DNA of 64,000 nucleotides from Gordius albopunctatus. Its lineage: Eukaryota. This document shows positions 1 through 64,000 of this stretch, in pieces (within the stretch, counting starts at the first letter, position 1; each line of letters begins with the position of its first letter). The stretch lies in NCBI GenBank assembly GCA_964276515.1, contig OZ193909.1, positions 12,834,001 to 12,898,000 on the forward strand, in the 5' to 3' direction. A model generated the notes under the pieces. The model did not search any database, was not told the DNA's origin, and saw only the letters and a list, made by a program, of their open reading frames with translations. The translations under genes were made by a program, and so were the position numbers.

Positions 1-1957
1 GAAGGTAAATTCGCGTGTTAATCTCACAAGCGAACCCACGAGCGGGGACGTAGGATCCGGAATTATCCCAAGCCTCGTCAAACAACACAAAACGCTCTTT
101 AAATGGGGAAAAACTAGCATTACCAAAAAGCCCACCGGGAAGATAGATATAAAGACATCACGACTAAAACCACACCCGCTGATGTCAGAATTCACACTGA
201 AAGTCGCGTTCGAAGGGTTCAAACCTCCCCTAGACCTGCCACTTATACGGCAGAACGGAGGCTTGTTCAAGCCCACTAGAAGGAAGTACATTTCAAAAAG
301 GACGCCAAGCTACTTCACCGCAACGAAAGAAGAGGCCGTTGTATCCGAGACGCAAGCGCTCGCCATCACGTCCTCCACCTTCTTCATAGCCAAGAGCAAT
401 GGGGACGCCAGAGTAATCACCGACTTAGCTGAAGCTTCAAGAAACTTCAGGCACTTGCCGGTTAAGCTGGCTACTATCCCCTTGACGGCAAAATCTTTAG
501 CTAAAGCCAACTACGCTGCCGAAATTGACCTAAAAGCGGCTTTCTTTAGCATCCCCCTCCACAAAAATTACAGGAAATATTGCGGATTCAAGTGGAGGGG
601 AAAGTTGTACCAGTACAATGTCCTGCCAATGGGGGCCTCCTTCAGCCCCTTCGTACTACAAACAATAGTAGCGGACTTGGTCAAGGCCTCAGTCAAGAAG
701 TGCAACTACAATGTATATCTGGATGATATACTGATCTTCGACCAAGCAGAAGACGACGTCACGACAGACTTAGGGAACATCGCCGAGATGGCTAAAGACT
801 GGGGCCTGACGATCAACGTATCCAAGTCCTCGATACTGCCCGAAACAGAGCTGGATTACCTAGGCTTACGACTGGACTTTGGCGCACACAAAATCAAATG
901 CGCAGAGGAGACGAAAGCAAGGCTCGTTCATGCTGGGGACATCTTATATCTCTTCTTGTCAACAGAAGCTCCGCCAACGGACTATACGTTGTTAGAAGCA
1001 CTGGGCGTGATGAATTATTTTTTCTACAACCTGACGGGAATGCCTAAACAATTCTCAGCATTTTACTCCCTGTCAACAGGGAAAGGAACGGCCCATGATA
1101 GACCATTAGCACACGGGAAACTAACAGGTTGCCTGGCCCTGCTCCACCTAACCATACCGCTATACCATGAGCACGATAAAACCATCTACGCTGACGCGTC
1201 CGACACCCATATTGGCATATCTTTGAATGACGAGAAATTCTCCGTGACGTTTGAACAAGCGGCCGAAGCAATAGGGCTAGACTGGGTAAACACAAACCAC
1301 ATAACCGCCTCGGAAAAGGTAGCTGCGATCTACGCGTATTTGGTAGCGTTTCACAATGGGGCCTGCTACTTAAAGGTTATCACGGACTCCACCACAGCTT
1401 ACTTCGTGCTGAGGAAGGGAGGATCGAACTCCCCCGTAGTGGAGAAAATTATAGCCAGTTTTGTGGCCACGTACAACGTCTCACACTTGCTCAGGCTACA
1501 CTTTAACCTGGGCTGGATTTCAACAACGTAAAACCCAGCTGATGAGCCATCACGATGCTGGATGCCCAAAGACCGCAATAACGTCCCGGCCAACGTAAAC
1601 GATGAATCGTTCGACATACCCGACTTAGAGAATATCGAGGAAGAAATCGACCTGGGATTCTGGGAAAACGAAAATGTTAGCGGGGAAGAAGGGGAAAACA
1701 GAACAAACCCCATAGACACGTGACCAAGTCCTATATAAACGCGCACCGAACAATCACTCGCTCTTTTTCCTTCGCTCATCATATTTGCTCCCACGTTCAT
1801 ACGCATTTTGCCCCCTTTACTTTTACTCTTACGATTTACCCTAAAATTTTCGTTTTTTATATCATATATGGTGTAGAGTAAAAAACAATAAACGTTCCTG
1901 GTAGAACAATAGCGAAACCAGGGGATCTGGAGGAAGGGCCTAACCCTTCTTGCAGAT
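1..1957 (+). mobile_element. Retroelement copy 1 (hepadna-like/DIRS-like RT-RNase H); 5' part lies outside the window
   Basis: Frame open from base 2 through RT (IDLKAAFFSIPL, LPMGASFSPF, YLDD, GLTINVSKS, YLGL) and RNase H (YADAS, ITDS). After TAA at 1529-1531 the same frame continues NPADEPSR to TGA 1721-1723. A TATA-containing repeat (1730-1850), AATAAA (1887-1892) and terminal hairpins follow. Confidence 0.85.
2..1723 (+). pseudogene. RT-RNase H polyprotein of copy 1, with one premature stop at 1529-1531
   Basis: ORF 182-1531 has an in-frame upstream extension (KVNSRVNLTSEPTSGDVGSGIIPSLVKQH) matching the N-terminal domain of copy 2. The stop lies just before NPADEPSR, where copy 2 has a Leu codon. 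Confidence 0.8.
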
Positions 1958-2010
1958 TAATTAATTGGCCCTTCCTCCAGATCCCCTGGTTTCGCTATTG
2001 TTCTACCAGG
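1897..2010. repeat. Perfect 44-bp inverted repeat with 26-bp spacer at the tail-to-tail junction
   Basis: cctggtagaacaatagcgaaaccaggggatctggaggaagggcc at 1897-1940 and its exact reverse complement at 1967-2010. It extends imperfectly to 1883/2024. Confidence 0.95.
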
Positions 2011-2231
2011 GGCGTTTATTGTTTCTACTCCATGTTATATATATTATAAAAAGCGAAAATTTCGGGTAAATCGCGGAGCAAAAGTAAGAAGGGGGCAGAA
2101 TGCGTATAAACAAGGGAACACAATAATATAAGCGTAGGAGAAATTCGAGCGAATAATGGCGATGGTGTGAATTTGGTTTATATAGGGCACGGTCACGTGT
2201 CCCAGGGGTTTTGATCTGTTCTCCCCTTGTC

Positions 2232-4796
2232 CTACGCTAAGTTTTCGCTTTCCCAAAAGTCTATGTCGATATCTTCCTCGATGTTGCTTAAGTCGGGCAG
2301 GCTGAAGGATTCGTTGGCGAGGTTGCGATCTTTATCCATCCAACATCTCGAGGGTTCATCGGCTGGATTCAGTGTTGTCGAGATCCATCCTAGATTGAAA
2401 TGCAGCTTGAGCAGGTGCGAAACGTTATAGGTGGCCACGAAGCTGGCCACGATCTTTTCTACTATAGGGGAGTTCGAGCCCCCTTTCCTTAGTACGAAGT
2501 AAGCCGTTGTCGAGTCGGTGATCACTTTAGGGTATTGAGCACCGTTGTGAAAAGCCACCAAGTAGGCGTAAATTGCTGCCAACGTTTCCGATGCCGTTAT
2601 ATGGTTCGTGTTGATCCAGTCCAACCCAATGGCGTCAGCTGCTTGGTCGAACGTTACCGAGAACTTCTCATCGTTCCAGGATATTCCGATGTGCGTGTCG
2701 GATGCATCTGCGTATATAGTTGCGTCGTGTTCTTGGTACAGTGGAATCGTGAGGTCTAGTAGCGCTAGACACCCTGCTAATTTTCCTTGTGCCAAGGGCC
2801 TATCGTGGGCCGTACCTTTTCCCGTTGTTAAATAGTAAAATGCGGAAAAGAGCTTGGGCATTCCCGTCAAGTTGTAGAAGAAGTAATTCATTACTCCCAA
2901 CGCCTCCAATAATGTGTAGTCTGTCGGGGGCATATCCGTTGAAAGGTAGAGGTATAAAATGTCTCCAGCATGGACAAGCCTCGTCTTGGTTTCTTCCGCG
3001 CACCTGATTGTGTGGGAGCTGAAGTCGATCCGAAGGCCCAGGTATTCTAGCTCTTCTTCTGGTTGTATGGATGACTTAGACATATTGATCGTCAATCCCC
3101 AGTCTTTCGCCATCTCGGCGATGTTTCCTAGATCCGTTGAGACGTCTTCCGCCTCTTCGGCGAAGATTAGGATGTCATCTAGGCAAACGTTGTAGTGTCA
3201 CTTTTGAAATGAGGATTTGACTAAGTCGGCCACTATCGTTTGTAGTACGTATGGGCTAAACGATGCTCCCATCGGCAGTACGTTGTACTGGTATAATCTT
3301 CCCCTCCACTTGAAGCCGCAGTACTTTTTGTAGTTTTTGTGGAGGGGAATGCTGAAAAAGGCCGCTTTTAGGTCGATTTTTGCAGCGTAGTTCGCTTTTG
3401 CTAGAGACTTGGCTGTCAATGGGATGGTAGCCAATTTAACCGGAAGATGTCTGAAGTTTTTCGAAGCTTCAGATAGATCGGTAATCACCCTGGCGTCCCC
3501 ATTGCTTTTAGCTATGAAGAAGGTGGAGGACGTGACGGCGAACGCTTGCGTCTCGTAAACAACGGCCGCTTCTTTCATAGTGGTGAAGTAGCTTGGCGAC
3601 CCTTTCGAGATGCACCTCCTCCTAGCGGGCTTGAACAAGTCTCCATTTTGCTGAATTCGTTGCAGGTCTAGGGGAGGTTTAAACCCTTCAAATGCCACTT
3701 TGAGTGTAAATTCAGACATTAGAGGGTGTGGCTTCAACCGTGATGTTTTGATATCAAGCTTCCCTGTTGGTTTTTTGGAGATGCTTGTTTTACTCCATTT
3801 GAAGAATGTTTTATGTTATTTAATTAGGCTTGGGATAATCCCCGAGCCTGCATCCCCGCCTGTTGGTTCATTGGTGGGGTTGATCCGTGTGTCTACCTCC
3901 GCCGGCGGTTTAGAATGTTCTTGTGGTGGTGTGTGCGCAGGTTGGTCAGTATCGTCGATTGGCGCTGGGGAGAATAACTTTCGGCGGGTTTCCCTTAGAA
4001 AGTCTTTGATAGCCTTCCACCACTCGGGAGATTCCTGGCCTTCGTCCCCATTGAGAGTCAATTCGCCCGAAGGCCCGTACTCCCAACGACGGACCGTTTG
4101 CTTACGAAGTTTACGAACGCGGGGCAGGGGCCGCGTTATTCTTGAAGTGTCGGCCCGGCTTACTGCCTCGGCTCCTGCCAGCGCTTGTAAAAACGATTTC
4201 TTAGGGGATTTGGGGACAGTCACGTCCACGTTCTGGAATCCCATTTGTGAGAGCCATGTGGTGTCATGCCTTATGGCCGTGGCCAAGTTAAACTTTATAG
4301 CGAGGCATAGCGTCTTTAGCTGCTTGTCGTGGGCTGCCAGGACTTCCATGGCTAGGATGGCGTATTTGGCCTCATGCCTATCTCTTTTTTGGACTTTTAT
4401 GTCCGGGTCTATTAATAGGTCGCTGAGCCCTTGGGTCTGCTTGGCTATGTCCTCGTATATCGCTGTCGGCGTTTTGGGTTGATCCGGCGCAGGTACTATT
4501 TGTACCGTAGATGGCATTTGGGGCGGTGGTGGCGCCAGCGGAGTTGGTTCTTGCCTTGCTAAGGAACCAACTACCGAGAGAGAAATTTCTAGCATTTCTC
4601 TCATGGCATTTCTCTGCCTTTGATTCGCTCTGGCCGCTTCGGCGTTGTTCCTCGCTTGCTCCCGTTGAAATTCCACCAATTGTGCTATCAACTCCGTTGG
4701 GCCTGCACCGGGTACCCCTGGTATAACAGGGCTCAACGGAGGACTGGCCATGGATTGCTCCCCTTGGTTCCCTCCACTTTTTCCGGTTTTAGGCAT
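2232..4796 (-). pseudogene. ~855-codon single-frame protein: coiled-coil/Pro-rich/basic N-terminal domain + RT + RNase H
   Basis: ORFs 3816-4961, 3198-3737 and 2232-3113 share one frame and are separated only by TAA (copy 1 has CAA at 83-85) and TGA (copy 1 has TGC). The catalytic motif reads CLDD instead of YLDD. Confidence 0.8.
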
Positions 4797-4815
4797 ATAT
4801 GGCGGAAAAGGTGAA

Positions 4816-4942
4816 AAAATTTTAGGGTAAATCGTAAGAGTAAAAGTAAAGGGGGAAAAATGCGTATGAACGTGGGAGCAAATATAATGAGCGAAGGAAA
4901 AAGAGCGAATGATGGTGATGGTGCGGTGCGCGCTTATATAGG
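4816..4942 (-). promoter_or_regulatory. TATA-containing terminal repeat, putative promoter of the retroelement; homologous to 1730-1850 (+) and 2056-2186 (-)
   Basis: cctatataa followed by ~120 bp of pyrimidine-rich sequence ending gatttaccc(t/g)aaatttt in all three copies; it lies just upstream of the ATG. Confidence 0.7.
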
Positions 4943-5077
4943 ATAATTGGTACAGATACAAATTTCAACGAATTTTGACTAAAACTGCATACAATACCAG
5001 CAGTTGGTTTATCCCTACAAGAATGCAGTTCTTATAGCTTCAAAAAATGAAATTAAACGTAAATAACTTCAACTAAC

Positions 5078-7990
5078 CGGAGCTATGCTGGTAAAAGAGG
5101 TGTATGCATCATCCGCACGAACGTGTTCATACATTTTGGATAGGGCCCTAGCCCTAAGCCAACCCCAAGGCCGACGCTCGTATAAATTAAGGCACCAATT
5201 GGCTAGGTCTAATAACTTAGAATGCGGCGTGTATACATCGCCCGGATCTACGTTATTCCTTTGAGCAGACCACACTACACCATCGTAATTCTCTAAACTA
5301 CCGTACAGCTCCTTCGAAAGATTGAAAAATAAAGGATATTAATTATTCATTGATCAATTAATGTCAAGTATTTAACACAATTATATAATGCAAATAATAA
5401 TCAATTAGACGAATCTAATGATATAAAATGGAAAAAATAATGTGTGGCATCAGAGACCAGAAAAGCCGTGGTAAATTTAGATTTTCGGAGGGGCCTCATC
5501 ATAGGGCACCATATCAAGGCTTGAGAAATTTGAGCTTACTCAATTTTTTTCTTATTTTTTTTCTTATTAAGTTGACACGTTTTTATTTGGTTGTAAAATA
5601 TTTAATAATCTCAGTTCTTAGCAAAAACATCAATATTTTTTCGAAATTTGGATAGTTCATAGGAGGGTTTGAGCGGGTTCAGAAGGGCAATTTTGTTATA
5701 AAATTGAGCCAGAGTGGACTTGGGCAGAAAAATTTAAACAAATTAGACCTTTATATGCGCAATGTTAAAACCTTACAGCACTTTAATAAAATTGTATTTT
5801 GCATTGAATATAAAATAACCTACTTTCCTCAATTCCAGTATAATGTCTGGCAGGGCTGGGCAGCCCTTTTTACCTAAGGCTATCCTGTGTCCGTAACAAT
5901 AAGCCATAGGCAAGTACAGTTGCCTGCAATGACACCATATTCTCGAGGGATGAAAGGGTAAGGCTTCGGGCACGCACCTAGTGTTGGTAAACGGCTAAAC
6001 TTTAACCAAATCTATATAGAATACAAGCCGCATGACGCTTAAGTTAGGACCCGGGCCGGGCCCAGGCTCGTAAATTTTTATAAAGGGCGGATCGACTGAC
6101 CTTAAAAAGCCCGTTGCAGGTTTCTAGTTTAAAGTGTGTTAAAATAGTTCATGTTGATTTGGCCAAATTCTAATCAACTAAACAATATCAAGGGTTAAAT
6201 TCAAACAATAGATTTAGCAATCGAGACAAAATGATTTTACACGAAGGAAAGGAAGGCTTAGGTTAAAAAAGAAGCCATATGGTATACGATTACTAAGGTT
6301 ATAACCTTAATTTAAATATGGCTGGGTAAATCTGGAAATTCATTCAAAAACAAAACGTTGTCATGGCTTTTCCCTGAGGGCTTGCCTTGGGTTCGGGCTG
6401 GCTCAGCAGACCGAACCCGAACCCGTTATTGCAACATTTTTTTTCGAAAAACTCCAAATAGTTGTGAAGAATAATAAGTAAAGGAAGTTTTAGCTGAATG
6501 TCAATCCTAGCAATATACCACAATTCGGGGAACAGAGTGTTCATCCCGTCATACTCGTATAAGCCTATCAGGCTAAGCAAGAATTTGGCCCAGGCTGGGA
6601 CCGCAAGTGCAACTAGCTCCTCATTTTGTAAATCTTTTTGGTTGAGTGACCTGTTTTTTGAAGGTAAATTATATATAAGACTAAAAGTAATGTGCCAAAC
6701 TGCTTTATAAAAATGTAGACTAAAATTTGTCATTTGAACTTAAAAATTGACTTAACATCCTTACTTCAATAATCTTATTTAAATCATATCAAATTTAATA
6801 ATACACAATCAAATTAATTTTATGAAATAATTAAATATATTATATTTTTAATGTTTATTATAAAATTAGTTAAGGGGGTTTTAATGAAACAATTATTATT
6901 TGATTTGAAATTAAACATCTATTTATAATAAATATTTATGTTTTGTCTAAATGTTTTATTATATATGTTTTAGGAGGAACAAATTAAATTATTGATTAAC
7001 ATGGGCTTTGATAAGTGGTATAACTACCTTTATTCCTCTAAACAAAGATTTTTTAAACATTATCTATGCCAATTATCATTTATAACAATCTCCCCAAATC
7101 ATAGCTATAGACCAATCAAGAAATTAAAGTAAAAATCATTCAATTTGTTTTAAATTAATGGATAATTAATATGAATTAAAATTTAAAGAATAAAAAATAA
7201 AAATGTGGCATACCTTGAATTGGTAGAAGATTGATTTTTAAGGTAAATAAGAGAATCCACCAAAACTTTATCATCAGATGAAACTCCTAGCAATCGCAAA
7301 CACACATAATAAAGGATTGTTGTAAATCGATAGGACTCATCAGAATCATTATTATCCTGAACACCGAGATGATGAAAATTCCAACCACCTCCGGGATATG
7401 CAACATTTTTAATATAACAAATGATTGCTTTCTTGTAAGCATTAAAGCTTACATCAAAGATGTTATCCTGATCATTATTTAATTTACCTATAATTTATAA
7501 CAAAGGCTTTAATTGTCAACATTTTTTATTAATTTTATAAATAAGTAAAAAAAATCTAAAACACATTTTGCAACAATATAAATTAATTTTATAAATCCAA
7601 TTAATGTACCTTTATGGTGATAAACAAAAAATTGTGTAAATAGAGCACAAGGTATCAAAAAGTTAGGTCCACTATAATCACCAGGCCAATGTCCTGAAAC
7701 AGGACATTGAAATATACTAATAAAATCAATAGCCTTTTCAATACATATCGTGATATTGTGATAGGCATTCTCATTTTCATATTTTTCCTTAAAATAATTT
7801 GACAAGTCAGTTCCTAAATGATATCTTTCAAGTAAAGTTTGATCATTGGATAATGCATTTTCATCAAAATACCAAGTATACTGTTCATTTGTTAATTTTA
7901 ATTTCCATTTCTCAGGGTTATTAAGCATGGTAAATGCTTTATTTTTGCTTACATTTGATTTTCGAAAGGATTTCCTTTTAAGGCTAATTA
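5078..7990 (-). CDS. LSS: Lanosterol synthase / oxidosqualene cyclase, 5' exons (about 7990-7611, 7488-7215, 6640-6515, 5980-5822, 5311-5078); 3' exons presumably left of the window
   Basis: Colinear motifs GHWPGDYSGPNFL, GGW, YVCLRLLGV, AVPAWAKF..MNTLFPELW, HPSRIWCHCRQLYLPMAYCY, WSAQRNNV..YTPHS and YEHVRADD match the LSS N-terminal half. AG/GT boundaries flank exon 5311-5078. Confidence 0.9.
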
Positions 7991-9739
7991 AATATCTTAA
8001 TTAGGTATTCAGAAAATTGATAAAAACTACCGAGTATTATTTGGTTTATAAAATATTTGAAATAAATTTAAGGATACATACGCTACAACTACAATTAAAA
8101 TTAAAACAATCATATTTGCTATATTTCAAATCATGTGGCTAAATATGGAGTTGCCATTTATATACATGGACAATTTAATACTGTAAAGTCAATACAGTTT
8201 GATCACACGCTAGGCTGACTAGAGGGTACCGACGGGCTTTGAACAAAAATATTTAACAGGCTGGGATCGGGCGCATTAAAAAAGTTTCAAAACGGGCTCG
8301 GGCCTAAATTCTAGTAACGGGTCATAAAATCTATATTACAAATTCTAAATATGAATTCCTAGTATTTAAAACAAAAAATAATTATGACCAAAAATAATTT
8401 ATTGATCTTAATCCTTATATTAAACTGGAAATTGTGTATATTTATTTAATTATTGCACTAATTTAGGAAGATTTACATTTAACTTTAATATATTTAGCTT
8501 TTTGTGCTAAATTCATTTTCAAAAAGCTGCTCATATTTTACATTATTTTTTATTATGGGCCTACAATCTTACATAATATTTTAAAGTAGCTTCTCTATTT
8601 TAAAGCTAAATAGAAAAAGTTTAAGATTTTTAATAATGCATTTCAAAATTAATGTATAAAATGGTAGCTAATTAAATTTAGTATTTTAAAGGTTTGCAGC
8701 TTAATTGACTTTCGACAATATCCAAAAATTAAGATTAGACTTAGAAATAACTGGCACAACTATGGACGTCTGGATACCTAATTACACAATGATCTTTAAC
8801 GCTAAGCATTCATTCGAATTTATATATAATAACCTTCGAAAAAGTCTTTTTTACACAATTTTAATAAAAAAAATTAGGGTATAATATTAAAAATTTGAGC
8901 AAAATTTTGGTAATAATATTTTTTACGCATCAGGTGTGGATTATCGTTAAACTCATCAGAATAGTAATCTCATCTCGTCTCGGGTGCCATTATGAGAATC
9001 TCTGTCTTGCTTCCTCTCGGCCTAGAACAATCTCGATCTCGTCTCAAAATTTAAAAAAAATTATGCAATCTTATTATCCCCCCTAATTTATTTAATTATT
9101 AAATAAACAAAAAATTTAAGAAAATTTAATTGGAGATCCATTTTTTTAATTCAAAAATTTTATAAGCATGTCATTTACATATTTTAACTAGCTAGGTCCT
9201 TAGTTAGCATTGGCAAAATTTAGTAATGCCTTTAAATAAATAATTAACCAGAATTGTAGCTATCTGATATAACCGTCATCAGTTCGTTCCTAAATAATTT
9301 ATTGCATGTTTATTATATTGTAATAGAAACCTAAAAGATACGAGTGGATACTTTTTATCATTGTTCATAATATGTGCAATTAGTTGAACACATTACAACG
9401 TTATAATAACACCAATAAAAGTAGCATTGTTACTGGAGTAAGAACATAAGTGTTCTGAGGTTTTTTATAAATTATTTATAAATATATAATTTTTTGACAA
9501 ATACTTTTACATTTAAAAAGTAAACGATTCTATTATAGTGTAGGCACATATTTGTTCCAAAATATTGGCTCGAATTTTTTTTATACTTTTGCCATAAAAT
9601 TTTATTAAAGCTTATGCACATAGATTCTAGTATATTGAAAAATTTCCATATTTAAAGAAAATTAGTGGATTTGAATGCACCTGCCACATTCCAAAACAAA
9701 GGGATAATGCAATTTATGGAGTGAGAATAAAAAAGGGAT

Positions 9740-9880
9740 ACCATGAGTTTAAGCATAATCTCCGAGCAGACTCATGTTTTAATCTATTGAGGTTTCCGGA
9801 TAGTGAAAGATGCTTTCGAAAATAATCGTTCAGCAGATACAGAAGTCTCTGGGGAGCTTATAAAATCTTCAGCCATAGTA
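9740..9880 (-). pseudogene. hAT transposase C-terminal dimerisation-domain remnant
   Basis: Translates as SSPETSVSAERLFSKASFTI followed by stops. Confidence 0.6.
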
Positions 9881-11392
9881 GCCAAATTTATATACTTATT
9901 TTTAATTAACCACCGATTAATCACATAAGTAAGGACGATGTAATTTTTGCAAAATTTGAAAAAGCTTTTCAGAACTTATTTTAAGCCTATATGTTTATAA
10001 CCAATATTTTTGAATTTTCCGCATGGTTAAGGCAACAAACTCAAAAAAACGTAAAAACTACTAAACAGAGCAAGGAAAACAACATTTTAACTCAGGACTA
10101 ACAAGTCATAGATTGTTGAGAAGAATACTGAATTATTAAACAGTTAAAAAGGTCTTTTGACCATTGTGATAGCAAAACTAGGAATAGATTCTAAGTTAAA
10201 AGTGGCAGAAAAAGTTGACCAGATGCTTACAAAGATGAACATGTATAAAGCGGTGGGACCTGATAACATACCTAAGGTTTTAAAATGTTGAGGTTTTTTA
10301 AACAAATTACTTGCAAGTGGTAGGAGCTTGGTAAATGGAAGGAAAGCTATAAAATAAAGGGAGATGTACAAGAGTGTAATAACTATAGGGGGCTTATAGA
10401 AATCAAGCCAGCCCATATATTAAATGATTTGGAGCTAAGAGCAATTAGCCATTGACAAACGGCTAAACGACAATTAACTATTCACCCACCCACCTTACAT
10501 ATAGTAAATAGAAATACATCTAGTGATGAGGGTTTGCCAAAAAAATACAGTCGAAATTGTATAAGTGAGAATCGGATAAATGCAAATATTTATAAATGAT
10601 AAATAACCGCAATTTTTTAAACACATTGCCTAAAATTTACGTTAAATCTACTTATAAGTGAGAATTGGTTAAATGCTTAAAATTCGATAGACTTCTAAAT
10701 TATTAACAATATACAAAACACAACTACGCTTGCTTCTAATAATTTTCATATCTGCCAATTTATTAAGGTTTAAAATTTGTTTACTAAATCCGTTTCATTC
10801 CACCCCAACTTTTAAACTCTTATACTCAAATTATAATGATTTTGAAACTGGCTTCCCTCAACACCCAAACACTAAAAGAACCAGGAACCTTGCAGGCCCT
10901 TATTTAGTTGCCTCCCACCACAAAATCCATATTTTTTGTGTACAACAGACTAGATATTCACAACGCAAAGTTCTCCCCGTTAACGAATATAATTTTTATT
11001 CCACGGACTGCGGCCTAGATGCAACAGGGGTAGGTATTCTTATGAAAAGGGACCTCAAAGTGGTTAGCATCGACTAATCATTCACTTAAAAATAAAAAAT
11101 CGTTTATCAATTTTTAACATATACGCTCCCCCCTCTTCCAAAAATTCTCAATCGATGGAATCCCTCCTCCAAAACATCACAGATAAATTTAAAGCTAAAC
11201 ATCTTAATATCCTCGTCGCTGACTTCAATGCCTCCGTCCAGCGTTCATTGTGTGATAATAATTTAATAATTGGCCCTAATTCGATAGGGCCGACTAACCG
11301 AAACGGTAAACTGCTTAAAAAATTCTGCTACAAACACAAACTAAAGATAACCTCAACTTTTTCCGACCTTCCTTTAGATAACCTATTCACAT

Positions 11393-12830
11393 CAGAGGTC
11401 AGATTTGTTGGGAATTTTCTGCCCGAACCCGGCCCGATTCAATTTTTTAACTTCATTGCCCGCCCGAACCCATCTAAGTGTCCGCCGGAGCCCGCCCGAA
11501 TTGTTAAAGCTGCCCGAATTGCCCGGCCCGAAATGTTAAATTTGCCCGTTAGTCCCGAATTTATGAGGTCCCAAAAAGAGGTCGGAGTAGTTAAAATTTT
11601 TCTGCGCGAACGCGGCCCGGTCAAAATTTTTAACTAAATTGCCCGCCTGAGCCCTTCTAAGTGTCGGCTCAGCCATGCCCAAACCATTAGAGCTGCCCGG
11701 CCTGATTAATAAAATTTTCCCGGTAGACCCGAAATTATCCAATCCCAAAATCTTTCAACCACTATTACAAAATAAGCATTAAATTAATGGCATATTGATT
11801 CAAACAAAGATGACAATATTTTATTATTCATATCGTGGACAATTTCCGGGGATAATCTTGTGCGTCTTTCCTCTATTAATCTTCCTGCGATAGAAAAACT
11901 TCCTTCACTAGCAGCACTCGTCGCCGGGATGGCAAAGAGTATTTTTGTAAACCTTGCTAATTTAGGATACCTAAAATAGTTATAATTTTTAATAACTTTA
12001 ATGTGACTTGTTTGCTTTATTTTTCCACCGTGTTTTTTTAGTTGTTAAGAAATTAAATGAATTATAATTATGCGCATTGTTAGAAAATGGCATGAGCCTT
12101 TGTTTTAAGTCTAGACGGCACACATGTGTAGTGTATTGCGAACAATGAAATGGCTTTGGCTACATAAATATAAAAAATCCAATACTTTCCATAATGGAGT
12201 AGGGCAAAGATTTAACTGAACGCGATAAAAATGTAATAAAATAATTTACTACCAGAGAGTAAAATGGTTTCTTCCATAGTATTAGATTAGAGTAGCAGTT
12301 TACAGGGGCGTAGCCAGCATTAAAATTAGAGGGGGGCAATAATGATTTAGGGAGGGTCAAAATAATCATTTTTTGAAAATTTAGCCATAATTTTAATACA
12401 TTTTAACAAATTTTTGAGTTTAGAGGGCGGCAGCTTCCCTTTCCTGCCCCCCCCCTTGTCCACGCCCATGGCAGTTTAAATCGTTGTGATTTTATTCTTT
12501 TATAATATAATCTGAAAATTAAAAATTTTTGATCTTGAGACAAACCAGTTAAACTAATTTATTCGAAATAAAATTTAATTTTGAAGAAATTGAAATTAGG
12601 ACGGTTTATAAAGGTACAATGAAGATTTAAGCGATGGAAAAAAATCTAGTCAAATTTATTATGGCCCAAAATTGTTTATAAGCGAATTTTTCTTTTTTCA
12701 AGGAAAATTAATTTGATAAAATTTTGGGCATGCCCGAATTGTCCGAATCTTATCAGCGTGCCCACCCGGGCCCGCTGATAATTAAAATTTAAGGCAGTTG
12801 CCCGGGCCGGGCAGCGGGCCGGGCATTTCT
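11393..12830 (-). mobile_element. hAT-derived non-autonomous element inserted in the LINE endonuclease region
   Basis: Starts cagaggtcagattt and has gcccg-rich subterminal repeats. Minus strand 11830-11970 encodes YPKLARFTKILFAIPATSAASEGSFS, a hAT dimerisation motif. A related end occurs at ~57690-57705. Confidence 0.7.
12303..12470. mobile_element. hAT-type MITE (CA(T/G)GGGCGTA family)
   Basis: Imperfect TIRs and 8-bp TSD gcagttta on both sides. Confidence 0.8.
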
Positions 12831-15744
12831 AAGAAACCACAAAATGATAAAGAACTTCCACACCATTCAGCCCAGAGACCAGATTTGTCCGGCCCGGCCT
12901 GCTGCCCGAACCTGCCCGCCATCAAATTTAGGTAAGCCTTCCAGTATTAACTTTTATCCAATATCTGAGCTTCCGTATTACTTATAATTTATTTCTCTGT
13001 ATGAAGTTTAAATTCGCATTGGATAGTAGTCTAGGGCCTAGATAGGCGTCGTCAATTCAAATATATCAAGGTATGGACTTACCCCTTCCCCACGCATTTC
13101 TAAAAAAAATATACGTTATTCTTACTAATATTCCTTCTCAATGGGTGGTCCTGACTTTATATCTCTCCCTCCTACCACTTACCCCCCCCCCCTATTCTAA
13201 CGATGAAATTAATTGCGAGCTCAAGACGAAAAGGCTACTAATGTTGTATAAGACACTCACTTGGGAGGTGTATGCTTTACTTTTACCCCCCACCCCCTCC
13301 TCTTCTAGGGTATTCGATATGTGCAAAACAAGGAATAGATACTCTAACTTATTATTCTCCTCTCATCGCTCCCGGAAGATTTCTGACGGCACTACCGTCA
13401 ATACCCAACTATGAAATTAAAAATAAGTCGGAAAAGATGGGCTCACCATTATAAATAATATATTTCCCCACCCCTCTACAAATAAGAGGTAGTTATTAAT
13501 AACCAGAAATCAATTTGCCCGAACAAATACTTGCTAAAATGCTATAATATAAAAAATACAAGGCCGGTGACCTTCACCTCCCGCTCCCCTCTGGAGCGAC
13601 TCTATTCTTTAAACTAATATATTTTCTACTGCTCAAATCCTTCCGGAATTGATATCGCTTAAATACTAGTTTACTCTAAAAATAAGAGTGATTTAGTTCC
13701 ATTCTAGATCGCCCTTATTCAATCCCCTGTTCCGACATATTCCTTGAATTCATTAACAACTTCAAAACACCCTCCACCCCTTCTATCAGTGTTGAACCAC
13801 CCTCCTTAAATGAAATAAAATACCTGTTAAAATCCCTCAAACTTCATAAAGCTCCCGATGCAGAAAAAATCACAGCGGAAGCCCTTAAAGCTGATTACTC
13901 CCTGTCTAGCAAACTATTGCATCAACTCTTCACCAAAATCTGGCTACAAGAGATCATCCCCTGCGCTTGGTCTACTGGTCTACTTAGTAAAATCTATAAA
14001 AAAGGAGACCCATCCCTTCCTGATAATTATAGAGGGATCACAATTATAAATAACATTTCCAAGGTTTTTATAAAAGTAATATATAGGAGGATATATCCAT
14101 TCATTGACGATAATTTAAAAAGTAACCAAGCCGGCTTCCGTAAGTCCAAAACCACAATTGAACACATCCTGACCCTCAAAAATATTATTGACATCTCCTC
14201 TAAATCTAAATCTCCTTTAGTCCTAACATTTGTCGACATTCATAAAGCTTTCGACTCCCTATCCCACCTTTACATATGGGAATCTTTATGTCTACTAGGA
14301 ATCCCCAAAAAAATTATTAGACTTATCTTCTTTCTGTACAAAGACATGAAAGTGGTCATAAAACATCTACACCACCGCTCAAACCCAATCCAAGTCAATT
14401 TAGGAGTTAGACAGGGATGTCCATTATCTCCTCTACTATTCATCACGGCAATGGATCTCATAATTAGGAGATCCACCCTTCCTTACGACGGTATCCACAT
14501 GAACGGCATCAAAGTGTCTTCGCTGCTATTTGCTGACGATTTATGCATCATATCGGATTCAACTCTCAAAACTCAGAACTTTGCCGATAGATTCGTCTTA
14601 GAATCCAAGAAAGCCGGTTTAATAATTAACCCTAACAAGACTAACTTACTATATATTAACATACCCTCCCAAAATACTACATTGTCTATTAGCAACACTT
14701 TAATCCCTTTTTCAGATTCAATAAACTACCTAGGAGCAAATACTCCCACCAAGATGCCTCTAATAAATTATCTAAAGCTCTAAAGAGTTTTTATTCATGC
14801 TATTCAATCTGGAAATCCAAAGAACTGGCTCTACCGACCCGCCTTCGGCTGTTCAAAACCACCATATTGCCTATATTGCTCTATGGATGCGAAACATGGT
14901 CCCTCAAAGGTTCGACCATAAAAGCGGCCCAAACTAAACTAAATAAAATGCTCAGAATAATTTGTAAAATATTCTACCCTGAAGTAATTAGCAATCCAAA
15001 CCTCTGGACCCTTTGCGAAATCCCTCCCATAAAAAACATAATTATATCACGGAAATGGAACTTCCTAGCCCACCAGACCAGACGCAATGGACTCAACATT
15101 TGCTTAAGAGCAATTCTATGGAGACCCCCTCAACTAAAAAAACTAAAATGTCGAGGTTCCTGGATCCACAAAACTTTTTTTGGAACTCCGCTCTCTTAAC
15201 CACGAATGGAATACTATAATCCCCATAATGCAAAACAGATCCGCTTGGAAAGCCTTTTCTGCCTCCAATTTCCCTTCAAAATATCCCCTCCCAATCGCCT
15301 CAACTTCGAGCTGTCTCTGAAGCCTACAACATCCAAAATAAATAATCAGATCTATCCCTGAGACAGAGGGCGACCCATAAACTAGCTAACCACGGATAGA
15401 TACTTTCTTTCCACACCATCTAACCATGAACCCGAATCTGACGCACAAACTAGCAAGCAATGGAAAGCCTGCAAGTCCTCTTGCCAAAATAAGTAATGGT
15501 GGTATCTTATATTTATATGCTTATACTATTGTACTTGTACTATTATCTTGCACGGTCTACTTGTACTTTATTGCTTCCGGCGACTAAAAATACTGATCTT
15601 CGCTTTAACATACTAACACACTAACCTACTAACAACTGAACACGTAACCTCTGGTTAGCGTGGCCCGAGAAGCACCTATGGTGTCAGATGGGACTCAATC
15701 TTAGCTTGCCGATTTAGCTAAGCTCTTGTTTGTCATCGGGGCTT

Positions 15745-16224
15745 ATACATACATACATACATACATACATACATACATACATACATACATACATACATAC
15801 ATACATACATACATACATACATACATACATACATACATACATACATACATACATACATACATACATACATACATACATACATACATACATACATACATAC
15901 ATACATACATACATACATACATACATACATACATACATACATACATACATACATACATACATACATACATACATACATACATACATACATACATACATAC
16001 ATACATACATACATACATACATACATACATACATACATACATACATACATACATACATACATACATACATACATACATACATACATACATACATACATAC
16101 ATACATACATACATACATACATACATACATACATACATACATACATACATACATACATACATACATACATACATACATACATACATACATACATACATAC
16201 ATACATACATACATACATACATAC
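15745..16224 (+). repeat. (ATAC)~120 microsatellite forming the LINE 3' tail
   Basis: Perfect repeat directly after the conserved terminus cttgtttgtcatcggggctt. Confidence 0.95.
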
Positions 16225-19200
16225 CTCTATGGATGCGAAACATGGTCCCTAAAAGGCCCGACTCTAAAAGCTGCCCAAACCAAACTAAATAAAATGCTAA
16301 GAATAATTTATAAAATATTCTACCCTGAGGTAATTAGTAATCCAAACCTTTGGACCCTTTGTGAAACCCCTCCCATAAAAAACATTAACATCACGGAAGT
16401 GGAACTTCTTAGCCCACCAGACTAGAAGCAATGGACTCAACATTTTCTTAAGATCAATTCTATGGAGACCCCCCCAACTTAAAAATATAAAATGTCGAGG
16501 TTCCTGGATCCACAAAACTTTTTCTGAACTCCGCTCTCTTAACCACGAGTGGAATACTATAATCCCCATAATGCAAAAGAGATCTGCTTGGAAAACCTTT
16601 TCTGCCTCCAATTTCCCAACAAAGTATTCCCTCCCAACCACCTCAACTTCGAGTAGTCTCTCAACCCTATATCATCCCAAATAACCGAGTATGACGCCTA
16701 AACTAGCTAACCATGAAGAGCCACTTTCTTCCCACACCATCTATTTGTGAGCCCGAGTCCGACGTCCAAACTAGCAAACAATAGGAAACCTGCAAGTCCT
16801 ATTTCCACAATTCCAAGGTATGTATGTATGTATGTATGTATGTATGTATGTATGTATGTATGTATGTATGTATGTATGTATGTATGTATGTATGTATGTA
16901 TGTATGTATGTATGTATGTATGTATGTATGTATGTATGTATGTATGTATGTATGTATGTATGTATGTATGTATGTATGTATGTATGTATGTATGTATGTA
17001 TGTATGTATGTATGTATGTATGTATGTATGTATGTATGTATGTATGTATGTATGTATGTATGTATGTATGTATGTATGTATGTATGTATGTATGTATGTA
17101 TGTATGTATGTATGTATGTATGTATGTATGTATGTATGAATGTATGTATGTATGTATAATCCCTGATGACAAACAAGAGCTTAGCTAAATCGGCAAGCTA
17201 AGATTGAGTCCCATCTGACACCATTGGTGCATCTCGGGCCACGCTAACCATAGGTTACGTGTTAAGTTGTTAGTAGGTTAGTGGTTAGTATGTTAAAGCG
17301 AAAATCACTATTGTTAGTAGCAGGAAGCATTAAAGTAAAAGCAAAAGCATATACATGCATGCAACTACTAAAAGCATATAAATAATAAGGATACGATTCT
17401 CCCTTGAGACTGTGGTAAGATGAAGGTCAAGGGCTCTCCATGTTTCACTAGTTTGGGTGTAGGATTCGGACTCATTCTCATGGATAGATGATGGTATGGG
17501 AAGATAAGTCGTTTCTCTTCCTCACGACAAAGAGTTTCACAAGAACTTTGTGGATTTCAGTTTGCTAAGACGTTTTTTCCAATAGTTGCCGAGGCTTGTT
17601 GATTGAGGTGTCAATGTCCGCCCTCGTTAGCATAAAAAGGGGAGACAAGGATGGAGAGGGAGAAGGGGGAGGGAGAAAGAGGAAAGTAATTAAGTATAGG
17701 CCAATATCAAGATTATATACAAGATGTCTTTTTTGCTAGATAGTTATTGTGATCAATAAAACCGTTATAGTCGATGGGGAATGGGGAGAGGAAAAACTGA
17801 CACAATAGCACTATCGATCATAGAGGGACAGGATGAAGCGTTAGACTAAGAACGTGAGCAAAATTTTAGAAATATATACGGGACAGGTAGACCATGCAGA
17901 GCCCGAGCGAGAACAAAAAGAATAAAGTAAATGTTTCTAGTGGGATTTGGTAGACCAGCTCGATCTCAAGCCCGAAGCTCAAATTTTGAAGTACAATTTA
18001 CTTCATAGACAAATATCAATTCGGGGAGGCGATAACGAGACGTTATTATTCTGAGAGCTACTTCGAGAATATTTATATCGAGGGGCAATTGTGTGTTTAA
18101 TATACATGTGTGGGGAGATAAGTAAAATTTAAATCATAGTTGATAAGAGGGAGAGCAATTTAAGCAGTACCTTAAAAATTTTTTCATAAGGGAGTACGTA
18201 ATGGGTAAGAATATTTAGGAAGGAGGTAAAGAATAATGCTTGTGAGTGGTTAGATGCAAAAAAAACTCAATATTTTAATTTAACAAATATCAACAAGGTT
18301 ATGAGAAAGGAGGAGTAATGTGACAAGTATAATGACATTGGGCTTGGGCATGGGCATGTCAAAACAAGCTTTAACTTTGCTACTTTGACACAGTTCAACA
18401 ACACAATTATGAATTAAATGAACATACTTATAATTATAAATTCAGGAAAGTTAGATTTATTAGAAAAGCTAAAGAAAATGTGATATGGGCATTTGGATCA
18501 AAATTTTTAATATTAGTTGTACATGACAAATTAGATTTTAGAATGTATTGTTCAAATTTGAAATATATAATTTTATGAAAGTTTGTGATTGATAAAACCA
18601 AGATGTTTGGTACAAATCTTTTTATTTACTTATTTATATAACAAAATTAAAATTGAAGTTAAGATAAGGTCTGGTTAAGAATTTGTATGTTAAATACAAG
18701 CATAGGAAATTTTACTAAAATAAATATTGCTTCAAACACAGTATTGACTTTAAGATAAAAATAATTCACTGTAGTTAATAGAGGGTTTGATATCTAAGGC
18801 CTAAAAGAATAACAAAAGCAAATGGGTGTAGCTAGGATTAAAATTAAGACATTATACCTAGGGACAATAATGATCTAATGTAGAGGTATTTTGGGTATAA
18901 GCTCTGTAGAGATAGACTTATATTTACTTTTATTCATATAAAACTAGACAAATAAAAAAGATTGTAAGGTCACATATTTCTTATTAATGTTGACATGAAA
19001 AAAATATAATAACTTTAACAAAATGAAGCCAGAGATTTTAAGACCACTTTCTTAAGTAAATAGGATGTTTTGGGACACCATTAAAAACAATATTGGCTGA
19101 TTTTTAATAAACATTTTAAAGTTCATAAAGTGAAGTTAGATAAAAATACAGATTTATGTGAAATGATTATATGTAAATTGATACGTAATAATAAGGTTAA

Positions 19201-19797
19201 TAAAATTTACATATTATTTTTATATACTTGGGAAAGGAATAACAATTTCACTAGTTTATAAAACCTCCTATGAGTGTAACATCTACCCATCACATTTGTG
19301 GACATAAAAAAACCACAACCAGAAAAAGTCAATTTGGATATTTTGAGGTAATCAGAAAAACAAAATTTTAGAAATTACTTTGCTTCAAGAAAGTCTGGAC
19401 ATAATCAATGAATTCTATTTTTCCTTCAATAATTTTGCTGATTACACAGCACAACCTCTTTTTCCAACTTCATACACCGGAAGCGTCGACACTTTCACGA
19501 ATCTTTGACGGGTCAGCTTGAGTAGACATGACAAAGTCAATTAGCTACGACAATTCCAAGGAAGTGTCGTACTCGTATCCTATATTTATATGCTTATATT
19601 ATTCGCTTGGATGCTCTGCTTTTACTTTAATGCCTCCTGCTACTAACAATACTAATCTTTGCTTGAACATACTAACACACTAACCTACTAACAAATGAAC
19701 ACGTAACCCCTGGTTAGCGTGGCCCAAGATGCACCAATGGTGTCAGATAGGACTCAAACTTAGCTTGCCGATTTAGCTAAGCTCTAGCTCTTGTTTG
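16225..19797 (+). mobile_element. Second partial copy of the same LINE (16225-16818 plus 19550-19797), split by an insertion
   Basis: 16225 onward aligns to 14880 onward, and 19562-19797 aligns to the 3' UTR at 15500-15730. Confidence 0.85.
16819..19549 (-). mobile_element. 2.7-kb non-autonomous retroposon with the LINE 3' UTR and an (ATAC)~85 tail
   Basis: 12-bp TSD acaattccaagg at 16807-16818 and 19550-19561. Tail at 16818-17157; 17158-17470 is the reverse complement of the LINE 3' UTR. No long ORF. Confidence 0.85.
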
Positions 19798-20059
19798 CAC
19801 TTCTGGTCAAAAGAAATAATGGGCAAAATCCTTAAAACCAATCAAAACACTTAATAAATTTGCGCTCGTAAGACATAACATATAAACTTCGAAAACCAAT
19901 CATATTATTGCTCAAATTATAAATTTTAATATTTCGTTTTTAATTAAGACCAACAATTAATTTTCCGTTCATTTAAAATTTTACCAATACACTTTTTAAT
20001 TTGTCAATTGTGCAATTTCCTTTTGTTGGAACATCTATTCTGATTATGCCTTAAAATAT

Positions 20060-20352
20060 CTAAGTTAGGCAATCTGCTTGCCCAAGTATGAATTTACTTG
20101 ATTCATTGTTTATATTATTATAGCATCATCTCTATATGTTGTTCGTACACCCATACGAAATCGGCAATTTCCAAGATTGTCTGGAACCTCTCAAATTAGG
20201 CAATCACCTTGCCCAAGTATGAATCTACTTGATTCATTGTTTATCTTATTATAGCATCATCTCTATATGTTGTTGGTACACCCATACCAAATGTGCAATT
20301 TCCAAGATTGTCTGGAACCTCTCAAATTAGGCAATCTGCTTGCCCAAGTATA
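20060..20352. repeat. Tandem repeat of ~133-bp units (just over two copies)
   Basis: ttaggcaatc..cttgcccaagtat recurs at ~20065, 20197 and 20327. Confidence 0.8.
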
Positions 20353-20569
20353 TTCATAGTTCATCTATGTTATTATATTTTTCTAGGCTCTTCTTCATCT
20401 ACTATAAGTTCTATGACCTCAAGTGGTAAAATGATTATTTTAAATGTTTCACATTAATATTTTAAAAGGTCCTTCAATTGAAGATGCACTAATTTTTGTT
20501 GATGCTACCAATCAGATGGAAGCTATTCATCAAGGTATATATCAAATAAATAATTTTTATTTTATTTTT

Positions 20570-21100
20570 AGAACAAACTCCCATTTATATTAAATCCCAA
20601 AAAGGAGGATCAATCCCTTATTACTCTTCCTACCTGTATGTTAAGAACAGGAAGATGCCCAGCAAAGTTTATTACAAGAGCCGAAATTCAGCTTGTCCAG
20701 TAACAGCCTCGGAGGTGAATGGTATTTTTGCTGTTAATCGTCAGCACAACCATAAACCTCCGAGGGAAGAGTATGAATGTCTTGTTACGATAAGGGCACT
20801 TAAAGACGCTATTGTTGCAAACCCTACTAAGAAAATTCAGAGGTACAAGGCTGTTGGTCCTATCACCAACAATCATCTTGAAGGATACCACAATGGCCTA
20901 AAGTCCCTTATTGGACGGGCCCACGCTGATCTGTATAACTGTATCGTATTTTTTTCGAAAATAACGGGAAAACCGAGATTAATCTTTTGCAGATTGATCA
21001 AGGCCGCATTTAATATTATATAAATAAACGTGTCCGTGAAAAGAATTCACAAATTAGCACCCTACTCGCCTCATACAAAGATGCTTCGCGCGATATTGAT
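20570..21100 (+). pseudogene. Mutator-like (MULE) transposase remnant with FLYWCH-like finger, internally deleted
   Basis: IKSQKGG..YLYVKNR..ACP..HNH fused directly to TNNHLEGYHNGLK, a MULE C-terminal motif. Confidence 0.6.
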
Positions 21101-21783
21101 ATTTTCAATTATATCGACAATATCTCCACTCCAGTGATGTTTCCTATAGTTACAACTCGCGGTATTATAATTTTTCGAATTTGCCGTCAATCTTTATATC
21201 CAATAATATTTCTAATAATCTATCAGATGAAAGAGACACTAGCGACTTCACAGAAGCTAGTGAATCTGAGGAATAAATCATACAAACAAATACTTGTGAA
21301 TAAATTTTAAAATCTATTCCTTATATATTTTGTAAAATAGTGAATCCAAACTATGTAATTATTTATGTGTTAGGTTATCATCAGGTCTGGCTTTATTTTA
21401 ACGAAAAAATAGTTTAGGCTTGTTAATAACTTTAAAAGGACCCTATAAAACCAAGCTAAATCTAAAACTGCTTATATAATTTTAAAATATAATACTGTGG
21501 AGTTTCTCACACCCCATAAGTACTCTTAAGGGTTTTTAAAATGCTCAGAAAATTTTATTTATTAAACTATCCACGAACGTCGGAGAATTATACCGTGAAT
21601 ATATCGCAAACTAAACAAAATCTAAATTATCGGGGACTAAACCATTTTTTTATATCTTCGTATATATTGTTACAATTTATTATATAATTGCATATACTCA
21701 TTAACTAATCACAAAATTACCTTTATTCACTTATAATATAGGTATTAGTATGGCTATAGACGTTATGTTAAATTAGAAAACTA

Positions 21784-23732
21784 TCTATATAAAAAAAATC
21801 TAAGTACCGTTTTTTTTTGTGCGCTAATAACTTTTGAAGTTCTCAACCGATTGCCACCAAATTTGGCCAGATTATTGCCTTAGCATTGTAGATGGTTTGT
21901 AAACACTTTTTATCACACTATGACAGCGGGAACCATGTTTTTTAATTTGGTTGGCGCCATCTAGCGGACGTCAGCTCAACGCTTATCTCGATTATTATTT
22001 TATGTTAGAGTTGTGCTCATAGTTTTAAATGTTTTTCTACTAATCTTTTGTCACATATTTCACTATTTTTATTCACCTTTGGGTTATTTTTTACATTATA
22101 TATATATCTGTTACAACTAAATAATTAAAAACCGTAGAACATCAAAAATTTTATAATATAAAAGAGAAGCGTTCTCTGTTAAAGGTTTACGTATTTGAAC
22201 GTTTATCTAAACATTTGACGTGAAAATATTGTTATAATAATTTAAATTCTCTAAGTCTCAATTGCTATATATATTTAGCCTAAAATTCTTTTGTCTCTTT
22301 AGTTTTTGATTAGTTTTACACTCTGTACTTTGCTGTGCACATTTCACCACCGACTCATTTTATCCTACTGTAAATAAATACAAGCAGCTTAGAGAAGGTG
22401 CAATACCTACTATTTTTTATTTACCAGATCATCTCCAAAAGGTAATTGATTTAAGTTACACATTTAATCACTATAATATAGAAGAAACGGCCAGCTAAAA
22501 AAACTACAATGAATTCTCTGTGCACATTTCACCACCGACTCATTTTATCCTACTGTAAATAAATACAAGCAGCTTAGAGAAGGTGCAATACCTACTATTT
22601 TTGCTTTACCAGATCATCTCCAAAAGGTAATTAATTTAAGTTACACATATAATCACTAGAATATAGAAGAAACCACCAGCTAAAAGAACTACAATGAATT
22701 CTTTAGCCAGCCCACTTCAAGATATTACAAATAATTTCTCCATATGTTGCCTTATATTTCTGAAAAGTCTAAACCCAAGAACACAACACATCATGCATTA
22801 GAAACAACTGAAATCATTGCTGTTCAAGTAACCTTAACAATTTTATATTAGAAATATTTATTCTAACCTGTTATATATTTAATCATTCCAAACTAAGAGC
22901 ATTTCTATGATATTTTTTACCCCACATTTAAATTTGTTATATCTTTTTAACCATATTTTATTAAAACTTCAAACTTTAAACTTATCTTTGTAAAATACTA
23001 TTGAATGTTTTTAATACATAGGGAATTTAATAATTTTTTAGCATACAAAGTTTCATTTAATGAAAACAAGCTTTACTTTAAAAAAAACTCGACCTATTTA
23101 TGTATTTTTAATTTTCTTGGTATATTGACTTTAGATTCATGCGCCCCAAAAGAAAATCGATTGGACGGAGGACACGAAATGCGAATCTAATGCGTAGAGT
23201 GCGTACTCTTGGGCTTGAAGATGAACTACAACAGTATACAACTCTGCCTCAGCCACCCGCACGTGCTCAGTCATTACCCGCAGGCAACCGCCTAGCATTT
23301 TCTTACCCATCTAATATTGAAAGTTTACGTCGCCATGTTCTCATTGGTACTATGTCTATTGTGTGTCCTCATTGCCATGCCTTGAAATTTGCTGGAGAAA
23401 CTACTGGAATGTGTTGCGCAGCCGGAAAAGTTAAACTGCCTCACCTTGCAGAACCGCCTGAGCCATTACAAACATTGCTGGCTGGTTATACAACTGATTC
23501 TAAATATTTTCTATCTAACATCAGGAAATACAACTCCTGTTTCCAAATGACGTCGTTTGGCGCTGATGTTGTAACCACACAATTCATGCCTACATTCAAG
23601 GTAAAAGGCCAAATTTATCATAAAACCATTATTTCATACATGACCCCCTTTTAGATAAGTCTTATTAATAGATTATACTTATTTAACCACTTAAGGACTG
23701 AGTCAAAGCAACGCTTGGCCGGGCACAGCTAG
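21784..23732 (+). mobile_element. Internally deleted Helitron of the same family as 30210-36311
   Basis: A|TC 5' end, 3' end gcaacgcttggccgggcacagCTAG|T, and ORF 23139-23654 matching the N-terminus of the RepHel protein. Confidence 0.9.
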
Positions 23733-23733
23733 T

Positions 23734-24389
23734 TATATATAAAAATGAAACTATGTATATATGCCGCAACCAATTTTGGAAAACTACCAGACCGATTTGG
23801 CTCAAAATTTCACAGTTTATTCCCCACACTCCGGAGCATGTTTTAAGATATGATCGAGCCAAATCGGTCCAGTAGTTTTTGAGTTAGTTTGTTTATTATA
23901 TTTTGCCGTTTAATAAAATGTCAATCAAACGCAACCTCATGACGTACTGTCTATCTAAATGAAACTATGTTAGTGTGATAAATGTAGGCATGTGTTGCGG
24001 AAAATGGAAACTTTTTACGATTTGAAACATTAAATCAAAGCATGGGCGTACGTAGGTTTTGAATTAGGGGGGGGGGCAGATTAAAAAAAAATTTTTTCGA
24101 CTATCGAAAAATTTTCCTGACAGCAAAAAAAGGTCTTTGACTACTAAATTCCTGAGTTTTTCATGAGACCCGCAGGGGGTAGCCGTTCTCCCCTGACTAT
24201 TTAGAGGGGGGGCAGCCGCCCATTCTGCCTTTCCCTGGCTAATTAGGGGGGGGGGGGGGCGAAACATAATTTTTAAGGGTTTTTGTATTGAAAAATAATT
24301 TTTTTTTAAAATTATGTGGGGGGGAGGCTGCCCCCCCCCCTGGGTACGCCCATGAATCAAAGTCATTTTTTTGCTTATTTTTCACGTCA

Positions 24390-24422
<33 letters not shown>

Positions 24423-24770
24423 GAACGGTCGTGTCTCCTCCTGCGTGGCTAAATAAATTAAAAAATCTAATTTTGTCATTTTTTGCGCGTTAAATAAGGA
24501 GAAAAATGAAAATACTTTTAACAAAGTGCCAATAAATGTTGATATATCTCAATTCTTCGGACATTATTAAGTTCAGAATGAAAAGTTTTATTCAGAAACA
24601 AATAATTATCATATTGTTTCTTAATTACAAAAAAAATAAAAATAATTGCTTGAAGGGCCATGGGGCTAAAGATTTTTCCCTTGGGGGGGGGGGCATGGGG
24701 CCAGGTTTTCTCTCTTAGGTGGGCCTGGGCCTTGGACCCTCTTTAACTATTTGTTTAAAAAATTTTGCAT
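23734..24770 (+). mobile_element. Dispersed repeat with Helitron-like 5' end, carrying a hAT MITE at 24041-24354
   Basis: Inverted homologous copy at ~42690-44497; MITE TSD aatcaaag. Confidence 0.65.
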
Positions 24771-25467
24771 AATAAACACTTACCAATTATATTTGATTTA
24801 TTCTTAATATATTATACGGATTATATGCTTGCATATAATCAACAACTAATCACAAAGTCACCTTTATTCACTTTTAATATAGGTATTAGTATCACTATAG
24901 AGATTTTAATGTTAACGCATTGAATAGAAAACTATATATTGTTACAATTTACTATATGCTTGCATATATTCATTAACTAATCACAAATTTACCTTTATTC
25001 ACTTATAATATAGGTATTAGTATCACTATAGACATTTTCATGTTAACGCATTAAATAGAAAACTATATATTGTTACAATTTATTATATTCTTCATAGATA
25101 TGTTTTCGGGAATTGTCGAGGGTGTTAAAAAATTATTGTAGTAAATATAATATTTCGTCCTCATAGAGGACATCGTCAGATAAATAAAATAGATTTAAAT
25201 AAAATAGATTTAAATAAAAAAAACTCGGGCCTTCGGCCCTCGTGGGAAGGGGGAAGGGGAGGAGGGGAGGGAAGGGGGAACTCATCTACACTCCGTATAA
25301 ATGTATCATATTTGCTATGCAATTTATGGAAATACTTACGTGAATATTGCAAAACGAAGGTTGGAAGCACTAAATAAGTGTATATGCCAAATATCATAAA
25401 GGGGGAGAGAGGGAGCGAAGGGGAAGCTTTATGGTTAGTTAAATTCTACGGGAAACAGTTGTATTAC

Positions 25468-27150
25468 CAAAAAGTCATAATAGCAATGGTAGGAACAGGA
25501 ACAATCATAATAGTCAAAAAAAACGAAAAAAAAATTTTCGAATCACATTTTGGCCAAAGGTCATTTTTTTCCATTGGTCAGCAGCCAGGACACGGTAAAA
25601 GTGGATATAAATTCATAATAGTCAAAAAAAACGAAAAAAAAGTTTTCGAATCACATTTTGGCCAATGGTTATTTTATTCCATTGGTCAGCAGCCAGCGGA
25701 CGGCCAAAAAGTCATAATAGCAATGGTAGGAACAGGAACAATCATAATAGTCAAAAAAAATGGAAAAAATATTTTCGATTCACATTTTGGCCAATGGTCA
25801 TTTTTTTCCATTGGTCAGCAGCCAGGAAACGGTAAAAGTGGATATAAATTCATAACAGTCAAAAAAAAACGAAAAAAAAATTTTCGAATCACATTTTGGC
25901 CAATGGTCATTTTATTCCATTGGTCAGCAGCCAGCGGACGGCCAAAAAGTCATAATAGCAATGGTAGGAACAGGAACAATCATAATATTCAAAAAAAACG
26001 AAAAAATAAACTCGGATACACATTTTGGCCAATGGTCATTTTTTTCATTGGTCAGCAGCCAGCGGACGGCCAAAAAGTCTTATTATCATTGATAGTAACA
26101 AGAACAATCATAAGAGTCAAAAAAAACTCCGGGATTCTAACCCAAAAACTAGATAAATTGCATAGTATTTAATAAAAAGTATAGGGTAATTATCAATGTT
26201 AACCTATTCAAAAACGAACAAAAAATTTCGATTTATTTGGCCAATGGTAATTTTTTTCAATTATCAATGTTAACTTATTCAAAAAGGAAAAACGAAAAAT
26301 TAGGATTTATTTGGCCAATATTCATTTTTTCATTGGTCAGTAGCCAGCGGACGGTCAAAAAGTCATATTATCAATGGTATTAACAAGAACAAAATATTAA
26401 ATTAATTAAAAAAATAAAAATTTTGCCCCCTCCGGGATTCGAACCCACATTAAATAGATGCATAAGCCTTTGGAGGGGAACAGGGAACCATATAAATAGA
26501 GCCATAAGCCCTTGTAGGGGAGGGCATAGGGTAATTATCAATGTTAAACTATTCAAAAACGAAAAATTAAAAATTTCGATTTATCTGGCCAGTGGTCATT
26601 TTTTCATTGGTCAGTAGCCTGCGGACGGTCAAAAATTCATATTATCAATGGTATTAACAAGAACAATATATTAATTTAATTTAAAAAAAATAAAAATTTT
26701 TGTCCTCTCCGGGTCTCGAACCATCAATTTAGAACGTTCGCCGGGATTCAAACCCACATTAAATAGAGGCATAAGCCTTTGGAGGGGAACAGGGAACCAT
26801 ATAAATAGAGCCATAGGCCCTTGTAGGGGAGGGCATAGGGTAATTATCAATGTTAAACTATTCAAAAACGAAAAATTAAAAATTTCGATTTATCTGGCCA
26901 GTGGTCATTTCTTCATTGGTCAGTAGCCTGCGGACGGTCAAAAAGTCATATTATCAATGGTATTAACAAGAACAAAATATTAATTTAATTTAAAAAAAAA
27001 ATTTGTCCTCTCCGGGTCTCGAACCCGCAACCTCCAGGTCGGGAAGCTGGTGTAAATAACTTGGTGGACGACGGACGGACGGACGGACGGACGGACGGAC
27101 GGACGGACGGACAACCAAAAACGAGCCCATAAATTGCATAGCAATTAAAA
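25468..27150. repeat. Complex tandem array (~115-120 and ~310-bp units) ending in (GACG)n; Helentron/DINE-like non-autonomous element
   Basis: Repeated ttggccaatggtcatt..cattggtcagcagcc modules, (GGAC)n at 27066-27112 and tRNA B-box-like motifs on the minus strand. Confidence 0.6.
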
Positions 27151-27157
27151 ATATAAA

Positions 27158-28395
27158 CTAAATGGAATGTTCTTTTGGTAGTGATAAATTAATGTGTATC
27201 CAAGGGTAGAGGGGTACTCTTCCCATATCTTCATTTAAAGTGGGGTTAAGTCTTCTAATAAAGAAGGACTCTAACGTCTTCCTTTCAAAATATGATTTTG
27301 TAAAAAGTAGAATTGATTGTTTAAGTTTTGACGTATGATTTTTCTTTAAAATGTGGTTAGATACTCCTGTAGGTACGCCGTTGGGGCGAAATAAAGCTGC
27401 CAAGTGTTCTTTAAGCCTAACTCTTAAGTCTCTTTTTGTTTCCCCAATGTAAAACTGGTTGCAATCACTACAAGTAATTTTATAGATAACGTTATTTGTC
27501 TGTAAATCGGATTCATAGTTATTTTGTAATATTGTTAAGAGTGATTTATTAGGTTTTTGTGTGATAATGATGTTATTAATATTATTCCTTTTTAAAATTT
27601 TTTTAATGCTTTTTAAAAATGTAAATGGTAACGATGGGTGATGCGGAAAATGTATAAATGTTTTATCATTAATATTTTTTTTGCTTATTTTCAGTTAAAA
27701 AACATTTTTTTAGAATATTATTGAAAAGTTGATTTGGATATCCAAGAGAACAGAATGTTTCATATAAATAAACCATTTCTTTAATATATGCGGATTGTGA
27801 AGACGATAAATGAATTGCTCGATTAATAAGCCAGCTTAAAGTATTGACTTTAAAAGTGAAAGGAGTAAAACTATTAAAAGGAATATAGTTCAAACGTGAT
27901 TCCGTAGGTTTGTGATAAACCTGAGTATGAAAAATATTTTGATTTCTGGTAATTAAAACGTCCAGAAAAGGCAAACATTGATTCGTTTCAATTTCAAATG
28001 TAAATTTTATGTTAATATGAAATGAATTTAATAGATTTAAAAATTTATTTAAATCATTATCTAAGTTTTGATTCCAAATTGCAAATATATCGTCAACATA
28101 TCTACACCAAAAAGGTGGAAAGGAGGGAAGTTTTGATAATTCATTTTCTAAATGTGATAAAAATATATTAGCGAGTACAGGGGCAATAGGCATCCCCATA
28201 GCACAACCATCAATTTGGTCATAATTTATATGATTGAATTTAAAATTATTTTTTTGTGTGCAAAATAATAATAATTCTTTAAAAATATTTTCCGGAAATG
28301 GTAAACTATCATTTTCTTTTAATTTATTTACACAAATATCAATTGTTTCCACTATGGGAATCTGAGTAAATAAATTTTTTACATCAAAGCTGATC
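27158..28395 (-). mobile_element. Penelope-like element, 5'-truncated (RT + GIY-YIG endonuclease)
   Basis: SFDVKNLFT, GCAMG, RYVDDIF, LPFLDVLI, VYHKPT, then NVIYKITCSDCNQFYIGETKR..RLKEH at ~27400-27495. Confidence 0.9.
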
Positions 28396-30744
28396 TTGCC
28401 TTTTCTGGGCCTTTGGTAGCCAAACGCAATTTTTGTGTTTGTTACTGGTGGGGTCACCCTATAGGCAAGGTTCTTGGTGAATGGTCAGGTTAAAATTTCT
28501 GGGCTTTTTGAGGGAGTACTAGTGAAATGGAAGTGCTAGATTAAGCCCATCATACGAGTGGTCTAATGAAAAGTTTAATTCACCAAAATGACGGCATCAT
28601 AAAGAATAGTAGGTAGTCAAGTGCCAAAATCTAATAAAGTTCCGTCAGGCTTGGAAGGCCGGGATATCAATACTCCCTCATTCCATATAAACCAAAATGT
28701 ATACTATGAAAGTTCGTAATAATGAAAGTAATGAAAGCGCTAGGGCGTCCTCCGTAAATGACGCGCATGATAGGCGCCCGTATCATGTCAAAAGTCAACG
28801 AGGGTCACTACATCTTCCGCAAACGGATATAGTTAAAGAAACTAGTTTGCTAAGGACGAGATTGAGAGTGGGCTAGCTAATTGTTGGAACGATAACTGCA
28901 AAATTCCGAAAAGTTGCTGACACCCTCAGCAAGCGACGGGTCGATATAGCGTGTATATAGGAAACAAGATGGAAAGCGCAAAAAGGCTATAAACTTTACT
29001 TCAATGGCCTAGAAATGAATAAATATGGCGTGGCAATTTAGCTTCCCATCTACAAGATAAAGTCATTGAAGTACAAAGAAAAAGTGGGCGACTCATGATG
29101 TTGAAACTATGCATAGAGGGTCAAATGATTAATCTAGTTTCTGAATATGCTCTGTAAACAGGATGCACAGATGAAGAAAAGGAGGACTTTTGGGAAGAAT
29201 TAGACGAAACGCTGCGAATGATACTCATAGCTGAGATAGTTATAATTGGAGCGGATATGAATGGTCACGTAGACAAAACAAGAGAAGGATTTGAACGGTA
29301 CCATGGTGGAAATGGATACGGAGCGAGAAACGATGAAGGCGACGAAATATTGAAAATAGCCGTAGCATTTGATTTGGCCATCACAAATACCTTCTTCAAA
29401 AAGAATGTAAATCACCTAATAACGTACAAAAGTGGAAATCGATCTTCGCAGATTGACTTCCTCCTAATATCAAGAAAGGAATTAAAGAATGTACGAGATT
29501 GTAAGGTGATACCAGGTGAAGCTATTGCAGCCCAGCATAGACTTGTTGTGATGGACTATACCATCTCCAAGGCTAAAACACAAAAGCCGAAGAGATTAAA
29601 TGGGAAAATCAAATGGTTCCGACTACCAAAATTGAAAGATATTTACAATGACCAAATAGTTGAAAGGCTGCAAATAGATGATCAGCAGAATGTTAACGAT
29701 ATGTGGAATAACATAGCTAACACGGTACGATCAGTAACGAGATGTGTTATATGAGAAGGTAAACCAGGTATACAAAAAGATAAGGAGACATGGTGGTGGA
29801 ACGAAGACGTGCAACGCCTGTTCAAGTTGAAAAGAAAGCTTTACAAATTATGGTCAGGCAACATAAATGAAGAAACACGATTGGCATATGCGAAAGCTAA
29901 AAACGAGGCAAAACGTTGTGTAGCCAAGGCTAAAACTAGTGATGGGGAAATAGCGTTTTTAAGGAGCTAAAGCTATAGTACATAGCACCCATATGCGGCT
30001 ATGTCTACTAGCACATAGTCACTTTAAGTGCTATAAGCTATAGGAGATGGGAGGTTTGAGGCGCTAGAGCTATGGGAGGTTTGAGATGCCATAAGCTATA
30101 GGAGATGGGAGGTTTGAGGCGCTAAAGCTATAGCCGATAGCACTTGAATGCGCTACTCCTATAGCACGGCGCTAACATTGAGAATGATTTTTTAATTGTT
30201 TATTAGATACCAGCTGTGCCCGGCCAAGCGTTGCTTTAACCTATTAATAAGACTTATCTAAAATAAGGTCATATATGAAATAATTTATAATGTGAAAGGT
30301 CCTAATGCTAATGCAAATAAATATCCATAATATTTATTGAAGAGCGATATAAAATATTTATTAATACATCTACAATGCTAAGGCAATAATCTGGCCAAAT
30401 TTGGTGGCAATCGGTTGAGAACTTCAAAAGTTATTAGCGCACAAAAAACGGGGATCCGTGGTATGAGGACATCTTCTCCAGTGAAAGGTCCAGTCAAAAT
30501 CTAATAAAAAGGGGAGAAATGCTAAAAGAAATATAAAATTATAGAATTTAAAAGGTGATTGATTATACGCGAGTAAAATCAATAGGCTTTAATGGTAATT
30601 GCTAAAAGTTATGAGTGGATAAATAGAAATAATACTAACTTTAATTATTCATGCAGAAAAGTAGTGAGGCGTTATAAAGAGGGTTGTAGGTTCGGGTAAG
30701 AGATGCTTCGCAGCTTAACTTCTTCCTTAGAAAGGAAGAAATTG

Positions 30745-33700
30745 CTATAATTCTTGGGGATAGACAATATTTTTGGTCATGTTATTATCTGTGTAGATAT
30801 ACAAATTTTGTGGATTGCCGACGCGCGAACATGCAACATATAATTGTCCATGTGAAAAACAATCTGTTTCTAAATCTATACCACAAATTTCTAGAGACTG
30901 GCCTTGAGCTTTGTTAATGGTAATAGCAAATGCGAGTTTAAAAGGAAATTGCAATCTTTTGAATTCAAATGGTAAATCTATTGGAATCAAAGGGATCCGT
31001 GGTATGAGGACATCTTCTCCAGTGAAAGGTCCAGTCAAAATCGTGGCCTCAACAACGTTGCACATTAAGCGTTTAATAGCAAGACGTGTGCCGTTGCAAA
31101 GTTTTGGCTGATTAACATTGCGCAACATCATAATCGGTACGCCAATTTTCAAATGCAAAACGTGTGGTGGTATGCCTGGGAGATCTAGCGAATTTAAAAA
31201 TTCGAGCGGATAATTAACAGCGTCATCAGCAGTAACAACAGTGTCAACCAATTTGTAGGTAACTGGAGTGCCGTCAATTGTAGACAGAATGAGATTGTTA
31301 AGTTCTTGGATGTCTTTATTCTTTGGGGCAAGAATAGCCCGTTGACGGAGCCATATTCGATCCTGATAATGGGTGTTAATATTTGGAAAAACTTTTTCTA
31401 CCAAAGCTGTTTTGGACGACACAAAATGGCAGAAGTTGGTAGGAAATGAAATCCGTCCTGTGTTTATATCGACGGGCACGGTTCCGTTTCCAATTTCTAG
31501 CAATTGATGGGAGAATAACTCACATGCTTGCTCATTTTGTAACATTACACGCATATTAGTAGTTAAATTTAAGGTTTTTACATAAGGCCATAAAATAGAA
31601 TATTTTAGGCAAGCATCGAGCTCATCAGCAGGGGTTGATCGAGGAAGCACTGGTAAAGTTTGCCTGAAATCTCCTGCAAGCAATAAAAATGCGCCACCAA
31701 ATGGTCTGGAATCTCGCCGCAAATCTTGCAAAGAACGATCTAGAGCTTCGAGCGATTTTTTATGGGCCATGGTGCTTTCATCCCAAACGATAAGTTTGCA
31801 CCTTTATAATACTTTACCCATTCCAGATGCTCGGGAAATGTTGCACATGGGAGTTTCGCTATAATGAATGTTTAAAGGCAATTTTAATGCTGAATGAGCA
31901 GTTTTACCACCAGGCAACAATGTCGCAGCTATTCCGGAAGATGCAAGAGCCACGGCTATTTCATTTTGGGATCGAACAGTTGCAAGAAGTAAAGTCAGTA
32001 AAAATGTTTTACCAGTTCCACCAGGAGCATCTAAGGAAAAAATATCTCCAGCACCTTTATTAACAGCTAATAATATTGTATCATAAATGGCTTTTTGTTG
32101 GAGTGTTAGCCTTGGAACATTAGAGCGCACATAAAACAAAAGATCTTCTTGGTTATAATTAAGTTCACGGTAGAATTCGGCATGTAATGGAGCGGCAGAA
32201 GAGCGATTAGGCGCAGGCATCCCCAATTGTATTAAAACTTTATTCCCGATTTGTAAGCATAAATCTTCAAGAATAATTAAAGTTTGACTATAATGTGACA
32301 TTTGAGGCATGTTAATGATAGGATGTGAAGTACTATTCCGATGAATAATATCTTCTGCCATGTGTGCTTTATATTTATCCCATAAAGATTTAGGATTTGA
32401 CGGAGAGCATGAAGTCAATATAATCGCAAATAATGCACGGATTTGTTTTGGATTTGTAGTATGACACGCTTCACTGATGCATTCATCCCAATGATTATCG
32501 TGTTCTAATAGATGCATAGCTTGGCATGCACTGCGGAAAGTGGGATGTACAACACCGTCGACCACTTTTAATTCTTGGAAACATGTAGGACCACGTACAT
32601 TAATTAAAAGCATGCGAAGAAAGAAACATTCGTCTTGATTGGGATGGATAGTGTATAGTCGGCCTATCGCATCATCTTCGAATATGTCAGGGTGTCCATC
32701 GACACGCTTTCAACGTTTGCGACGGCAAAACGATCTGCTACGCGAATTCCATGTGTAGTAGGTAGGTACCTCTGAATAGAGCAGCGTCTGCGCAAAAACA
32801 TCATGTTGGCATAGCTTGAAGAAAGCTGTGAGCGTTGTGTCGGGGGGGTTTAAGGCGATTTGTTGGACATTAGCATTTGTAAAATAAACTCGCTGCCCAT
32901 TTTCTAGATGCACGGCTAAGTGAACCACAGCAGGACTACGGTCATGTATGGGGAGGGATAGAATACGCCACACAGCTTCATTACTGCTAATGTATCTTCC
33001 AGCCTGATACTGTGCGATTTCATCGGTGTGAAGGTTCCCTAATTGGGCTATGCTATCTGGTTGAACAGTGAAAACTGCCATATCACTGCCTTTGTTTACA
33101 TATTTACAAATATATTTGATGGATTTAACGGAGTTACAATACTCAACGTTGATGTGAGCTTTGTATAATTTTAAGAGCAGAGGACTATATGGAACAACCC
33201 ATCGGTTGTCCACCTCGACCGTTGCATTGCGTATGGGGATGGGTGCTACGTTACCACCATCTTCTATTGATCTTCTTTTGTACAAAGGGTATCCATCGTT
33301 GCCGGTAATTGTATTGCATACTAAGCTTCGAGGATATCGCTCTGAGCATTTGCCGTCTTTCATGCATGGCGATCTTGAATTAAGTGTTCCGCAAGGGCCG
33401 TGTATCATATTTTTTGTAACAATTTGGTACAAATTGTTATCTAAGTTGGGGTCGGGAATTTCAGCAGATATTAAAGCGTCGATTTCGTTTGACATAATCT
33501 TGCTATATAGCCATATGAGTATATGGGCATGAGGCAAACCTCTCTTTTGCCATTCGACTGAATACATCCAGCAACGCACAGACGCAAATACCTCATGCTT
33601 AACAATGTGATTAAGCATTGATTTAAGTTTTTGCCGGAAAACACGGGCGGTAATGTCATGCCTATCGAGAGGTAATTGACCAGAAAACAAAAGGTCTTTT

Positions 33701-35049
33701 ATGTCGTCCCACGCTGGGTTACATGTAAAAGTTATAAATAGGTCCGGACGACCGTATTTACGAACATACGCAATTGAATCTTGAGCGTATTCATGCATAT
33801 GGCGTGGACTTCCTGTATAAGATGAAGGTAAAATTGTTAATCTCCCAACGTTAATGGTATTAGAGTCGTTACGAAGGGCATCTCGCAAATGGATATATTC
33901 TTCTGAGCGAAGTTTAGTCTGATTTAAGCGGATGTATAGCAAACGCTCCGATTCAATTTTGGCATACATATCCACGATGTATTGGTGGAATAATTGCCGG
34001 CATTTTAAAATAGGATTGTCCCCGTCCTCTCGAATCATTATTCTGTATGAATAATAGTTCATAGCGCTGCATTTTGAGTTTGTAGGTTCGCCATTGATTG
34101 GATTTATCATCTTAACGTTAAAGTGATATCCGTCAGCACCATCCAAAAATATAATTGGATATTGTAGGGGGTCATAGCAACGATGAGTATCAGAAACTTG
34201 TGTCAAAGCATTGTTTCTCCTATGAAGCACAATGTCTCTAGGTTGAAATTGATCCCAAACTATAACAATGGCGACTTCATGTATAGTTGGTGCATTAAAT
34301 CTTCTCCCATGTTCTCCCGGAGGAGTTTTGTCAGCATGAATGACTATTTTGTGGGTATCTGAAGGCATTATGTCCAGTGCAGTTTTGAATAAACGCACTA
34401 AATTATTATTAGCATGAAGTAGCAACTGAAGCTGGGAAACGATGGATCTTTTTAAACCGCTAAAAATGTCGAGGCGTGCACCTAATTCTATCTCATCATC
34501 TCCGATAAAATATAGTTGTAGGAACTTATGTTGCCCTTCTGGCAATGGAAAGAGGGATCCGGCTTTATGATAAATTTGACCTTTTACCTTGAATGTAGGC
34601 ATGAATTGTGTGGTTACAACATCAGCGCCAAACGACGTCATTTGGAAACAGGAGTTGTATTTCCTGATGTTAGATAGAAAATGTTTAGAATCAGTGGTAT
34701 AACCAGCCAGCAATGTTTTTAATGGCTCAGGCGGTTCTGCAAGGTGAGGCAGTTTAACTTTTCCGGCTGCGCAACACATTCCAGTCGTTTCTCCAGCAAA
34801 TTTCAAGGCATTGCAATGAGGACACACAATAGACATAGTACCAATGAGAACATGGCGACGTAAACTTTCAATATTAGATGGGTAAGAAAATGCTAGGCGG
34901 TTGCCTGCGGGTAATGGCTGAGCACGTGAAGGTGGCTGAGGCAGAGTTGCAGACTGTTGTAGTTCATTTTCAAGCTCAAGAGCACGCAATCGGCGCACTC
35001 GATCCGTATTTTGTATTTTACGTCCAATAGATGTTTTCTTGGGGTGCAT
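30745..35049 (-). pseudogene. Helitron Rep/PIF1-helicase (~1434 codons, two in-frame stops)
   Basis: Three ORFs in one frame with CxxC..CC zinc motif, FITFT, PHAHIL (HUH), YICKY, APGGTGKT, GDFRQ, TINKAQGQS and LYVACSR. Confidence 0.95.
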
Positions 35050-35349
35050 GAATCTAAAGTCGATATACTAAGAAAATAAAAAATACATAAATAAATGGCA
35101 TTTTTTTAAAAGTAAAACTTGTTTTTATTAAATGAAACTTTGTATGCTAAAAAATTAATAAAGTAAAAATGTAGTGTAATAATAGTATAATGTTTCCCTA
35201 TGTATTAAAAGCATTCAATAGTATTTTACAAAGATAAGTTTAAGGTTTTAATCAAATATGGTTAAAAAGATATAACAAATTTAAATGTGGGGTAAAAAAT
35301 ACCATAGAAATGCTCTTAGTTTGGAAAAATATTTCTAATATAAAATTGT

Positions 35350-35850
35350 TAAGGTTACTTAAACAGCAGTGATTTCAGTTGTTTCTAATGCATGATGTGT
35401 TGTTTTCTTGGGTTTAGACTTTTCAGAAATATAAGGCAACATATGGAGAAATTATTTGTAATATCTTGAAGTGGGCTTAAATAATTATTAAAGCAAAAAT
35501 GTAGTGTAATAAAATTGAGGTTACTTAAACAGCAGTGATTTCAGTTGTTTCTAATGCATGGTGTGTTGTGTTCTTGGGTTTAGACTTTTCAGAAATATAA
35601 GGCAACATATGGAGAAATTATTTGTAATATCTTGAAGTGGTCTGTTTTTATTAAATCAAACTTTGTATGCTAAAAAATTATTAAAGTAATAAAATTGAGG
35701 TTACTTAAACAGCAGTGATTTCAATTGTTTCTAATGCATGATGTGTTGTGTTCTTGGGTTTAGACTTTTCAGAAATATAAGCCAACATATGGAGAAATTA
35801 TTTGTAATATCTTGAAGCGGGCTGTTTTTATTAAATGAAACTTTGTACTC
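35350..35850. repeat. Three ~170-180-bp tandem units in the Helitron 5' region
   Basis: aggttacttaaacagcagtgatttc recurs at ~35352, 35518 and 35698. Confidence 0.85.
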
Positions 35851-38619
35851 TTGATGGGCGCTTTGATTATTATAACAATATTTTCACATCAAACGTTTAG
35901 ATACGTAAACCTTTAACAGAGCACGCGTCTTTTTTATATTATAAAATTTTTGATGTTTTACGGTTTTTAATTATTTAGTTGTAACAGATATATATATACT
36001 GTAAAAAATAACCCAAAGGTGAATAAAAATAGTAAAATATGTGACAAAAGATTAGTAGAAAAACATTTAAAACTATGAGCACAACTCTAACATAAAATAA
36101 TAATCGAGATAAGCGTTGTAGCTGACGTCCGCTAGATGGCGGTAACCAAATTAAAAAACAGGGTTCCCGCTGTCGCAGCTTGATAAAAAGTATCTATAAA
36201 CCATCTACAATGATAAGGCAATAATCTGGCCAAATTTGGTGGCAATCGGTTGAGAACTCTAAAAGTTATTAGCGTACAAAAAAACGGGACTTAGATTTTT
36301 ATATATATAGATTAAAATACAATAACATGTATGAGTACGCACAAGTTCATATTATACTCTATTGTTTTCATTTAGATTATTATTATCAATGTTAGCACCA
36401 TGCTATAGGAGTAGCGCATTTAAGTGCTATCGGCTATAGCTCATAGCACCTCAAACCTCCCATCTCCTATAGCTCATAGCACATAAACCCCCCATCTCTC
36501 ATAGCTTTAGCGCCTCAAACCTCCCATCTCCTATAGCTTATAGCACTTAAAGTGACTATGTACTAGTAGACATAGCGTATTTAATAGGCTATTCCCATCA
36601 GCGGGGAGGTGCTAAGTGCGCTAGTGCTAAGCGTTTTCCCATCACTACAGAGGTCTACGAAAATTTGAATGCCAAGTTAACCAGTAAAGAAGGGGAAAGA
36701 ATGATCTACAAAATCGCAAAGACCAGAGCAAGGAACTCAAAGGATGTGGTAAACGTGAAATCTATAAAGAGCAAGGAAAGCATCAGTCTAACTCTGGACC
36801 ATCAAATCATAGATCGTTGGGAAGAATACTATAAAGAATTATTAAACAGTGAAAATGTGTTTTCGGACCACTGCGAAAGCAAGACCTATGAATATGACCC
36901 AGAGTTAGAAGTGACAGAGGAAGAGGTTGACCAGGTGCTTAAGAAGATGACCATGGGTAGAGCGGTGGGACCTGATAATATACCTATGGAAGCTTTTAAA
37001 ATGCTAGGACCCTTATGTGTACATCTACTTGCAAAGCTGTTTAACAAAATACTTGCAAATGTTATGATGCCTGATGAGTGGAGGGAAATCTATGTTATAC
37101 CTATCTATAAATTGAAGGGAGATGTACAAGAATGCAACAACTATCGAGGGATAAAGTTAACGAGTCACGTAATGAAGGTGTGGTAAAAGGTTATAGAAGC
37201 TAGACTCCGAAAAATAATATCAATAGATGAACAAAAATTTGAGTTCATGCCTGGAAAGTCGACTTCAGATGCAATACATGGTCTTAGGAGACTTATGGAA
37301 TCATATAAGGAAAAACAAAAGGATCTTAATATGTGTTTCATCGATCTTGAGAAAGCTTTTGATAAAGTACCAAGGCAGTTGATATGGGATAGCCTGAGTT
37401 CCAATGGTGTACCCGACGCTTATATAATGTTAATAAAGGATATGTATAGAAACGCAAAAACCAAAGTTCGGACATCCAGTGGTACATCAAAGGGATTCAG
37501 TCTAAATGTCGGTGTGCATCAAGGATCGGCCCTACGTTCATTGTTCTTCATAACAATAATAGATTCGATAACAAAGGACCTGAAACGCGAATCACCTTGG
37601 GCCATGCTCTTTGCGGATGATATCATCCTTTGCGCAGGCTCAAACGTGGAATTAGCAGAGCAGGTAAAAGTGTGGATGGAACAAATTGAAAGCAAAGGCC
37701 TTAGGGTCAACCGAGATAAAACTGAATATGTGTGCTTGGAGTCGGGGGATGAATACAAAGAAACACACCTGCAAATCGATGACTGGTGTTTAGGCAGCAG
37801 GAAAGAATTCAAATATCTTGGTTCTAGGGTACAATGTGATGGAGGTGTGGAAAACAAAATTAAGGCAAGAATAAACGCAGGCTGGCTAAAATTCAGGGAG
37901 TTGAGTGGTGTCCTATGTGACAAGCACATACCACTCAAATTGAAAGGACTGTTATATAACACCGTTATTGTACCCACGGTATTGTATGGAGCAGAAACCT
38001 GGGCAATTAGGGCAAAAGAGGAGCAAAGCTTGGCTACAATAGAGATGCGAATGTTAAGATGGATCTTGGGAATAAGAAAAAGGACCATATAAGGAATCAA
38101 GACATAAGGGATAAACTAAATGTATTTCCAATTCAGAGAAAGTTGGTGGTAATAAGATTGATATGGTATGGCCATTTGGAGAGACGGGAGGAAATTCACT
38201 TGGCAAATCGTATTAAGAAAGTGCAAGTCGAAGGCAAGTGAAAGAGAGGGATACCTAAACTGACACGGAAGCATAAAATAGATATGGACTTGAGAAGGTA
38301 CGAGCGAAAGCGAAGTTGGTGTAAGTGCAGGAATACATGGAGAACCTACTTGAAGGAGCTGACCACTAAATGTGACAAACAGCTATAGGAAAAAATACAT
38401 ATATAGGTTTTAGTATGGCTATAGACGTTTTTATGTTAGCGCATTTATTAGAAAAGTATATTTTATTACAATATATGCTATCTTATATACATTATGTAAT
38501 ATACTTTTGTGTATTTATTAATTTAAACATATATTTAATATATATAATTATTATAATTTATATTTTCCATTATTTCATTTATTTACGATTTTGTATCTAG
38601 TTTGTAAATGTGTTATTTT

Positions 38620-40153
38620 CATAGACTAAATAGATAAACGTACCGAAAAAGTGATGCTTGTTTTATCGCCATTTGCATGTACTGCACGCATACATATGTA
38701 TACCATAAAATTGTATGAAAATTGAATAAAAGTTGTATTATTTCTGCACAAATTCAAATGTAGGTAATATATTAATAGTCTTTATTTAACAACATATAAT
38801 TAATTTTATTATTTTTAATAAATAATGGTTTAAGCTTATTTAGATTTGATCTCCAACAAACAATTAATTATATCAGATAATGTTTTAATAAGTTTAATTA
38901 TAATATTAAATAGGTATAAATTATTCCTCAATATATTTTATTATGTATAATATGGCTACTTTCAATATATTCAATGATATTTTATATTATTTATAAAATT
39001 TAAATAATTTATTATACTGAATTTATGTTTTAATAAATTCTGAATCATTTCTGTAAGTATTTGATGTTTATTATTTATTTATAATGATTTTCATCAGATA
39101 AAATATGTTTTTCTATTTTGTAAACATCTTTAAATTACTTTTTAGTAATTTGTTATTATTTTTATCATTAATTTATGATTTTAGTTAATTAAATTTATCT
39201 TTACACCAAAATGCTACCAAAAGCTTGTTTTGGGTTTTATTTTAATTAAATATTAGTTGTAGTCTGTATTTTAATATATCATTTATAATCAGTCATGTCT
39301 CACTAAAAATTATAAAATATTTGAAGCCACCATCAAATGTCTCATTGTTCAGCTTTTGGATTCACCAACAACAGAAAAAAATAAGAATCTTTCCTTTCAT
39401 AGGTAATATACATAGTCTATAATAATAATTTTAATAAACAAAATATTGCAAAACTCTTTACTTTAAATTAGCCAAATTCCATAATTATTCTTATTTTGTA
39501 GACAACTTGTTTTAAAATGTAAATGATTTATTATATTAAAATTTTTTTAAAAAGATAAAATTTATATTAGATTTCCTTTAAAAAACAAAGAATTATTAAA
39601 TCAATGGCTGCATAATTTTATGAAGGATTTTACTCCTAACAAAAACTCTGTACTTTGTGGTGCTCATTTTACCCCAGATTCATTCATTCCTTCAGCTTCT
39701 AATTATAAGCGACTTAGAGAAGGTACAATACCTAGCATTTTTAATTTACCTGATCATGTTCAAAAGGTAATTTATTTAAATTAACATTTATGTTATTTTT
39801 GTAAATAAAACTTTTTACCAATATGTATAAACGATTTTAAATTAGTTATAGATGGCGCTAATACTATTATCGTCCATCTTTTCAAATGAGTGATTTTTTA
39901 AATTATATTAGGCGTTAATTCATAATATTATTATCTTATAATTTTTAATCGCCTATACAATGCTTTTTTTAAATATAGCATAAATTTAAATTTAATATTT
40001 TATGAAAATTATTATGATATATTTAAATAAATAGAGAGTATATATAGATTACTATTATAACGTTAGAATAGACTCTTTCGTTGTAGTACTTACAAATGGC
40101 TGCCTAAATTGGCATCATTTTTTAAAGCGAATGAGCAGTCTATTTAGTCTATG
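38620..40153 (+). mobile_element. P-element-like non-autonomous transposon with degenerate THAP exons
   Basis: 15-bp TIR catagactaaataga/tctatttagtctatg; TSD gttatttt/gttattta; exons MSHCSAFG.. (~39338-39402) and FPLKNKELLNQW..VLCGAHF..LREGTIPSIF (~39571-39766). Confidence 0.8.
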
Positions 40154-40659
40154 GTTATTTATTATGTCCATTAGTGATTATGGTTCCGAATCCTTGTTTG
40201 TCATCGGGGCTTATATAAAAATACATACATACTTAAAATCCATAAGTGATAAGATTATAAAATTTTAAATTAATTTTTACATTAAAATTAGGTGTTTAAA
40301 TGAAAAAGAATTCAGTTCAAAACGACGACAAATAATAATAACACTAAAGACACCCTTTAATACGTGTCCCACCCATACTCCACAAACACTGGATGCTACT
40401 ATTTAAATGGACACAAGGCATAGAGGTAATTTTGATATTTATACTACTTACCTTTTTTTTATTTCATTCATCTTCATAAAATATGTATTTTTTAACTAAT
40501 AGTAAACTTATATTTATTTATCTAGTAGCATCCCAGGTCCAAGAAAGAGAAATCTTGTGTTTCTCCTCATACCTATATATGACAAGCCAGATGAAGGCTA
40601 ATTTGATAAACAAATTGTCAGAATTTTCAAACAAGATGGCACTAGAATGAGATCGATTC

Positions 40660-42500
40660 ATTCATTAATGTTAATCTTTATATAATAATTTAATTTATTA
40701 TATGTTTTACCTGCTTAGATCACACTCACTATATTAATTTGTTTTATACAATTTAACAACTTTTAAACATGAATCTAAAGGTATAAGATGATTCTATCTA
40801 TTCATTTGTTAATGTTAAGCTTTATATAATAATTTAATTCATTATATGTTCACTTGCTTAAAAATAGTTTCTAACTACACTGATTTATTCTAAATATTGA
40901 ATTTAACAACTTTTGAGCACAAATTTAGAGGTATAAGATGGCCCTAGGATTATATCTATTCATTTGTTAATGTTAAGTTTTATATAATTATTTAATTCAT
41001 TATATGTTCACCTGCTTAGATAATACTCTAACTATATTAATTTAATCTAAACTAGCTGTGCCCGGCCAAGCGTTGCTTTGGCTCAGTCCTTAAGTGGTTA
41101 AATAAGTATAACCTATTAATAAGACTTATCTAAAACGGGTCATATATGAAATAATAATTCAAATAAATAAAATATCCATAATATTTATTTAGAGCACAAA
41201 TTTTATCACGTCATGGATTTTATGAACCCACTATTTTTAGTATATATATAATAAGACAAACCAAATGCGAATTCTGTTTTAGTCATCAAATCCGGCTAAA
41301 ATTAAATGTTTTTGAAAAAATTGCTGATCAATGCTGTTACTTTATATACAATAATACCATTATTTTATTTTTCTAGTTAGCTGATTTATTTGAAATACAA
41401 TTTTCTTTAATATAATAATTAATTGAAGAATATATAATTATTAAAAATATGCTTCTATGATCGACCACGTGATAATAATTTAAATATCATTTATTTAATT
41501 TAAATAGCCTGTTAAACCCCAATAATTTTGACCGTATACTGTAAAATTTTTATTAGACTTTTAAATATCTAATTCGAGAAAACTTGAGCCTTGTATGTAT
41601 GACGTCCTTATTGTATATGATGCTATAAATGAAACTGGCCGGGAAATGTCCGATATTTAAAAAAAAAGGTATTTTAGGAATCTGAAAAAGCTAGTTTACC
41701 CCTGGCCGCCCTGGGAACCTACGGGTAAAGTTTCGAGCGAATTGGGCCGGTAGTTTCATAATTAATCCCTTTTTTAAAACTAAAAGGAATTTTAGGATTC
41801 TGCAAAAGCTATTAATTTAAATTTTATTTATTTAATTTAAATAGTTGATTAAACCCCAATAATTTTGACCGTATACTGTAACATTTTTATTATACTTTTA
41901 AATATCTAATCCGAGAAAACTTCAGCCTTGTATGTATAACGTCATTATTGTATATGCTGCTATAAATTAAACTGGCCGGAAAATATCCGATATTTTTAAA
42001 CAAAAAAGTATTTTAGGAATCTGAAAAAGCTATTTTACCCCTGGCATCCCTGGGCATCTACGACTATATTTTCGCGCGAATCGGGCCGGTAGTTTCAGAA
42101 TTAAGCTATTTTTTAAAACTAAAAGGCCCATATTTTTAAAACTAAAAGGAATTTTAGGATTCTGACAAAGCTATTTTACCCCTGGCCGCCCTGGGAACCT
42201 ACGAGTAAAGTTTCGCGCGAATCGGGCCGTTAGTTTCAGAATTTAGCCTTTACATACATACATATAACATACACTTTACTTTATATATATAGATATTCAA
42301 TTTAGCAACTTCTAAGCACAAATTTAGAGGTAAAAGAGATTGGTCAGATAATTAAAAATTTGTTAATACAAAGCTTTAATTAATACTTATAACCATTATA
42401 TGATTACCGGCTTATACTATAATCTCTAAATATATAAATTAACGTTTTAAATATTCAATTAAACAACTTGTAAACATGAATTGAAGGATATAAGAGACAA
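40660..42500. repeat. ~150-bp tandem repeat array interrupted by a Helitron
   Basis: attcatttgttaatgttaag..aatttaacaacttt units; the unit broken at 41051 resumes at 42294. Confidence 0.7.
41052..42293 (-). mobile_element. Non-autonomous Helitron with the family 3' end but a different 5' end
   Basis: ctagctgtgcccggccaagcgttgc at 41052, TC start at 42293, A|T insertion, and an internal ~340-bp tandem duplication. Confidence 0.85.
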
Positions 42501-42689
42501 ATTATTGTTTATTAATATCATTAATATTGGCTTATATATATATTACTTATATATTGTTTACTAGATTAACCCGGCAAATCTTGTTTTGCCATATATCCGG
42601 GTGTATTAAATTATGTTGAAATTTTAGGGCATACATGATGATAAAGCGGTTATTGAGGTTAAAATAAAGTTTGATAATTTTTAAACAAA

Positions 42690-44497
42690 TAGTTAAAGAG
42701 GGTCCAAGGCCCAGGCCCACCCAAGAGATAAAACCTGGCCCCATGTAGAGCCCTGCAAAGTCACATTTTTTCAACCCGAACCCGACCCGAAAGCGTTTTT
42801 AATTTTTCAAACCGAACCCGACCCGAAAGCGTTTAAAAAATTTTCACCCCAAAAACGACCAGACACGAAAGCGTTTTAAATATTTTAAATTGATTTGCCA
42901 AAAGAAATTGGAGAAACAATTTGACGCCACGAATTTGAATAATAAATTTATTTGAGAGAATTATTATAATTATGTATAAATATAATAGCGTCTACAATTT
43001 CAGGCCGTAAACTCGACCTCCTATCTTCTAAAATTCGCCCAGCTGTAGAAAAAGATCTCTCACTGGACGCAGAGGAGGCAGGTATGGCTAGAAATTTACG
43101 AGTCAATAACCCTAAAGCAGGATATTTATAAGAATATATTCTCCACTATTCTAATGTGTCGTATATTTCATCATCCTTTTTTGTAAGTTTATAATGTTCA
43201 TCTTTTTCTTGAATATTTTCATCTACACAGTGCTCCCAACCGGAAAAATCCATGAAAGACAAGTTAGCATTATTTTCTAAAATATATTTTAACATGAAGT
43301 TATATGTTAAATATCTAGCTGATTATTTTCCTTTGATACCTCCCTTTCAAAAACTGGCTTTTCCTTTAGACTTTCGCAACTTTTATCATTCATTAATGAC
43401 CCAATCTCGTCATAGAGCTCTTCAGGCTGCAATATTAACCCGACATGACCCGACCCGAAAGCGTTTTAAATTTTTCAACCCAAACCCGACCCGAAACTAT
43501 TATAAAATTTTCAACCCACCCGAAGGTATTTTAACTAGCCCCATGCCCCCCCCCCCCCAAAGGTGAAAATCTTTGGCCCCCTGGCCCTTCAAGCAATTTT
43601 TATTTTTTTTGTAATTGAGAAACAATATCATAATTATGATTATTTGTTTTGGAATAAAACTTTTAATTCTGAACTTAATAATGTCCGAGGAACTGAGATA
43701 TATCAACATTTATTGGCACTTTGTTAATTGTATTTTCATTTTTCTCCTTATTTAACGCGCAAAAAATGACAAAATTAGATTTTTTTAATTTATTTAGTCA
43801 CGCAGGAGGGGACACGACCGTCCTATAATAATAATTGACGTGAAAAATAAGCAAAAAAATGACTTTGATTCTTGGGCGTACCCCTTCCCCCATAATTTAA
43901 AAAAAAATGTTAACACAAAAACCTTTAAAAATTATGTTTGCCCCCCCCCCAGTAAGCCAGGGAAGGGCAGAAAAGGCGGCTGCCCCCCACCCTAATTAGT
44001 CAGGAGAGGGCGGCTACCCCCTGCGGGTCTCAGGAAAAATTTAGGAATTTAGTAGTCGAAGACCTTTTTTATATTTTTTTTTGCTCTCAGGAAAATATTT
44101 GGATAGTCGAGAAATTTTTTTTTAATCTGCCCCCACCCCTAATTCAAAACATGCGTACGCCCATGCTTTGATTTAATGTTTCAAATCGTAAAAAGTTTCC
44201 ATTTTCCGCAGCACATGCCTACATTTATCACACTAACCTACCTACTCGCATGCACACACATAGTTTCATTTAGATAGGCAGTACGTCATGAGGTTGCGTT
44301 TGATTGACGTTTTATTAAACGGCAAAACATATAAAACAAACTAACTCAAAAACTACTGAACCGATTTGGCTCGAACATATCTTAAAACATGCTCCGGAGT
44401 GTGGGAATAAACTGTGAAATTTTGAGCCAAATCGGTCTGGTAGTTCTCCAAAATTTATGGCGGCATACATACACACATAGTCTCATTTTTATATATG
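42690..44497 (-). mobile_element. Second copy of the 23734-24770 repeat, with an extra hAT-type insertion at 42746-43537
   Basis: Reverse-complement match; insertion flanked by 8-bp TSD gccccatg and containing acccga repeats. Confidence 0.75.
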
Positions 44498-45993
44498 ATT
44501 TATATACTTCCCTCTACCAACCTAACATGTATTTCATTAATTTATATTAGTGTTTAATATATTTTATTAAATATGTATAAATTGCCTATATATAATTATA
44601 TAATTATTGTATACATATTAACATGTTCATATATTTTTTGTTAATTTTGATTTTATTTTAAAATTTTTAATGTGTGTATGCAATGGATACAAGTGTCAGC
44701 TGATTCTATTTAACACCATAAAGTGCATGAAATTAAGTTTGCTCAAAATTCTAAATTCCTTCTAATAACTTATATATATGTAATATGTATTATATATTAT
44801 AAAAAGTAATTTTTGGAACCTCTATCTTGATAAAAATAGCATGAGTTAAAAATATTTCATAAATTAAATTAATAATTAAATTAATCGTATAAGTGCTAAA
44901 AATCGCTTAAATGAGGATTTTTTAAAATTTAAAGCCCAGCGATTCTCACTTAAGCGATTTCGACTGTATTTTAATTAAAAATCCATAATTAAACGGGAAA
45001 TTAATGTAGAAGTCATTCATTTTTATATCGCATTAGTATTTGTTTTATATTATGATTCCAATTTCAAAATATCGCCTGGTCCTCTTGTATCCAAAAAATA
45101 GGATTCATTGGAAATATATTCTTTTAAATTTATTTTAATAGCAATAGGGATTTATATGCTAAAATTTTCAAGCAAGTACCTTTAGAAAGAACGCTTGAAA
45201 TAACCTTTTTAATAATATCAATCCAAAAAACACATATTAAATATTTATTAATGTATTAATTAATGTGAAAACTTTAATTAAATCCTACTTGTTTAAGACC
45301 CTAGAGTAAAATGATGATACACAATAATATAAAAATAATTTATTTAAAAAACAAATAATTTAGACATAAATTCAAGTTTTACTATTTAAAAAAGTACCGA
45401 CACATAATAATTGAAATTCGATAATGTCACGAGGGCTGAGTGAAATTATAAGTTTTGTACAATAAATAATAGGATACTTCCGGTTAAGATGGGCACTAAA
45501 ATTAAAGGTTTGGCAACTAAAATGCCTAACAATCGGATTAAGGCATGTGGGTGTAAAGTAAAATAAAGGTAATGCTTTAAACGAATATTATAGTTGTTGC
45601 ATTATAACATAACTTAGTCGCTTGAAATAAGAACCAACAACATAATATTAAGTTTCGACAATAAAATATATAAATAGGTGGGATAACTAAAAAATAATTT
45701 GGCCTCCACGGTAATGCATATTGGATGCAACAAGTGTTTGAGTGTGATGTTTAAAAAAGCACTCGAGTAATAAGCTATTTGTACACAAATACGCGTAGGT
45801 AAAATTGTTTAAAATAAGGGTATGACATTAAGACATTGTGAGCGCCATTTTTAAGAGCTGGTATTCGCCGAGTGTAGCGTTGTTAAAAAGGATCAATAAA
45901 CACGACAGGAAACCATATATGGTGCGCATTAACCAAGCAACGAGGTCCCATCATTGACCCTTCTAAATACACTAGTCATGTTTTTAAAATGAG

Positions 45994-46929
45994 TCAATCG
46001 ATGGCACGGATAAAGTTGTAAAGGATGCGATGCCACACCGCAGGTTGATCGAGGTAACAAGCGTGACCAGCGGCCGGAATTTCGGCAACTACGCTGGTCG
46101 GTATCTGTTCTAAGGCTCGGCGGGATACTAGGCCAACACCAGTGTCCAAAGCCCCGTACACCACTAGGGTTGGGATGTGAAGACTCTTGTAATCGGAAAA
46201 GTCGAAGGACTCCGTCCCCACCGGGGCTATGGGCACGAAAGCTCGCACTGTACGATAATCTTCTTCTTGCTGCGGCACTTCGTCAATAGCACCACGAGCG
46301 TGAAACATGACGTAGGGTAGAGAGTAGGCTCCGCTCATGGATGGACTTACCAAGACTACGCCAGGGACGAGCTGCTCTCGCAGGACGTCTTCGTCGCCAT
46401 CTTGAAAATCTCCGTTGTGATCGGGCGGTTGAATGAGTCGTTTGAGGAGTAAATCCAAAAAGCCGGATTTATCTCTAAGTTTAATCAAACGCTGCTTCTC
46501 AACTCCTATAGAGTCGGTGGGGGGAGGTGTCGTTTTGTTGTCGACAGGCTTGCGACAAGTAGTCTTGCCATAGCCCGGTAAATCTATGGCTAGCCCGCGA
46601 TGCCCCATATGACTAACCAAGTGCATGGTCTTAAGATCGAACCAAGTTTTGGAGGTGAAGGATCTTCCATGAAGGAAAAGGAAAGTCATGCGATGGTGAT
46701 AGCCGGGCATCAATTTGGTAACATTATCGTAAGGCGATATCCCGTTAGGTTCGCTCTCGATTACGTTTACGTCGCAGTCTTTAACTAGCACGGAGTATTC
46801 CTTAAATTTGACGTTGCTCTCGAAGTTGGCGAAGGGTATCGGGTATTTCAAGACGTCCAAATGGCGGAGATCTCCGAAATTTTTGGCCTGGGCGCGATAA
46901 AAATCATTCTTAACTAAATTTAAGTTCAA
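45994..46929 (-). CDS. ABHD14: ABHD14-family alpha/beta hydrolase, main/last exon; upstream exon(s) uncertain
   Basis: LFLHGRSFTSKTW, AIDLPGYG, VSPSMSG, FVPIAPV, PTLVVYG and GHACYLDQP. Confidence 0.85.
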   Translation of the reverse strand: MNLNLVKNDFYRAQAKNFGDLRHLDVLKYPIPFANFESNVKFKEYSVLVKDCDVNVIESEPNGISPYDNVTKLMPGYHHRMTFLFLHGRSFTSKTWFDLKTMHLVSHMGHRGLAIDLPGYGKTTCRKPVDNKTTPPPTDSIGVEKQRLIKLRDKSGFLDLLLKRLIQPPDHNGDFQDGDEDVLREQLVPGVVLVSPSMSGAYSLPYVMFHARGAIDEVPQQEEDYRTVRAFVPIAPVGTESFDFSDYKSLHIPTLVVYGALDTGVGLVSRRALEQIPTSVVAEIPAAGHACYLDQPAVWHRILYNFIRAID

Positions 46930-49900
46930 ATGTGAAGAGCCTTAGTAGCAGTTACCGTGTGAAATGGTAAAATAAACATATTTAAATGACTAGCCATAAT
47001 TCAATTTATATTTTTTTTCTATAAATGTCATCATACAAAGAATTAGTTTGGGACGCCGATATATATAGGCCCTAAAAATCAAGAAATTGTTATTAAGTAT
47101 AAATATAAAAAAACTCGGGGTCGACTTCTCTAACCATATCTATAATGCCCTACTTCGCAGAGAACCGCGAGGAAGTTCTATTCCACAGGCCCTCCCCTCA
47201 TCCCAAAATTTTTATATGAATTCTCGCAGGCTTAAAATTTTAATTTATCAAAATTATGGCTAAAATTTATCAAAATTAATGATCATTCTGCCCCTCCCCA
47301 AATGATTATTGCCCCTCCCTAATTCCAATTTTGGCCACGCCCATGCATAAGGTTTTTGTTAAAACAAAAAAAATATATTTTAATCGCATTAACTTCGAAT
47401 TCCAGTCCAATGGTTGACAGTTTTATCTCGAATAAGGCTCATAATGCTCCCTAGCTATTTATATTTTCGTTACACCCCATCCATATATATTACTCTTCGT
47501 TCTACTTTAAATAATATGGTAATGTATTTTTGCAGAAACTATGATTAATATCATTATAGCAATTGATAATAGTTTCAGTATATTAAAACTTGTAAAAGAG
47601 TTGTCTCCCGTTATTTTCTCGAATGTATTTTATATCAAAAATATCAAAACTTAAGGTTTATTCGTTTAGATTTATATTATCTCATTTTAAATATATATAA
47701 ATATTTTTCAAGCAAACTAATGGTCCTCCTAATTAAATTATATCCCTAACAAATTTGGATATTTTGTGGGTCATTAAATGAGGAGTGTTGTAAAAAGGTC
47801 TGGATCCTGTTTGGTCAATCTTTGCTTCAAATAAACTAATGGCCGATTAAACAAAAACAAACCAAAAACTAAGGTCTGTTTTTGTTTGGTCGATTAACAC
47901 CAATGGTCAACTAAACAAAACCCAGACCTTTCTACAAATTAAGAGTTCAGAAATTCTACCAAAATTTAAGAGAATTTTCCGAAATCGATTACCGTTAATG
48001 TGAGATTAATAACTTATTAATTTACGTCCAACCTGAAAAGAAGATAATGTAGTAATATTTGGTGCAGCCGAAAGACCTTCGTACATTGTGTTAACAATTA
48101 AAACACAGTACCTCCTGGGGCGGATAGATCGATAAAAAACGCTTTAAAACTCGTAACATGGGGTAAAATAATCTAATAAAATCTTAATGTAAATTAATTT
48201 ATTGCTTTCGCATATACTTATCGCAAAGCAATAAAAGAAAGGGGTTTATAAATAAGGTGTTTGACTATTTTAAGTCTGGACCAAAAATCTTAGGCAAAAT
48301 TAATTGTTGTATGAGATCAGGTTACAGCTAAAGATAAGATTTAATATTGAGTTAGATTCGCAAATGCTAACTTAATTTAAATAATAACAAATAAATCTAA
48401 TTAAAGCATCAAAAATTTGAATTTTGTTTGAGATTTGCATTTTATTTGGTAACAATATATTCTATATATAAAGTGTTATGTAAATAATGTGTATAAAAGT
48501 AATTATACTAAAGTTAGTGAGACTTGAAAACATTAACAAATTTATTCACAAAAGGCAAGTCAAATTAGATAGCACCATATGTCAATATGCAAAAGAGGGT
48601 ATTATCAAAGACAAGGAAAATGTTATGCATAAAAGTTATATATCAGCATTTTTTGCAAGTTGTTAAATTGTTCATACAAAAAAATTAATGATTCAGTAGA
48701 CAAAGAATTTTTCAACCATAAGATTTACAGTTTACATTTTTTATATGAAGAAAGGTTTAAACTCTTAGGCAGTGTAGACAACATCACTCATGACATTTGC
48801 TAATTTTATAAACTTTAAAAGGGGCACTGGACATTGAAACTTTTTACACTATGCTGAATCATTTTAAAATATTTAAGTTTCATATTCTATAATTGACACA
48901 AATATAAAACAACTTTTATTAATGTTTAGGTTAAGTTATTTAATATAATATAAGAAATTTTTTATTTATAGTTCTACTTAAAGAATAAAATATATAACAC
49001 TCAAAAATGTTCTCAAAATTAACCTAAAATAAATTTGGGTCTTGAAGAAGCATTGGTTTTTAGACAAATAAAAAAATCATTTTCAATTGAAATAAAATAT
49101 CTTTAAATAAAACTGAGCCTAATAATATCAATTAGATTTTAATAACAGATTATGAAATCTTTAAATAAAATTTTAACTTAACATATTATACTGTGGCAAA
49201 TATTCGCAATTTTTTAAAATTTACTGGTTTCATGGGGCTCGATATTTTTGGGTTAGACTCGAGTTCTTTAGAGCTCTGATATAGAAAATAGATCAGGCAA
49301 CAGATAATGGCTATAATACAGGCTATTATCAAAATCTACCAAAAAAAATTATAAGGTATTATATTAAATACATTATACTTTGACGGGCTTCATCATTCTG
49401 AATTTTTAACCCATATGGTAATGTAATCCCTCGTTTTAGTACATTCCTCAGAAATATGCATTTCTGAAAATTCATGAAATTTTGCTTCACTTTATTAATA
49501 ATCCTGTATAATAGGTATTAGATTTATAAAAACTTAAATTTAATATTTAAATGGCTCCTGAGTGTTAAGATAGTAGTAAGAATAATGCATGGCAGCTAAA
49601 TAATTAAATTCTAGAAGCCATTTGCTATGCAACAAAATAGGAGCGGCCTAGATCGTTTTTTAAATTTAAGGTAAGCCAACTTTATTTTTACTTAGGGTTT
49701 GAAGAAGTAGAAAGGTGCACAACTCACTCGAAGCCTAGATCCTAAGGCAGGCTTTACCGCATGGACATTAATTATCATATTATTTTGCTATAGGCTCTGC
49801 CTGTAAGTCAGTGAACCTAACCTGAGCTTGGCCAGATATCTCACTAATAGATTTGACACTATTTTCTTTAAATTCATTTTCTAGTATGTGAGACGTACTT

Positions 49901-50944
49901 AATTGCGGTTTAAACCCCAACCTCTTGTCCATCTCAATATTATTCTTTAAAATCATACCATATATAAAAACATGAATTTATTTATACCCATTATTATAAT
50001 AATATGCGTTTTAAATATTTATGAATTGTCTTGTTTTCTCGATAAACCCCATCCCACATTTGTAAAAGAATGATAGACATATGTATACAAATTATGAAAA
50101 TTATAGCCTCCTCCCCCGGAGCGTATTATATAGAAGTAGATTCATTTTTATCTTTATAATTTACCTTGTTTTAAATTAATTGATATTATTGATTCATTTA
50201 ATATAAAATAATTAAAATTAGGATATTAACAAGTAGCTAGGCGCTTCATGTCATATTCACAATTTTTTTCGAGTCTGGGCTGAAATAGCACGATATTAAT
50301 AATAAAAACCCAAGCTCGGATGCAGGGGTTTAGACGACGGTTGGTAAAATAATGAGAACCAATAAATTTTAGTCTTGGTAAAAAATTTTACTATCTTTGA
50401 TAATATAAATATATTCAAATTTATATTACATTTCCAAATACAAGCGACAGATGTAAAAACTAATTATATAGTTGCTATAAAAAATCTTTATTGCGTAGTG
50501 AAGACAAATAATTAAATTGTCGTCAGTTACTTTGACTTTAAAAATAATGGAATGGCTTAAATTGAAACATTTTACAAATTATAAAAACGGCGGTTTTTAA
50601 ATATTGGTGGACGCTTTTAATACAATCCTCGCTACATATGTCTAATTTCTTTTAATCTCGCGTTTTGTTCTTTTATCTCCAAGTTGTATTCTCATGAATG
50701 TTTGATTTATTTGTCTCTTTAAAAATAAAGGTTTTTTATATATCATTCATTTAAAACAAACCAAAATGGTCGAGATTGGTTTGACCCAGGCTTAGCCAGG
50801 ATTTTCTCGAAGGAGCAGAAAGTTGACAAAAAAGGTTTGACATGTAATTAAAAATAAGAATTAATCAACTAAATAGTTGTGCCCGCTGCGGGCCAATCGG
50901 CCAAGGAGCCGGGAAGACAACCGTCGTAAATTAAGATTTTTAAG

Positions 50945-52110
50945 TAGGCCTGGTAACAATGAGATTTTTTATATAGTTTGCTATGTTTTGTCACCTTTTT
51001 ATTTATAAAAATTCTAGAATTAAATCAAAAATTTTTGGAAATAAGACAAAATGAATGCTTGAAATTTAAAATCGTCATTTTGGGCCCGTCAGTATGCGGA
51101 AAAGCCGAGAAAATCTCGATCTCGTCTCGTCTCGAAAAACTGAGACGAGACGAGACGAGATTTTATCGGCGAGATCTCGACTTTAATTTTTATCTATTAA
51201 GTCTTCATTTAGCTAATTAAGAATTTTTATTTTATGAGATTTAAATTTAGGGTATTTAATGCAAATTAATATGATTTTGAAACTTTTGATAGTAATTACT
51301 TACGCACCTAATTATCCGCTTCACGCAAATTTCAAATTTGTAATATAATCTTAATAGACATATATTAGTAGCCCTTTGGGTATTTGTTACTTATTTGTAT
51401 AGCTTATATAATATAAAATTATTTAGAACTATAATGTGTTTAGGCGCAACAAGTTCATCGTCCAACACAAAAAAGAGCAAGCTGCTCAAACATTTCACAG
51501 TATTCAAGGATGAATCAAATAAAATAGAGAAATGTAAATTGTGCTTTAAAGAAAATTTTAAATTTTAAGTTATATATGTGCAATTAACGTAAGATCTCAA
51601 AACTGTTATGTTCTTCCAAGAAAAATGCCTATTTTATTGTATTTAAAATGTGCAGATAATTACTTGTTATTAATAATGATATCTTCAAAAGTTTACTCTC
51701 GCATTTTTGTCATTATTTTAACGTTATTATATAAGATCTCAATAACTTCATCATGTTAAAATATGATGATATTATTAAACTTTATCTTTTATTGAGCCTT
51801 AGCCAGGAAATGAAGGTTATTGTTTAGCAACTTTATACCTTCGAGGCAAGTAGTATTTATAACACCTCCAATAATGCTTCCTGCCTTAAGATACCCATCT
51901 AGCTTGTATTTTTGGGTTTGTTGAGATAAAAAATTGGTTCCATTATGACCAATTTATATCTTATATAATAATTTATAAGAATCAGAAAAAAGAATTCTCG
52001 TCGAGACGAGATCGAGATTTTTCTAGGCCGAGACGAGACGAGATCTTAATAATTGCACCCGAGACGAGACGAGATTTTGCTTTCGAGACCGAGACGAGAT
52101 CACAAAACTA
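50945..52110. mobile_element. hAT-derived non-autonomous element with (GAGAC)n subterminal repeats and a BED-finger-like fragment
   Basis: cgagacgagacgaga arrays at both ends; KSKLLKHF..KCKLC at ~51470-51550; a related fragment at 8965-9050. Confidence 0.55.
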
Positions 52111-52712
52111 GTATTAATTAAACGTAGAGCTGGATATAAGATAAGAGTTAATTGGATGGAGTAAAGTAATCCTGTAGTTAAGACATGGAGTGCAGTGAGG
52201 ATCAGAAGAATTCAATCATCAACTTTGCAAACACATATAAATATATTTATGGGATAGATGCTAGAAGTTTCTAGATAACGCGATAAAAAATTCTGGATAA
52301 AATTAATCAGCTGTTTGCTGACAATTGGTTACTCGATGTCGCCAATGCCTAAACACTACATCATATAACAAATGAGTGTCTTAAGGCAATAATGGGTATT
52401 AAACCTATGGCTGAGTTGATTAACTAAAAATTGACTGAGATAGTATCGTCATATACTAAGAAGGGATGCAAATAACGTGTTTCTGAAAATATTGAATATG
52501 GAGGTGTCAGGGAAGAGAGGAAGAAAACAAGCTCGAGTTACGTGGAAATGGAAAGAGAAGATGGACAAAGTTATGAGAACTGAGAATATAAATCATCACA
52601 TAGCTCTTACCGATTAAGATTGAACTAGATTTTCACAATTCAGAGTTTTGTTGACCCATTATAGATCAATATTATGTATTGCAACTTGTTGACGTAAGAC
52701 AGCTGATGTTAG

Positions 52713-55700
52713 TATGATGCTACAGGTAAATGGATATAGATAAAAGATGGGTTAAGAAGGTTTATCTGCACGAGGAAGAGTTAATAGACAAGTATATAAC
52801 CTGTGTAAATAATTGCTAAATAGCTAGTGTTAATTGCGTTGATATTAATTACAAAGATGGAAGATATATTGTAGCCTTAAGCTCTTATATCTGGGTTTGC
52901 AGTTTATCTGAAGGCAGCATTATAACAAGACTCAAAGGTAATAGGTGTCATATTTTTGCATTAATTAAAAAAAGGGCATAAGGGAAAAGTTACTTGTTTG
53001 TCATACACTAAAGATATGGTTTATTTTTACTCTGGAGCAATTGACGGTTATATAATTAAATGGTCAAATGTGTTAGAAATAGTTTTAAAATACCAGTAGA
53101 ATATATAATAAACAAATTATATTTGTTAAGATTTGATGCACCTGTTCAAATTTTGAAAATGAATCCTTTTTATGATATTGTATTAATTTGCGGAGAAAAT
53201 TATTATGGTAGTAAACATTCTATTTGATAAGTATAAATTTTAGCTCTGTGGAAGAATCACAAAACTAATGTTAAAAGGGAAAATTTAGCAAAAATTTTGT
53301 GTTGCTCTTGGAATCAACAAGGAAAGTTATATGCACTAGGGCTTCAATCAGGGATAATCAATATAATTGATCAGGTATAACAAAATATCTAATTTTGGAT
53401 TTTTTTTTGTAATTATATATAATAGAAGGGGGAAACAAGGTTTTCATTTAGTAGGATTGGATCTATGCCAAATGAAATTATATACCCTACAACTGCCATG
53501 TGCTGGATAAATGAGTATTATTAATATTTTATATAATTTATAATTTCTTAGTGAAATAATTGCCTTAGGAAATGCTGGATTTAAGCTTTCCTTTTACAAC
53601 GTTCATGGACATCAAGTATAAAAAATCTTTATATTTTATACCTAAATTTTTAAGGTTAACAAAGAAAGATCTTTAGATTTTGTGCCATACTTTATTGAAA
53701 CAATTATTTGTCACAAAAACAACTTTTCATCTTTCATTAATTACATTGTAATTGGTGGGAGTAATGGTCAATGGGAAGTTTACAACAATGAAGGCATTAA
53801 AATAACAAATTATGCCAAAAACTTTTTAGCACCTCAACCAAATAACAGGTATATTGTAGCAAAAGCTAAGGCCCTCATTTTTAAAATTGTTTTTTTTAAT
53901 ATTCACTACAAATAAACAAAAATGCTTTAATAGACATTTTAAAAATTAAAATTGTTAATAATTTTTTTGCATAGTTTAAAAAATATTAAAACAAATATTT
54001 TATTGGCGAATCTTGAATATTATATCATTAAATTCTAGCATATATGATTGTAAGTTTTCATTCCGAATCAAAAATATTCTATCTACTTGGTAGCCCATAG
54101 CCCTGTTTTAATAATAAGCCTCATGAGATTATGAATTCATAATTTTATGTTTTTTAGTGAAACTGCAGAGAGAAATGCTCAACAAAGATGGCCTGTCACC
54201 TGTTGTAAGCCCGTTCTCATAAATGATAGGCTAAAAATTGACGAAACAAGCTTAAACCCTATTCCCCAATTGGAACTCGATATCGTATTACATTTCCGTT
54301 TTTTAACATTACTTTTTACTTTTTTCTGTATTTTTAAGCTTTATTATTATAACTTACAGCCAATCAGGGTTTAAATTGGTCTATAGTCAAATTAAATGTA
54401 TGTCAAGCAGGCGCGTAGCCAGGATTTTCTCCTGGGGGAATCTCTAAAAAAATTTATAACATTTTTATTTCAACATCAAAATTATAAAATCTGGTATAAA
54501 AAATAAAGAAAGTCATTATAAATAATTAACTTGGTCAGTTACGTTGCACAACTATAAAATATAAACTTATCTAAAATATTCCCCCCCCCCCCGTATTTAC
54601 GCCACTGATGACAAGTGAATATTTAAGAGTAAAACATAATGGGACGAAAAAATATGTATTTGTAGAATGATCCATAAATAGATTGTTAATTTTTTTAGTA
54701 ATTGCTGTGAAATATATAGAATTTAAATTTCAAGGTTTTGACTTGGATATTCATACCAATATAGTGCATAGATTAAAATAAAAAAAAATTGAATTATACT
54801 TGGATGAATGAAGTCACTTTTAGAAATATAAAACAAAATAAAAATAAAATTTGATATAATGAGTCATCAAAAGCTCTAAATTTGTATAATAAAACTATGG
54901 GAATCCCAAGTTGTTGTCTGAGTATAAAAACAGGTGACATATCTAGATTTCTGAAAGCGTTTTCGATTTATTGAAAAATTGATGCCTTGTTTACCCAAGT
55001 TACCAGAGCACGAGACAACAACGGGGATAATAATATTAAATGCTAAAATCAAAATATTTATTTGTTTTGCACTCCTCTGCAATAGTAATAGATATGGTCG
55101 TGGTTTGATGGGGCAAAACGGTTAATGCTCTTAAATTTCCATTTGGGAATAGCCATTCTGCCATAGAAGACTAGTAGATGAATTTAAACGCGAAAAAAGC
55201 TAATCTTTGTGGGTCTAATTGATCAAATCGTAATTTTTAAGTGATTACCTGCATTTGGCTTTATTAGAAAAGAATTAATTATAATGATTTTTGGTTTATA
55301 CATGTTTTTAATGTGTCGTAAATTAGTTATTGGGATACGGTGACGGTGAACTTGCTTTATATCGTCTAAATTTTTGCATTGTGATCGATGCCTTTTTAAA
55401 TTCATACGCCTTGACAGAAAATTCAACCGATGTCATAGTGACCGAATCGACATCTGCCCGCAAAGGTTATAACCAATTGACACTGTTTTAATATAGTGAA
55501 ACTGAAGTTTTATTTATACTATTTATAACCTTGTAATTATATAATTATAGCCGTAATTTATCATTTGATAGCGATTATTTGATGGGCGATAGATTGAGTT
55601 TAAAGCTTGAAACAAGATTACACTATTTTTCTCATTTATTATATATGTATTGATAACAGACATTTTGGGCGGGTGCAGGCGTGTAGCCAAGGGGGCAGAA

Positions 55701-58700
55701 AGCGGGAATTTTCTTCCCCCTTGACCAAAATTTGGAAATTTTTTTGAAGGTCCATGTCCTTTTTTAAGGTATAAAATCGATAGTAAATGGTCTGATTAAT
55801 GAAGAGAAGAGATTTTTCCAAAGCTGGTCTGGTTATATCGCATATATTGTACGCGAAGTTTACTCTTGTTACATTATAAATAAAAGTGTCGAAATTTTTT
55901 TTGCATTTTTGTTCCCCCTTTAGAAAATCCTGGCTAAGCACCTGGGCGGGCGTTTTTATGTGGGTCTTTTCAAAATAAACAAAGCATCTTTGTAAATGAA
56001 TTAAATTCAAAACTCATCAATGTTAAACCGCAATTAAAGTAATAAAAATTTAACTATATAAGATATTTAATAATTTTTAAAATACTATCGGATGGTGTCT
56101 AAAAAAGTTGTGTTTTTTACTGTTTATACAGCTCGTATTAGGTGTCGAGACGTTGTGAAAGGAATATCTTTGTATCACGATACACTGGGAGTAAGTTCTA
56201 CACATGGGCGTACCCAGGTTTTGAATTAGGGGTGGGGGAGCAGCAAATTATTTGTAACAAAATTTTTTTGCTTGACCATTCAAAAATTTTCCTGCGACCA
56301 AAAAAAACCCTGGGTACGCCGATGGTTCTACACATAGCATTAAATTGGTCGTATCGCCTTTATGAATTTATTATTCAGACCATATTATATCCAATTTTGC
56401 CATGGATTATTTAGATCCTGACTCAGTCAAACAAAATTATTATCTACGAATCTTCAGGTAATAAAAAAGGTAGTGAAAGTTTTAAGGAGGGAGTAAATGG
56501 CCAGCCCGCTAGTTCAGCCACTCGAGAGGCCATTTTGCACTATAAAATTGTGAATAGACTAACTGTGGATGAGTTGGCACTCCTTAACAAAGATCTCAAT
56601 AAACCTAACACAATGCTCATCATAACCGAGACCAGGATTATACTAGGGCATTCTCGTGTCTACCTTGCTATCAATCATGAAAATTCAAATGACGCATCTC
56701 GCAAAATTGTAAATATTTACTTTTAATTATTATCTATTAGTTTTTTGTCAATTTAAGGAAAGGTGAGACTTTTAAAGATTGGGAAGTTTAATAAAATGCA
56801 GTGATTTTCTTTTAATTTTACTCTTTTTTAAATTTTAACTTGGGAAACGCTGTTGTGATCAGAGACAAAAAATGACCGGCCCGGTGTAGGGTGTCAGCAG
56901 CCAGCGTGGTAACTCCAAATATCCCTTATGATTGGGTAAAGGGATGATAAATGGCTTTTTCACACTCTCCCCCTCCAATGGGATTGGGTAGAGGCGTGAT
57001 TGATGAGATTTCTTGAAAGAATTTTAGCTCGTATTAACACCCAGCGTTCATCGTGTTACTACTGAGAAATTGTTCTTAAGTTGACAATAAATCATTCCTC
57101 CCTTATACTAAAATCTAACCACCCAAAAAGCACATTATCAATTTTTTGCATACTAAAATTGCATTTTTCTCTTTATAACTTATAATATTTGTCTGTTTTT
57201 TACAAATATTTATTTTTTTTATAGGGGGGGGGGGCTTACCCTAAGTTCCCAGCTTTATAAAAATTCATAAATATTGGCCTCTGTTATACTACACCGGCCC
57301 GCTGCCCAAACTTTCCCGGCCCGTCGCCGGGCAACTGTCGTAAATTTTGACTTCAGGGCGGGCACCATAACAAAATTCGGGCAAATCGGGCTCATAGTTT
57401 TTTTAAAAGAATATATTATATTGTTTTTGTGCATAATTTGTCACTTTTTAATTTGATTTTATAATGTTTGTTAATCCTAGTTATCCAAAAAATATCAAAA
57501 ATTAAAATAAGATTTTTCAAAAAATATATTATATTAGTGCTAAAAATTATAAATCACACCATTTCGGGCCGGGAAGTTCGGGTAGATTTTATAACTCGGG
57601 CATGGCCGGGCGGACACAGAAGGATTCTGGCGAGTTCGAGCGGGCAGATGAATAAAAAGATCGGGTCGGGTTCTGGCAGAGAAATTCTAATAAATCTGAC
57701 CTCTGGTTATGATTGAAAGTCTAAAAACACACCATTCCAATGTAAGGTCAAAATATTTAATAATTTGAAACAAGGGCCATACATTGCACTATCTTAAATT
57801 ACACCAAATATTAGTTGTAAAATATTTTTCACAAATTGCATCTAATATCATGAAGGGGAAAATTTAACTTGCAAAAAATATATGTTGAAGTTTTTATAGA
57901 TTGGTGTGATAAAATTAAATTTAATTGATTTGGTGATTATAATGGGATTTTTAAAACTTATACTAATATATAAATATATATTAAATATAAATGTGATTAT
58001 TCTTTATTTTACTTGTAAAATAAAGGACACTTGTTAGAAATTTCGGTCGATAAATCGTATTTACAATCATCTCTATAACAAGATAAAACTTAATTTTTTA
58101 TAATGGCGAGTGAAAAATTATAAGTCTGATGGACTAATTCGTACAATGTATTTGACAAAGTTTATAAAACATTATTATAATGGTCATTTAGAGCACAGTT
58201 ACCTGGCAAAATTACCGGGGTGATGTAGACACTTCGGCCACTAGAAAACCGAAATTAACACTCACCACTTCAATTACTTGTTGTATCCTACGTAGTGGAC
58301 CGCCTGACAGCGAAAGTATTTTGCTAGCTACATCCGATCTAAAAGTATGTTTTTACATTGGAAAACTATCATCTTTATATGTTGACCCATTTCCATGGTT
58401 GCATTTGAAGTTTGATTTTATAATTTAATATGTCCTTGCTTAATTTGGCATAATTGATAATTAAAATTTAATAGCTGATTATTTTATAGTTTGTCGATAC
58501 ATAAATCCCAGTTTTGTTAAATTAGTCGACTTTATGAAAACTTTTTCAGTCTTATAAAGTCTTAATATTATATTTAAAATATTATATAGGACTCAACCAA
58601 AAATATCTTATATTTACATCTACCTCTCCCGAATTAATTTGTAAATTTCTTCGGCTATTCCATCAGTAAATCAATATATAACAAATATTTTGACGCTTTT

Positions 58701-61700
58701 GCATATTTTCCGAACACCTAAATTTTTTGCACATCCGTTTGATACAATCTAAAATATGAAATACAATTAAAGAATATTAAGCGTTTGGTGTATAATTAGA
58801 TTTATGTCGAATTTTTTAGTTAGTGCAGAACTTGATACTTCCTTGCTAAAATATTATGATTAAAAGCGAATATATTTATAATTACCACATTGCAGGTATA
58901 CGCTTGCTCGTGCAATTCCTTAGAATCATTCCCTTTCGAAATTATGGATCTTTCAATTTCCAAATCTCAAGGCCTAATCAATAGTTTGTTTATAAACAGA
59001 CCTTTTGGCTCGAAAATAGCTTGTTTGGATACGAATGGAACTCTGTCCGTTTTCGAAAACACGCCCATCGAGGCAGACGATAAATTTTTGCATCAGGTTT
59101 TTTCTATATTAAATTTACATATTATTATTCGTCGTTCTTGAGAATTCCTAATAATGAATTTTATTTTACTTATTGATACGAAGTTGTTTTAAGTATTTTA
59201 ATTTAATGTTATTTGCAGGGCTATTTGGATGGTTATAGTCATGAGACATTTAAGTTGTTATTTGATAGACGAAAATTTCTCACCTCTCATTAAAATGTTA
59301 AATTTAAACTAGCTTACCTAGTTTTATAATTTTATATAAATTTATGTTTCAGGAAAACAACGTGAATAGTTTTTGTTGGTGCGAAGACGTATCCACCATG
59401 TTTTGTTACTTGCATTCTTCGGGGTACATTTTTGTGTACGACGGAGCATCTCGTCTTTATCAAGTGGAAAATTATGAAAGGGTGATTTAATTCTTTTAAA
59501 AGTGCCAATTAATCAAAGACCAAAACCTATCTAAGGCTCAAATGCTTTGCCGTACATTTGGCAGCCTCTATGTAATATTGTAGAAGTTTAACATGGTTAA
59601 ATTTTAAGAGTTTTTTATATAGTGTATGATATTCACAGAATGTGGTCAATTGTTTTACAACGATAGAGTTTTTACCTTGAAAATACATCTTTTCGCTTTT
59701 TTTGATTGTGTCTCTCCTTTAGTGTAGAAACTTTTATTTTATAATTGTATACTTATTTATGTTATAATTTTAAGGCTATTAGACTCATCCAATTTTCCGG
59801 CGAAACTATATACGTTATAGGTGAGGAGTCCATGGATGCCCTCGAGATTCGGGTTCCATTAAACGATGTAGTTAATCATTTCATATCGGAGACAAAATAT
59901 AAGTACTGGAATTATAACGTAATATATTATATATATTTGCAAATAGCTAAAATGAACAAAGGTCATCAACAAAATTAAATTGGTTATTAAAAACATTAAT
60001 CGATTCTGATAAAATTTTTGAATTTATTATTTTAATAAACCGGCTGAGCTACATAAAATAGTAACTCTTCCTTTGGGTTACCCTCCGCTCAGCCTACAAT
60101 TGGAAATTATATGGATTGATTTCTTATATGGAATAGGGAAGCTTTGAAATACCTCAATAGATGTTTATACTATCGATCCTTGACTGAAATCACATCTGCC
60201 AAAGAGGTGAATAAAGAAATCTACTTTAAGCTGGGTAAAGCTGCTCTTTCGGAATTGGATTTTTCAACAGCCAGAATCTGCCTCGTTCACGCCAAAAAAT
60301 ATCAATACCTTAATTTGTTAAACGATTTACAGGTTATTTAATGTTTCCAAGTCGAGTTCCGATAATGGCTGGGTTTGCCAGTATATCATGATGTCCTTCT
60401 TAATAAATATTTTGAATTGGGCGGTGTGGGTTAATTAAACAGCTGCACTTTACATATAAAATTATAATTGAATCGGAAAACATTAACAATTTGGGCCACA
60501 AATATTATTGCCTAACTCCGATTACTTTTTTATTTATACTTTTCCCATCAATTTTTGGGCTGTCTCACAAATTTTAACAGCGCTTTTTTGCGAAATCAAT
60601 AGAGCACCAATCCAAATTTTGATAGACCCTAATGATAAATGGAAATAGTTTAAATTATATTGACTACTTTATTTCATGATCAAAAATGTTTACTTTGTCG
60701 TTGATTTTATTTTATAAATGAATGTAAGGTTGACTCTGAGCAGTATTCTGATCCTAGTCAAGTAGTTAAAGGTTACCTAGCTGCGTTTGAAGGTGATTTT
60801 GCTGGAGCAACGCAGATCTGGAAAGAAGTTGGCCATTCTAAAATGGCTGCCGATATGTACTGCGCCCTGGGAATGTTTGAAAAAGCCAAAGTTCGTGCAA
60901 CGTTTTTAATAAAGATGATTTATTAATATATATCTCCTGCAACGGGTCTGTTTAGGTCAGCCGACCCCCCGGGCCCGGCTTGCTAATTTTATACAAAGCC
61001 CGGCCCGGGCCCTAAAAATTATTTATTTTAATCTTTTTTATTTAATTTTTTTAATGTGTTAAAAATGTCAATAAAAATATAGTAAAAAAAATATTTAATT
61101 CCCGGTCAGACGAGTTCTTCTATCTTTTAAGAGGCGACCTAGAGGAAAAAAATTTCTTTTGCTAGTGGCACTTCGGGATACATCAAACCATATGGGACAA
61201 ATAAACTTTTAAACCCCTTATTTAAGGTTATAATGCTTTTAATAAAGTTACTTGGTTCCTTTGCTTTTCCACCATTTTAAATTTTTAGGTTATCGATATA
61301 AAATGAAAAACCGTGTCATTTAACAAAGGTAACTTGAAGAAATAAATTTTAAAATTTGTTTTTAAATTTGTTAATGAGTATATATATAAATAATCTCACA
61401 TAAAATTAATTCGCTCAGTATTTCTAGGTGTTATTAATGGCGAGGCAAGGATGGGCAGCTGCCCCATCCCTTTCAAATCCAAAAATTCTTTATTTGAAAA
61501 ACATTTTTTGCCCTAACTAAACTGTCCCCCTATAACTCAAATTGGCTACGCCCATGGGATCACGTCTATAAATTTTATTCAACATTTATAATGCGGGTTG
61601 AGATATTGATGAATTAATGAACTAAGATGGAAATTGTTAATTTAATACACATAAAATAATTATGAATTATAATATTCTTTTATAATGAATTTAATTGATT

Positions 61701-64000
61701 TTGTAACGCGCTTTTAACGAGCCTTAAGTATATCTAGGACCGGCCCGTTGTTTTATTTTTAAGCAGAAGCCCGCGGGCCGGCTCGTGCAGCTCTATTATA
61801 TATCTGTTTGGAGTATTTTGATTTAAAAAGAGCGTTATATAAGGAATAGGCCCTTGTTTTCCTCTAGGCCAGAAGTCAAAAAAAATTTAATGAAATGATT
61901 GCACATTTAATTAGTACGTTTTTAACGTTTATTTATGTTTTTGAATTTAGAATTAATTTAGCAATTCATTTACTATTCATATTCCACATCGTATTAAATG
62001 TTAATTAATAAAGAAAATATTATTTTATCAACAAATACTTTTTTGCCCAATTTGTTGTCACGTTATCATCAATGCGAAACCTATTTTTTATTTTACACGT
62101 AATATTCTTGCAATCATTCTTATAGTGATGATCAAAACCTAGGTTTGGATCAGGCGACCTGAGGGTTTAGGTTCGGGTGTTCAAAAACCTGGTAAAAGGT
62201 TTTTGAACACCCGAACCTTAACCTGAGGTTGATCCCGAAAATCAACCTGAAAAACCTTCAGGTCAATTTTATCCCCAACCAGAAACCCAGGTTGACCTCA
62301 AGTTAACCTGATAAAAATCTCTTGTTTTATGCGATAAATTTAAGAATAAATTTTTTTTTTACTTTAACTATTTTCCTTTTTCAAGATGCGTCAAGCTTTT
62401 TAAATATTTACAATTTTAAATGAAGAAAAAATAGTTTTTGGTTATTATTATAAAAAAAATAAGATTTTTTTATATAAAAATTTAATTAATTGTTAAACAT
62501 GTATATTACTCGATAACGCCATCTATATGTTTATAAATTTTGATAAACATATCCCAAAGGTTTTTGAACACCCGAACCTAAAACCGACCTGAGGTTGGAC
62601 CTCGGGAAAACCTGACCTAGGTTTTGATCATCACTAATTCTTATGCTCATCCAAAGCTCTTAAGATCTAAAGCATTTAAGCGATTTTTGTTTTAAAATTT
62701 AGTAAGGTCGTTGAGGAAGATTTTAATCAAATAGGCAATGTGGTGTTAATCATTTTTTAACCATTCTTTTATAAATATTAAATGCTTGTTTTACCTCTCA
62801 ATCTAGCCTTTCCTAGCGTCCGTTGAGAAAGAGATAAAAACCTCACAAAATCGAGCTGATAATCTTACTAACGAGCCCTCTGGTCTTAGTTCTTTCGTTC
62901 AAACGGCTAAACTTATGGTGGCCAATGGTCGATACGAAATAGCTTTGGCTATACTCGTTCAACATAACTTATTCGGAGAGTAAGTGCTCTATATAGTTTA
63001 ATTTGTAATAATTCTCTTAGTTTTTTAATAAATGTTTGAATGGGAAGGTTATAAACAAATTAACATAGACTAACGCTAATAATTACGAAAGTAATTGAAT
63101 AGTATTTAGATGTGTTTGGAAGCCTTAAAAATACCTGTTTTTTTATACATATGAATCCTCCGAGGATATGGACATGTTTATATTCGTTTACACATTTGAG
63201 AAAATTTATCAAGTGGCCTATGAATTTAACAGTGTTATAAAAGTTACATTGCACGATACAGACTTATTGCATTGGCCAATCAACTTTTCGATCGAGCGGT
63301 AATGGCTGAGGTCGGGGAGTCAAGCCAACACTTAACAATACATTTTATAGCCTGCATGGAGGAGCTGGATAAAGGCATTCCTACACTAAACATGACTTCG
63401 AACCAGCCTAATCAAACCGATCTTGACGCTTTAATTTCTCTTTACGAAAAAGTAGCTTTTTCCAAAATAAACCAAAATACATTCTCGCATTCGCCCATTT
63501 ATAATTCCGTGGCACAGCGTTTGTACCAGTATTATTCGAATCTTGATCGCGATATTTCCCATGGTAATAGCGAAGAGATTTTGGGTAAACTTTCTAAGTT
63601 GGTTGAATTATATCCCGACTCCTTCTCCGCCCACCAACTCCATCTCAATTACGCTTTTGCCCATTTGCGCATGGAAAATTTGGGCCTAGCCGTCAAAGGT
63701 ATTGTGCGAACATTTGGTTTTAAGCCTTTAAAGCTTGAATTTCGCGGTATTTATGCCGTTTCATTCACTTAATATATTACATGGTTTATTATATAGGAAT
63801 TTTATTGAAAAATGTTATTTTAAATTTGATTTTTTATTTAGAATACGGTTTAGCTGGGGTAGAAAAAAGCATTAATCAAATTTTGGGCGATATGATAGCG
63901 TGTGATATTGAGGGAAATCAATACGACCAAGCTGGTTACCATCACTTTCAACTATGGTCGCATCTTAATAAAGATTCCCCAATCGGAGATTTAATTAGTA
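52713..64000 (+). CDS. IFT122: Intraflagellar transport protein 122 homolog (WD40 + TPR-like), multi-exon, running off the window
   Basis: Colinear exons RLKG/HKGKVTCLSYTKD..SGAIDG..IKW, KILCCSWNQQGKLYALG, KERSLDF, GGSNG, KIIIYE..HYKI, ENNVNSFCW, LGKAALSELDFSTA, AADMYCALGMFEKAK and YDQAGY, following the IFT122 domain order. The start is approximate. Confidence 0.85.
55676..55944. mobile_element. hAT-type MITE in an IFT122 intron
   Basis: caggcgtgtagcc..ggctaagcacctg with near-8-bp TSD ggcgggtg/ggcgggcg; a sibling lies at ~54408-54608. Confidence 0.65.
56203..56324. mobile_element. hAT-type MITE
   Basis: catgggcgtaccca..tgggtacgccgatg with TSD gttctaca. Confidence 0.8.
62123..62636. mobile_element. 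TIR MITE in an IFT122 intron
   Basis: tagtgatgatcaaaacctaggt / acctaggttttgatcatcacta with flanking duplication attctta. Confidence 0.85.

Follow-up and report, generated by a model that had tools for sequence, protein, structure and literature searches.

A multicopy single-gene retroelement of Gordius albopunctatus, probably a HEART-like lineage beside the hepatitis B virus order

The window, as we call the whole 64-kb stretch of Gordius albopunctatus DNA that was analysed, contains two copies of one element oriented tail to tail (Table 1). In copy 2, which lies on the minus strand, a TATA box (4943) is followed by the start codon (ATG 4796), a second TATA box (2187) and an AATAAA signal (2015-2020). 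The distance from TATA to TATA is 2,756 nt. The frame runs over 854 codons from the ATG to the stop at 2232-2234 and encodes an N-terminal domain with predicted helices, a reverse transcriptase (RT) and an RNase H. An earlier note on this DNA had described a single-ORF unit of about 3 kb. The unit and its frame stand, except that the frame is interrupted by stops in both copies, at 3816-3818 and 3198-3200 in copy 2 and at 1529-1531 in copy 1; both copies in the window are broken. An alternative genetic code was ruled out, since the three stops sit at different codons, none of them common to both copies. All six motifs quoted by the note (DLAEASR, DLKAAFFSIPL, PMGASFSPF, YADAS, HITASE and LNPADEPSR) are present in the element frames. 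The copies are fused at 1966/1967, copy 2 without its last 26 nt, and two contigs (4884-5532 and 4858-5532) span the left end of copy 2 into the flank with 0 differences. In the rest of the window no further copy or protein match was found, only one 22-nt match at chance level.

Table 1. Features of the two element copies, in window coordinates
Feature	Positions	Strand	Remarks
Copy 1 frame (linker, RT, RNase H, acidic tail)	2..1723	+	truncated by window start; interrupted by a single stop
Copy 1 3' repeat A	1729..1866	+	from TATA box to roughly +138; immediately preceded by CACGTG at 1717
Copy 1 AATAAA	1887..1892	+	
Copy 1 segment B, twin hairpin	1896..1958	+	fold z -4.63; deepest 3'-region coverage in both sequencing runs
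Fixed 3' end of the family	1959..1966	+	contigs diverge from the reference at 1966
Copy 2 segment B	1967..2024	-	cut within the hairpin 2 loop, fused tail to tail with copy 1; 97% match
Copy 2 3' repeat A	2044..2187	-	CACGTG at 2194
Copy 2 RNase H domain	2346..2729	-	nackednavirus-like by RNase H matching
Copy 2 RT core	2997..3524	-	RVT_1 E 2e-24; contains the in-frame stop 3198-3200
Copy 2 N-terminal 326 codons	3819..4796	-	proline-rich; predicted coiled coil and helices; basic patch; then stop 3816-3818
Copy 2 5' repeat A	4797..4943	-	TATA box to ATG; left end of the element, adjoins low-depth flank

The repeat within copy 2 is direct, and long inverted repeats run between the copies. The term direct terminal repeats, used before, does not describe the ends well: across about 150 nt the 5' and 3' repeats of copy 2 share just 71% identity, and the 3' repeat is followed by about 100 nt more, with AATAAA and a conserved twin hairpin. 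The 5' repeat of copy 2 is 86% identical to the 3' repeat of copy 1, and 96% over a 101-nt core. The fold z of the twin hairpin is -4.6, a value reached by 0 of 200 shuffles, and the summed contig depth there rises to 82,686 and 8,419 in the two sequencing runs (flank: 536 and 118). In each run 5-7 contigs depart from the reference at 1966 into flanks that are unlike one another (agreement 0.49-0.55). A B1 repeat was not found, segment B matching the gene-end spacer, the body and the flank no better than shuffles. A TATA-like word behind 1966 in two of four loose-end rows had raised the suspicion of a 3'-to-5' joint, tandem or circular, which is unproven; among the contigs listed, which can show the presence but not the absence of a joint, there was no end-to-start or circular joint (agreement about 0.5). 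Rfam gave no match at gathering level and no ribozyme, and its miRNA-like matches, all below gathering, were put down to the inverted junction. A precise 3' end would also fit a site-specific recombinase.

In Pfam searches RVT_1 alone was significant for the two read-through proteins, and five other frames (103-275 aa) had no match. Searches of the element for a recombinase, an integrase, a protease, a methyltransferase, a terminal protein and an envelope frame gave nothing, in agreement with what had been reported for tyrosine recombinase, DDE integrase, protease and an overlapping envelope ORF. From one end of copy 2 to the other, every frame lacks a tyrosine recombinase, and an overlapping envelope gene is excluded by the 8-15 stops in each shifted frame across the RT region of both copies. 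PF00242, the terminal protein family, was not matched at E 0.5 (nackednavirus P matches it at 1.4e-16), and with a terminal protein profile the window protein did not outscore 50 shuffles. The N-terminal domain had no match in Pfam, NCBIfam, the Atlas or a fold search based on a poor model (pLDDT 44); against 96 hepadnaviral frames, core included, its best score was 7.3 bits, which is no sequence match. By its position the domain may be gag-like. The likeness in size to the P protein and genome of hepadnaviruses and nackednaviruses is a coincidence of content, because no terminal protein occupies the N-terminal third. The window proteins also missed DNA_pol_viral_C at E 0.5, which P0025, P0030, P0032 and P0084 match. 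The model of the copy 1 RNase H domain has an RNase H fold, with a Z of about 10 and an rmsd of 2.9 for about 100 residues.

Contigs of both sequencing runs show that the element forms a multicopy family, and many variant contigs map to the region of the N-terminal domain. Between the two copies, 265 of 358 differences fall at third positions (522 codons), and dN/dS is about 0.04 at a dS of about 2, which is near saturation. The mostly synonymous divergence on which selection had been proposed is thereby confirmed, and the sequences argue strongly for purifying selection on the family. The copies are colinear although dS is about 2, and a contig of 2,821 nt from a diverged member would, by projection, have the same repeat-to-hairpin length. 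In a search of 1.84 billion proteins, three of 14,004 matches (E<=1e-3) reach 1e-30, all from the hairworm Gordionus (XP_065317776, XP_065315139 and CAK9296138), and the next lies at 2e-24. Two Gordionus proteins stop 11 and 90 aa past the RNase H motif, without a methyltransferase. With the whole protein as query, none of 7,995 candidates proved to be a homolog, and scans of viral contigs and metagenome contigs gave no locus of the element's clade.

The best match of the RNase H is that of a rockfish nackednavirus, and the match is reciprocal. With an RNase H profile of the clade, nackednavirus P, the sole nackednavirus protein tested and one picked up by a profile containing hepadna-like rows, tops the outside-clade list with 39.8 bits (next 31.5). 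In the reverse search both copies and Gordionus scored 23.7-25.9 bits, bird hepadnaviruses 20-27 and DIRS-type proteins 9 or less; a hepadnavirus-only profile gave the window proteins only about 10.5 bits. In the tree of RT plus RNase H the element joins Blubervirales and eight unnamed RTs (97/91), with DIRS separate (95/88) and Gypsy-type rows separate at 100/100. In the same tree the sister link to Blubervirales (with P0181) has 86/82; with an alternative alignment and long rows removed it has 91/72, and DIRS 97/97. The link is never starred in any tree. The element falls outside Blubervirales at 100/100, in trees whose rows did not include HEART, VIPER/TATE, Ngaro or proto-nackednaviruses. 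Upon removal of either the element group or Blubervirales, the other still joins the same unnamed RTs (SH 83 and 85). An AU test on RT plus RNase H rejects a union with DIRS/PAT (p=0.023, the DIRS group having been named after the tree was seen). In the RT-only tree element, DIRS and Blubervirales form a polytomy, and FastTree placed hepadnaviruses elsewhere. In pairwise comparison DIRS-type proteins (75-108 bits) score higher than the nackednavirus (69) and hepadnaviruses (14-33); in this RT-led ranking 13 hepadnaviruses stand at the bottom of the 189 proteins listed. The top viral match in Foldseek is an unnamed entry of 634 aa, the same length as nackednavirus P, and hepadnaviral P reaches a TMq of 0.46-0.48 versus at most 0.38 for ortervirals.

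On the reciprocal RNase H match and the trees of RT plus RNase H we base, with moderate confidence, the reading of the element as a hepadna-related, integrase-less lineage and not a simple DIRS deletion. The earlier note had proposed a hepadna-related lineage as well, next to a recombinase-less DIRS/Ngaro offshoot, but by weak arguments: pairwise RT comparison ranks hepadnaviruses last, and the motifs are not diagnostic, as DIRS-type proteins carry DLKDAFFSIPI (P0004) and NPADEPSR (P0014) and an Anolis Ngaro carries PMG (in the supplement of PMC12691608). Probably the element represents an undescribed HEART-like lineage beside the hepatitis B/nackednavirus order. Like the element, HEART (Gong and Han 2018, here taken from portions of PMC12691608, PMC11551314 and PMC12440569) are invertebrate genomic retroelements near Blubervirales. 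By eye, seven tick HEART rows have YIDN/HLDN and PFG, whereas the element has two catalytic aspartates and PMG. Pattern scans of viral contigs for Ngaro and tick HEART motifs were empty. From LTR retrotransposons and Ortervirales the element differs in lacking a protease, a DDE integrase and identical LTRs.

The main rival explanation is a VIPER- or Ngaro-like split-repeat element that has lost its tyrosine recombinase, makes its own cDNA and borrows a recombinase in trans. As in VIPER, Ngaro and PAT, the 5' repeat recurs near the 3' end, a gag-like region is present, and protease and DDE integrase are missing; the layout A1-gene-A2-B resembles their A1...B1-A2-B2, and the RNase H of VIPER groups with hepadnaviruses (excerpts of PMC6681497). 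Among the Atlas matches, those ranked 1 and 3 are clusters with Euglenozoa as the commonest recorded phylum (3 members each), DIRS-1 RT works in trans (PMC7192593, in part), and the fixed 3' end, together with the AATT at both ends of the element, would suit a recombinase. However, the element has A1, A2 and a single B, with no B1 above shuffle level and no recombinase in any frame, one fused frame rather than three, and repeats that are not identical. Diverged members retain the short layout, Ngaro RT motifs are unlike those of the element by eye, and the union with DIRS/PAT is rejected. We consider this explanation rather unlikely.

Improbable, in our view, is that the copies are endogenised from a circulating non-enveloped hepadna-like virus whose linear DNA was end-joined. 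The element shares with nackednaviruses a compact RT-RNase H with closely aligned RNase H motifs (rockfish P), a size of about 3 kb and the lack of an envelope, to which a promoter region present twice, strong selection on its many diverged lineages and related viruses in rotifers (sections of PMC12691608) can be added. Neither a terminal protein nor a match to hepadnaviral core or other frames was found, though, and the element differs from nackednaviruses and proto-nackednaviruses in its lack of a terminal protein and of a recognisable core gene. The element is a chromosomal multicopy family with an extra hairpin end that falls outside the order in every tree, and a circle would yield identical repeats, not ones that are 71% alike. 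It is very improbable that the element is a DIRS/PAT deletion derivative that evolves fast and owes its placement to long-branch effects: RT similarity to DIRS1-like elements is about 30%, these too lack a protease, most of the top 150 matches are DIRS-type (17 of 57 scanned proteins match Dam at E<=0.01) and RT-only trees give no resolution, but the AU test rejects the placement, which also stays as it is without Blubervirales, the diverged copies are colinear, and recombinase, Dam methyltransferase and DIRS-type inverted terminal repeats are missing. For DIRS/PAT, nesting with longer, recombinase-bearing copies, named beforehand as the outcome that would speak against a hepadna-related lineage, was not observed.

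Returning to the hepadna-related lineage, we see about even chances that it is a multicopy single-gene retroelement, undescribed and adjacent to Blubervirales, that is primed by a hairpin and inserted through host break repair. First, Pol II would start about 28 nt past the 5' TATA box and produce a transcript of frame, second repeat and segment B. Second, the N-terminal domain would bind or package the element RNA as a gag-like part. Third, at the structured 3' end the RT would begin minus-strand DNA, either through fold-back or on a broken chromosome end, which would replace priming by tRNA or protein. Fourth, RNase H would clear the RNA and the DNA would jump via repeat A onto the 3' repeat of its own or another copy, so that the TATA box would be restored and the mixed ancestry of the copy 2 repeats explained. 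Fifth, the linear DNA would be end-joined into a double-strand break, sometimes as two molecules end to end. Our confidence falls from the first step to the fifth, and the last three steps taken together are somewhat doubtful. If the RNA ends at AATAAA, hairpin 2 would be missing from it, against the need of the third step. Penelope-like elements without endonuclease resemble the element in a promoter-bearing repeat that possibly comes from another copy and in inverted tail-to-tail forms; they differ from it in that its RT is of the LTR/DIRS/hepadna class and accompanied by RNase H.

Hepadnaviruses are thought to originate from invertebrate retroelements, and HEART, the only named candidates, are few and often mutated at conserved RT residues, with a mobilisation that is called 'not yet resolved' (passages of PMC12440569). 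Tentatively, and with the odds against it, the element could be a surviving sister to the hepatitis B order, mobile until recently and older than terminal protein and capsid, with priming at its own 3' hairpin and an integration that needs no element-encoded enzyme. Its ends would then be the first to be defined for an element of this kind, and it may show the ancestor of hepatitis B-type viruses in its pre-viral state. With its mapped ends, conserved hairpin terminus and strong purifying selection, a multicopy family like this would permit a direct test of priming before the terminal protein, and of how an element without integrase spreads. Should the VIPER-like rival be right, recombinase retrotransposons would be linked to hepadnaviruses in an animal. 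The element would also belong to a larger, unnamed group of metagenomic RTs that lack a methyltransferase; a contig of the nearest metagenomic RT has no recombinase-sized frame and carries clustered hairpins and, in inverted orientation, a second copy of the gene tail.

The start of the window holds two copies of one element, joined tail to tail (1,576 nt, 77% complementary). Copy 1, on the plus strand, is truncated by the window start, and copy 2, on the minus strand, is closer to complete (see the table). The earlier note had described a single frame of about 855 codons and a TATA spacing of about 2.76 kb. Both values hold (854 codons; 2,756 nt in copy 2), but both copies are broken by in-frame stops, which were translated through as X. 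Over 522 codons the copies differ with a dN of 0.08 and a dS of about 2.2, which is near saturation, and 265 of the 358 differences fall on third codon positions. As the earlier note had also proposed, both lineages therefore were under selection as they diverged.

Features of the element and of the remaining window
Feature	Position	Strand
TATA box, 5' end of copy 2	4943	-
ATG, copy 2	4796	-
854-codon frame, copy 2	4796 down to 2232	-
In-frame stops, copy 2	3816-3818, 3198-3200	-
Second TATA, copy 2	2187	-
AATAAA, copy 2	2015-2020	-
In-frame stop, copy 1	1529-1531	+
Hairpin pair	1896-1958	
Oxidosqualene cyclase-like exon (by motif; no Pfam support)	7509-8000	-
LINE-like and Penelope-like fragments (by eye)	11068-15199, 27158-28484, 29158-29754, 36551-38092	
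Long four-base microsatellite (by eye)	about 15700-17200	
Helitron-like Rep/helicase frames, split by stops (by eye)	23112-23654	+
Helitron-like Rep/helicase frames, split by stops (by eye)	30745-35067	-
Alpha/beta hydrolase frame	45994-46941	-

The segment from the TATA box to the ATG (repeat A, about 147 nt) recurs after the gene. The short direct terminal repeats proposed previously are thus present at both ends of copy 2, but they are only 71% identical and a further segment, B, lies beyond the 3' repeat. The 5' repeat of copy 2 is 86% identical to the 3' repeat of copy 1. Segment B consists of the AATAAA, two hairpins and an AT-rich end, and no second B was found within or beside the element. 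The fold of the hairpin pair (z -4.63) was reached by none of 200 shuffles. Copy 2 breaks off within the loop of the second hairpin, and the final 26 nt are missing. At 1931-1952 the variant letters of other copies look stem-preserving in hairpin 2 and are not assignable to single contigs.

Contigs that align to window 1-6000 come from two sequencing runs of one study; these runs are not independent, and the assembly itself possibly derives from them. There were 774 and 469 such contigs, most of them less than 95% alike. The summed depth over segment B rose to 82,686 and 8,419 versus 536 and 118 in the flank; although depth does not equal copy number, the plain reading is that the family has many tens of members. 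The family has a fixed 3' end, since five to seven contigs per run depart from the reference at 1966, the 3' end of copy 1, into unlike flanks. One diverged member is represented by a 2,821-nt contig, which aligns at 2092-2270 and 2350-2530. Provided that it is colinear, this contig would begin near 4828 at the boundary of repeat and gene, leaving no space for an additional gene. No end-to-start joint was found among the contig joints listed.

In the two read-through proteins RVT_1 was the only significant Pfam family (E 2e-24 and 7e-26). Five further frames of 103-275 aa had no Pfam match, and shifted frames across the RT region contain 8-15 stops each. Consequently the element has no recombinase, integrase, protease, endonuclease or overlapping envelope gene, as had been read from the sequence before, and likewise no methyltransferase gene. 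A structural model of copy 1 (pLDDT 71) has an RT match, and its residues 390-509 match RNase H (Z about 10). The N-terminal 326 aa matched nothing in the databases searched, by sequence or fold, and a terminal-protein profile scored no better on them than on 50 shuffles. From its position and predicted helices (model pLDDT 44) this part may be gag-like.

Among 1.84 billion proteins, 14,004 matched at 1e-3 and three at 1e-30, all three from the hairworm Gordionus (35-44% identity); the best match thereafter was 2e-24. The DIRS-type Dam domain was present in 17 of 57 matches scanned and the hepadnaviral C-terminal family in three. The window proteins themselves did not match Pfam DNA_pol_viral_C, and 13 hepadnaviral P frames had the lowest pairwise scores among the 189 proteins listed. 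The HBV-like motifs named in the earlier note are no proof of hepadna kinship, since DIRS-type proteins and an Ngaro have them too. The RNase H gives another picture. In the P protein of a rockfish nackednavirus, retrieved by a profile containing hepadna-like rows, the RNase H motifs align one by one with those of the element. With an RNase H profile of the clade (window copies and Gordionus relatives), nackednavirus P was the top protein outside the clade among 210 (39.8 bits; next 31.5), and reciprocally nackednavirus RNase H places the window copies among bird hepadnaviruses. A hepadnavirus-only RNase H profile gave about 10.5 bits on the window copies, which, like the missing DNA_pol_viral_C match, counts against kinship.

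A FastTree of 174 RT rows placed the clade (97) beside four unnamed RTs and outside DIRS, with the hepadnaviruses elsewhere on a long branch. In a careful RT tree of 51 rows (four of 55 chosen rows lacked the anchor and were removed; the outgroup was not one clade) the clade (100/97) lay within a polytomy. The tree of RT and RNase H (37 rows; 14 left out, retroviruses among them) united the clade, the hepatitis B/nackednavirus order Blubervirales and eight unnamed RTs (97/91), with DIRS separate (95/88). Within this group the clade and P0181, a metagenome or Logan RT, were sister to Blubervirales (86/82). Another alignment with eight further rows removed gave 91/72 for the sister link and 91/86 for the wider clade. 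Placing the clade within DIRS, a group named after the tree had been seen, was rejected (p-AU 0.023). When either group was removed, the other stayed beside the unnamed RTs P0030, P0032 and P0084 (quick trees, SH 83 and 85), which argues against simple mutual attraction. Foldseek pointed in the same direction in a database of viral proteins only, where DIRS cannot be weighed. The main gap is that HEART, VIPER/TATE, Ngaro and proto-nackednaviruses are absent from the trees. The hepadna-related origin suggested earlier is thus favoured by the combined trees and the RNase H match, but not by RT alone or the pairwise scores. By the features tested the element is outside Blubervirales, DIRS/PAT and the LTR class; most likely it forms a lineage that is HEART-like and sister to the hepatitis B order, as placed in trees that contain no HEART rows. 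Seven unnamed RT-RNase H proteins from metagenome and Logan data (P0030, P0032, P0084, P0025, P0079, P0058 and P0181) end 2-69 aa past the RNase H motif. All seven group with Blubervirales, and four match DNA_pol_viral_C. They may represent a wider HEART- or VIPER-like radiation.

The data establish the anatomy, the selection, the many copies, the fixed hairpin end and the fusion with end loss. For such an element we propose that RNA would be made from the 5' TATA through segment B. Since a terminal protein is absent, DNA synthesis would be primed at the structured 3' end; the TATA box would be restored by a strand jump via repeat A, sometimes with another copy as its target, and host end joining would allow entry into the chromosome. 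The AATAAA upstream of the hairpins is a weak point for priming there. The contig of P0181, the nearest metagenomic RT, offers one weak parallel: downstream of its RT gene (L014:1785-2331) lie very stable hairpins, and the gene tail recurs there inverted over 183 nt (98%). A second structured end joins unrelated DNA at L015:2141-2447. All of this comes from a single assembly and may be an artefact. Alternatively, a VIPER-like element could use a borrowed recombinase, with which the precise 3' end agrees equally well. In VIPER elements the repeats are split and the RNase H is hepadna-like (PMC6681497); on these grounds we give this alternative some weight, though less than the main reading.

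No account of the element, or of any hepadna-like retroelement from a hairworm, was found in the literature searched, which contains few subscription papers and no Repbase data. A survey from 2025 that covered 5,500 animal genomes reported no animal elements other than rotifer and amphipod ones (PMC12691608); it either missed this lineage or set it outside the target clade. The family is real and multicopy, and apparently undescribed.

Elsewhere in the window, the alpha/beta hydrolase frame, which suits an animal host, is long and open, resembles human ABHD14B (1imj, E 2e-27) and has a GC content of 0.48 in AT-rich surroundings.
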